This document shows, piece by piece, positions 1-64,000 of a DNA stretch of 64,000 bases. The stretch's first letter is position 1. Each line of letters opens with the position of its first letter. The notes under the pieces were generated by a model. It worked only from the letters and a program-made list of their open reading frames with translations. It was not told the origin of the DNA and did not search any database. The translations under genes were made by a program, and so were the position numbers. The stretch comes from Hyphochytrium catenoides (lineage: Eukaryota > Protista > Hyphochytriomycota): assembly GCA_900088475.1 (NCBI GenBank), contig FLMG01002864.1, forward strand, positions 62,001 through 126,000, given 5' to 3'.

Positions 1-1010
1 AATGACATGATCATCCACAACCGGATCCTTCCACGGGGGAAAGCCGGCAATAGGTATTGTTATTGGCAAGAAGCCTCCTGACGCCCCCTTCGATGCGGTT
101 CCAGGCTGCAAAGAGAGGGTACCAGATGCTTGGCAGGCGGAACCGGTCGACGCGTTTCTTTTGCCCTTTTTGAAAGCGCCATCCATAGACCCAGCGTCTG
201 CTAACTGTATAAGCGTCCACCGCATTACTGAGATCTGCATTCTCTCGCTGCAAGCAGGATCTTGGGCCACTCAGCATCTCGGTGGTAGACCCAAGAGAGA
301 TAAGTTTGCCTCACGAAGGTGAAAGCGGCTGAATAATGGCCATTAATAGGGCAAGCTGGACTACCCTGATGATGTTGGTTGATGAAGCCCCAACATAGAA
401 CCAGCTTCTTAGTCCAGAGCATGCCATGGAATGTGAGATCTGGGTCCTCTAACGACCATCTGGAAGTCACCTTCTTGAGGAGATCAGGCTGTTCGGAGCA
501 GCTTGCCAATATGAAAAGGGTTAGTTTGATAGGTACCTCTTGCACGAATGATCTCCATGTAGCACTTTTTTGACATCCCGATCGCCGCGTACGTATACGG
601 GGCAGGAATATCATTACTGAGGTACTCCTCTGGACTGAACCCACAGTAGGATAGCCATAGCTCCACCGGAATAAAGCCCACAAGCTCTGCTGTTGAGGCG
701 GGTTCTGGGTTCGATAAGGTGGCGGTTAATGAGCTCCAGAAGATTAGCTCAGAAAGATAGAGTCTAGCCATGCAGCCGCAACTTATGCTCATGAACATCT
801 TCTGGCCTTCCTCTCCCTGCTCGGCCCTGAACATGTTGATCTTCAAACTCTTGACCACCAACGCAACCTCCGCTCTAGCTTTCACCAAGGAGAAAAGCAT
901 CTGCAGCGTCGAACTGGATCCTATTCTCAAAATCTTGAAGCTGCTGCCAGCCAACCGATGCAGCATCGATTGCGTCCTCTTCCATGTCTTCTTCATCATG
1001 ACCATCTCAC
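1..1010 (-). pseudogene. Decayed, intron-less, frameshifted coding relic; possibly a tyrosine-recombinase mobile element (truncated by window edge)
   Basis: Protein-like segments switch between the three minus frames, with internal stops and no clear splice signals. The segments YHRDAEWPKIL and FQKGQKKRVDRFRLPSIWYPLFAAW..VRRLL loosely resemble the RxxE and K..K.R.V.LP..L..W..R motifs of tyrosine recombinases. Family assignment is weak inference. Confidence 0.25.
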
Positions 1011-1472
1011 TCTAGATTTTACCGTCAGCTCCAACTTCTCCATAGAAAGTAGTTTCTGTGGCTGTAACCAAGCCGACGATAAAGCCTCCAAACAAATTGG
1101 TCCTTGGATTTGGTCCTTGGATTACAAGATCTGTGACATGTACATGCCCTGTCAAGACGCGGCACCGTTGTAGGTTGTAAGCGCCTAAAGATCGAGTGAA
1201 CAGCAGGGAGGGAGACAGGAGGAGAGAGAGAGAGAAAGAAAGAGAGAGAAAGAAAGGAGAGAGAGAGAGAAAAGAGAGTTGGACGTCATTGTCAATCTTT
1301 GCTTTGTTAAATTACTTTTACTCGATTTGGCGCTCTGTCTCCAGCAGACCATAGAAATAAAGCTCCTATCACACTTATGTCCTCGCTCTCTCTCCTTTTA
1401 AGAGAGGACACCTTTGCTTTCTCTCTTTCTCCTCTTCGTCATCCTCTCCCTGTCTCTGTCCTGGTGCTGCTG

Positions 1473-3780
1473 TTAGTTGTTAATGCACCAGTGGCAAGCC
1501 GCGAGAGCGATGCCAAAAGCCTGAATGGGCGCTATGGGATGCCTATAGTCGAGAACGAACTTCCCTCTCCGAGCCTTGCCAAACTGCATGATACCTTTCA
1601 ACGCTAGGGAGACAAAGAAAGAACATCGGGAGATGTCAGTCGCTATGTCGAGATCAAAGGGGTGTAAGAGAGAGAGAGAGAGAGAGGAGAGAGGAGAGAG
1701 GAGAGAGGAAGAAACAGAGATCTACAAGCTCTACTAAGTCAAGGTAAATCGTTGACGTTAGATCCAGATGACTGGCGGCCGCCAAGTGAGAGACAGAGAG
1801 ACAGAGAGAGAGAGCTGGAAGCAACTGTTGGACTTACTGTCTGCAGAGGTGGTGAGCATAAAGTTCTTGGAGGACGCAGCCAGCACTCTGCCGCCGTTAA
1901 ACTTGAGAACCAAGCTCTTCAGCTCTGGATTCCACTCAGGCAGCTTGCTCCTCAGCTCCACCTTGTCGTGGTCTAACTCCGCTACGTCTCTCGTCTCCTC
2001 TCCCTTCGGAGGGCTCATCAGGTCTGCTTCCTCTCCCTCGGTGCTCTCCGCCCCACGGATGCTCTCTTCTCCATAGTTATTATCAGTGTGAGAGGAGCTC
2101 TTGGGATATTTTGAGTCAAAGAACTTGCTATTAGCGGTGCCTCGAGGTGTGGACGTCGGGCTGGAAAGAGCAAAGGAGGCCCTTCGTGGCAAGGAGGAGG
2201 TGGCAGGAGAGTCCATTCTCATGCTTCTCGGGCTAGAGAGAGAGAACGAAGTCAGAGACAGGGCGCCCGGGATAACGAGAGAGAGAGGATGACTTAGGAC
2301 AAGTGACAAGATCACCAAGAGAGGGAAGACTGAGATATGCCTACGCCCTTCTAATCGTTTGGATGACTCAGCATATCTGATAAGGACAAACAAGAGGGAG
2401 GGAGCGACGATAGAGCGATGAGGCTATGAGCTTACCACCAGACAACTCGGGTGCGCTTATCAGGCAAGACAGCGGGGATCTGAACAGTTAAACAGCGCAT
2501 ATCGGCGTCCACATAGGCAATCCTCTTTGTGCTCTGTGGGGCGTAGGGTGAGGAGAGGGAATGGCGTAGGACAGTGGAACATGTTGACGGGAGAGCGGAT
2601 GGCAAAGGGAAGGAAGCATAAGAAGAAAAGAGCGGCAGTAGCTACCTGGATGAAGGGTAAGAAAGAAAAGAAGAAGAACGACACGGAAGAGAACGGAGAT
2701 GGACTTCCAGCAACTCTACCTGTGAGATCTCAGCAAGAAGCTGTCTGTCACAAAGGACGTATGTCCCGTCATCTGCAGTATGTCCACAGGTATAATAACG
2801 GCCATCGCAGTGCTCACAGCCGGTGCTAAACAATTTGAACTGTGCCGAGTCTTCCACTCGCCGCAGAACCGCGCAGTAGCCAGAGGACGGATGGTCAGCT
2901 GTTTGCTCAGGAAAGTGCGAGTACTGAGAGATATAGAAGACGTCGCCAATCTGCTTTGCACTAAGAAGAAATCGATCATCTGCATCGGCGAACATCCTGC
3001 AGTGCCAGACCGAGCAAGAGACGCGTTAGACAGGAAGCGCTCACTCTAGGGGACGTGCACATAGGTATAGATATGTGGATATGAACAAAGAGTCGAGAGA
3101 GACGCCTCTTGAGCCGCCGAAGTGGCTCTCAACGTACCGATACTTGGTCTTATCCACTCGCTCGATGTAGCAATTAGTCCACTTCTTATCGCTTCCAACG
3201 GGGCTGAGGCATTCCTCTGAGATGACCTCCCGGGCATCGCCTCCCTCTAGTGAATCATAGTCCTCATAAGGTGTCTTGTGCACAACATGGCTCCAGTTCT
3301 GGTTCTTCTTCAGCACTGGGGGAGCGGCGTTTGGCTACAGGCACAGAGAGATGGGACATGAGAGAATGAGACCCACGGGAAGACAGGGCCAGTCGGCAGC
3401 ACTTAAGAATGAAAGAGAGAGAGAAAGACCGGACGCACTTAAAAAGAAATCATCTTTATGGAAACCTTCCAGTCGAGAGATAGAATGAGCCAAGGTTGAG
3501 GCGGTGAACATAGCAGCCATGGAACTCCATAGATCCCGTCTTAGGAGTAGAGGAAAGAGAGAGAGAAGGGACAGTAAACGGCACCAGGACGATGGAAAGA
3601 CGGACCCAAAGGTAGGGGAGTGTGAAGGCTTACCGTTCTGATAAACTTCGACGTGACTGCATTCAAGGCACTCATGGTCGGGCTGAGGAGCTGCGAGGCC
3701 AGATTGTCGTTGTTAGAGACGCCATCATCCAGATTGTTCGTGCTAATAGAGAGGTTTGGACGGTTGTTCCCTGCCATCAT
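1473..3780 (-). CDS. Tubby (Tub domain) family protein, multi-exon
   Basis: SKLPEWNPELKSLVLKFNGGRVLAASSKNFML matches the Tub motif NKxPxWN..LNFxGRVxxASxKNF. The last exon reads LKGIMQFGKARRGKFVLDYRHPIAPIQAFGIAL..NN* (Tub QFGK..F.xDYRxP...QAF motif), with TAA at 1473-1475. The N-half has CYIER and FLLSAK..FYISQY..YCAVL. Start at 3780 and the 5' exon phases are uncertain. Confidence 0.88.
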
Positions 3781-4159
3781 TCTTCTGTCCGTCTCTCTTT
3801 CTCCTTTCTGTCTATTCTTTGGCGATGGCAGGCGAAGGCCTAGGTTGCCTCTTCTTCAGTTAATTTAAAGCTTGGAGTCCTCGTGAAGCTATCTTTCTTT
3901 GGCGTCTCTATTTTTGATTGTCGCTCCTGGTGCTTCAAGTTCTTTGGTTTCAACCTGCACTCGCGCCTTTGAATTGTCTGGCTGATTGGCTGGCGGCCGG
4001 CTAAGACCGGTGAGATTGAGCGCTTAAGAGGGTGATCTGAGAAGGAAAATCGCACCGAGGTGAAGAGGAGTGACATACAGCTAGTGAGACTCGGGAGGTA
4101 GGGCACATCGCCTGGAGCTGTGTGGCCACGCTTAACCAAGTAAGGTCTCAAGAGAAATT

Positions 4160-4597
4160 TCTAAAGGTGCAAGGAAGGAGAAACAGAGGGAGAGAGGAAG
4201 AAAGAGAGAAGACAGAGAGAGAGGGAGAGAGGGAAAGAGGGTAGAGAAAGGGAGAGAAAGAAAGAGAGGAACAAGAGAGGGAGAGAAAGGAGAGGCCAAG
4301 AGAGGCGGGACTACTGGCAAAAGAAGCTGCCTGAAGAGGAATCTATCATAAAGAGATAGATGGAGATGAGCAAGGGCTCTGAATATAAGGAGAGGGAGGT
4401 AAAGAGAACGGGAGAGAGACATCTTGATGGAGCAAAGGTAGCAGATCAATAACGCTGCAAGTGCTCGATTGGGCCTAGCGCCAGCAAGAAAAGATAGACA
4501 CTGGAACGAAGGACAGGAAAACAGCTCATAAAAGGAGTTGAACTGACCAAGAGGGAGTAAGAAAAGCAAGAGAGAGAAAGAAAGAGATAGAGAGAAA

Positions 4598-4640
<43 letters not shown>
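4160..4640 (+). repeat. Polypurine tract ending in a (GA)n microsatellite
   Basis: Near-continuous A/G runs, with perfect (GA)n at about 4600-4640. Confidence 0.9.
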
Positions 4641-4645
<5 letters not shown>

Positions 4646-4929
4646 TAAGGGTTTCCCATCATGGGCTGCACGGCCATCACCGCTAGGATTTGATCCCTCC
4701 TTTAAACCGCATTACTACTCCACCAACCCATACCTAATGTTAGGGCTAGGGGTGTATTACTTCCATAGTGGTCGTTACATTTCAGAACCTTTGACCATCC
4801 CAAAACCTCGTCACATCGCCTTCTGACCCTAACATATTCCGCATACTGCACTTTCATATCTACGTATAGGTTACTTGTAACCCAATGATTGACCGCCTAT
4901 TTGGGATCAAGGCGTTATTCAGCGTGCAT

Positions 4930-4978
4930 TCTCTCTCTCTCTCTCTCTCTCTCACTCACTCTCTCTCGCTCTCGCTCT
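4930..4978 (+). repeat. (TC)n microsatellite running into an assembly gap
   Basis: tctctctc... is followed directly by Ns at 4979-5018. Confidence 0.9.
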
Positions 4979-5018
4979 NNNNNNNNNNNNNNNNNNNNNN
5001 NNNNNNNNNNNNNNNNNN
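4979..5018. other. Assembly gap (others at 35385-35460 and 42121-42237)
   Basis: Runs of N. Confidence 1.
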
Positions 5019-6511
5019 TCTGTTAAGAAAGATCAGCGTCGCTGCGTTCTACTGTCGGCCCAAAGCTCTTTCTGCCCGTCTCCATAGCCCTTTCTTAGAC
5101 AGTGGTCAGACTCTTACAAATGCCCGCCGCTCTCTGAAGAAGAGCGTGTCGCCAACAACGCTGCAATGTATCCATTGGATAGTGCTGTTGAGAGAGAGCG
5201 ACAGATGGCCATAGATACAGACAGGAAGAGACGGATCGGCATAAAGATGGAAGATGGGTCAGAACAGACAGACAACATCGAAGAGAGTTAGGAGTGAGTG
5301 AGAGCGGGAAAGAAAATGTGGAGCAGAATGCTTGAAAGGCTGGAATAAGAAGTGGAATAGCAGTCGGGAGTACAGCAGCCTTTCTGCCATTCTATAAGTG
5401 TTTATTATTCTGACAAACATCATTACATTGGGCTGCTAGAACTAGAGCGAACCGGCGGAGTTGTCAGAAGAGAGCACGCGCTCAGGTACACAGAGGGCAG
5501 AGGACAGACAAACAAGATCGACGTCAGAATAGTAAAAGACAGACAGAGAGGGCAAGGGAGAGAAAGAGAGCTTAGCAAAGTGATGGACGTTGATCTGGAA
5601 GAGAAGCGGAGATCTGAGTGACTCGGAAGATTTCAAAGCCCTTTGCCGGAAGATCTTACGGACAGTGGGGCATGCGGGAAAGCAGAGCAGGCAGAAGGAA
5701 AGAGTATGCGCTGTTCAGCCAGACTACCCAGCATCCTTCTTCTGCAACGCTGCTTCTCTGCTTTCTTCGCTTTTTCCCTCATTTAAACCATGTCCAAAAG
5801 TAAATATTTTCCAGAGTCTGCCGCCTTACAGGCTGCATGGTTAGTGTGAGTGCGCTGGGAGTGACTGATAGTATAGAACTCCTTCTTGCCACTAAAAGGC
5901 GACGCGGGGGAACTGAAGGGTTAGACAGACCGGGAGCCCCGGGACATCTATGGCTCGCGAGCCTATGAATAACCGACTGTTATAGAGAAACATTATCGGC
6001 CCAGATAGCGTTGAGTTTGAGGCCTCCAGCTGTACATTTCCTCTCTAGTCTTGCTCTGTGCGTGAAGTTTCTTGGTCCTTTCGTTAGGGACTATCCATCC
6101 CCGCTGCCCCAGATGAGTATCATGACGGATAGACGCTGGAAAGAACGAATGCTTGAGCGTCAGCGAGCCCAAAGAGATCAATGCTCACATGAAGAGATTT
6201 GTGCTTAAATAGTGAAGGACCTTCCTTGTTTGGTTTGCTCGGGTCTCGTGACATAGATTGAGAGCGAGCCCAGTCGAAAAACAAAGGAAAGAGAAGGACA
6301 GGAAAGGTCGAAAGAGCATACGAGAGTATTCATGAACTCTTTGCCACTTGTTAAACGTTGGGTCAAGGTGACAGTGGGAGCTGATGGAATGGAAAGGATC
6401 TAGCAAGTTGGGAGTGCGCCATCTACTAGGCACTGGGTTGCAATAGGAGAGAATGGACAAGGGTTGCTATAGAGATGGCTTCGCAGGTGAATCAGTGAAT
6501 GAGATAGGCCA

Positions 6512-9500
6512 TCACTGTGACGAAGGAGGTTGCTGCGGCTGCTGGACCTTCTTCTTCTTGAAGGGTGAAAGACTCCCAGCATCCTTCAGCTTGTCTAGCA
6601 AGGCGCCACCAGCCTCATACAGGGCTCTAGTGGGAGACCTGCTTCTCGCAGGGGATGGAGGACCTTCCTGTCCCTTTTTTTCTCCTTCTCGTCCTTTCGT
6701 AGAATAACTTGGTCCACTTTGCTCTCGTTTGCTCGGCGATGTAAGGCCCGGTCGCGAGGTCTTGCTCGGGTTTGAGGCCGCTGTTTTCCGGGCGGTCGGA
6801 GAGAAAGGGTCATTTGCAGCCTTGACCACTTTCTTTCCTTTAATTGGCGAAGTTAAGAAGTTTTTGAGGTCGTCTAGGAGCTCTGTCACGTTGAGTCTTC
6901 CAACTATTGGCACTTTCTCTGACGCTGCCTGCAGGAGAGCCTCTTGTCTCTTCTTCCTTGCCTCCAGAGCAATATCGCTAAGGAGCTTCTTTCTCTGCTT
7001 GTTTCCTTTCCACGTGGCTTGGATTCTTGCGGCGTACTTCCATAGCTTCTCTTGTTGCCTCTTATGATAGGCGTTTTCATAGGTAATGATCCTGTTTCGG
7101 ATCTCTCTTGCGAGCTCATAGGAGCGGAACGTATGGGGAGGATCCCAAGTAGACGAGAGGGAGATAGAATGGACGAAGTACCACTGGCCATTGTCCCAGT
7201 CATAATATTCCTGCCAGAGTCTGTCAATGGCCTTGACATCGAGGTCCACCTCCTGGTCCTTTTTGCCGTCTATCTGGACTCTGACGAGACCGAAGGCGTT
7301 GCGAGGGACTCTTATGACAATGCCACTCTGTATGATGTCCTCAGGGTCTACAAAGCGGTAGGGGATCGAAGTCAGGGAAGATTTACCAGGAGGTCTGGGA
7401 GACGGGTCGAGACGTCGTCACGGACCAAAAAGAGACAAGAACATTGGCCAAAGTGCTATCAAGAAAGAAGTCTCGTAGCAAACGATCAGCAGTTCAAATG
7501 CTCAATAGCACAGCGAAGCTTTCCCTCCTGGCTGATACAGAAATGGAACAGAAAAATGACCCATTCAAGGACAATGTAGCATGCGCAGGCAGTATGATTA
7601 ACTCTGCTGGCTTCAGCGGAAGGTGGGGAAACAGGCACAAGGAGATAACCCTTCGTAAGATGACATGGGTTGCCATTAAGGCAAACCAAGCTACAAGGAG
7701 TTATTATCATTTGACTAGAGATTAAAAGCCGGTAAACAACGGAAGCGAAAGAGAAAAATGATGGCGTAGTTACCAGGCATGATCTTCACGTACAGCCCGC
7801 GCTCCTGTGGAGCCACAATGTTCAGCTTCTTCTGCAGTTCTGGAGCCAGGTTACTGCGCATTTGAGGCAGCGCTGTCAGCTCTGACTTCCAAGCCACCTT
7901 GGATTTCATCCAGCCAGTGCTAGAGAACCCTTCAGCACATTTACCATGAGTGGCACACAGGAACAAAGTAGAGAGGGGGACGTCAAATGAAAGGTTCAAA
8001 AACCAGAAGACTATGACACAGAGGACGAGGTCCCGGACGGATGGCAGTGCTAGTGTGCTATTGTCTGGCTGTGGGTGGACAGCAGCATTTGCCAATGCGC
8101 AACAAGAAATTACCGGCACAATTTTCCATGCGGATGCATTCTTCCTTCATCTGAGAGACGGTCATTCGCTCTACGAGCTTCAGATCGTTCCCGAGAGAGT
8201 CTTTCTCAGGGTAGAATTCAAACTTCGTCGCTAGCGGCAAAAGCAGTAAATAAGTCTGATCAGTTAGTCACTCTAATAGGCTCCGACAAGGACAAGAAGT
8301 AAATCCAGCACCATGTGGCTAGGGAATCAAATGGGAGAATGAGTGGCGAACTAACTCATACAACGGGCCAGATAGGTCAAGAACAATCTTTATCTTTGTG
8401 TCTTCCTCAATTACTCTTACCTAGAGCTCTGGCTTGAAAGGCATCGGTAAGACGCACCTCCACGCCTGTAACTAACCAATCAGGCAATCGAATCCTCCTT
8501 TGCAGCAGAAACCGTCGAGTGTGGGCTTGAATGAGCGTGGCAGCCTTCCTCCTCTTCTCCTTGATCTCGAGGTAGCGCCTTCTAGGCCCGTATCGCCTCA
8601 CTATGGCTTGGATTCTTATGGCAGAGTTATGCTGTAGCTCATCGAGGAGGAAGGCTCTCGTTTCTTTCTCGGCTGACATCATCAGCTTCCTCTCCTCTCT
8701 CTCGATCATTATTCTTTGCCCTGTGGGCCAGATAGCAAGAGATTGAGCAAATTAGCCACCGTTCTTCTCCTCTACATACCTCCTCCCTTAGTTTCCCGCA
8801 CTCTCTCTCCTCGTCTCTCGCTCTCTCCTTGTGTTTCTCTCTGGTAGGGCAAGTACCACTTCTCCTCCCTTCGACTTTCAACTTACCTCTCGACCACTTG
8901 CTCGGGCGCATTCTCTTTCCCTGCCTGCTCATCTCCTGCAAAAGTCTATTTCTCTCCTTCACTTGCTCCTCCAGATTGTCCTTGAGGCCTATTACCCTTT
9001 GGTGAAGGACAAGCATCTTCTCACCCTGTCCAGCGAGATTATCGCAGTCAATCCTGACTTGGTGTATGTAGCGGGCGTAGGACCTTTGAAGTGGTTTATC
9101 CAGCTGAAGGCTTGGAGACTAGGCCGAGTAAGTGAGGAGTATACATATGGAAGGCAGCCCGTTGTTAGATTTGAGGAGATAACAAGGCGCCGGGAGAGAA
9201 TGTAGGGATGCCGATCAGCTTGATGTCGGAAAAAGGAAGTCCCAATCGCTATCACTCTAGGGTTAGAGGCCGATTGTCGGAATATAGAAGAATAGCTGGC
9301 ACTCCTTTTCCATAAAGAGAGAGACAAGAGAGAGAGAGAGCGCGAGAGAGAGACCCAGAGAGAAAAGCCAGACAGACAGAGAAAAGGCCAGAGAGAGAGA
9401 GAAAAAGAGGGAGAGAGACTCCAAGACAAAAGGAACTTGGAGGCAAGAAGGTCACCTGCTGATGCATTCTCGCCCCCAGAAGGCCCAGGACATCGTCTCC

Positions 9501-10876
9501 CACCATACAGGAACCCTATTACATCAGAGAGAAGGATGATGAGAGACAAGTAAAAGAAAACAGAGCAGAGGCGCTGGAGAAGTCCCATAGTTGCGGGACT
9601 GCTAGTTCCGGATTTGGATGGAGAGAACTTACCAGAACATCCTCAACATGCTTGAGGACGAAAGGCATCAAGCTCTATCGTATGTCCGATGAAGTAGCCG
9701 ATGTTTCGAAATGAGAAGGGGTGAGAAAGGTGTTACCCTTAGCTCCACTGCCGCGATAGGCACCATATGCTTCCTACCTCTAGGTAATCTACAGGGCTCC
9801 GGCGTTGTCCAAGTTGAATCAAAATTCCCCGCACGCCTTCGTTTTCCTTCTCCAGGTTTGTTCCTTTCTGAGACTGAGAGGGAGAGAGGGGCCGAAGCTC
9901 TGGCTCTCCATAGGTGACGATACAAAGCTCCTGGCACCGATGGATCTCCTCAAGATCCTCTGCGGTCAATGAGGATGGAGATCCCTCCTCCAACAAGTCA
10001 TCATCTAGCTCTTTGATACGCTCTACCGACCTCAATATCGTCCCATATTGAGCCTAAGAGAGAAGAGAAAGGAGGAGAGGGAGATCAGACAGGTGGAAAG
10101 GAGAATCGGAAGGAGGAGACAGTGGAGCAGTTAACAGGCAGGGAAAGCAGATGAAGAGGTGAGGATAGGAAGCGTGGAAAGGAGGAGAGAACCCTATAAG
10201 ATAAAGAGCGCGGCCCCAGGTAGGAGAGAAGAGCTCTAAGGGTGTAAACAAGACACCTGCATCTCCTCTAAAATCTTATCCATCTTCATGCGCAGCTTCT
10301 CGAGACTCCGATAGGACTCCATCGCGGCCCGCTCATCTCTCCCCTCAGACTGCATAGGTGGCATATGTTCAGGTGTAGGAGGGACAAGACAGGCGGCATG
10401 GAAAGGCTCTTAGTTCTGACGGATTGAAACCGGAAACCCTCGTACCACCCAAGAGAATAAGAGGCACATGGCAACGACATAGAGAGCTGAGAACTGAGAG
10501 GAGTAGGAAACCAGAGAAGAGGCTTCAGCTGTAACGATTGAAGACCAGCCCGCTAGTCAGAGGTAGTGCTAGTGGCCCTCGGACGCACCAGGCTGATAAG
10601 GTAGTCTCCTAGCCAGAGGAACGGATCAAGCGGCTTAGCCATTGAGACCCGCCGTAACCCATTGAAGGCGGCACGAAGGACCATCTACGAAGCTAGTTGT
10701 TAGCAACTGGAAGTTTAGATAGGACGCAAGACGACTCGTGGCACTTCGATGTCTTCCTTCCATTCTGTACGGACCTCTTGGGTTCCAATTCTCTTGATCT
10801 CCTCGGGGGTCTGAGCCCTCACCACTGAATTAGCAGTAAGGCGTTTCTGCCGCAAGGCTGATGCTAGGAAATCCAT
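6512..10876 (-). CDS. Multidomain protein: Dpy-30-like motif, possible enolase-4-like remnant, coiled coil, IQ motifs, PAN/apple-like insert, WW domain, IQ
   Basis: Dpy-30-like segment FNGLRRVSMAKPLDPFLWLGDYL (about 10595-10685). IQ motifs: SAIRIQAIVRRY, AATLIQAHTRRF and AARIQATWKGNKQRK. WW domain: WQEYYDWDNGQWYFVHSISLSSTWDPP. Exons from about 9120 to 6512 join in frame through GT-AG introns. Exon structure from 9200 to 10550 is unresolved, so the single-gene model and the enolase-like call are inference. Confidence 0.6.
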
Positions 10877-12384
10877 CCTCCTAGCTCTTGGCTCCTCGTC
10901 GGCTTACGTTATACTGTGATCCTCAACTAGTGTCATGACTCAAAGCGAGAAGCATTGCTGCTCAGCTGGACTGCAACAGCAAAGCTCCTAAGCAAATGAA
11001 CGGTTTTCGCCTCGTGTCGCATCTGAAGGGGAGACGACGATGAGCTGCTGATCCGCCTCTCTAGACTAACCCAAATACCTCCCGAAAGACATACACACAG
11101 ACACAGAGAGAAAGAGAGAGAAAGAGAGAGAAAGAGAGAGAAAGAGAGAGAGAGGGTGGTGCCTGAAGACTAGCAGGCACTGGGGCTCGCTCTTTGCTTG
11201 AAGTCTGGACCCGTTGGGAAGAGGAGCGATAAGGCTGATGAGAGAATGACCTAAAGGCTGCTGGGCTGAAGTCGCTAGTAGGCCGGGCGTGACCATGACC
11301 TTTCATTCCTCTACCTCATAAAACCTCGCCGAAAGCTGAATAGAGCTCTCGAATTTATCTGAGACTTAGCTTGTTAAACATTCAGTACATACCGAAAACA
11401 GCCACTTTCGTCAAGCAGAATGCCGAATACACCACGAGGCTCCCCCTGGAGTTGCAGCATCAGTTCTATCATGATCGAGGAGATGGTTGCAATGCGTCTT
11501 CGTCATTTCCTCTTGGAAGCTTGGACTTTTGACTTTCCAGCAGTGGCGCATCCTGCCAAGAGAGTCCTGCTCGACAGCTCCCTCAGCTAGGAGGTAGATC
11601 AAACCGTTTCAATGCAGTGCTAAGTTATGCCTGACTGTCTCCAAGGTGAGAGAGGCGCTACCTGGCTTAAGTTGCGGGTTGGCAAGGAGAAGAAGATGAA
11701 GACCCGTAGCAGCTACAAGCTCAGGTTTAGGTCCCGTCGACCGAGGATTCAACTGACCTTTACTTCTATGGAATAATATGAAGAAATATCATGACAATGG
11801 CGTTGCCAGTAATGAGTCTCAATGAGCGGAGCGTCCCAACGAGCGAGGGTCTCAATTCCCGTCTAATCCGTAATCCATGCCGCCTTAGCTACTCTTCAAC
11901 TTGGTGATATAGCAGCGTTGCACGGTGACCTCTGTCTTTTTCTTCAGTTTATTCGGCTGATAGTAGTCTTAGACCAGAGGGCTTATAGGTGACTTATAAC
12001 CTTCCCACTTGAGTGCATAGTAACTATGTATGTTCCCTTTCCTTTATGATACGGGATGACGCCACATCTCCCTATCCCTACAGGTAGCAGCCCTGGCGCT
12101 ACGATCTAGACCTATCCATATCTACTTACACCCTCATATGCCTGAAGATAAGGGGCTTATACCTGGGTAGTCTTCTTGTGTCCAAGAGAGGAAAATCAAC
12201 AGGAATGGCGAGGCGAGAATATTGAAAAGCTCTGATGCCCCATGAAGCCTCGTCCCGTAGCTCAGGTGAAGAGGTAGTCTGAGCTACACATAGAGAGGTT
12301 ACTGCTCTATGGAAAGGCCTTCCCTGTTCCAAAATAAATATATATCGCTTTAGGGAGCGGAGATAGACTGGCGTCCAAAATGAC

Positions 12385-15300
12385 CTAGCTTTGGCGCCAG
12401 AGAAAGTGACATAGGCTGTGGACGAAGTCCGTTATGGACTTCCTTTGTGGGCTAGTGAGACGGCCGTCATCGGGCTGCTCCCTTCGACAGATTTCGACTG
12501 ATAAGCCAGAGGGTCGAAGAACATCAAAGGAAAGATGAATCATCAAGTCTTTGCTCTCCGGACACAGAAGCAACAAATGCTTGCTGCTACCGAAAGAATA
12601 GCGCCGAACTTGGGCCTATGTGGCAAAGAATGGCAAAGACGTCAGGTCCGAGAGAGGAAGACAAGTATCAAGAACTTGAGGAGGCGGAAGGGCGGACAGG
12701 GAAAGGAGAGGCAATAAGAACCACGATCCAGCGTCATGCAAATCTCTGAAAACCACGATCCAGCGGCACGCACCTTGTAGATGTGCATGAGGTAAGAGTC
12801 CAGCGCCCGAAAGTCCAAAGGTATTTCCGAGAAATATCTTAGAGAAGGATCCACACTTTCAAGCAGTTCGACCAGCGAAGAAATGTTAGAATCCGTTCTA
12901 GTGTATGGTCATTAACCTCTAGACTTTACCTCTCCAGCGGTGTTCTAACGGAAAGCTTGAGACAAGCCTCCAGCTCTGATATCTGCAGTTTACTCATCTC
13001 CTGATCAAGTGACAATTCCTGAGTGTTCTCTGACTCGCTCTCGTGGTGCTCGAGGACCGGCTCGGGTTCAGATCTCCGCCGCCCCCTGAGCTCCCCAGGC
13101 TCCTCTTGATTAGAGACGCCTAGAAGCCTGGCCCAAAGTGTGTCGCGATAGTAGTGGCTAGTCGCTTTCTTCATGGCTTGCTTGAAGAATTGCTGTCAGT
13201 TACATCAAGCAGAGTGTGAGTGTCTAGTAATAACTTTAGTCCAACGTCTTGGAAGGGCCCACCTCGGCAGCTTCCATGGCGGGGTCCATTTCTTCCTCGT
13301 GATTCTCTTCACTTCCTCCACATGCCGTCTTTCCCGTTTCTTGACCCACATGCAGCAGAATGAGTAGCACTTCAGGAAGCTCTTGCTTGCCCTCCTCCTC
13401 CTCGCTGTCCGCTTTTGATGATAGGGGAACAGTCACCACTGCCGAATAATGAGGTGAAGATTCTTGAGACCGGAGAGCGGTCTCACTATCCCTAGGTAAG
13501 CTGCCGAACCTTCCATCAATGCTCGTGAAGCAAACAGTATGTGGGCTGTCATACTGCAGTAAACCCTCCACGCCATATCTAGGATATAGCGCATTGTAAG
13601 CTCCCATGGTGGCCATAGATGGGAAGGAAGTACTATCGAGGGATAAGTGATATCTGAACAACAAAATCGAGCGTAACTATGCAACGGGTGCTGAGAGCCT
13701 CAAGGTAATTCCAAAGTCTGATAGGAAATGATAGAAACGTCTTGCCTGTTTGCGTGACAGGAGATATATCCAAGTAGCGCCGTCGCCGATACTTTGATCA
13801 TTGACCCCTGGATCGCGGGCATATCTGTCATTTCCGGCACAGGTAGAAGCTTGCCCAGCAAGGCATTTCTGGCCCCCGTTGGCGGGTGCAAATGGTTTGC
13901 AGCCAAGGTTGCGACCACACCACCTAGGTCGTGCACTGGTCCTCCTCCGTCAACCTTGCCAGTTAAGGCTTCTTGAACGCAACGGCAGATAAAGTTATGG
14001 CAGCGCTGGACAAAGAAGTCGTAGACCGCACTAGGTAGAAGTAGGGCGCTTCGGATGGCTGATAACTTGCTTACAAGTTCTCTTCCCTCCATACGGCCTA
14101 ACCGATCTCGCTCTCCTTTATTGCGCAAGTTCGCCCTAGGCATCTCCCAGAGATTATCTGGGGAGAGGGCGTACAATGTAATACAGACGAGGGAAAGATG
14201 AAATTCTAGCTTCAAGAGGACGATGACATTGGAAGCTTCTATCGGTTTGACCAGCAGCAGAGGCTCCGGTAATTCACCTTCGACTTCAGGGTAGCCCTCC
14301 GAAGAAGTGGGAGAAGTGCTTTTCGCTGAGAGGGATGAAGGGGCCAAATGAAGTTTACATTCGTCTGACAACCTCGAAAACGCAAGCCTGGCGATAAGTT
14401 GTTCGACGTATCGTTCGCGAAACTGCAAGGCCTGCTCCGCATACGCTTTGCGCATCTCTAGATGAAAAGTCTCAGCATCTTTGGCCACCACGGATGGCAA
14501 GCCCTCACCACTATCCTTAGATCCAAGCAACCCCAATGAGGAAGATTGGCCGTGCTGTTGAGTATTAGGTCCGGTATCTTCTATCTTTGCGTCACCGGCA
14601 CCCTGAAGAGAAGCGCTGACAATTGCATCGATCGCCTTTGCCCGACTGGAAACATTGCGGTGGGTAGAGGAGCCACCAAATAACAGAGGGAAAAAGCGGG
14701 AGGCAATGCGGGGTGGTGGATCCGCGTCTGATTTCCCCTTAGCATCCAAAAGAACCTTCGGGTGTAGACTCGGTGGAAGGACGCTCTCGGAGCTCCGCAT
14801 CGACGTCCTTTCTGGCAGTTGAGACTGACTAGCCACAAGAGTCTTGGAAACGAAGCGAGCATGCAAGTTCATCAGGCGCTCAGTTGTCTACAAAGCGGTA
14901 ACGAGCCAATTTTAGTGCAGATCATGTGTGCAGCATATGGTTCATAGTGTCCGTCACCGTAAAGCAACACACTCTTTCGGAAAAGCGATACTGAACGCAG
15001 TGTTAGGCTTACCTCTTCCACTTTGGTCGTTGGGTTATGGAGTGTCTGTACCCTCCACCTCTCATAGTTCAAGAGGTTGAGAAATTCTAAGGTAGATTGC
15101 ATCTCGTCGGGAGTATTCGCCACCCTTTCAGCCAAGGAGCCTGGAAAAACCAGAGGAACTCGAGCGACATGTATGACGCGTGCTACGTCGAGGGCTTTTT
15201 TAAGCACTTCTTCCGGCGTCCTTGCTTTAGAGATTGGGGGAGACGTAAAGCGAAGCGACGACGGAACAGGAGTTATGTCTGCTGCATTATTCCAAAAAGT

Positions 15301-18300
15301 CCGAGACTCTGAGGCACTTTGGGAGGGTAAAGAGCCAAATAGAGAGAACAAAGATTCGACCGTTTGGCGCTTGTCCTTCTTAGTAGTCTCGATTCTTTTC
15401 AGAGTATTTAAAACTTGATCTGCAGCCGCAACCAACGGATCATTGCTTGAGGAATCTCCACCAAAAAAGGAGGATCTTCGGAAAAGCCTTTCTCCCCATC
15501 CCAGTACTTCTGGCTGCCGCTGCAATTGCGGGAACGTTTCTAGCCCTCCACATTCCAGTTCTCTCAGAATACTGCTAAAGCCTGATTGTGGGCTTGGATC
15601 TTCCTCCAGTGTAAGTGAGGGAGAAGGTTGCGGCGAAGAAAAAGGATGCGGTTTCCTATCTGTCCCAAGCACATTTGCCTCCGGTTTGTTTCCATGCCCA
15701 GTGCGATTAGCTGCCGTTACAGCTAAACCTGCTTTCATTCCCGGTTTGCTTGTTGCCCCTGTACCACTTGGAGGTCCTTTGACCTCCATAGTTGGAGGGG
15801 GCCGGAGGGAAGGGTTAGATGGGGCGCGAGGTCCATAAGCATTCGATGGAATGCCTGGTCTCCTGATTCCACCTCTTGCCCTAGCTCGGGCGATAGCCAT
15901 TGCCATGGATGGATCTCTTGGAAGCATTCCTTGGTTGGGGCCATGGGCACCAGGGAATGCAGGTGCCACACGACCAAATGCGGACGCTTTCATTGCGCTC
16001 GTTGCGCCGTGTGGAGAGCTTGAGGAGCTTTCTGAATCTCCCTGCCGACCTGCAGGATCAGAGGTCTGGGGCCAATCTTCCGCCATCTGACCAAGCGAAG
16101 TGTTGGACGCCGAGGACTGCGTGGACAACCTGGTGATTCTCTCTAGCTCATTCGCTTCCACATAAGGGGCCCTGCTGGGACCAAGATCCACGGTAAAGCT
16201 AGAGGGGCTGGCTAAGCTGTCAGGTCCTCCCATTCCCTGAGGGAGTGACCGCCCAGAAGATTGGCCGTACCTGGGAGCGCTCCTATGGCGATGACCCGCG
16301 AGGAACTCTAAAAGCTCAAAGGTTAGACGGCCACTCTTGAAGCCTGCCGTTGCCAAAAGCGCCGAGAAGAATGCTGGATCTGACTTCTCCCCGTGTACCG
16401 TGGTAACCGGAGGAGACCCTTGTGTTGTTATCCCGCCTGCAGCTATAGAAGTGGTAGCACCCCGCGTGCCAGAGATAGAGTCATTTCCTTTACGCGCCAG
16501 TGCAGTGGGACAAGAATGCGGCAAGTGGTGAAACAAGCGGAGCTTCTGGTGGACTATATTTAGGAACATCGTCACCCTGCACTGAGTCCAGTACAAAACG
16601 GTTGAGATCTGGCGGAGTAAGGCGTCGACAGCTGAGGAGCTCCAATTGTACGTCACCAAATGCAGGCCTCCCACTCCGACCTCTATCACGGCGTAGCGTT
16701 GTCTACAGAGATGAGGAAGGCCTGCTAGGTGGAGAGGCACTCCGTCTCCCGTCCCAAGATGTTGATATAGCATAGCCTCCTGATCCGACAAGGAGGGCGG
16801 GCTTAGCTTATGCTGCTCAATGCTTGCCGGCTGAGAACTGGTCGAGCTAGCAATTGACTGTCTTGAGGTTTGTTCTCTGCTTGTGAAGGAGCTCAGTCTC
16901 CTAAGAGATAGGAAAACGTGTAAGCGGAACAGAGATTACGAGAGGCTCCTAACAGCTATATCCTAAGCTTGGGGAGACACAACTACGACTGCGACGTCGT
17001 GATACTATCGGTACAAAGCATGCAGTCTGTTCTGGACTTGGGACTGACATTTTCTGATTTCAGGCCCTCTTACCTCGTTGTCGACCAGCCGTCCCAACAC
17101 AGAATGATGAACTTTCCTTGCTCACGATACGACACAGATGACACGTTCCTACCGTGAAGAAATACCCATTCGAACGTCTGTCCATCCTGGCTGAAGAATA
17201 CCTCTGACATAAGACTTCCATTCAAAGCCCGGAAAATTGGCTGCAGAGTTGATAGCACGTCAGCAGCTACCCATGACGGCAGAATGTCAGTAAAGGAGGT
17301 ACGGAATGTAGATGGGTTCTTGAGGGACGCCGACTCAGCTAGGACACGGCCCAGGAGCTCTACCCAGGTGACGCTCTCCATGTCCACCTTCATCTCCGTC
17401 TCCGCGATATTGTCCCTTTGTTGGCCACCGTCCAACTGCTCCGGGCGTTGTGGGTCGACTTCATACGCAGCAAACAGTTGACCTCGGCGTGCAACGAAGG
17501 TTGACTGTTTGCAACTTCTCAGCAAGCTCTCAGCTGCGTAATCAAGTAACGCCTGGTTGAGAGAGGCAGATAAACGCTGCTGCAGAGCAACAATGTCAAT
17601 TGACCCTCGGGGCCAGACCCTCACCACTATGTTAGCCACCTCAGTGGTCGTCTTTCCCTCTTGCCTTCCTGTTATTGTTTCTTCTACCATAGTCCTCATA
17701 TTTTGTCCTGAGAGTAGCAGTTCTAGCTTAGGTAGATTTAATGCCTTGGAGCTACCGCCTTCTTGACGGCACCAGGGCTCGTCGCTCCCAGGTGAGCTCG
17801 AGCCAGTGCGAAGTTCCACAACTTCTTGACCATGGCAGTCCTCTAAGCTCAAACTAATGACGCACAGCCCTCTGCCAATTGCCGCTCCCTCGGCAAGAGG
17901 AGGCGTATCCGGGGCATTGTTATAAAGAAAGCAGAAGTCCTTCTCGTCGAGAACGGCTGTCACATCATCGGAGCCTCCAGACATAACCGACTCATCTTCA
18001 CTAACACTGGGAGGAGCCCTAGAAAGATTATTGCCTAAATCTTCTCCAAACTCCCCTTTGACCCAGACATGGCCCCAGAAAATAGGAGAGACCGACGAAC
18101 TGTCCCACATGCTGGGATCCGTAAGGTTAATGATTCTTCGCTTCTTGTTAGGGAGATCTCCTCCGACCTCCACACGACCTTTGAGCCACTATTAGCAACT
18201 CTCTAGTAAAAATTAAATCGGACAACTTACCTATAGGTTCCACTACGCTTGGGGTGTCGCCGGCCGCCCTGTCTGACTTCGACTGAGAATAGGCTTCCAA

Positions 18301-21300
18301 AACGCCTTGGAGGGATGTCTCTGCCTTGTACTCCATGCATGATGGATGCAATGCTGTCCAAGCCACCTTTTTCACCTTGTGGTGCTCTTTATCTACCGCT
18401 TTCGGAGTCTGGAAATTCTCATCTCTATATGAAGCAGATACAAGACGAGTAGTGGTTCCCCCTTGCCCTGTTGCTAAGTTGAGGGTATTAAAAAGAGGTA
18501 GCTTGGTAAGGTTTTGCTTGAAAAGGAGAAGAAAAAGGTACCAATCCAATAGTCTCGGTACCCCAGAAGTGGTATATTGAACAGCTTGTGTATTTTCTGG
18601 ACGCAGGAACTGGAGGTCACCTTCACTAAGCTTGAAATGTGGATTGCGGACTAGCAGCGTAGACATTACGGAAAGGGTGATGTCGTCCAATTTTTTCTCT
18701 AGCCATTTTCGTAGCTCCACTGAGATCTCCTGGGTCACACTTGTCACCCCAAACACCTCCAGGAGCAGAGCGGACGATCCTTGCTTCTGATCACCTTGCT
18801 TGTGATCAAGGGCCCAGCTGCTTGTGTCAAGCTCTCCCCTCTCTGTTGATCTCTGTCTCCCAGCACTTCCTAATCGTGAAGCCCGATCTGGACTCGAGGT
18901 AGAGAGTCTGAGGTAGAACACGTTTCCGGTCTTCTCCTTGTAGACGAAGATTTGTTTCCTGTTGGAGACCTGGAATGGGTGTAGAGCGGTATCAACGAGT
19001 TGTCCCATAGCGTAGCGAGGGGTGACGCGCTCATGAAGCGGGAAAATAACGCTGAATTGCTTTTCACAGCTGAACTGGCCACTCCAGTACCAAGTGCAAG
19101 GGACAGTGCCGCCTAGGGAAACCTCAGAGATAACTTTTATGCTGCTTCCTGGCTTTCCAGAAAGCGAGCTTTCCCTTGAGAGTGGCTTCCTGCCAGCTGT
19201 GGTCGCCGTTGCCGATGGCTCAACTGAGTCCCTTTCGTATTGCTTACTAAGTTTAAGATCCTCAAGCGAAGGTGGGATTAGCAGAGAGCTACAAGCGTGT
19301 GTCTCATGCAAATGTTGTAGGAGAAGCAGCTGGTTCACTCTTTCACAAGTCTTGAAAAGACAAACGTTTACTCTCCCAAGGATCTCTACCTTCAATCTCT
19401 CCCACAAAGAACCAGGAGGATGGTGGAAGGACACCCTGGCAATATTGTCCAAACCAACCGACACCATAAGCCAGAAATCCAGATGCTGCTTCACTCCTCG
19501 TTCTTCCTCACGTCTGCCTGAGCGGACTATCAGGAAAACATCTCCAACTTTTTGGATCAGAAGATAAGAGTTCTGCAGCAGCTGCTCCTCAAACATTTGT
19601 TGAGCTCGCTCCGTCTGATGGGCCAATGAAAAAGAAGTTGGGCTGTTGGGGCTGCGGTAAGCTGTCTCTGACATGAGCTCTCCCCTACAGTGGGCGAGTG
19701 AGCACTAACGACGACACTAGCATATAGAATAATGGATGGATATAATGTACCTCTCCTTAGAGTTGTCCGTGCGCATACTACTGCTCTCTGAGAGGGTTTC
19801 TGAGGTTAGAAAACGGAGGGGCACCTCCATGCGACTTAAGTGGCTGCACGGGCACCAACCGAGGACAGCAAAGCAATGGTTAGCACTCTTCTCTTGGCAG
19901 TTTAGGGAAGTGGTAAATGAACAGAAAACAGGTCAAGAAGCTGAGCTGTGGACTTGCCAAAATAGGTCATTATACAACACCGATTACTACGTTCTAGAGG
20001 AGGAAGATGCAAGGACTACAGGCAGCAGCATACCTTGGGAGCAAGTTTGCAATGAGCTTTTTTGCTTGGTTAACCGAGTCAGCGGTAGGAGGACTGACAT
20101 CCTGCAGGCATTTTAGTACTTCCATGGAACTTAGTGCCCTGATGCTTTTTCTCAAAGTAGACATCACTCTCCTATGGACATCTGGGAGAATCTCCAAGCC
20201 ATTGAGCTTCTGAGCCGCTATTGCTGCGTGCTTCGTTAGGCCTCCTTCAGCAAGCTTGCTGATAGGTGCCGATTTCTCTAGCAACTTTTCGTTGGGAAGA
20301 GTAATGCAGACTAAGCGCAGAATTGTTTTTCCATCTGCTTCAACGCTTTGCAAGATAATGCCGCTTGACGTATTACCGGACCGTCCGGACGAACCGTAGC
20401 TTGCCCCATCTGAGTTGGAATGCAGATGAGTCCCCTCCACGCCTACTTAGACGATGAGTACAAAATGAGGATGTAGAGAGCTATAACTCACTTGAGGATA
20501 GACTATAGCGGGAAGGGAAATCTACGGGGTCAGCTTGAAGGAATAGTCTACTCAGAGAGTTAAGCGTAGAGTTAGAACAGACCTAAGATCTCCCTAATGG
20601 CCTGCGAAGGGCTGCTTTGGCGGATCACCAGTGATCTTGACTTTGTAGGCGGAGACTCTACCCTTAAGACCTTTGCTGGAGGATTTGTAAGACATGGTCG
20701 GGCTGGTGGTTGTCGGGATTGCCGATGCAGGCATTCCAGGCGGAGGAAGAGGGGAAACGTGAAGCGAGAAGCGATTGCCGCGGCATCTTCCACTACTTCT
20801 ACTTCCTCGACCTTAGAAGAGGACGACGACGCTTGCGCACCCAGCTCACCGTCACCCTGCTTCAGTAGTCCTTGATCACCTTACACGAAGACATTAGGCA
20901 CGGCAAGAGGGATAGTTCAATGACGAAGCTTTGGATAGACAACTGCTCGGTGGACGGAGTTTTTGATAAAGCAGAATATCTCTAACTAGCCCCGAGTGGC
21001 CCTTAGTCACGAGCAAGGCATAAGTTACAACAGAGCAAGAACCTCATTGAACTGCTGAAAGAATCAATAGCTCGAGCTTACGCCCTTGGTGTGTTTAGCT
21101 AGCCACCTTAAACCATCAGCCGATAAGGCTAGGACGAGAGGTGGGAACAAGAGAATAAAAAGTACGACATCCTACCGGTTGTCAGAATGGATCCAAGAAC
21201 TCCCAGCTCCATGCTGCTGTCACTATCTGAGTCAGCGTCCGCAACAGGTAGTGCTGTAGTTGATGCCGTATCCTTCGTTGCTTGGACTCCACCCTGGCTG

Positions 21301-24300
21301 TTCTCCCCATTTACCTCACCCTCCATTTGCTCACCCTACGAACACGATCAGGAAAGAGGTATGGGCTTAATGCCAATTTGAGACACATGGATCAAGGGAG
21401 CCCGCGTAAGCCTGAAGAATAGGAAACTGGGCCTCTTACTACCTTGGAGTTCTCGTCCTGGATGAAATAATAGTAATCAGTCCCAGGAATGTTTTTAAAA
21501 AAGCGCCCCAGAATTTGTGCGAAGTCATCGTCAAACTTTGAGTCCATCTGATACTCGCCGGTATCTGCTTCAGATCCTAACGAAGGCAGGGTTCGTTGTT
21601 AGTCACAGCTCTGTCACATAGAGTCAATCTCGAAGAAAGTCGTCCCATTATTGGAGCAACTCATTTCTTAACGTTCAAATACTTGCAAATTCTCATAACG
21701 ATGCTCTGGTATAAACCTCTTCAGCATCTTTTTCGCTCCGAGAAGACGATGGTCTTATCTAGAGACAAAGTGTGCGCCTACCTTGGTCTTTGATTCTTCC
21801 GAACCTCATTTTTGCCAGCAAAGTGATATCCATATCTATCGGGATTTCGATACAAGAGAGGATAGCACGGTGGAGGTCGGACGGGTCTACGGCTCCTACA
21901 AAAAGGTGGTGTCACTAGATGCGAAACCTAGAAAGCAATCACCGCAATCTTAAAATTACCTCCCTCCCTCAAAAGCTGGTATACTGCCCTGGAAAAGCTC
22001 TGCTCATGGACTCGGCCAACAATGTCCTTAAATCTCTTCAACGCTTTATCTATGCCCTTTCGCTCAGTAGGCCCGGAATGGCTGGCCCGAGACAAGGGCA
22101 TTGAAGGAAGACCAGCCAGAGGGGATGTTGGTGTAGTCTGGGTGAGAAGTGGGCGAAGAAGAACATTTGTGCTCTCCATTGGAAGGCCAATCCGTAAGCG
22201 GGAGCACTCGTAGAAGGAGATCATGAAGAAGCCCTGGGTGATATCGGCTACCCGTGGAACTAGATGTTTGTCACACCCTGAGCAGGAGGGAGGAGACTCG
22301 GGTAAGCGATTCTTAAGATGCATCAAAAAAAATAGGCTAAGTTGATGAGTTCTCTGGAGTCAGGTGATGACGATCCAATGGTGATCTCACCAGGAGGCGT
22401 TTGAGCTGCTATCCGCGCCTTCTCAAGATCGACGGCCGCTTCTAATGTGGATGTTTTTTGGGCTGCTAGGGTCGCCAATGTGTCCTTTGACTTACGAGCG
22501 AGCAAGCCAAGCTCCTTGTTTCCGCGCTATAATAGTAAAAGTTGGATGTGAGATTGTTAATAAATACTCCCGTGCAGAGTAGTCTCAGCCATCCTTAGTT
22601 GACCCCGCCGGACTCACCTGCAACAAGGCCAAATCATCAAGACAGAAACGTTTAGGTTTCTGTTGAGGACGGTGTACGAAGGTCGGCGGAAGTGATGGGT
22701 AAGAAGAACGACTAAGTATTCTCATAGACATAGAGGCCTGTCGAGGTTCAATCTCAGGGTTGGAGAGAAGCGTTCCCTTCAAGGTCACTGCTCTCAATCT
22801 ATTCACGAGGGGCAGATCCTGGCATTCTTTAAGTGCTGGAAGGAAGCAAAGTACCATCGTCGTGGAGCTCACCATCTGAAATATAGGGCATATCAGAGGA
22901 CTGCATGACGTCTTACTCCTTGTTAAAAAGACTCTCTAGACCAGAGGATATAAGTCTTGGTGAAACAGCTCTCACCTTGGCGAAGCAGCGTCCTGCGCTC
23001 AAACCCTGACCTGCTAAGATCTTCTCCATTGATATAGGATGAGCAGTCTGGGGGAAAACGCCTAAGGTAAGTCGCTCTGTCTATCGGGGCTAATGACAAC
23101 TGCTTCGTCAGGCTCAGTAGAACCTGAACGGCCCACAGTAAAGAAAAGGAGCAAACCGAGAGGACAAATAGTTGCAGTTTACCTCGACGCTGGCTGTACT
23201 GTTCCGACGCTGGAGACCGCTGAAACCCGATCCATCACTACCAATTGTTCTGGTATTTGGATCCATAAATGATGCATCAGAGAGATCAAGGCTGGATCCA
23301 GCGGCAGGCCAAGCCACTTCGCAATCAGTGAGCAACTGCAACGCTCTCTCTAACATCTTATACAGGTTAGTGTTAGCTGATGATAACAAGCCCCTGCTAC
23401 TACTGCCTTCTTTCTCGGAGCTCTGCGATGGCAGGTCAAGCTCATCATCAGAGAGGTCGTGGTAGTTAGATCCACGAGGAGAGCTGCGATTATCCCATTC
23501 GGTGGCCGACATGGCACTGATGGACTCTTCGTTCCCTTGTCCTCCCTGCGCTGGGGTATCTGTGGCCTCAATAAGAAGCCTTCCACCCAAAGCATCTATG
23601 ACGTCTCCTCTAGTGACTATGTCTCCTTGTTCAAGCCAGTCTAGTCTCAGGGAATCCTTGCTGCCTCTCTGAATATTTCTCTGTTCTGCCGCGTCTGCCT
23701 TCTCTCTAAGAGTGGCACGGGCTTGTGGGGACCTTTCAGGAACTATTTTTCTGTCGAATAGCATGGGGAGCGTAAATTGAATCCGCGTAGAGGAGACAAT
23801 TAGACGGAAAGGATTGAAGTCCGCAATCGACGATAGCACTCCATCGTCCACTGGGTCTTTGAGGTAGATTTTGTCGTCGCCTTCCTCTTCAGATTCTACT
23901 TGCTTTACGAGCGAAGCTCCTAGAGTATTACTTCTACTGCGAGTCTCTTCCATTAGACTTCGCTGCATTCAGGAGGGTATGAAACATCAATTCTTAGCGA
24001 CCAGTTGCGATGACAAGCAAGGGGGATAGTAACATAACCACAGTACAGGTGAGTATGGAAACGGAAAATGTTCAGATTCCTGTACACCATGTCGCTAGGA
24101 GGCACCCTGGTCAACCATGAGAATTCACCTTTTGTAGGGCTGAAAAAGTAGCAAGGCTTGATGCGATTTGCTGGTCTGCTCGGTAGAACCTGTAGGAGAG
24201 TAAGCGAAAGAGCTTTCGCTCTCTTACTCTGAGGGTCAGATCGCTATTTGAGCATGCGCCGTCTGATATTCCCAGCCCGTTTGCCGAGGGAGAGAGCAGA

Positions 24301-27300
24301 ATTATAGGCTGGGTACCTGCGTCAACCCTCATGTTCTGAGTATCTACAAGAGTCCCTTCAGGCATAAAGATTTCCTCCAACGGAACAGTGCCCAGGATAG
24401 GGCCTTTTTCTCGGCCATTGCCTTGATACTCCAAGAAATTTGTGCGAACAATCTTTGCCCCCCATGGCCATTCAGACGCCTTGGGAATGGGCAAATCAAC
24501 GGAACCGCTCTGGGGTTCCATCCAAAGGCAGGTCGAGATGGACTTGGAGGTCAACCTCTTTATGGTGTACTGGACTAAGGTAAACCGTGACGTTGAGGAT
24601 GGTGAATTGTCTGAAGCTCCCTCGGCACTAGCTTCCAGGGCAATAAGCTTTACAAAACCGATATACACAACTGTGTCTTCTTGGTCTCGCAAGTCGGCAA
24701 CTTGGAAGCCATCCGCAATGCGCAGTCTCACAAGCAACTCGATGGTCCAATCTGCTACCTGCGGGCTGGGTAGTGTCCACTTCCACTCATTGTGCCAAAG
24801 GTACGACTCAAGAACAGTGGATGAGATCTTGCTGCCACCACAGCACCCTAGGAGCCCAGTGGGGGATCCGGTAGAATGCGATGCCTGAGCGTCGCGAAGT
24901 CTCTCTGAACCCTTGCCATAAGAGAGAGAGGCACGATCTGTCTTGCTAATGACAAGTCGAGCTATATAACGGGGCAAGAGTATAAGGTTACCCTCCGTTT
25001 TCAGAGTGGATATACTTGATGGCTGTAAGGAACGGTATCCCCCTGTCAAGAGGCTGCGCTTGTCTCGAAAGTTCATTGCTCCATCTTCTGTACCTGTTAA
25101 GGACCGGTTCTGATGCTCGCCCATCACACTTTTTGAGGAAGAGAAAACGGAGTGACTAAAGGGCGTTGCAATTAGACCCTTTAGCTCGTCTAGAAGGCCC
25201 ACCCTAAGCGACGGTGGAGTGAGAAAGAAAGCAATGTGCACCGCCGCTAACTGCTGAGTGTCCCAGGCGACTCGGATAAGACAAAAGCTAACAAACTCCG
25301 CCTTCCCTTCCTGCTCGCTATCTTCATTGGCGACGGGTTGCTTTCTGGATGAGATGCGCTTCAAAAAGAGGTCAGACTGGAGGGTATCGGTTGCCCACTG
25401 TGCCAAGATCTGCGTGAGGAGTCGGCGGTTGGCGATGTCACCCCGGAATGTGCTTGCCATTGAAGGGAGTCCAGAGGGCGCGTCGTCGTTTAAGACCTTA
25501 AGAGTCGATGAAGGCCCGCTATGAGAAAATACTGGAGGCTTCAACGATCCACCAGGTTTTGGCACGACTGCAAAGGCACCAAGAGCCCTGGTCCTGCAGA
25601 GCAGCTCAAGTCTTTCCACGTAAAACCAGCGGTGCCAGTACCCAAGAGAGAGATTGCCCACTACTCCCAGGATGGCCTCCACATTGGCGCTAGTCTTCTC
25701 CCTGCGTGGAGTGATAGACTGAGCTCTTGGTGAGAGGCTTCCCCCTCGTCTCCTCTCTGTCACGGTACTCATGGATAAAGCTACAGCATTAAGGTGTACA
25801 AGAACTCTATCTACCTCTTGGATGTCTCTAACGCAAGCCATAATGTTATGTGCAGCGATGTTCTTCGCCGCAGGCGGGCGGGCACCGCTGTCCCCCTCCT
25901 GTTTGTTCCTATTGAGTTGGAGTGTCTTGAGAAAGTCAATGCTGCCAAGCACCTCAATCTTGACTAGTACTTGACGAGGGTAAAATTCGCGACCGTATTG
26001 TAGGGAACGAGGTTGAGTGAATACGTCATGAAGCCCTTTTTGGGCAAGCCCCTTGTTTGGTTGTATAGGTCCTTGTGATCGAACCGTATACTGAATCCAC
26101 ACGTTATGCTGCCAATGGAGAAGGAAGTGGAGACTTACGTCAGGACCGTGCAAAATGCCAGACGTTGACGTTTTGCTTTCCGTGCCCCCACGACTCAGGC
26201 CGTCCTTTTGCACTAGGCTAGGTCCATTTATCTCCCCCGGAGCAGCAATAAAGCGATGGACAAAGAACCCCTCACGTGTTCTCACTTCGAGCAGGCTACC
26301 AATATCAACCTTGATCCGATACTCTTCCAAAGTCTGACGCCATAAGTGCATCAGAAGGGGAACCTCGACCCAGGGACTGTCATTTGAACTGCTACAGAAC
26401 GATTCTTTAAAGACGCTGTTCCTAACAGCGCCGCGACCGAGGGCATTCCCACAACGAGCAGGCGCCGTTTGGGCCAATGACGAACGAAGAAGATCTGCTG
26501 GCTTGGAACTTGGACTGGAAGCCGAGGACCTCCATAGTAGGAGTCGCTGCAGCAGGGGAACTTCGACGTGGTGAAGAGCTGAGTACGTTTCTCCTCCGTG
26601 CCAAGGTATTTTGTAAGATCCTGCACGCAACAACTGCAGGGTTTCGTAGTCTAAAAGCAAGCCTTTAGTAGAATCCGTCAGCAGATGCACCATGTCCGTG
26701 TCCGGAACATAGCCAAAAGGAATATCCGGCCTGAACTCTGTCCCAAGCTGCTTGAACGGGACATGAACGAGTAGTAGAGGGAAAGGGAAAGGTTCAGACG
26801 CAATGAAGCGATTGATATATTTTACCATGAAGAGAGGAAAAGAGTTTAGCCGAGAACTAGAGGAACAAATGAGGTACACACCCGACGGTACCTATAGGGC
26901 TCACCTGGAGCACGTGACAGGTGATGTCATGACAGCAGAGTTCCGCTATAATACTGTCATACTTCGAAATGTTGGGGATTTCAGAGACACAGTCCGTGAC
27001 AAGCACCAGCACAGGAACGGCATCGAGGGGTAGAGCATTGAGGGCAAACACACCGTTCAAAATACAAGTAGTCAAGGAAGTATCATCCTTGTCTGCTTCT
27101 GCATCTTCTAAGGTACTGGTGTTTCGTGCTAAGTCGTTCTCCATTGCAGTCAGATTTTGTCGTACGTCCGCCAATATCTGATCTATATTGCGAGGAGTCA
27201 GGACCGCCCCTTGAATGAGCACCCGCATCTTCTCCAAGCCGGAGTCCTGTACCACTCCATGAGAAGATTTTTGCCAAGAACACCGGGAGCACTTTACGTT

Positions 27301-28008
27301 ACCTGTGCTACAACTGACACATTGACCTCATGGAGTGACCCAGCAAGATATACCTCATGTGCCAAGCTGCCCAGGATGGGCTAGAGAATTGATCAAGAAA
27401 GATACGTCAGTATGTGCAACAGTCTCGTCGTCTGGCCGTCTTGTACCTTCAACGACCTTATGAGGAGCTCCATGTAATCGTAGCCCTGCCTCGCATTCAG
27501 TGAGAGCATCGATTGACTGTTTACAAGGACAGTCATAAGTACAGCCTGCCTCTTAAAGGACGCCATGAACTCTCGCACCTGACATCCAGAGATATCGCTA
27601 TGCGGTACTTTTTGTACATAAAATGGAGCCTGGTGGCTGGCAGAATGACGAGACAGCTGTCACCCGACTTCTGCTTTGCAGATGACGCCCCATCGTCCGC
27701 TTCAGACTGATGACCGACTAATGATAAGTTCTCCTGCAGCTACGGAGGATCATAAGAAACGAGTCTCATTGCTCAGACTGCCTTTTCGGTACCTTTACGG
27801 GCTCCAGAGGCGTATATGTCGACGGCACTGCAAAGGCAGCGTAAAGGTTGGACAGGTGCCATAACACTCTCTCATTCTGCCCAAAAAACGACAGATTGTC
27901 CACTAAGAGGAAGAGGTCTAGGGCTTTGTGATAATTCATAGTTTCCTCATGGGGACCTCCCGCTTCCTGGGCTACCCCGGAGAGGTGGTCCTTGGCTTGA
28001 GAAGCCAT
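12385..28008 (-). CDS. SZT2: KICSTOR scaffold subunit SZT2 homolog, multi-exon
   Basis: The N-terminal DLFLLVDNLSFFGQNERVLWHLSNL and TRLHFMYKKYRIAISLDVS match the SZT2 N-terminus. Other supporting segments: PVLVLVTD..HDITCHVLQ, LLEVRTREGF, RVNQLLLLQHLHETHACSSLLIP, LHPFQVSNRKQIFVYKEKTGNVFYLRL, and the C-terminal FVHSLCHFLW*. Long ORFs (922, 639, 508, 390, 367 aa) were joined by GT-AG introns at every junction checked. Confidence 0.9.
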
Positions 28009-28607
28009 ATATTATGGGATTTGGGATCCCTAAGTGGATGAAAGTCTTTACGTTCCTCCTAGGTTAACGTCATTTGGTCCTGTCCGTTGGCATAATGACG
28101 AGTTGTCCGCCATATATTAGCCTTCACCGCACTCAAATCTAAGCGCGTTCAGGCGGTTATGACCCCACTGCCAGTTAGACGGTGGACCCTGGCCCAGGAT
28201 GATGTTGAAGCTCTATTTGAGCTTTCCCAGATGAAGATCAGATTGATGATGATGTTGAAAACTGCTACGAACACAGCGATGAGCGATGAGAATCCAGAAT
28301 CATGATATTGAAAATCAATTTCCACTTTCAGAACAACGCGGATAGATCAGGTACTCGATAACTAGAAGCTCTTTCCGTAGGTTATCGGTTTTGTGGTATG
28401 TTTCTCCATAAAAAACGCCCACCACCCAACCCCAAAGGATTATCAAAGTGCGAAGCGCCGAAGAGAAGCTTCTGATCTTCCGAGGCACCGCGTTCTGATG
28501 CAAGCTTGGGATGGATTGAGTTGAAGACATTTTTGAAGCTTCACTTCTGGAGACCATGAGCGTAAGATAGACTGGTCACATTGCACTGAGAAGCAAAGGT
28601 ACTCAAT
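28009..28607. promoter_or_regulatory. Putative bidirectional promoter, SZT2 / DDX52
   Basis: About 600 bp separates the divergent ATGs at 28008 (-) and 28608 (+). Positional inference only. Confidence 0.5.
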
Positions 28608-31589
28608 ATGGAGATTGATCTATTCAAGTCTCTCAAGGCGGGAACAAACTTCGCAACCACTAAGAATAAGGACCATGTTCAGTTCTTCAAGCGTTCAGGT
28701 AATAACACGTTGTAAGTGGCGTTAAGTTCTCATTTAGCTCACTTCATGAAAGCTCCCTTAGATGCTGCAAGCGCCGGGATATCATTTCGAGGAGCGGGAC
28801 CCGCGAAAACGCTTGATTTTTTTGGTCAAGCCCCGAGTTTAAGGTAAGCCGTCGGACGGAATCCATCCTTGATCGCACCAACCTGAACCATACGCATAGT
28901 AAGCCACGTCCGGAGCAGCCGAGGCGGAGGACGAGTTCTATCGATATACCCGGTTGGGCTGGAGGAACTCCAGTGAGGTCATCAAAAGAGGGAAGCAAGC
29001 AGCGAAAGAAGCGGAAGTTAAGCGAGGAGGTGATAGCTGCAGACAATGTGGAAAGAGAACGGTTGAAGCTGGCGGCGGAGCTAATGAGACCGAAGAAGAG
29101 CAAGAAGGCGCGCAAGAAGAAAGGCCGTAGTAGTTCTGACCAAGACATCTTAGAAGGTGTGTTACCCAATGCACTTCTACTCGTCCGATAAGAACACCCT
29201 TTAGCACCCTTTAACACCCATTCTCAGCAGAGGAGGACGAGGACGGCGGGCAAAGTGGTGAACCTGGGGAAAAGGACGACGGCGCCTCTGGTGTTGCCCT
29301 TTTCAAAGGTTCTAGAGTGGTGGCAGATGAGTCCAAAAAGAAGCGGACGTCAGCGGAAGAGGAGCAGATTCGGTAGGCTGACCGTTAGCTCGACGAGAAT
29401 ATGTTGGCCAATGAGCTGAAGGAAGAAGAGTCTGAGCTGTACTATGTTCTAGGCAAGAAGAGGATAGCTATTTCCGGCATAGGATGAATATCCACGTATC
29501 TGGAAGCCATGTTCCAAGCCCCTGTCCCACTTTCTCTTCCATGGATTTTAGCGCTTCCATTAAGGGCTTGTTGCTAAAAAATATAGAGGAATCAGGTAGG
29601 ATAAACTCCGTGCACTTTATGGTCGCCTGCCACTGAGAAGCTGGTGTACGGTAGCTTTCAAGGAACCCACACCTATTCAAATGCAAGCCATTCCCGCCAT
29701 GTTAGAGGGCCTAGACACAGTTGCCATTGCACCGACTGGTTCGGGCAAGACAGCAGCTTATGCGCTTCCCATCCTCTCCCGCCTAGGAACTCCCCGGAAG
29801 GTATTGATAACAACATTATGTGATGAGATCTCAGATGATAACGGCGACAACAGGGGGAAGTGAGGGCCATCGTACTTGCTCCTACGAGAGAGCTGGCGAA
29901 GCAGATTCATGCCGAATTCTCTCGTTTTGCCAAGGGTAAAAAGTTCAAGATATCACTCTTGACCAAGGCAACCGCTTCCACTGCGTCCAAAGACGGAAAG
30001 TACGCCCGTAGAAGCTCCTTTTTCAAATGTTAAGCCATGCCACTCAGCAGCTAAAGAAGAGTTGAACTGCAGGCATCCCGTAGCCTTCTGCGACGTCCTA
30101 ATTTCTACTCCACTGCGGCTGCTCCACTTATTGCAAGTGCAAGGTATAGACATTAGCAGGTCAGGAACTTTGAAGAAGATTTACCACAGGCGAACCTTAA
30201 CAATTTGTACTAACGATATTGGCCTGGACTAGATGCGAGATTCTCTGCATGGACGAGGCTGATAAGCTTCTTGAAATGGGCTTTCTGGAGCAGGTAGATG
30301 AGATACTAAGCACCTGCGGGACAGCGTGCAAGAAGGCCCAGAGATGCATGTTTTCTGCAACGATGCTCCAAGGGGTTGAGCAGCTAGCTCAGACTGTGCT
30401 AAGAGACCCAGTCAAAGTCTCAGTTGGAGTCAAAAATGCCGGAGCAGACACGATTGACCAGCGGCTCATCTTCTGCGGCCGGGAGGAGGGCAAGCTCTTA
30501 GCTATTAGGCAGTTATTCCAGGAGGTGAGAAGTCACGATACCTCTGTGAACGCGGAAGACTTTGTCATTGTAACTCAACGTTTGGGTCCTCTAGGGTTTC
30601 AAACCCCCGGTTCTCATCTTTCTGCAGTCTAAGGAGAGGGCCAAGCAGCTATATAATGAGCTTGTTTACGATGGATTTCACGTGGATGCTATTCATGCTG
30701 ATAGAACTCAGGAGCAGGTACAATTATCCTAGGGGCCCAGCTTAAAGAGGAGCGACTCATTGTTCTTTATTTCTATCAGCGTGACAGCATTATTAGAAGG
30801 TTTCGTATGGGTGAGATTTGGGTTCTCATCTGTACTGACTTATTGGCCAGAGGAATTGACTTCAAAGGAGTGAACATGGTAATAAACTACGATCTGCCCC
30901 AGGTAAGCCCTCCTCTGGTAGCTAGATGAAGGACTTACATATTTTTGCATTGTTTTGCTTCAGAGCAGAGGTGGTTGGGTCCTGTCTCCTCACCTCCTTC
31001 TAATCATTTCCCTCTTCCTCAAACCAACCCATGTTCCTTAGAGTGTGGTGAGCTACATTCATAGAATAGGGAGGACAGGTCGTGCAGGCCGAAAGGGTGT
31101 AGCCATTACTCTCTATACAGAGGCGGACATGGTAAGGTTTGTATCGTGTGAGTCCAAATATTTGAATCCTAAGCCACTCAAATTCAGCAATATTTGAGAT
31201 CCATCGCGAACGTTATGAAACTCTCCGGCAGCGAAGTCCCAGACTGGATGATGGTGCTGAAGAAGCCAAGGTATGTAGACTCCACGTATTTATACGAATA
31301 ACACCTGTTGACTCATTGCGGCCGTCGCATTCGTCTCCTCCTTCTGCTGCCGTCCACGCGCGTAGCCACAAGAAGAAGAAGAAGCTGGAGAAGGGAGCCC
31401 CAGTCAGGAAGAAGATTAGCACCGTTGCCGCGTATGACATAAAGAAGACACAAAAACGGAGGTACTTGGTTTGGCCTTGTGGATTGGCTCTGCTCGGAAT
31501 CTAAAGTCATCTGAACTTGTAGGCAAACCATTGAGCAGAATCGGCGGAAGAAGGATTCAACATCTAGTGCAAAGGCAGTCCAAAGTTGA
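28608..31589 (+). CDS. DDX52: DEAD-box RNA helicase DDX52/Rok1 (18S rRNA processing)
   Basis: N-terminal [12 protein letters not shown] and LDFFG; Q motif [13 protein letters not shown]; APTGSGKT; PTRELA; STPLRL; DEADKL; FSAT; [18 protein letters not shown]; ARGIDFKGV; [13 protein letters not shown]; [22 protein letters not shown] at 31587-31589. A TACTAAC branch point is visible at about 30208. Confidence 0.95.
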
Positions 31590-31819
31590 CATTTCAAGTT
31601 GAGGCAAGGGTATCTATTCAGTAACATTATCATACAGAGATCAAAAAGTACCTCTCCTTCAATTATCAAATCTAAAGTGTATGTCCTCAAAAGTGTAGGT
31701 CTTCATAGCTGCACTTCATTATTCGTACCTCAAGAATCACGTCATCAATCATTAACTTAGGGAGACAGAAAGAGCGTAGAGGATGTAGCTAATAAGCTCT
31801 CGAACCTCTGGAGGGGACA

Positions 31820-32986
31820 TCTAATCTTCCCGTCGTTGTATTTTAGAGGAAAGTTTTTTCACAGAGGTGACGTTCATTATTGCAGCTACAATGTAGTCTA
31901 TCTTCTGACGGATAAATCGGATGTTCTCATAAAGAGTTTGGCCGCTACCGGCTTGGCTATCTGGCTTGTGCTGTGGGCCGCATCCGCCAAACAAAGCTCT
32001 ACCTACCCGTCATTTTCCACTATCGCGCTTGAACTAATAAGGTCAGCAATGTTACACGCCTCCACTGGCCTACAACGCCAGGCACCCATTGATTAGACAC
32101 TTGACAAACCACTGAGTGACCGGGTCTTTTGGCTTCTCTTAGCTCTCGCTCTATCTAGCTGATTTTTGCGCAAGCTGCTAAGGTTGTGCGCGGCCTTTTC
32201 TAGAGGATCAGCAATGTGACATGGTCTGGGATCTAGCAACAGAGACTGCTGTCAAAGAGTAAAAGAGTAAGTTGTCGGTGCAAGCATTACCATTTCTCAG
32301 CCTTAGGTGACTCTTGAACAGCTTCTCCCGAGAGAACGCAAAACGCTCCATGTATACCCCCAACTGTTTCTTTAGCCTCCTGTTCTCAACTGAGATCAGC
32401 TTCTGTCTCTCAAGCAGCGTTTCAATCTCAACAGTGTGCTCCTGATCTTTACTCTCAGTCAGCCAATTTTTCTGTCGCATGGTACCATCGCTGGCGGTCA
32501 AGTCTGCAGGAGATTCTCAACTCACATTGGTAGTGTCACACGAAATTCATGGCTCTCAAACCTTCTACAGAGTTTCCGCCCTTCATCCTTGATCCAGTCA
32601 TTGCAGAGAGGCCCTAAGGAAAAGCCTTTTCATCTCATCCGGTCTCCAAGAGGGCATATAGTGGTGGACAAGGTGCCCTTGGCGCATTGGATGGTTTTGA
32701 GTGTACCCCGCCTCCCATGCAATCGTTCCTGAGGCAATCTACGCCATTAGTCCTGCCTCCACCTTATTCCCTGGGCTGGCTGACTTAACCCGGGGACAGG
32801 CCTGTGTAGGTCTTTATACATAAAAGTCGAACCTCGAGAAGAGGACATGCCGTAGCTCATGCCGTGCAAGTCGCCGTGGTGGTGATCGTAAGCAGGCAGG
32901 TTGGCGCAGCAGAGGGAAGGAAACCCAAGAGAGTGATGGACCCAAAAGTTCCTTTGAAAGTTTACTTCTGTAACGACCATGCTCAT
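31820..32986 (-). CDS. Hypothetical coiled-coil protein, multi-exon
   Basis: Exon-like segments EIETLLERQKLISVENRRLKKQLG and LYENIRFIRQKIDYIVAAIM..RRED*, with plausible splice sites. No family recognised; boundaries approximate. Confidence 0.45.
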
Positions 32987-33505
32987 TCCTGATACTGAGC
33001 CAGCACGATATAGTAGTAGTATCTCGTCGTATTCCCCAGGATATTAGGGTCTCATACGTTTGGTAGTGGAACAATCTCCAGTCCGAGGTTATGAATAAGG
33101 CGCATTGAATTCTAGACCAGAATGCAATAAGGTTGAGTGAAGAAACGCGGTGCTGAGTTTCGTTCGTTGTGCCTTGGCTGATGACCTCGTGCAGCCTTCA
33201 GCCCACATAAGAGCGCGATGGCTTCCACTCGTCCGGCGCGTGGAGGTTCTATAAGAGCCATCGAATTACATCTGTTTCGCCCTCAGCAGCGATGAGAAAG
33301 GCGAAGACAGATCTAGGTTCGAGCGTTGAGGGTATGATCGCCCATGATTTGAACTCTGCTAGGTGAAGATTGGCGCTGTTTAGCACCGAAGGTCTAGTCG
33401 GTGGGTTGAGAGCGATGCTTCAACTGTGGTGGCGGGTGAGCTCTTAAGGTCAAGTTAGCCAGATGAAGAACTAATCGCTGGGCAGTGCCGTCAGCCCTGG
33501 TGAAC

Positions 33506-36500
33506 ATGGCGCAGACCCGGAATGGGGATGAAGGCGACTCCCGCCTCATCTATATTAATCATGAGCGCCCGGGTGCTGAACTTAGAAAACCCGGGCAACC
33601 TTACCAGGAGGATGTATACACCCCGAACCGAGTCATCACCAGTCAGTACACCGTATGGAACTTTGTGCCGAAAAACTTGCTGAAGCAGTTCCAGAGGCTG
33701 GCCAACATCTACTTTTTGTGCATCTCCGGGCTCCAGATGGTCAAGTCTGTGTCAATCACGCAAGGAGTACCGACTACATTAGTGCCTTTATCTTGTGTGC
33801 TATTCGTAACAGCGCTGAAGGATGTTCTTGAGGATCTTGCCCGTCACAAGGCAGATACAATTGAGAACAACCGAGCAACACAGAGACTCAAGGTTAGCCA
33901 GCTCATTTCTCATCCTTGCTGATACATCCTGTGTAATAACGTCTGTCGCCATCGTCTTTTGTCAGCGGGTGGATCATAAAATGACAGAGGAATTGGAGGA
34001 AATCTCTTGGAAGGACGTAAAGGTGGGGGATGTCCTTAAGGTAAGCTTCATGCGGAGACAATGACTCACATATCCAGTAGAAAGTAGCGGGTGTGTGATG
34101 GAGAAGGGAGAACAGGAAACAGTATGAGACAGGAATGTACAAGTTGGGAAGGGTATGACTCTGTGGTTAAGAAGAGGTCATATAGGCAAGTTGGCTTGTC
34201 TTCTGTCTAGTCCCTTAGAGTTTCCTGTCCGTTAGATTCAAAACCGAGAGCAGATTCCTGCCGACGTTATCCTGCTGGCTAGCAGTGATAAAAATGGCCT
34301 CTGCTACGTGATGACGGCGAATCTGGACGGAGAGACAAACTTGAAACAGAAGCAGGTGCACCCAGACATGCTTTCGATGTGCTCGGATCTACAAAGTGTC
34401 GTCAAGTTCCAGGCCATAATAGAATGCGACAAGCCCAACCGCAGTATTCAGAGGTAAGTCAGCTACTACTCTCAAGAAAGTAGCAAGAAAGGGAAAGGCT
34501 TCAAAACTTGAGAGTAATGAAAGGATAGCATCACTGGGATGACGAATAGAAAAATTAGGTGTTGACAGAGGCAAGTCGTCGGGAAGGAGGACAGATAGGT
34601 AGAAGGTGGACGGCTAATCGAAAGGCTAGTTTGGAAGAATATTATGGAGTCGATGCGCTCCGTACATCGATGGTTGAGAACTACTAGCTTACAACGTTGA
34701 CTTTAGGTTTGAAGGGACCATCACTCAGCTCTCCAGTGGCCGACAGGTATCAGTCAACCCTAATAATGTGCTCCTCCGAGGGACACAGCTCAGGAACACA
34801 AGCTGGATTCTCGGCGTGGTGGTATACACAGGCAAAGAGACAAAAATTCAAATGAATGCCGTGGAGACACCTTTCAAAATGAGCCGTCTGACGCGGTTCA
34901 CCAACAAGGAAACCTTCTATGTCTTTGTCTTGCAGATCGTTCTCTGTTTTTCTGCAGCTATGGTAGGCGGCGTTCTAGGAACCACCGTTCCGACGGAGTA
35001 CCTAGGCGACACGTCTATCACGGCCGCATGGCAGGCCTTTCTACACTTCTGGACGTACATCATTCTCTTCACGAACTTCATTCCGATCTCGCTGCTGGTA
35101 ACCTTAGACATGGTGAAGTTCCTACAGTCTCTTATGATCAACAACGACATAGAAATGTACCACGCCGAAACCGATAACCCGGTGAAGGTGAGGAGCAGCG
35201 ATCTTAATGAGGAACTGGGCATGGTGGAACACATCTTCTGCGACAAGACCGGCACTCTGACATGTAATGTGATGGAGTTCCGTAAATGTTCCATCAATGG
35301 GGTGTCCTATGGTATTGGAACCACAGAGGTAGGTGTACGCGATCTATATGTGCCCAATATCCGCGTTTCGTACCACTTCTCTAANNNNNNNNNNNNNNNN
35401 NNNNNNNNNNNNNNNNNNNNNNNNNNNNNNNNNNNNNNNNNNNNNNNNNNNNNNNNNNNNACGATCACGCCGATAGCGCAGTGGATACCAAGCACCCGAA
35501 AACTCCTTACGTAAACTGCATTGATGAGAACATCTGGAGGGCGTTAGAAGACCCCACTGCTCCCAATCACAAAGCTTGTCAGGAGTTCTTCCTTTCGCTG
35601 GCGCTAAACCACTCAGTAATGCCCGAGATTGAGCGAGGAAGTCAACAGTTGATGTACTCCGCATCTTCGCCAGGTAATATCCGTCACTGCAAGCAACACC
35701 ATCGTGAAATGCACCTCCATAACGCCTTTGCTTCTTTCGTCTAAATTATAATATCAATGTCCCTTGTTGCCCTCTGCGCACGTTATCTAGAAGCTGTTTC
35801 TCTTTGTCCATATTGGACTTATCTTTGTCCTCATTGACGTACTTTCGTCGTCTCCTGAACAGATGAAAACGCCTTGGTCTGGGCAGCACGCCATTTCGGC
35901 TTCTTTTTCCAGCGCCGCGAGATCACGAAAGTGACCCTCGTTATCAAGGGTGTGGATAGTGAGTTCATCGTGCTGAACACTCTGGAATTCACCAGTGCAA
36001 GGAAGCGGAGCTCTGTGATTATCAGGCGCGGAGATGGCAGCATCGTCCTTTATTGCAAAGGCGCGGACTCCGTTATCAGGTACATCAGACCCATTTCTGA
36101 GCTTCTCTTGTGGCGGTCTACAGTCGCTGCCCATACTCCTTTTATCCTTAGCGTCTATCCTGCACATTCTCTTACTCGCCTCTGGCTTTAAAACTCCAAT
36201 CATCAGACTCCCATATGCACTGTGTCGGCTCCCTCTTTCGATTATCATTTGATCCCCGCGCTTGCAAAAGGTTCATACGCTGTCGATAAACTCTTTCCGC
36301 CATGTTGGCCGCACATGGGATTCTTGCGAGTGCTTTATACATCACCATGAAGCCACAGTCCCCGTAAACTCCTTCTAAGTCACGTGTTCTGCTAATTCTT
36401 AGAGAACGAGTTAGACGAGATAAGGAACACGCTGATGTAGTGGCCACGACTGAGAAGCATCTCATAGACTACGCCGAGGATGGGCTCAGAACGCTATGTC

Positions 36501-39201
36501 TAGCTAAGGTGGAGCTGAGCGAAGAGAAGTACAATGACTGGTGAGTGCAGATGTCGGCAAGAAGCATGCGAAAGTGAAGCCGGATGAAAGAGAAAATCAT
36601 TCTTGGGATGGGGTTCCAGGGGCAGTTTGAGATAGGGAGACAGAAAATCTGCGATAAGTCAGCGTGAATGTGGCGAAACATTCGAGGACCGGTGTAACGA
36701 CCCGACAAAGAACGGGAAGGAGCAAAGGGTTAGAGGTTAAGATTGGGGCAAGAACACTATGCCGATAAAGAAGGGGGAAATCTTACTCCTAGATTCCTTT
36801 AGGGCAAGGAAGTTTCACGAAGCGGAAGTTTCTATGGAGAATCGAGAGCAGCGTGTCACGGAGCTCATGGATAGCATTGAAACAGATATGACACTTCTTG
36901 GAGTCACCGCCATTGAGGATAAGTTGCAGAAGGGTGTTTCTACGGCTATCCAAAGCTTACGACTCGCAGATATTAGAGTACGTTGTCAGTTTGACAGTTG
37001 AATCTCCTTCAGGCGCAATCTCGCTCCCACAATCCTTCCAGCAGAGTTATCTGTTTTTGTCTGGGGTAACAAGGGTCTTTGTTAGATTGCTGCTTCTTAC
37101 ATCGGCTTAATTATCGGCAGGTCTGGGTTCTGACAGGAGATCGCGTGGACACCGCTATCAACATTGGACTCGCTTGCGGTCTGCTCACTCCAGACATGAA
37201 GCTAATTCAGCTCATCTGCAGCGACAACACCATGCACTGTGATGCAGAAGGTATTCCTAGTAAGGAAGATATTACCACGAAGCTGAAGACAGCAAAGAAA
37301 ATGGGCCTATGTTCCGATCAAGAGTTTGCCCTAGTAGTTGATAGTGGCGCTCTGGAAGCACTGCTGAGGCAAGGACTAGACGATGACTTCATTGAGGTAA
37401 TTCAGAGCTTCTCCTAAGTGTCGTCTGTGCTATGTCTTTAGGTATGCCTTCTCTTATGCATTGTTACACCATCTGTGGGAGGCAAAGAAGCTCCTGCCTC
37501 GCACTCACCAATATCCATGGTCAATAAGTCCCTTAGCCTTATACACACGCTCTCTTTCCATAGCTTTCTATCAGGTCATCCCGAGCTCCTTTCTTGGTCT
37601 ATGCATCCTCACAAGATTCATACTCACATCGTTCTCGTTTTGTTTCCCTTTGACTTTCTTAGTTGAGCAGCAGATGCAAGTCGGTAATCTGCGCCAGAGT
37701 CAGTCCAAACCAAAAGGGCGAGGTGGTCAATTTAGTTAAGCATAAAACATCGGCCGTTACTCTGGCTGTCGGCGATGGGGCCAACGATGTTCCCATGATC
37801 CAGTGTGCCCACGTCGGAGTAGGCATTGTGGGACAGGAAGGGCTGCAAGCAGTGAATGCCAGCGACTTCTCAATAGCGCAATTCCGCTTCTTAGAGAGAC
37901 TACTACTTGTGCACGGCAGGTAATTGACGAGGGCGGGGCCGACATAGATTACCACGCCGTTCAGTTGTTTGTCACGCTTCTCTTGCCCCTTGCCCCACGT
38001 AGCTAACTGGTCTTTGTCACCCCTGCTCTCACTGTCTAGGTGGTCATTGCGCCGTCTGTGCAAAGTCACGATGTATATGTTCTATAAAAATGCACTGCTG
38101 GTGTTGCCACAGTTCTACTACGGCTTTCGCACTCTTTTCTCTGGGCAGAACTTCTACAACGATTACCTCTATCAGCTCTACAACGTCGTATTCACCGCCT
38201 TCCCGGTCATCCTGATGGGTGTGCTGGACCAGGATGTTAATGCGAAGACGGCGCTAAAGCATCCGCAGATCTATAGTGAGGGAGTTAGAGGAGTCTTTCT
38301 CAATCACAGAAAGTTTTGGGTAAGCATGTCCTCTTTCTCTTTATCATGTTCTGTCATCTTAAGGAAAAGACTAGTTGGACTTCGCCTACAAATCTTCCAC
38401 ATCATATAGTTGGGCTCCTTCGCACGTGGTGCTGCTCTGGCGCAGTTGTTGCAGCTCTGACAGATTCGATATTCACTCCTTGCTAATTGTGCTTTGTAGG
38501 CTTACATGGTCGAGGCAACGGTCAATGCTGGCTTCGTGTTCCTCTTCCCGGCCCTTGCGTTTGGCTATGGGGTACACGGGCATAGCGGGAAAGTGAACGG
38601 AATGTGGGACTTTGGAATCCAGGTAAGATTCTCAGATCGCTAGATCTCCTTCGTTGGGTAGCCTCGTCGCTAGCTTCATATATCGTTTGCCGGGCTGGCC
38701 TTTCCTATACTCCAGTTTTGACAGTGGTTGTGTGGTCTCTTGTCTCTGATTCGCACTCGTCGCGCTGATCAACCCTCCGTCCGACTCTCTCTCGGGATTT
38801 TTGTCTAGATGAACTTCCTCGTCGTAATGGTGGCGCATCTTCGTATTGCTATTGACATCAAGTACTGGATCCAAGCCACCACTTTCTTCTTCGCCGTGTC
38901 AGTATTAATGTGGCTGGCAGCAGCCTTTGTCTTTTCAGCTAACGAGACATTGGGAACGCAGATCTACAACCGCGTTCCTATAGTTATGTCGACCGTGCAG
39001 TTCTGGGCCACGGTCTTCGCTGTACTAATGACAGTCTTTATCGGGTTTTTGGTGACAAGAGGATGGAAGCTCATGAAGAATCCTGAGTTTAGCGATCATT
39101 GCAGAGAGGAGCAAGAGGGGTTAGGTGCCCATGATGATGATCTGAAGTCACAGCTAAAGCTGTGGAAAAAAGAGCCTGCAATGCTTTGCACAGAGAACTA
39201 G
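33506..39201 (+). CDS. P4-type ATPase (phospholipid flippase)
   Basis: [53 protein letters not shown], phosphorylation motif [58 protein letters not shown]. An N-gap lies at 35385-35460. Confidence 0.97.
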
Positions 39202-40494
39202 GCGCAGATTGTTATCTGAGTCTTACTTCTATGCTGTGCAACACCCACATTAGCAACGTTATTCAGGACATAGCTGTCAGAGACAGGATATCCTAACAGA
39301 AACAAAGCTCGCAGCACTTGAGCTATTTATATCCTTCTGATGGCGCTCTCTCGTTTGTTAGTTGCTAGTAAACAGCTGTCAGAAGCACGAACAGACTTTC
39401 GTCTTTCAGGACATTGGCAGCAAGGATAAATTCATTCCTTCATGTCCAGCGACCTGCGGCTGTGAGTTCTCCCAGTCTGCACATGTTGCTTGCCACGAGC
39501 AAGTTTGCTTTGATGTTGATTCCTCGACTTCTGTCTGATGTAGCATACTATCACATTGTTCCCTTACGCTTCCCATATCCCAAATATCTCGGAGGACCAG
39601 CAACTGACATCATCGCCAGATGAGGTCGTTTGACCCTTTAGCAAGCAAACCTCAACGCAGGGTAGAGTAAAGAGCGACGCTGTGGATGGAATGGCCTTAA
39701 CGCTTGTATCTGCTCAGCCTATTTACGAAAAACGTTTATGGCAGCGGTCTCATCTGCTTTTCACCACAAGCTCTTGTAGCTGCTGCTGTTGCCATGCAGC
39801 ATTCATCTTGGCCCACTCCGTAGTTCTCCTGGACTTTCTCCTAGAGCGGGCTCCGTTACACTGGACCCACGACAATGCAAAGCAATTCCAGGGTTGAGCA
39901 CGCTATAGCTCTGTCCAAGGCGTGTCATCGTGGACCATCACGAAGAAGCGGCGCCCCTGTCTCGTGTCTGTCCAGCTCCTGTGTGGGTAGGTCGCGTTAC
40001 ATAGGAAGAGGTGGTGGTTGAAGTGCCCAAGATGCAGAGAAAACTTGACACTTGACAGCTGATGAGCGGCCATTATTCTGGAGCGGCTATACAATGTTAG
40101 TGAATATATAACGCATAACGATACTAGTCAGGAATAAGGGCCATTCTTATGTTCCCAGCTCCAAATTTTTTTCTGTCGGGCCATGGAGTGCATCGATCAT
40201 GCATCTCCAGAAGCACCTTCGCGCTGACTGACAGTAAGGCGAAGACGTTCTGAAGTTCTGGGTATTCGAAGCTCTGGCACCCTCTGTACCGCCATCGGTG
40301 CCAATCTTCATGTGCGCGTGAAAGTCCCCACGTCCAGCTCCGCAAGCTCTAACCTTCTGACAGCGGGGACTAACTCCTACCTCCTCGGGGTCCCTGGTGA
40401 CTAGCCCATAGGAATCCTTCGCTCTCGTTAGTTCTATAGACAAATGCTTCTTAAGAACCTCCGTGCAAAGGAGAGGCCCCACGGCTAGGGAAGA

Positions 40495-42862
40495 ATGGGG
40501 CTGAATTGCTCCAGACAGTCAGTATGGCTGCCAAGCGGCAGGCAATCGATTGTGAAGTTCTCCGATCCTGAACGGTAACAGCCCTCTCGTGATCGTGTCT
40601 AATTGTCTCTAGCTCCTTTCTCTTGCCGTAGCTCTGACATGCCTTCATTGTCTCTCTTTATCTTTACCTTCTTGCTGCCCCTCACCTTCCTCCTGGTCAA
40701 TGTCAAGTCCTGAAGCTGGTAGTCGTTATGGCAAGAATAGTCTGAGCTACATTAAGCTTGCAACGGTCTATAAAAGGGATGGGAGGCTTAAGACAATCTG
40801 GCGTGAGATGACAATGGTCGTTACAGAGTCAGCCATCCTCCTCTACAAGGACAAGACTGACGTCCAGCTCTCAGGTCCCATATTATAGCCTTTCACTCCT
40901 TTGGTTCCACCTCATCTGTGGGATTAACCTTAAAATCTATGTTCCCCATCTCTCTTGGACTGCCCTGCTTCCCTTTTGTCTTGGGTGCAGCATGAACTCC
41001 ATCAATCTTTGAATGTTCCTCCTCCTCCTTGTCATCAATATCGCGGCGCTTGGATCGCCTCCTTATGATTAGAGTCTTCTCTTCCCTATGATCTGATTTA
41101 TCAACCATGCTCCACTTGATGTTCTTCGTGCCTTACTCTTAGCGTTTCTCTCCTAACAAATCTTTATCCTAGACCCACATCTAGTGATCGACGTGGGGAA
41201 TATTCGCGCCGTTCAGAAGCGGCTCGTCTGGTCATCACTACACGCCTTCAAAGTAAAACTCTACCGCGGCCGAAGCGTCACACTTGCGTGCAGCACCAAG
41301 GAAGAGGTGAGGCGGGGCAGAAAAGCTCGCTAGCAAGATTTAACATGTTGAGAGAATTCTGTTTGAATAGGATAACTATCCTATCCCTGAAGTTAGATGA
41401 CGTTTTGGCCTAGGATAGATTAGTATCTGAGGACGTGCAAAGACTCTAACCTGTGGTGCTCTTCTTTCGCAAACTGGGATATCTCGATCCCTGTTCCAGC
41501 TGGAGGATAGTCTCGAGACTCTGCATCGGCTGCGGAACTCTTCCATCACCAGCTCTCCTAGGTAGGAAGTCCTCTCATGTCCTCTCCTGCTTCAAGTCAC
41601 TTAATTCTGAGAGCACGGGCTAACGGTCGTAATAACTCAGCGAAGGGGATTCGTTATACTTCAGGGAGCCCGAGCCATCTCTCTTCGCTGATGGGCCTGA
41701 AAAGGCTTCCGTTGAAAGAGCCTTTCAAAGGCAAGTGGGTCATGGTTACCGAATCACATTTATCATGAAGCTCAACACTTTGCTGCTCGCATTGTATCTC
41801 CTTCCTGGTCAATGTTGCGTACACACTTTTTAACAAGTAGGTATGCAGATGAGATTGACTCCAATCTTATAATAGATGATGGGATAGTTGCGCTCCGGAC
41901 AGATCTTGAAGACGACAAGGTAGTTACACTCTAAGAGTATGTCCAAGATCACACTGGAGCACTCATCAATGTGCCTTTTTCTATCACTGTATTTCTCTCT
42001 TGTATGGACCCACAAGGACGAGTTACTCATGTACATTCTGGCTTGGTATGCCCGATCGGAGACGCTGAACGTCCTGACCAAACCAGAGTTCGAGCGCCTC
42101 CTGAAAGCGACCGGTACAACNNNNNNNNNNNNNNNNNNNNNNNNNNNNNNNNNNNNNNNNNNNNNNNNNNNNNNNNNNNNNNNNNNNNNNNNNNNNNNNN
42201 NNNNNNNNNNNNNNNNNNNNNNNNNNNNNNNNNNNNNTGCCAAACCTCAAAGCGGAACTCCTGGGAGAGTTATTCCCTGAGTTCTACCGTTTCTGCTTCA
42301 CATTCTCGCTGAACGAAGGAGAGTATAGCGTGCCTAAGGTGCGACTTTGTCCCCTTCATCGTGTCCTCTTGATATTCGAACCGGTAGCATAAAAAGCTTT
42401 GGTGGCGGTTTCTTCCGCTCACAGAATCTGTTCGCCTCCCATGACACATAATTGGATGGAAGATACGGCCAGATCTAATCGGGGACTTGTATGCAGGAAT
42501 GGGCTGTTCCCTTATGGCTTGCAATCCTGAAAGATCAGTATCCAGTAGCTACCTACTGGTGCACATTTCTAGAGGTAAAGTAGCTCACTTGCTGTCTAGG
42601 GGCTTGACGTTGGTGGATGCTGACCAATTTTCTGTAGCAAAGACCCGACATCGAGACTGTTGACGAGGAGTTATGGACGGAGTTTTTTATTTATTTGAGG
42701 CGTCAGGAGACCATACAACCCCACGATGAAGGGTAAGCCTGAGCCCTACTCCCCGATAATAGATGGGCTCATAACCCTCATCTCTGCAGCCCAAAGCTTG
42801 GCCCTCTTCTAGAGCAATTTCAGTCATGGCTGCTGGACAGCAAGAACATGATATCGTTATAG
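40495..42862 (+). CDS. N-acylation motif + PH domain + DCN1/PONY (cullin-binding) domain fusion protein
   Basis: Exon 1 encodes MGLNCSRQ..DPER. PH-like segment: VYKRDGRLKTIWREMTMVVTESAILLYKDK..PHLVIDV..AFKVKL..SVTLACSTKEELED. DCN1-like segment: FQRYADEID..IIDDGIVALRTDL, LMYILAW..LTKPEFER, FPEFYRFCFTFSLNEGE, AVPLWLAIL..YWCTFLE, VDEELWTEF, LLEQFQSWL. TAG at 42860-42862. One stretch crosses the gap at 42121-42237. Confidence 0.8.
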
Positions 42863-43028
42863 CTCCGTCTCCCAAGAAGTCAAACTCTGGTATCTATCTC
42901 TCGTCCGGTGCCTCTCGTTGTCGATCTGCATTGCAGATCGAACACATCCCTACCAGCAGTGCTTAGCTTTCGCGACGGCACTATCAAAGATATTTATTCC
43001 ATCTAATTATGTGGCCTATCCATGCAGA

Positions 43029-43083
43029 GCCCTGCTACGCTTTCCATTGCGTAATGTTGCCCTGCTACGCTTTCCATTGCGTA
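43029..43083. repeat. 30-bp-period tandem duplication with a small internal hairpin
   Basis: gccctgctacgctttccattgcgta occurs at 43029 and 43059; each copy contains tacgc-N8-gcgta. Confidence 0.85.
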
Positions 43084-43288
43084 CCTCCACCCATTCACAC
43101 ATAGCTCTCGTAGGAGAAGTGTACGGGAAAGGTTTGTCGTTCTAAGCATCCTGGTTAAAGGCCTTTCGATACCAATGGAGGCAACGGCATGCAAGAGCAA
43201 CAGCTTCACATCTAGCCCACCAGGATGGATTCTTTCCACAGGATGCTGAGCGTTGCACATTGAAAAGCGAAATTACTTTATGCTGTGG

Positions 43289-46144
43289 TTACTTCATGCT
43301 AAATGCAAATGCAGATGACAACACGTCTTCCTCATCAAATAAGCCTGTTGGAGCGCGAAAGTTGAGTGGGGGGCCCTTCTTCTCCTTCGCCGAAATTTGT
43401 TGGTCAAACAACACCTTGTAAGTGAAGTCAACGAACTCAGAAAGCTCGTACTTCGGTTGCTTCTCTATTTTCTCCTCAAACGCCTGCAGAGTCTGGTGTT
43501 AGGACTGGAGGTCTACGTAACAAAGAGGCATGCCAGAGTAGAGCCAAAATGGTATCGACTAAACCTCGAGGACTAAGAAGAGAGGGAGTTTAAGAGACAA
43601 TAGGTGCATCTGGCAGTAAGTTTTTTGTCCATACCGCCCCCATTGTGGCCACAGCAGGGTTATAATGGCTCTTCATGGTATGGAGCTCCCAAAGAGAGCT
43701 ATCAAGTGCCCCACACTTTGCCATATCCAAAAGCTCTGGACGGAAAGGATCTCTTCCAGTGGAATCTGTGTTTCGTTCGCCAGTGCGGTGAATAAGTATC
43801 CGCAGCTCCGGGTGCCTCAGGAGCTGGTTGGAGGCGAACGGCATGATGAATAGGAGAGCCGCGGGTGGAGCTGTCAAGCTCATGCGTGACAACTTTTTGA
43901 CAAAAGCTGCCACCACATAGATTGGGAGGTGTGAGGAAGACAAAAAGAGATCGAGGAGGTAGAAGAACCTCGCCCTGCATGAGTAGAGTCAGGTGTTACT
44001 TTGATTGATATGAATGGAAGCGCAAGCCAAGGGCTAGATGTTGAAGGAACACAAGTGAACACATTAGTATGGGTGGAAGAGTGCTTGACGTGGGCGATAG
44101 TCGTTTGGGAAGCCCATACCTGTACTGAGCATGCAGGACGGATGGTTCGAGCAGCGAGTAGAGCTTATCATAGAACTTGGGGTAGTCTAGATTGTGCTCG
44201 GTGATAAGGACAAAGAGCCCATTCAGAGCTAGAAGGCTATCCGCTCCGCCTACCGCAGCCAGGATAGAAGATATAGAGACACAGTCAAGAAGCAAAGTGA
44301 GAACAAGCTCAGCGCAATAGCCCCTGATCCTGGCAGCGACGAGCTTACCGAGGTTGTATGAGTCTGTAAGAAAGTCCGAAAGGAGGATGGGCTGCGACAT
44401 GAACGGAATCACCTTCTCCGGAAGACGTAGTAGGATTTTCCGATACACTTCTTTGGCCAGCGGAAGACGCAGGAGCGCAACCCAAGCGGCACTGAAGGCT
44501 TTCTTCACACTTTTGCTGTTGAACGCTGTGTGCCTGTCCCCATGGTCTAGCTCTGAAGCTTTTCGCTTCCCGCCAGTATCTTCATCTGGCAAAGAGAAAG
44601 TCTAAACAGTGAGGATCCACACCTATTTGAGAGGGAGCAAAGATGTGGACTGAACCTACCGCTGCTCTCCTCACTCTCTTCCTCTTCGGACACCCTGGCC
44701 AGCCTGGGTCGAAGAGAGTCTCCAACATCTACTAGAAGGGTATCTAAGCTTAAGAAGTACTGTTGCGGTTTAACCTGTCCATGCAAACCGTGAGCTTTAC
44801 ATGACAAGATAGAGTGACAGACCGTCATTCCACTTACGCATGTAAGGAGGTCAAAGGCATTAGTAGAGAAGTCCTCAGGCGAGCATTTATCTAATTCCGA
44901 CGGCCCCTCCGCTCCTGCTTGCAAGGATTTATTCTGCATACTTCTTCTTTTCGTCTCTATGAGGCTGTGAATATTGGCCAGCTAGAGGTGACGTTAGGCG
45001 GCCTGAATGAGGTAGCGGCCAGGCATACCGGAAAGGCAACAAAGGTAGAAAAAGGTAACAACAGGGGCCGCAGCAGTTGGCTTCTTCAACAAATTGTAAT
45101 GAAACACTTACCAGGTAGTGCCGGACGTCAGCGTAAGGTGCAACATATTCTCCCTTGAACACGCTTAGCAGCTCACCCTTCAGGTGGCTGGTGATAAGCT
45201 ACAGTTGTAAGGGGCGATCCCAATCATCAGGACAGTGGAGTCACGTAGGCGGGTTCGAGAGCCAGTGCCAACACAAGAATAGTTTTTCGGAGAGGATGAA
45301 GGCGTTGGAGGACACATGTTTGACAAACGAAGGAAGAACAAAGAGGCAGCATGGAGGACGTACCAGCTTCTTCACGACACGGGAGAACGTCTCGTTTCCG
45401 AACCTTTTATCTTCAAAACCTTTCAGATCGCCCTCTCGAGCCACGAACTCCATCAACGTCCGAAGTGAGAGGACCTTCAGACAGGGCCGAATGACATAAG
45501 TTGATATGAAAGGGATTAAAGCCAACTCTTTAATAGAGAAGGATTAGGAAGTAAGACGGCCGGCGACACACCTGCAGATGTGTGTCTTGGGAATCGAGTA
45601 ACCGCAATAAATAGTCAAAGTACTTGGACGCTTGGCTCCACAACCAGCTCCTGAACTTCTCAAGAGGAGAATCTCCTCCAGCTTCCGCATCTTCTTCAAC
45701 ACCTTCAGTGAGTGTCTTCCTTTTTTTTCCTGGGTTAATGCTACTCAGCCTTCCCAAGAAGTGACGGTCAACAGGTCTCGGGAGCGATTGCCTTACTCTG
45801 TGCTGCCCTGAGATCTCCGTTGTCAATCCAGTAAATAAATAGCCTCCTAAGAGAGTTTAGTGCAGCCTGCCGAATCGCCGCAACCTGCAAGAGACTATGT
45901 CAGGAACTTAATAGACCTCCATCCTCGTGTCAACAGTCTCACCTCTGACTTCTGCAGCAGCTTCTGAAGCTCCAGTATTCCTGCAGAGGAGAGTGTGAGC
46001 TCTAAGAACGGGATGATAAGCTCTCTTAAACTGACCATTAGCCTCGGTAGTCGACCCTTTTATCCGCGTCTCCGATAACTTTATCCTAGCGACGACGGCT
46101 TCCGTGTCCTCCTTTTCTTCCTTCTTCTCAGGAACCCTCCCCAT
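43289..46144 (-). CDS. NOC4L: Nucleolar complex protein 4 (CBF/Mak21 domain)
   Basis: FSAAWVALL..YRKILL..VIPFMSQPILLSDFLTDSYNLG, SLLALNGLFVLITEHNLDYPKFYDKLYSLL, SSHLPIYVVAAFVKKLSR, ALDSSLWEL..SHYNPAV. TAA at 43289-43291. Confidence 0.95.
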
Positions 46145-46730
46145 GGCTGACAAGGCTACTTTTGCACCAGACACCTGGCACGCGCTATGCTCTCGACTTC
46201 TGCTTCACCGCTATCCCGTCACTCCAGAAGAGGCCCAAGAGTGTGCTACCTTGACTTCGAGACTTCGAGACCAAGCTGCCAATAATCTTCACTTCAAGCT
46301 CAGTTGATGTCTCTCTCTTCGCAGCATGTCCAGCATCAGAATCTCTTGCGAACAACCAACCAAAAGGACACAACTACAGGGGGAGGAGTGGATAGCTCAC
46401 GGGGGAAGGCTGAACCCTTAAGTGAACCCTTAACACTAGTCCAGGGGTTGGTCTAGAGTGCTACTATCTGCTATCTATGAGTGCTGTACAAGCTTCATGA
46501 GCTTCAAGAGTCTCCCCAATAGTTCTATCTCACTGGCGCTCATCAGCAGGCGTCGCTTGCAGATGAAGCTCCAACAACCCTCCTTTGTCTACTCAGTGTC
46601 CTACGTTCTCCTGACTTGGCCATTTCAACCAGCGAAGCTCACATTCATCCCACTTTGGAGACGTTAATCGAAGATCGGAACGGCGTGCTCAGCACTTAAG
46701 CGCATGTTAGGGTTTGCTGCTTGACGAACA
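46145..46730. promoter_or_regulatory. Putative bidirectional promoter, NOC4 / roadblock
   Basis: About 590 bp separates the divergent ATGs. It contains TGAACCCTTAA twice (46411, 46423) and TAGGGTTT (46708-46715). Confidence 0.45.
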
Positions 46731-47306
46731 ATGGTTAGGGATTTCGCAAGAGTTCCACCCATGGTTACGATCTGACTTAGATTCCTTGCAGGCAGAGGAT
46801 GTTACAGAAATTGTGAAGCGCATCAAGAGCCATGCAGGAGTTTTGGGGGTCATGGTAATGGACCAGCAGGAGAGGGTCATCTTCTGCGACCTCAACGACC
46901 AGCAGACCAAGGACCATGCATGCACGATTGCAGCGGTAAGTACAAGTGTTCAAGGAGCGATAGGTATTCAGCCAGTTTCTGACCTAGCGTTTTTATCCAC
47001 AGCTCTCGAAAAAGGCTAGCAGCACCGTTCGCACGCTAGATCCTCAGGTATACTTTCTGTTAGCTACGTATCAAACGTCTTTATGACCTCATGATGACTG
47101 TTCAGGACGAGCTGACCTTCCTGAGGGTGCGCTCAAAGAAGTATGAGATTATGGTCGCGCCAGGTCAGATATTGAATGCTCTCGAAGTGATATTGTTCTC
47201 ATAGTGTTTCTATACGGCTCTGCCATACATAGATAAGGACTATCTGATGATAGTACTTCAAGACCCCAACGTCGCTAGGGACAACATCCAACCCAACAAG
47301 AAGTGA
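46731..47306 (+). CDS. DYNLRB: Dynein light chain, roadblock type
   Basis: An ATG-only first coding exon (ATG|gttagg..cag) is followed by [61 protein letters not shown] and TGA at 47304-47306. Confidence 0.93.
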
Positions 47307-48132
47307 TAAGTCGTCATGGAAGCAAACTTTACAACGGAAATGTTACTATTTTTGTTAGATCAAGCAGAAACTTCAGCCATGCACTTACATCCGCGGGACT
47401 CAACAATTTGAGCATATTATATGAGCCCATAATGGCATCAACAAGAACTGTGATGGCATGTCTGGCAGCCTCACTCCATACTATAGAGATTTCTCGTCGT
47501 CCACGCGGAAGGCTGCCCAAGGGCTGATGCACGGCTAAGACTGGACCACCGCTAATGACCTTGTCCTCTCCGCCGCATCATGCTCCAGATTTCCCAAGCG
47601 ATCTCTTCGTCGACGTGATGATCTTCAAAAGATGTGTGCCGGTGCAGCGTCTGTCCCTTCGTCGATCGATTGATAACCGCGTCTGCATAAAGGTTTATTG
47701 ATGGAAATCTTTCCGATGCTTTTGGTTTCAGATGAATGTTTCAGGAATACATGTAGTGTTATCTGTTGAACATATAGAAGAGTTCCTGGTTGAATTGTTC
47801 AACATAACTTTCGATATGGTCAGAAGACGGAAAGTGTTCGCATTTCTCTCTGGATGAAGCTCTCCTTTGTTTGTCTCTCAGATATCGCTCCAGGTTGAAG
47901 ATCGTCGCCTGAAGATCATTGCACTTTCTTCTCATCTAGGCTACCACTGGCCGTGTATGTCTATTATACAGAGAGAGTAGAGACCATGAAGATGGGTTAG
48001 AGTGTAGAAGAAGTGGCTTGGATTAGTCAATATCTCTCGCCTGCGATGGTCAGCGACGGCATCCAAAGACTGTCAGGATCCGCTTCTCTACAGATCTAAG
48101 TATGGAAGTTACTGCTGGGATCTGACCTGCAA

Positions 48133-51100
48133 ATGTCCCGTAGAGGCAAACCTAGTGGTCCGCCCAAAACAGGTGTGGCCGACGAGCTGGAAGCCATCTT
48201 TGGAAGTTCCTTGGCCTCGGAGTCGAAGCGGGTACGTGCCACGAACAAGCCCGAGGATAGTGTGTAAAGCCCTTACGCCCTTTAAGCCGGCCCCCGGAGG
48301 CACTCTTTCAGGTGATGCAGCCAGAGTGAGGACTCCCAGCCAAGGCGTGGTATCAAGGTATCTTGGGCTAACAGAAGAGAAAGGTGCGCCTCATTTCTAC
48401 CGTGGATGGGTCGTCACCTGGTGGTCTCCCCCTGGCCCGGACCTTCTGTCATCCTGCTCGCTTAACCCTTTCCTGAAGCTGAAACGCCTCCCACCTCGTT
48501 GCCGCTCTCTACCGTCGCTGACATCCGCAAACGCTGTTTCTATTTACTTTCTGGCTTGATTCCACCCGCTACCGCATTGTCCAGAAGACAGCGCGCAAGA
48601 GGCTCTCCTTCCAAGTAAGAAGCTAGTTCGCAAATTGACGGAGCAGCTTCGCGATCGGCTCGCTGTGGCAGAGAAGTCCCCCGGTTCAGATGTTGGACTA
48701 CACATTAACTCAGCGTGCCTGCATTACCTCTGCCTCAAACTGGACTCTTATCTTGTTCCGCAAAGGAACAAAGCTGGCCTGGTGATGCGGCTTCTGTGTC
48801 TTATCAGTCTCTTGTCTGTATCTATGAGGTCCTTCACATCCGCATAAGCGCCTTGTCCCCTTACTTGTTATACGTGGGCTCTACTCTCTTCCATCATTCT
48901 CCACTATGCGTTCTTGCTCAATCATCTCTGACTTCCTGCTGTGCTATATCTCTCTCTCTGCCCGGTGGATTTGCGGCAGTAGGTAGAAGTCTGGTCTTTG
49001 AGGCCTAGCCATGGTGGGACAGAAGCATCGACAATGCTGTCCTCTCCCAACAGTCTTGGCGAAGGAGAAACTCAGGAGAAGATGGAAGTTCTTAGACTTT
49101 CGAACCTCCTCCCTTTGGTTGCATCTTTGGAGCTAGTCAGCCCTCCTCCAGCTAAGATACGCTTTTCCTCGAAGAGTGACCTGTCGATCTTCCCAAGCCT
49201 CCGTCATATCTCTATCAATGGGCTGAAGGGTGAAGATATCGTCAACCTTCACCGCCACTGTCAGAACCTTCAGGCGAGTCTTGCTATATTATTAATCCTG
49301 TTTCCCAACCGGCATTCCGTCATCGCCTTCGCTGTCTCTCTAGGATCATACCTTCATCCGCCATTAAACACTGACTTCCATCTCGTGGCGGTGTCAACTG
49401 TCTAGGAGTGTAGATTGGATCACTGTGAACTGCATTCATTCCAGGACGTAATCGATGGCCCCATGAAATCTATCTACTGGAAGAAACTGAGAAAAATTGA
49501 CGTGAGAGGAGCTTCCTTGGCGGAGAAGACCGCGCTATCCTTTCTGCCCTATATGCATGCCCTTCAGGACCTTACTCTAGCTGAATGTGGCCTTAGAGCC
49601 CTTAGCTTTCCTCTCAAGGGACCACCTCTTCAGCGGCTAGACCTCAGACATAACGCATTGACCGATGTGAAGGGTTTGGAAAACTTGGCATCAACCCTTA
49701 CGACCTTGAATATAAGAGGTAATAAACTTCGCGATCTCAAGGCTCTTTCAACCCTCCAGGCATTGAAGGTAATTCTATGGAAACAGATCTTTGTGCCCTG
49801 TTGATGATCTCTCTCTCTCTCTCTCTTTCTATCTCTTTCTATCTGTGTGTGTGTCTCTCTCTCTGCGTATGTGTGTGTGTGTGTCTCTCACTCTCTGTCC
49901 CCCATGCACACACACACATATAACCATCGACTCCTTGGTCCGCCTTGGTCACATTTCTTTTCTCAAAGTCTTTCGTCTTTTAAATTCTCGCCATGTAGAT
50001 CTTGGACGTGTCGTCTAACCGGTTGAAGGACGCGAGTGTCTTAAGAGAGCTTTATAAAGCTAAACACTTGGAGTCAATATACCTCTCGGACAATCCTCTA
50101 ACCCACGCTCCACTCTACAGAGTCACGGTAAGCCGATAGGTCAATGTTGGTAGGAGAGAAGCCATGAAACACCCACGTAGAGGAGTGGATAATGCGTGGT
50201 CAGAGATAAAGACAACTTCAATTTGAGCGGCATAAAAGCTAAAGAAGATCTTAGGTTATGCAAATTCTTGGGACTCGCGTAACTCTTGATGGTCTTCCCT
50301 GGACAACCCAAGAGGTAACCTACTTCTTGAGGTCACAGCATTCTGATCTGGACTTGGTCTCCAAGCTCTTCATTCCTTGCCTTCACTAGGCCTCTCTCCT
50401 TCCAAACCTTCCCGCCAAACTGACAGCACAACTGGTACTAACATGTTCATGGTAGTTATTGTCTCTGGCCGCTACTGAAGCCAGCACTATGAAGCCTACA
50501 AACGTTAGGATGACGGAGGTCTACATTTCTTTCTTACAACTGAATGCTGCTTCTTGTCCTCTGGCCTTGCGGATCTCTTCTAGCTATTTACACTCTCTCC
50601 TGGGCAGATCCAAAGTGCCTTTGGCCCGTACAGTACAGTTGGCACCAGTAATAGGAATCTGTCAGCAGTTATAACTCCGAGCACCAGAACTAATGTTCGG
50701 AGGTTGCGGAGGCGGAAGGAGAGGAACAAGAAGGTAGATAGCCAATAGAGCTTCATCGTTACCTCTTTTTCGCCCATGCTAATATACCATCATATCCTCA
50801 ATTCATCTCTCTCCGGACCTTAGATAGCAGTAATTGGACGAGGGGACTTGGTATTGAAGCCTTCTCCAAAGTCTGTGGAGTCTCTATCTCCGAACTTGCG
50901 CCACCTTTCACCAAAAGTAGACCAAGGAAGGGCTCTCAAAATGAGTGAGGGCGAGAGAAAAATAGAGACGTCAAGAGAAGTTGAAGAGAGAGGAGGAGAA
51001 AGAGCTCGGATGACCTTTGCTTCGGGTTTTGGTTCTGCACTCCTCGTGCCAGGAAGTATGGTGAGCCTCTATCGCTTGCTTGACGTTTTGCATGCGGCTA

Positions 51101-54100
51101 TCTAGTTCAATGTGCATTTGCTTCTCGGCCATGCTCCTGGAAATGAAAACGAGACTTATCCCTGGCCGCCCTCACTTCCGAAATCTGCTCTTTCGGGTCG
51201 CCTTTCTGTTAGTACTTAAAAATTTCTTCACCCTAGCTTCCAGCCTAATTCTTGCATTGATTAGGTCGCTGCGCGTGGGGGCGTAGAAGGGTCTCCTGAA
51301 TTGGCTTCCGTAGTCCACTCAGATGTAGGAGAGATTCCAAATCGATATCAGCCAGTGGTCAATGCAATCTTTCGTTCTGCCCTCTCTTCTTCATCTTGCT
51401 CCAGAGATAAAGAGGGTATGTTACGTCTTTTGTTGTCGTTTCAAGGAGAGCACTTCTCCTAGCCAGTAACCCTAGCTGTAAGCAGGTCTAGCTGTAGTTC
51501 AACCTTCAATGCTATAACCCACGCATTGATCTCTGTTCATAGAGCTAACAAAGGTACTTCCCTCTGTCGCTCTCATTCGCGGTCCGGGTAAACTTAACAG
51601 ATGTGAAGTCATTCAGAGGCAGAAAGCTGGATAGATCAGCCGAAGAAGTTTTCAGACTTGCTTCACGGCAGGAATTGTCTGGAGAGGCTGTGCTAAACAC
51701 AGTTCTTGCGGGCACTTTAGCTACATTCTACTTCCAGGTAAGGACTCATGCAGGAACGATAAGCACCCTTACCTTCAATCGCTGGCTTTGTCTGCCTTCC
51801 ACCATCACGTCGAAAGTGTCCGATACGTAGCTGTATACGGTCCATGCTGGGATGGGCAACTTAGGCAGTGACGGCTAGCTGCGGACTTTTGGAAATAACG
51901 CCTGCTTGACATACACCCATAACCCTCTTGGCAGGATGGAGCACTGCTTTCCTGCAGAGAGCAATCCTCACTCCCAGAAGAGGTCTGGGAGCTCTCAAGC
52001 CTAAGAGCATGTGCTCTGCTGGTCTTCGAGGCCTATACTTTTGTTCGACTTACCTTTGCCGAAAATGGCAAGGAGGTGGTGCACCATTTAGAGGTAGGTC
52101 CCTTGGTCTAAAGGGTCCCCATATATGATCTCCTTTACATAACGTTATCAATTGAAGGACTCTAAGACTTACCTCCTCAGTTCGGTGGTCACTCTGGGTC
52201 AATCTGTTTTAAAAGATCACCACTCTGCTTCCTAATCTCACCGACTTACCCGTGCTGGCGCTCTCTCAAAATACCCTTCACAGTTTGACGAGGAAGGAAG
52301 TGGGCTCTGGTGTTGGAAGGGCCTACGATCGGTAGTGGATCAACAGGTTAATCCCTCTGTTGAGAAGATACCGGGGAGCGTGAAGGAGCCATGCAAAGGG
52401 AAGAGAGTGGTAGACTTTATCTGTATGACCTGTTCTTGCACCATATGGATGTGCGACGATTTTGGTGAGAGGCACTCTTTTGATCCTAGTTACTTTGATA
52501 CACCAATCGATTCCTACAGATCTGGCATTAAGCCCTATTATATGGAGATATCTAGCTGAAGCACCACTCTGCTCTGGCGCTTTGCTGGTAGCCCCTTGGT
52601 CTAACGTCTTCGTTCGTCCTGCCTCCATGCTTTTTCCTGCACAGGGGTCGATTCGCTAATAGGGCAGACGATACAACTATACCGCTGCTGCGTGTGCAGT
52701 AGCACGAGCCTCTTTCACGTGTCTAGTGTCGGGACCGAGGAGGATAAGGTGGAGGCCGTAGGTCAGGACCTTGACCGAGACATTGAGGGAGACAGGAAGC
52801 GAGCTGAGGATATATACGAAGCACAGGTGGAACAGCCTCCTCCGGCAAAAGTAGAGGCGCTCACATCCATAGCAAAGAGTCCCAGTGAGTCGAAAGGAGA
52901 AGGAGACGATTCAACTGCAAATGAGGGCGAATCATCTAATGGCACTCCAGTCATGGAAGAGAAACTCCATAAGCAAAGCTCCAAGAAAGGGCGATATATC
53001 TATGACATTCCCTTTATGAGCATAGAAGATTCGAGAACCTACTTCGAGACTTACCAGGAAGAGGATGACAAACCCTCACTGCCTCCACTGGCAGAGTTCG
53101 GACAAAGAGATTCGGCTTACGGAGATGGGAAAGGAAAGGAAGGGCATGATTATCTCCAGGCCACGGAGGAGGTGTCGAGGGAGACCCTAGATAAATGGGA
53201 CGAGGAGAACATAGTCCCTATGGCAACCCTTCCACTATCGGAAGCCCAAGCATCGGAAAACCTCCCCGATTCTTCTCTCAAAAAGGCCGAAGTGCAAGGA
53301 ACACCAGAGGAGACACCAACGGGGGGTGCTTCAGGGGGAAGATTAGTAGGCTCGATGGCACAGGTTGCCCTAACTATGGCCTCCACATTGGCAAATGTGT
53401 CCAGTCCAAGTCTTAGACCCATCGGTAAAGTCGTCGTCGATCGTAACAAAATTTGGGAAAGGAAGCTGAGAATTAATTGCTTTGGTGATGGGTCTTCAGC
53501 TGGTTAGCTAATGTAAAGGTAGACACGCCGGGAGGGGTCTTGGTAGAGGAAGAGAGAGTTAGAGACCGAAGTACACCCCTAAAGCGCATGTTGCATATGT
53601 AGCGGCCAAGTTGTCTGGGGGTGACATCCCCGACCTACCTGAAGGGTTGGGGCCGCCTGGCACTACCGGAGAGGAGAAAACCAAGGAAGAGGACGAGACA
53701 GAGGATCTGTACTCCATCATGAACTCGTACAAGCCGGTGAGTTAGAGACATCCACCCCCCTTTATGTTAGGCTGACATAAGCTTTACCATTGGCTACCCT
53801 TTTTGTTGGAAGGATATCCTTTGCTGCTCACCCTTTCCAACATTATCCCTTGTGAACTCTCTATCCACCTCTTTTCTAGTCACCTCTTCTGTGATGCCTA
53901 CTAGAAGCTCTTATCGGCTCAGATCGTCCTCGATCTTATTGGTCTCACTCTCACCTGTGCCTCTCATACCTCGAGAGTTGCGTTCAACACGCAAGCTCAT
54001 CCTTGTTCTCGTTGCCTCCTTACCAATTCCTGGTCATTTCATTACCTCTTATGATCAATGCAGCTGGACGAGGGCCTATATGACTACTTCCGGACGGAAA

Positions 54101-55881
54101 TGTTTGCTCTTCGTAGCCGCCAGCAGCAGCATCACAGTGGGCGAGAGAGGGGCGAGGCAGGACCCACTATAGAAAAGTTCCTGCAGGTGTTCCGTCTTAC
54201 TCTCCTCTATTATCAAGACTACCAGAGAGCGCAACTGCCCGAGCTTCCTATCCTATTGGTGCTCACAGATGTGGCCTTATATGTGGTTACGGATTCTTTC
54301 CAAGGTATGGCTTGCGTTGTCTCTATTGCCCTCTGGTCAATCATCCGCCAGCCAGTCTTTCTGCTTGTCGCTCTCTTGGCCGTCCTGCTCGCGGCGGGCA
54401 ACGCCCCCTAAAATTTCCCTTACGGTGGCTCCACCAGCAGCTGCCGTCCACAATCCTCTTCTCATTTTGCCTTGCTCTGGTCTTTCGCAAAGTAGGCAAG
54501 AGAGGGGAGCACGTCTACAATGAGAGGACAGTGCGGGTGCTCCATCGACTCCCACTGAAAGACTTGACAATCATCCTGGTTGGATTCTATGGGCAGTCCT
54601 TGCGGCTGACATTCACAAGCTTTAGTAGGACGTAAGCTTATCGTCTTGCCTACGGCGGGAGATCTTTTGGTCTTCACTTTCCAGTCATGACACTTTTTCT
54701 TCTTCCTTTCGGCTCCTCCTAGCCTCTCCCTCTTTGTCCCATATCCGTAGACCTGCTATCACTGTGTTACCGGCAATCGGTGGTCGTCTCGCAATGGTGC
54801 AACTATCTATTGCAGTCGATCGTTGCCTCTTCTGTTCCGTCTTGGCTCTACAATTTTTCCTTCTCTAAGCGGCCAGCCATTCCGCTAGGTTGGTGCTCAT
54901 CACGCGATGGAAGGATCTTACATATGAGATCTCGGACCGGCTTTTCCAGCTGTCAAAGGAGCTCTCTGGCGGCTGTCAATTGTCTACAGACGACTTCAAC
55001 ACCCTTGACGACCTTTCACTCAATATCACGGGCGGCAAGAGCCAGATAAAGGCTTATGCAATGCTTTTCGAGGTTCGCTGTCTAATATGCATCCTGTCAG
55101 CTCTTTCTTCTGTCTCAGGTGTAGAGGTTTGCGGCCCTTGTCGGCTTGTTCTCCTCTGGCGGTCACCAGTGTTTGTCCCAGTAGACTTCAAAAAGGCTTG
55201 CTGAATTCTGATTTTGGAGACTGCGTTCGTTCAAGTCCTGCCTTCTCTGCTAAGGCTAATTCTTCTCTTACCTCAGAAAGGAAGTGGCGTTGACCTGATA
55301 CCGAGGACACTATTGCTTACAGCGGAGGTAGCACATTGGATTAGTTTACTTCTCTATGGTCAAAAATTGTCTTCGCCCAATATGCCAGCTGTTTCTTGTT
55401 GACGCCAACTTTCTTTCTTATGCCCTGATTGCCGTTGTCTTTTATAGGAGCTCTACTTGTTGGATGATGACATTGCTCGCCGAAACAAGAGTTGGACATC
55501 ACAATTTACGATAGCTCAGGCGATTCCCATCAGGTTAGCCACACCCTGGAATTGTTAGAACCTAGAGGGCGATGCTTCAAATGACCCTCAGCACAAAGAG
55601 AACCGAAAGTTGACACCCTAAGACCTGATGCTCATTCATATGACTTATGACGGGCAACCAGTGACCAGCTAGACAAGACTATGCTAAGCCGCTTATTCTC
55701 ATGCAGGGATATCGTCAGTCTGGTCCTGGAGGAGCACCCTCTCGAGTTTACTCTGGAAGTGAGGCGTCCAGGTGCTTTGTTGTTTGGAGCACGAAAAATC
55801 CACTTAAAGACACCTACCCGGGAGATGAAAGACAGGGTGGTCAAGGAGATTAGGACATTAGTCAATAAGAGACCATCCTAA
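48133..55881 (+). CDS. STK11IP: STK11-interacting protein (LIP1)-like leucine-rich-repeat protein
   Basis: N-terminal LHINSACLHYL and DLSIFPSLRHISI; LRRs LQRLDLRHNALTDVKGLENL, LNIRGNKL, LDVSSNRL; LRR cap IYLSDNPLTHAPLYR; a CxxC..CxxC pair (FICMTC..RCCVCSS); an acidic linker; LDEGLYDYFRTEMF; C-terminal PH-like segments. Start and middle exons are uncertain, and a nischarin-like identity is not excluded. Confidence 0.65.
49806..49920 (+). repeat. Intronic compound (CT)n/(GT)n/(CA)n microsatellite
   Basis: ctctctct..gtgtgtgt..acacacac, seen directly. Confidence 0.85.
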
Positions 55882-56159
55882 GAAGCTAAGACTGCAAGAA
55901 CCAGTGGGCAGGACAATCGTGATCAGACAATGCTAGTCTATGCGGCGTTTTGATTGAAGGTCCATCACCGAGACATAGAGAATAAGGAACCTCGGAGCGA
56001 AGTGCAGACTCCAGCTTACTACTAGTTTCAGGCAGCCTAGATGGAACGTGAAGATCCTTTCTATCTTCCCAAAATAAGACGCTATTTATTATTTAGGTTT
56101 GCTCTCATAAGAGAACCCGCTCTCCCGACACACTTTGTAACGCTAAGAGTGGCGCCTCC

Positions 56160-58699
56160 CTAGCCGAAGTTGATTCCTTGTGCCAGCGGCAAGCTGTCGC
56201 TGTGGTTGATGGTGCAGGTCGATCTCCGACAGTACTGTGGAAAAGGTTAAAATAAAGAAGCATACAGTTAGAGTTAAAGCAAGAAGCAAGAAGAAGGCAG
56301 GAGTGCCCAAGCAGTACCAGACTTCTCTCTCAACACTAACTGGAGGTTTCCTACCTGCTTCCAAGCATCACTGCCAGATTCCCTTCCTCCGCCTGTCTCT
56401 TTCTCCCCGCCGAAGGCGCCTCCAATCTCTGCGCCACTGGTTCCGATGTTCACGTTAACGATGCCACAGTCTGAACCATTTGCGCCAGTCCACTTGAAGA
56501 TAGCTTGCTGATTCTTAGTGAAGAGCGATGATGAAAGGCCTTGTGGAACGCTATTGTTTAGCTCGATTGCCTCGTCCAATGTCGAGAAGCGCAGCACATA
56601 GAGAATGGGTGCGAAAATCTCCTCCTGCGCATCCAAGATTCAGATCATAGTGTAAGCGACTGGTCATCAGCTTGCTATTTGCAAGTATACACATAAGCAA
56701 AGAACGAGGATCGAATCGAGGACATATAACTCTAGACCCTTCGTTGAAAGAGAAGTGGCCTAGTTACCTGAACAATCTCCGCTCTGGCGTCAATCTCAAT
56801 GATTGTAGGCTCCACGAAGTTACCCTTTCTATCTGTGAGAACCTTGCCTCCGCGCAGGATCTGTGTGACAACATATAGAAGGCGGCCATGAACATTAATG
56901 TACTTTCCGCGGATCTCTCCTTCATGTCTTAACCCTATCGATTTTCTGCACCTACAGTCTGGTCCATGCATATCCCTCAGTTGGATCAGCCCTTCTTCTG
57001 TAACGTCCGCCTTCATCACAGAAGTACTAGCTCTATAACAAATGCCCCTAAGTCTTCTTCTTACCTTTCCACCCTGCTTCTTTGCTTCCTCTATTCCTCG
57101 CTTGTAATTCTCAACGGCTGCCTTATTGTGCAAAGGACCGCACAGGGTCTGACTGTCCAGTGGATCTCCGATCTGTACACTGTTATATGCCTTCAATAGC
57201 TTTTCGACCACCGTACTGTAGACTTTATCCTGCAGGAATAGGCGACGAAGAGAGGTACAGCGCTGTCCCGCTGTTCCGACAGCAGAAAATAGCGCCGCCC
57301 TGCTAGCTAACTCCAGGTCTGCATCGTCACAGACAATCATAGCATTATTTCCGCCCAACTCTAGGATTTTCTTTGCAAAGCGGCGACCGGTGACTTCGCT
57401 AACGTGCCTGCCAATCTTCGTACTGCCGGTGAAGGAGACAAGCTCAACGCGAGGATCTTGAATAAGTGCCTCCCCTACGGTTGGGCCACTGCAAGCAGTG
57501 GGAGTGGAGGGTTAGTAGGTGTCATAACACTCGAGAACCTAGCAACTCTGTATGGTCAATACCTTCCACAGCAGAGAGAGGCAATTACCCCTGGATAACC
57601 ACATTCTTCGAGGACCTCTGATGTCAGCTTGGTCAGTGCCACCGAAGTCAGACAGAGGGAGTCAGCGGGCTTCCAGATCTGTGTGTTTCCACACACCAAG
57701 CTCAGGGCAGCATTCCAGAACATGACGGCACAAGGGAAGTTGAAGGCGGTAATAATGCCCACATGGCCCTTCAGAGGATTGTACCGCTCCATCATAAAGT
57801 GACCGGGCCGTTCGGAGGGAATAACTTGGCCATTAAGAGCCCGTGACAGGCCTACAGCGAACTCGCAGATATCCACAGCTTCCTGGACTTCACCAACTCC
57901 CTGAGGTTAACAGGTGATAAAGAGAAGTGAGCCAACGGAAGCACAGAGCCACCTAAGGCTCAACTAATGACGTTGCCGGGGAGGAGGTTAGCGAGGAATG
58001 TACAAAGCACACCCCGATGCTATCACGTAGCTTCGGTAACGAGAGCCATAGGAATGATTGAGTTGCTGCAACAGAGGTCAAGAAGTAGGAGGGAGAACAG
58101 GGTTTACGCAGAAGTGGTCTGCATCCTTACGCACCTCAACTTTGATCTTTCCCATCTCCAGTGATACCAGAGCACCTAGATCGTCAATATGGTCCCTTAG
58201 CTTGAGGCCCATGCGACGCACCACTTCTCCTCTCTTAGGGGCCGGAACTTCCGCCCACATGGCCTTAGCCTGTGTTGCAGAGGCATACTTTCAGATGCCT
58301 AGCAGAAGAGCTGATAGAGGTAGTCGTTCGTCACCTTATCCATCTCTTCAATGCATTTGTTATAGTCCTCCACAGTCCCCGTCCGAATCCTTGCGATGGG
58401 CTCGTTTGTGGCAGGATTTACTGAGGTGAACCATGGCCCATTTGCCTCCCACTTGCCCGAGTAGACGCCGATGTTATCCTTCTCCAGGCCTAATCGCTGC
58501 AGAGACGTTTAGGTTACTAGAAAGCATATGAAGCTGATGGCCAGCTTCTAACCTTCAAAAAGGGATACTTGTCGAAAGTGAGCTCAGATGAAGACATGGC
58601 TCTTGATAATGGCAAGCTAAACGCTCTTGAGGTTCCTCGGAACAGGCTAGTTTGAGTCTTGGAGGTGGAAGCCTTCACTAGGGAGTAGACTGAAAGCAT
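56160..58699 (-). CDS. ALDH7A1: Aldehyde dehydrogenase family 7 (antiquitin)
   Basis: [55 protein letters not shown], catalytic LELGGNNA and [67 protein letters not shown]. Confidence 0.97.
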
Positions 58700-59554
58700 C
58701 ACGCCTGAGATTAGGATAACACAGGGCACTGTTAGCACAAAGCTTGCACAGCATCCACAATCTCAACCCGAGAGAGGTTACCTGAAGCGCTGCACTGCCA
58801 ATAAATTGTTGGGAGCTAGTATATATATGGTGGAGTTAGCGACAAGCCCGTTAGAAGCAGACTGGCAATAGATTTCTGAGTCAATGGCAGTGCGCTATGG
58901 AAGAAGCTCGAACAGACGGCCAAGGATCTGTGGCATCACTCACCGCACTTGCTCAGTTGACAAGGATGGAGGATGAAGAGCCAGCCACACGGTGGTCTTC
59001 AGGAGTGCCTCTCTGTCAACAGGTTCCAAGGTTGTCACAGTGCAACCGTGGTTGGTGACGCGACTCCTCATGCCAGATGAGTCACCTAAATCTATAGAAG
59101 TGATGGAGGGTGATATGTCACCGCTTGGGGATTGTGGAACGGGTGAGAGGCAAAAGAATCAAGCCATCAGTGGAAATGTGGGGATATACATAATAACTCT
59201 ATCTAAAACCAAGGTTATTAGTGATTAAAGCATTTATATTCCATATAACTCGAGCTTAGTTGAAGTTCAAGTGCTGAGCGCATCAAACGCAAGGTTTGGG
59301 TGATGTTAGGAAGAGGGACGGCCTTCATCCTTCATCATCAGCTCATCAGGCACATCAGGCACTTGTTGAGCGCTGCAGACAGATCCGAAGATCCAGAGGC
59401 ATTGACTCGTGGCATTCGAAACTCTATAGAGGTTGGAGAGGTGATAAGCCATAGATTATTTATGAAAGCCTTCAAGGTATTAGGGCGGTTTGGTCGGACT
59501 GGTGAGGAGGTAATCTTATGGTTAGGCTTGTATTTCGCAGATAATGCGGTCGCC

Positions 59555-60442
59555 TCCTCCCCGCGCTCACCGATGTCTAAGACCTCGCCCCAAGCCAGCT
59601 CTTACTTTTGGGCGCGTTAGCAAGGATCAGCGAATAGAAAGGCCATTCAGTCACCGAGGTCCGATGCACGAGGAATAATGCGATGCTTGCGAGAGGCTGG
59701 GCACTCGAGACGACTAGCTCTTAGTAGTGCTACTTTAGACGCTCACCCGCTGAAGCGTTTGGCTTTCTTAATCAGCTCGTTCCTCCGCATTGTAGAGAAG
59801 AGGAGTGGGTCCTCATGAAGTTTATGAGCGGGTTTAAGTAGATCCATTTACAATCAAGCCCCATACATGCCTGATCGTTTGACCATTATTCTAGCCTTAC
59901 AAAGATGATGATAAAGAGACGACGCCATTTAGTTCACTGCTATAGTTCTTCCTTTCCGGGCTACTTGGTGATACCTAAGCAGGCGCGTATATACGAGATC
60001 TGCCTTGCAGCAGCTGACCAGCACCTTCTTCAATCTACCAGAGGCTTGGAAGGTAGAGGACTTCGCCTGCACCACCACAACGTGAAGTTGAGAGGCTAAT
60101 TGATGCAAAGGGTACTGGCTGTCGCTCAGTAGTGGGCCTCTGATGGTCATAGCTATCCATCTGAACGTCGGAGCGGAGTCTTTGTCAAGCACGACGCTCC
60201 ATTCGCCATTTGCGACGAGAGGTAGGGTCCCTGCTGCTTCCATGTTGCCTGCCGCTGTCTGTTCGCCACTGTAGCGGTGGGTGGTTGCTCCTCGATATTC
60301 TCCTCTAACAAGAGAAGTTCCGCCGCTGGATAGGGATAGAGTGAACCTCCTCCTTTCACCACCAGTGATGACTGCATATAAGTTCTGAATGACAATGATT
60401 AGTGACTAAACGTCGGATAGTCCAAACAAGAATTATCACCTC
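59555..60442 (-). pseudogene. Decayed partial duplicate of the 3' half of JMJD7, including introns and 3' flank
   Basis: Colinear with about 61500-62393. For example, gttcactgctatagttcttcct and tacttggtgatacctaagcaggcgcgtata occur in both copies. It has frameshifts, a deleted splice donor after AVN, and no HKD exon. Confidence 0.92.
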
Positions 60443-60454
60443 GACTGCATATAC

Positions 60455-60577
60455 TTGTAACAATATGGCAGCGATAGCGTGCTTACTACCGTCGGTATAA
60501 ACGATGAAAGGTTTGTCCAAATCCGGAGCCTGAAGCACCAGGCCTTGGGTAGACTGCACTTTAATGAACTCGACTGC
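60455..60577 (-). mobile_element. Ty3/gypsy-type RT connection / RNase H fragment
   Basis: LVLQAPDLDKPFIVYTDGSKHAIAAILLQ matches the gypsy Pol motif PVL..PD..KPF.V.TDAS..AIGAVL.Q. No LTRs or other Pol domains were seen. Confidence 0.8.
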
Positions 60578-61673
60578 TGATGTTAAGCTGCCCCCTGTAT
60601 AGCAGAGAGGCATACATCTCGCAACTCTCACTAGTATGTACGGACACTGCTCCGCAATCTTGCAAAGGCTTATCGCCTAGCGAGGAGAATTATTAGCGAA
60701 AGGCCTTTATTTGAGGGTACAAGCATAGCACTTTAACTCCAAAGTTATTACTCCGTATTAGATAACAGTCGTCCTTCAAAGTGAGAGCCTAAATAATGGT
60801 CAGCAGCACATAATGAGTGGCGTACACAACGACCACGGAGTATTATCTTTTCAACTTTCAGGAGATTCTCATCATCAGGACGATGATGCATTGTTACTGG
60901 CCTTTCCATTGATTATGAACTGATACAGCAGCAGTGGTGCTTCTACTGCAAAGCAGAGAAGAAGATCATTGGAATTTTTTCTTTCTTGATGAGCTCTGAA
61001 ACGCTGTATCATCAGCATAATGAAGTTCTAAAATAGGAACGACGGACACTGGGACTAATCGGCCAAAGGCTGCGTTACTAAGCGAAACGACGGCTAATAG
61101 TGAAGAAGGCATTTTCGGGTTACGCATGGTTGAACGCGGTGATGTCATCGATGTTTGGTGTCAACAAGAGGGATCCCTAGTAGTCCTCGGTCCTTGTACT
61201 CATCATTCAGCTCGTCGATAATAGAACTCACTGAGCTGTCAGAGATAATAATAACCAACCACCGCGTACCACAAAATCAGCTGAGGATTGATGACCGGTG
61301 TAGATGGTGCAGGTGTTTTATCTAAACAACAATTCTTTATCAACCAAAGCTGTCGGACCTAGCTGAGATGAAGGTCCTAGGGAATTTGGGTTGAAGTTGG
61401 GGTCTGGAGGATGGGTATCACCGGGATCTACACCGCTATTGAGTGCGGGCTGAAGTTCTGCTGCTGCTGATGGCTAATTGAATAGACCACGACATGTCCC
61501 TCGCCGCGCTCGCCTATGCCTAAGACCTTGCCCAATGCAGCTCTCACTTATTGGTGCGTTAGTAGGGATGAGTGAATAGAGAGAGCCACTCAGTCACCCA
61601 GACTCATGCACAGATAAAAAGTTGCGATGCTTACCAGAGGCTGGACACTGGTTGACTAACTCTAGGGTCTACT

Positions 61674-63253
61674 CTACACGCTTCCCTGCTGCAACGTTTG
61701 GCTTTCTTCAGCAGCCTGGTCCTCCGCATGGTAGAGAAGTGGGGTGGGGCCTCTGATGACATTTCTGAGCAGGTTGTAGTAGACCCATTTACAATCAAAC
61801 TGCATGTCATGCCTGATCCAATGACCATTATTCTAGCCTTGCAGCAGTTGATAAGAAAGAGACGATGCCACTCACCAGTAGTTCACTGCTATAGTTCTTC
61901 CTTTCTGGGCTACTTGGTGATACCTAAGCAGGCGCGTATATAAGAGATCTACCTTACAGCAGCTGACAAGGAGTTTATCCAACACCCTACCAGAGACTTG
62001 GGAGATAGAGGACTTCGCCTGGTCGGACCACAACGTGAAGTGGAGAAGCTAATTGATGCAATGGGTACTGGGCGTCGCGCTCAGTATTGGGTCTCTGATG
62101 GTCATAAGGAGTGATAGCTATCCATCTGACCGGAGCGGAGTCTTTGTCAAGCACAACGCTCCATTCGCCATTTGCGAGAGGGAGAGTTCTTGCTGTTTCC
62201 ATGTTGCCTGCCGCTGTCTGTTCGCCATTGTAGCGGTAAGTGGCCCCTGCATATTCTCTCTCATAGAGGAAAGGAAGGTCCGCCGGGGGATAGAGAGTGA
62301 ACCTCTTTTCACCAGTGATGACTGCATATAAATTCTGATGACAATGATTAGTGTTTAAAGCTCGGACAGTGCAAATCAAGAATTTTCGACCTCATAATGA
62401 TCCTTATGTAAAGAGGACACCGACCGTTCGTCGCCTATCCATAGGTTCACCTTCAGGTGTAACAGCACGTAAGCACACCACCAGAGTATGGTTATTGCTG
62501 CAAGCCTACCGCGTCCGGCTCATTATCAAAGATATCAGACGCGAAGCCCAAGGATGGCTCAATGTCGTCGTCCATAAGGCCCTGGAACTCAATCCGTAGG
62601 CTGTCATTCTAAGGGAATCTTGTGAGCGACGCCCGATGCTTTCACCTACTGGAGGCTAGCTCTAAGACTGACCTGGTGGGAAAGGTATGGTACACCATGG
62701 TAGTCATGGTTGTTGAGGATAGCAAAGAAGTCTTGCAGGCTCATTTTTCTCTCCTCGGGCTTGACAAAGAGTTCCCGTGAGCCGACGGGGATGACGCAAT
62801 CAGCTAGGCCATTGGGCGTCACGTTAACTATATGGACAAAGGTATCACCGCAAGTCAGAAGAGTCCAGGTAGCGCTGTAATAGTAGGACCTTTATTAGCG
62901 TGGCGCCGACGTCCTTCGGCCTACCCGAGACAATAGGATTTCCTGTTTTACTAATCAGGTAAGAGTCATCCTTCCATCGTTTCAGGGCGGGCCAATGATC
63001 GATGGCCCCGCATATAATAGCCGGTTCATTTCTGCTAACAAAGTCTTTATAGAATCTTAGTGGATCTATGGGAGCTTTGATACGTCTGATCTCTGAAGAC
63101 TGAACCTAGGGTGTGCAAAGCGGTCGTAGGCTGAGGGACCCAATCTTCGGAGAGCCAATATTACACTCATAATCTATGAAGCATCCTTACCCAGAAGTCA
63201 CGAACATCAGAAGATAACTGCTGAAGCGGTTGTCCTGGGTTTGTTGTCGTCAT
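61674..63253 (-). CDS. JMJD7: JmjC-domain protein 7 (lysyl hydroxylase)
   Basis: [78 protein letters not shown] (HxD motif), LYLPSLWYHQV, IAVNYWHDMQFD. TAG at 61674-61676. Confidence 0.95.
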
Positions 63254-63354
63254 TCTTTTCTTTGCCACTGCGGCCTTTGGAGGTCAGTCACAATTGGCGG
63301 ACGTTACAGCGCTTTCCACGAAGTCATTCTCATGTATCGAAAGGTTACTAGTCG

Positions 63355-63880
63355 TTACTTATCCTCCATAAGCACGGAACGGAGATAATGCCACGCGGTC
63401 TCTGTCCTATGACGATCCGTGTGTTTGAACATGTAACCTATTGCCGCTAAATCCTCAGTCCCGATGTTGATGCTCATCAAACCCAACAGTACAAAGACTT
63501 GCAGGCATTGACGACGGCCCTTTCCTATGCACCTCCACCGAGGGAAAGGCCAAAAGGGCAGGCTAGTTGGGAGATCGTGCAGCACCTGCAGCCCTTGCTA
63601 GGATGAAGCTTATTGACCCGCCCCACTTGTTCCCATTCCTCCTCAACAGGCCAAAGAGATGAGAATCCTTTCCGATCATCCCCACCATCGCGTCGCCCAA
63701 TCATCGGTCAGAATGATCACACAGACAGGTCCGGAACTGGATACATTAATCTTGGTTCTATGCCAAATAAACGCTATCGAGTCAGATAACCAGCATGCTG
63801 GTGGAGAAGATTCTAGACAAGAGCTCCGTTGGCTTGGTCTTCAAAGGGCTGGAGCCTGTCCACAAGAAGACCTTGAGTGA
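63355..63880 (-). pseudogene. Decayed coding relic, weakly tyrosine-recombinase-like C-terminus
   Basis: One stop-interrupted frame reads KDSHLF..GRR..EDLAAIGYMFKHTDRHRTETAWHY, resembling the ..I...GH....T..Y catalytic-Tyr region. There is no canonical HxxR. Confidence 0.2.
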
Positions 63881-64000
63881 GCGTTGACCATTGCTTTTTA
63901 TAGAGCATGGTGAGGGAACTACTTGTGTTTGACTGCTTTGTATCCATCATCATTATGACCTGAACCTGGCCTGTCAGAACGGGCGTGTCGTTCGATTCTA

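What the first reader, a model, noticed from the sequence alone, without database searches (positions are those of the whole stretch)
40495..42862. Predicted membrane-targeted PH-DCN1 fusion: a lipid-responsive cullin neddylation regulator?
Seen: spliced exons give MGLNCS (MGxxxS myristoylation consensus with Cys5 as a possible palmitoylation site), then a PH-like domain, then a full DCN1/PONY domain. Known: Dcn1/DCUN1D proteins are neddylation co-E3s whose N-termini carry a UBA domain, an NLS, or in DCUN1D3 a myristoylation site. I know of no PH-DCN1 architecture. Inference: acylation plus a phosphoinositide-binding PH domain could restrict cullin-RING ligase control to a specific membrane, convergent with DCUN1D3. 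The ORF track misses this gene because it is split over about ten short exons and a gap.
Basis: partly seen in the sequence, partly recalled or inferred. Interest (0 to 1): 0.8.

Follow-up and report, generated by a model that had tools for sequence, protein, structure and literature searches.

The report
PH-like domain fused to divergent DCN1
This protist gene of eleven short exons most likely joins a lipid-binding-type (PH-like) domain to a divergent copy of the DCN1 domain that helps switch on cullin ubiquitin ligases, but no RNA data confirm it and its cullin-binding residues are altered.

Summary
A + strand gene can be built at 40495-42862. It has eleven exons of 62-167 nt, ten introns (GT-AG, one GC-AG), an open frame over exons 1-7 and another over exons 8-11, and the stop at 42860-42862.

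- **DCN1 part.** Exons 6-9 are real DCN1/PONY sequence. Each beats 300 shuffles against the genome's three canonical DCN1 paralogues, in the same order, and the intron after "FLE" is shared.
- **PH part.** Exons 2-3 look PH-like by weak but independent signals.
- **One gene.** The PH and PONY parts are separated by a 79-nt intron, and the PONY part has no start codon of its own.
- **Gap.** The gap (42121-42237) covers the rest of intron 7 and about 11 codons of exon 8. The flanks are not in one frame. No second copy could fill it.

Weak points:
- No RNA run was listed.
- The MGLNCS start is one of several possible first exons.
- The PONY C-terminus is divergent. The cullin-binding DAD patch reads E/L/E and AWP reads LGP.

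No orthologue and no paper on a PH-DCN1 fusion were found. Domain-architecture databases could not be queried. The scan noted this same stretch before (s1-342080), not other DNA.

Verdict: a plausible new variant of a known family, of moderate interest.

The parts
40495..40574 (+). Exon 1 (predicted): ATG in strong context (gaagaATGG), encodes MGLNCSRQSVWLPSGRQSIVKFSDPE; donor GTAACA
   Evidence: In-frame stop two codons upstream. Fits G-{EDRKHPFYW}-x(2)-[STAGCN]-{P} by reading. One of 65 in-phase candidates. Frame preferred by codon score. Unverified.
40575..40707 (+). Intron 1, 133 nt, 71% pyrimidine like intron 2
   Evidence: composition table
40708..40874 (+). Exon 2: first half of the PH-like domain (IKLATVYKRDGRLKTIWREMTMVVTESAILLYKDK), with a basic cluster in the presumed beta1-beta2 loop
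   Evidence: Pfam PH E=0.052, profile 7-36. Atlas 0.93, 43 of 100 hits PH. phmmer 7xPH protein 7.9e-4. BLASTP to PH repeat positions 1-36.
41173..41306 (+). Exon 3: second half of the PH-like domain (HLVIDVGNIRAVQKR...HAFKVKLYRGRSVTLACSTKEE)
   Evidence: Atlas 0.84, 8 of the 10 best in the PH clan. No Pfam or PDB hit on its own.
41500..41561 (+). Exon 4: presumed C-terminal helix of the PH-like domain (LEDSLETLHRL) and start of a Ser-rich linker; if intron 4 were retained, a TAG follows at once
41562..41640 (+). Intron 4, 79 nt, with CTAAC branch-like site; the join between the PH and PONY halves
41641..41730 (+). Exon 5: linker and PONY start (KASVERAFQ|R); GC donor AG|GCAAGT
   Evidence: FQRYA is identical to paralogue L003 KIEELFQRYA.
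41841..41919 (+). Exon 6: PONY (YADEIDSNLIIDDGIVALRTDLEDDK)
   Evidence: tblastn to L001 1e-3; shuffle p<=0.0033
42017..42113 (+). Exon 7: PONY (DELLMYILAWYARSETLNVLTKPEFERLLKATG)
   Evidence: tblastn to L002 8e-4; shuffle p<=0.0033; donor in the Gly codon where the paralogues have an intron
42121..42237 (.). Assembly gap: hides the rest of intron 7 and about 11 codons of exon 8 (paralogues read ADSVDRLKGKL / CETLQQLKAKL there)
   Evidence: No second copy in the genome.
42240..42338 (+). Exon 8, readable part (PNLKAELLGELFPEFYRFCFTFSLNEGEYSVPK); its 5' end lies in the gap
   Evidence: Pfam Cullin_binding 13.3 bits, profile 17-38. PDB DCN1-like protein 2, E=0.16. tblastn to L003 5e-3.
42497..42574 (+). 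Exon 9: PONY (EWAVPLWLAILKDQYPVATYWCTFLE); the phase-0 intron after FLE is shared with L001 and L003
   Evidence: tblastn to L001 7e-7, 50% identity
42638..42732 (+). Exon 10: divergent PONY part (…VDEELWTEFFIYLRRQETIQPHDEG); DTW reads ELW
   Evidence: alignments. No PDB hit, whereas the same exon of paralogue L003 hits nine DCN1 structures.
42790..42862 (+). Exon 11: PKLGPLLEQFQSWLLDSKNMISL, stop TAG. The canonical AWP is readable only in another frame (42796-42804).

Best explanation
One protein-coding gene of about 360 codons on the + strand. It is a lineage-specific paralogue of the DCN1 (DCUN1D/DCNL) family. In place of the usual UBA-like N-terminus it has a PH-like domain, possibly preceded by an N-myristoylation signal.

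Inferred mechanism:
- The N-terminal module holds the protein on a membrane, through PH-lipid or PH-protein contact plus an acyl anchor.
- The PONY domain acts there. It either promotes NEDD8 transfer to a cullin, as DCNL3 does at the plasma membrane, or mainly binds or sequesters the NEDD8 E2 or a particular cullin, because its cullin-binding patch is non-canonical (E/L/E for D/A/D, LGP for AWP).

Shown here: the exon chain, the PONY homology, and the physical linkage of the two halves. Inferred only: the PH fold, acylation, lipid binding, and any neddylation activity.
For: - **Exon chain.** Canonical splice borders and consistent phases run over ten introns to a stop at 42860-42862, a protein end comparable to the paralogues.
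- **PONY homology.** E6-E9 are collinear with the two PONY exons of L001, each p<=0.0033, Fisher 4e-6. The PH exons serve as a negative control, p=0.57.
- **Other DCN1 signals.** tblastn gave 7e-7 to 5e-3, Pfam Cullin_binding hit E8 and PDB DCN1-like protein 2 hit E8.
- **Intron positions.** The phase-0 intron after FLE is shared, and the intron in the Gly codon after '...ERIG/TRLG' is shared.
- **PH-like signals.** They come from two separate exons.
- **Linkage.** Intron 4 is 79 nt, and no in-frame ATG precedes exon 7 in the PONY frame.
- **Coding signal.** The codon-position GC pattern and frame preference of E1-E3 resemble known exons.
- **Family context.** The same genome has UBA-PONY and SAP-PONY paralogues, so N-terminal module swapping occurs in this family here.
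- **Copy number and neighbours.** The gene is single copy. It lies between a P4-ATPase gene and a CBF/Mak21 gene.
- **Literature.** DCNL N-termini set localisation, and DCNL3 is myristoylated and at the plasma membrane (PMC4886823).
Against: - No RNA run was listed for the stretch.
- No single exon passes a curated Pfam cut-off.
- E3 and E4 have no family hit.
- The PH helix lacks the usual Trp.
- E10 and E11 are not significantly DCN1-like.
- All three DAD positions differ.
- The first exon is not unique.
- About 11 codons are unseen in the gap.
- No orthologue of the PH exon was found among 1.84 billion representatives or in the metagenome contigs, so there is no conservation evidence.
Confidence: 0.65

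Rival explanations
1. The gene is real, but translation starts at the ATG at 40700 or from another first exon. The protein is then PH-like plus PONY without the MGLNCS acylation signal. Any membrane targeting would rest on the PH-like domain alone.
For: - An ATG at 40700 opens the same frame 8 nt before the proposed exon 2 acceptor.
- 65 in-phase ATG-to-donor candidates lie upstream.
- E1 has no homologue anywhere.
Against: - The ATG at 40700 has a weak context (T at -3, T at +4), while 40495 has A at -3 and G at +4.
- 40575-40707 is 71% pyrimidine, like intron 2.
- E1 prefers its predicted frame in the codon score.
Confidence: 0.3
2. A decaying or non-functional DCN1 paralogue. The PONY C-terminus has lost its cullin-binding motif after frame-shifting indels, and the locus is little expressed or not at all. 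The open frame would be a remnant.
For: - AWP is readable only in another frame, which looks like the footprint of two compensating 1-nt changes (note s1-365065).
- E10 and E11 are not significantly similar to DCN1.
- No RNA holder was listed.
Against: - All eleven exons are open, with intact splice sites and a normal stop.
- The frame was restored after the presumed shift, and the C-terminal helix (LLEQFQSWLL) is kept, which suggests selection.
- The acidic DAD positions are kept as Glu.
Confidence: 0.15
3. The N-terminal exons do not form a PH domain. They would be another small beta-rich module, or wrongly predicted exons, so the 'PH-DCN1' architecture would be an over-reading.
For: - The Pfam hit is only 14.5 bits, against a cut-off of 25.1.
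- PDB searches of E2 and E3 find no PH domain.
- E3 does not align to the PH repeat of P0003.
- Atlas scores below 0.9 are leads only.
- The split-domain complex test gave no answer.
Against: - Two exons point independently to the PH clan.
- The residue pattern follows PH strands and the closing helix, by my reading.
- Exon phases fit only this chain.
Confidence: 0.2
4. Two separate genes or transcripts: a small PH-only protein ending at the TAG just after exon 4, and a DCN1 gene starting downstream.
For: If intron 4 is retained, the frame stops at once (SSPR*). No RNA data tie the halves together.
Against: - Only 79 nt separate the halves, which leaves no room for a terminator and a promoter.
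- The PONY frame has no ATG until inside exon 7, which would cut off the first helices.
- Intron 4 has GT, a CTAAC-like branch site and AG.
Confidence: 0.07

Closest known systems
DCUN1D3 / DCNL3 (animal membrane-bound DCN1-like protein)
   Same: A C-terminal PONY domain preceded by a non-UBA N-terminus that carries a myristoylation site and places the protein at the plasma membrane (PMC4886823). The window gene may likewise begin with MG...S.
   Different: DCNL3's N-terminus is short and predicted to be unstructured, with no PH domain. DCNL3 keeps the DAD patch and AWP. Here they read E/L/E and LGP. No evidence of common descent of the N-termini.
DCN1 / DCUN1D1-2 (UBA-PONY neddylation co-E3)
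   Same: Homologous PONY domain. A canonical copy exists in the same genome (L001: UBA_4 E=4e-5, GAWPVLIDDF).
   Different: The UBA is replaced by a PH-like domain. The PONY domain is far more divergent: single exons of the paralogues hit PDB DCN1 structures, and those of the window gene do not, apart from a marginal E8 match (E=0.16).
SAP-PONY paralogue of the same genome (G000:C3719, L003)
   Same: Another DCN1 copy with a swapped N-terminal module. It shares the intron after the FLE-equivalent position, and the FQRYA motif.
   Different: It has a SAP (DNA/chromatin-type) module instead of a PH-like one, and it keeps DTW, YDEEG and AWPVMIDDF.

Membership tests
DCN1 / PONY domain (Pfam PF03556 Cullin_binding) | Match to the family profile above the curated cut-off (27.9 bits) | tested here: inconclusive
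Exon by exon, only E8 matches: 13.3 bits, profile 17-38. The six-frame genome scan finds the three paralogues but not this gene.
DCN1 / PONY domain (Pfam PF03556 Cullin_binding) | Collinear sequence similarity to bona fide DCN1 proteins over the domain | tested here: met
   E6-E9 each p<=0.0033 against the paralogue loci, in order, Fisher 4e-6. E9 7e-7. PDB DCN1-like protein 2 for E8. E10 and E11 are not significant.
DCN1 / PONY domain (Pfam PF03556 Cullin_binding) | Invariant DAD patch for cullin binding (yeast D226, A253, D259) and the GAWP motif | tested here: not met
   Aligned positions read E (ELW for DTW), L (LGP for AWP) and E (LLEQF for LIDDF). The definition is from PMC4886823.
DCN1 / PONY domain (Pfam PF03556 Cullin_binding) | Intron positions shared with family members of the same genome | tested here: met
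   The phase-0 intron after FLE is shared with L001 and L003. The intron in the Gly codon after ...ERIG/TRLG is shared, with a phase difference of 1 nt next to the gap.
DCN1 / PONY domain (Pfam PF03556 Cullin_binding) | Binding of the N-acetylated NEDD8 E2 and stimulation of cullin neddylation | not testable with these tools
   Needs biochemistry. The joined domain could not be folded or docked.
PH domain (Pfam PF00169, PH clan) | Profile match above the cut-off (25.1 bits) | tested here: inconclusive
   E2 alone: 14.5 bits, E=0.052, profile 7-36. E3 and E4: none.
PH domain (Pfam PF00169, PH clan) | Seven-strand beta sandwich closed by a C-terminal helix | not tested
   Needs the joined exons 2-4. 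Indirect signals only: Atlas features put E2 (0.93) and E3 (0.84) in PH-clan clusters. The split-chain fold test gave no answer.
PH domain (Pfam PF00169, PH clan) | Phosphoinositide-binding basic motif in the beta1-beta2 loop | tested here: inconclusive
   YKRDGRLKTIWR has four basic residues, but not the exact K-Xn-(K/R)-X-R spacing that I recall. This is reading only.
N-myristoylated proteins | N-terminal M-G-{EDRKHPFYW}-x-x-[STAGCN]-{P} | tested here: met
   MGLNCSR fits by direct reading. It only counts if 40495 is the true start, which is unverified.

The most novel reading that the evidence does not exclude
This would be the first PH-PONY protein: a membrane- and lipid-targeted DCN1 paralogue in a hyphochytrid-like stramenopile. 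Its rewired cullin-binding patch would pair it with a particular cullin or make it a membrane sink for the NEDD8 E2. It would belong to a lineage-specific set of DCN1 copies with swapped targeting modules (UBA, SAP, PH).
Probability: 0.3. Interest if true: 0.55.

Novelty: new variant of a known kind. Interest (0 to 1): 0.4.

Why it matters
DCN1-like proteins are thought to direct cullin neddylation to particular places through their variable N-termini, but few such modules are known (UBA, a myristoyl tail, an NLS). A PH-like module would tie cullin-RING ligase activation, or its restraint, to membrane lipid identity, and that link could be tested directly. The changed DAD patch is also a natural experiment on how much of that 'invariant' surface is needed. 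The value is limited because the principle is already accepted, the organism is not a model, and expression is unproven.

Tried and rejected
- **RNA support.** The look-up of sequencing runs listed none, so read laying could not be used.
- **Orthologues of the PH exon.**
  - The big representative search with E2 gave only repeat artefacts and a 7xPH protein.
  - The metagenome scan with E2 found none. E3 was too short for that tool.
- **Reaching a near relative's copy of the locus (Logan run SRR28521185, 93-95% DNA identity at a paralogue).**
  - Word search with four local ORFs as tags found none.
  - With the neighbouring genes' exons it found only distant homologues of 50% identity or less.
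- **Filling the gap from another copy.** Only self-matches were found.
- **PDB searches with single exons.** All were blank or weak.
- **Complex prediction with E2 and E3 as the two halves of a split PH domain.** It gave no answer, which is neither support nor evidence against.
- **Literature.** No PH-DCN1 paper was found.
- **Alternative splice readings rejected.**
  - A GT donor instead of the GC donor at 41731 leads to stops.
  - The acceptor at 42795/96 leads to a stop.
  - The AG at 42251/52 as the start of exon 8 is rejected because the homology (PNLKAELL) continues upstream of it.
- **Assembly error as the cause of LGP for AWP.** I judged this unlikely. It needs two compensating errors within 15 nt in an Illumina-based assembly, if this is the Hyphochytrium assembly of PMC5795050.

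Full report
**What is in the sequence**

Reading 40200-43200 and translating the three + frames gives a chain of eleven short open segments. They can be joined by ten introns:
- E1 40495-40574
- E2 40708-40874
- E3 41173-41306
- E4 41500-41561
- E5 41641-41730
- E6 41841-41919
- E7 42017-42113
- E8 ?-42338
- E9 42497-42574
- E10 42638-42732
- E11 42790-42862

Every border is GT...AG except the donor of E5, which is AG|GCAAGT, the usual form of a GC donor. E1-E7 join into one frame of 236 codons. E8-E11 join into one frame that ends at TAG 42860-42862.

The gene lies between a + strand P4-ATPase C-terminal exon (38809-39201) and a - strand CBF/Mak21 gene (43996-44592). It is single copy in the 61-Mb genome.

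**The gap, tested first**

- The left flank ends "...LLKAT G|GTACAAC". The GT falls in the Gly codon at the point where all three DCN1 paralogues of this genome have an intron (ERIG|, TRLG|, KL(R/S)|). The phase differs by one base from theirs.
- The right flank opens with PNLKAELLGELFPEFYRF. This matches paralogue "LPELRAELENPSKFRDFFRF" and "LPELRTQLEDEKSLKEIYMYSF".
- In between, the paralogues have 11 residues (CETLQQLKAKL, ADSVDRLKGKL).
- The gap therefore hides the rest of intron 7 and about 33 coding bases of exon 8.
- Read as one continuous exon, the flanks would be out of frame at the nominal gap length. 42113 to 42240 is 127 nt, and the two sides sit in different frame classes. Because the length is only estimated, this says little.
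- The same-strand, same-order continuation of the PONY homology across the gap supports the scaffold join.
- No other contig of the genome carries either flank.

**The DCN1/PONY half**

Exon-by-exon family scans are weak because the pieces are only 23-33 residues:
- Cullin_binding scores 13.3 bits on E8.
- PDB DCN1-like protein 2 matches E8 at E=0.16.
- The other exons give nothing.

The genome itself supplies the better test. A six-frame scan with PF03556 finds three other DCN1 loci.
- tblastn of the window exons against them gives collinear hits: E9 7e-7 (50% identity), E6 1e-3, E7 8e-4, E8 5e-3.
- In a shuffle test, E6, E7, E8 and E9 each beat all 300 shuffles. E6 and E7 have their best match in the first PONY exon of L001, and E8 and E9 in the second. 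The Fisher p is about 4e-6, limited by the number of shuffles.
- The PH exons serve as a negative control, p=0.57.
- The phase-0 intron after "...FLE" is shared with L001 and L003.

The homology is therefore real.

It is, however, a divergent copy. Single exons of the canonical paralogues hit PDB DCN1 structures at 1e-13 and 3e-3. The corresponding window exons hit nothing. E10 and E11 are not significant even against the paralogues.

Aligned to the paralogues:
- DTW reads ELW.
- GAWP reads KLGP.
- LIDDF reads LLEQF.

The three DAD-patch residues, described as invariant and needed for binding all cullins (PMC4886823), are therefore E, L and E. AWP can be read at exactly the canonical place, but only in another frame (42796-42804). 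Together with the conserved helix downstream in the gene's frame, this looks like the footprint of two compensating one-base changes, as note s1-365065 proposed. I did not resolve this further.

**The PH-like half**

- E2 gives Pfam PH at E=0.052, profile positions 7-36.
- E2 gives an Atlas feature score of 0.93, with 43 of 100 nearest clusters being PH.
- In the search of 1.84 billion representatives, E2 finds one real family hit, a protein with seven PH domains, at 7.9e-4. E2 aligns to positions 1-36 of its repeat.
- E3 points independently to PH-clan clusters, at 0.84 with 8 of the ten best. It has no Pfam, PDB or pairwise hit.
- By reading, the residues follow the PH pattern: ...YKRDGRLKTIWREMTMVVTESAILLYKDK... 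/ ...HLVIDVGNIRAV...HAFKVKL..RSVTLACSTKEE / LEDSLETL. The usual helix Trp is missing.
- The codon-position GC pattern (0.54/0.42/0.61) and the frame preference of E1-E3 resemble known exons.

I put a PH-like fold at about 0.8. Lipid binding is an inference from the basic loop.

**One gene or two**

The join between the halves is a 79-nt intron with GT, a CTAAC-like site and AG. The PONY frame has no ATG before the middle of exon 7. Two separate genes are therefore unlikely. If intron 4 were retained, a PH-only protein ending SSPR* would result, and only RNA data can exclude that isoform. No RNA run was listed.

**The N-terminus**

MGLNCSR fits the myristoylation pattern, the ATG at 40495 has a strong context, and intron 1 is pyrimidine-rich like intron 2. 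Against that, 65 ATG-to-donor combinations upstream would also be in phase, and an ATG at 40700 could start the protein without E1. I put MGLNCS at about 0.6.

**Context**

- The genome has 4759 records. This matches the 4758 scaffolds plus mitochondrion of the Hyphochytrium catenoides assembly (PMC5795050). Earlier notes call the organism an oomycete relative. This is consistent with that identification, not proof of it.
- The same genome holds a UBA-PONY copy (L001) and a SAP-PONY copy (L003). In L003 the second SAP exon runs on into KIEELFQRYAG.
- N-terminal module swapping is thus a feature of this family here, and it agrees with the accepted view that DCNL N-termini set localisation.

**Mechanism and novelty**

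The most likely reading is a membrane-placed DCN1 paralogue, analogous to DCNL3. Its activity on cullins is uncertain because of the altered patch. It may serve a particular cullin, or it may sequester the NEDD8 E2.

No orthologue was found and no paper was found. Domain-architecture databases could not be queried, and the exon-sized queries have low power.

I rate this a new variant of a known kind, with interest 0.4.

Noticed in passing
L003 (G000:C3719:8516-11656) 156-308 and 340-576, + strand: A DCN1 paralogue with a SAP domain split over two exons (profile 4-18 and 18-33, E about 2-3e-3 each). The second exon continues without a stop into the PONY start KIEELFQRYAG. This is an apparent SAP-DCN1 architecture that I do not know from the literature.
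   Followed up: partly
window 42790-42810: The canonical AWP of DCN1 is encoded at the right place, but in a frame one base off the gene's frame, which reads LGP. This looks like two compensating one-base changes. It was also noted as s1-365065.
   Followed up: partly
window 41731-41840: Intron 5 has a GC donor (AG|GCAAGT). Every GT alternative leads to stops.
   Followed up: yes
L008 (Logan SRR28521185 contig) against L001: A public run holds a contig 93-95% identical in DNA to the canonical DCN1 paralogue locus, so a near relative or a divergent strain has been sequenced. Its copy of the window locus could not be reached.
   Followed up: partly
L002 (G000:C1310:173936-177304), - strand: The third DCN1 paralogue has an intron inside the Trp codon of AWP (T|GG). 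L001 and L003 have theirs in the preceding Gly codon, and the window gene two codons earlier. Intron positions around this motif drift within the family.
   Followed up: partly
window 13700-19674 and 24111-26879, - strand: There are long open frames (367-922 aa) with no Pfam family at E<=0.001. They are possibly lineage-specific genes or mobile elements.
   Followed up: no
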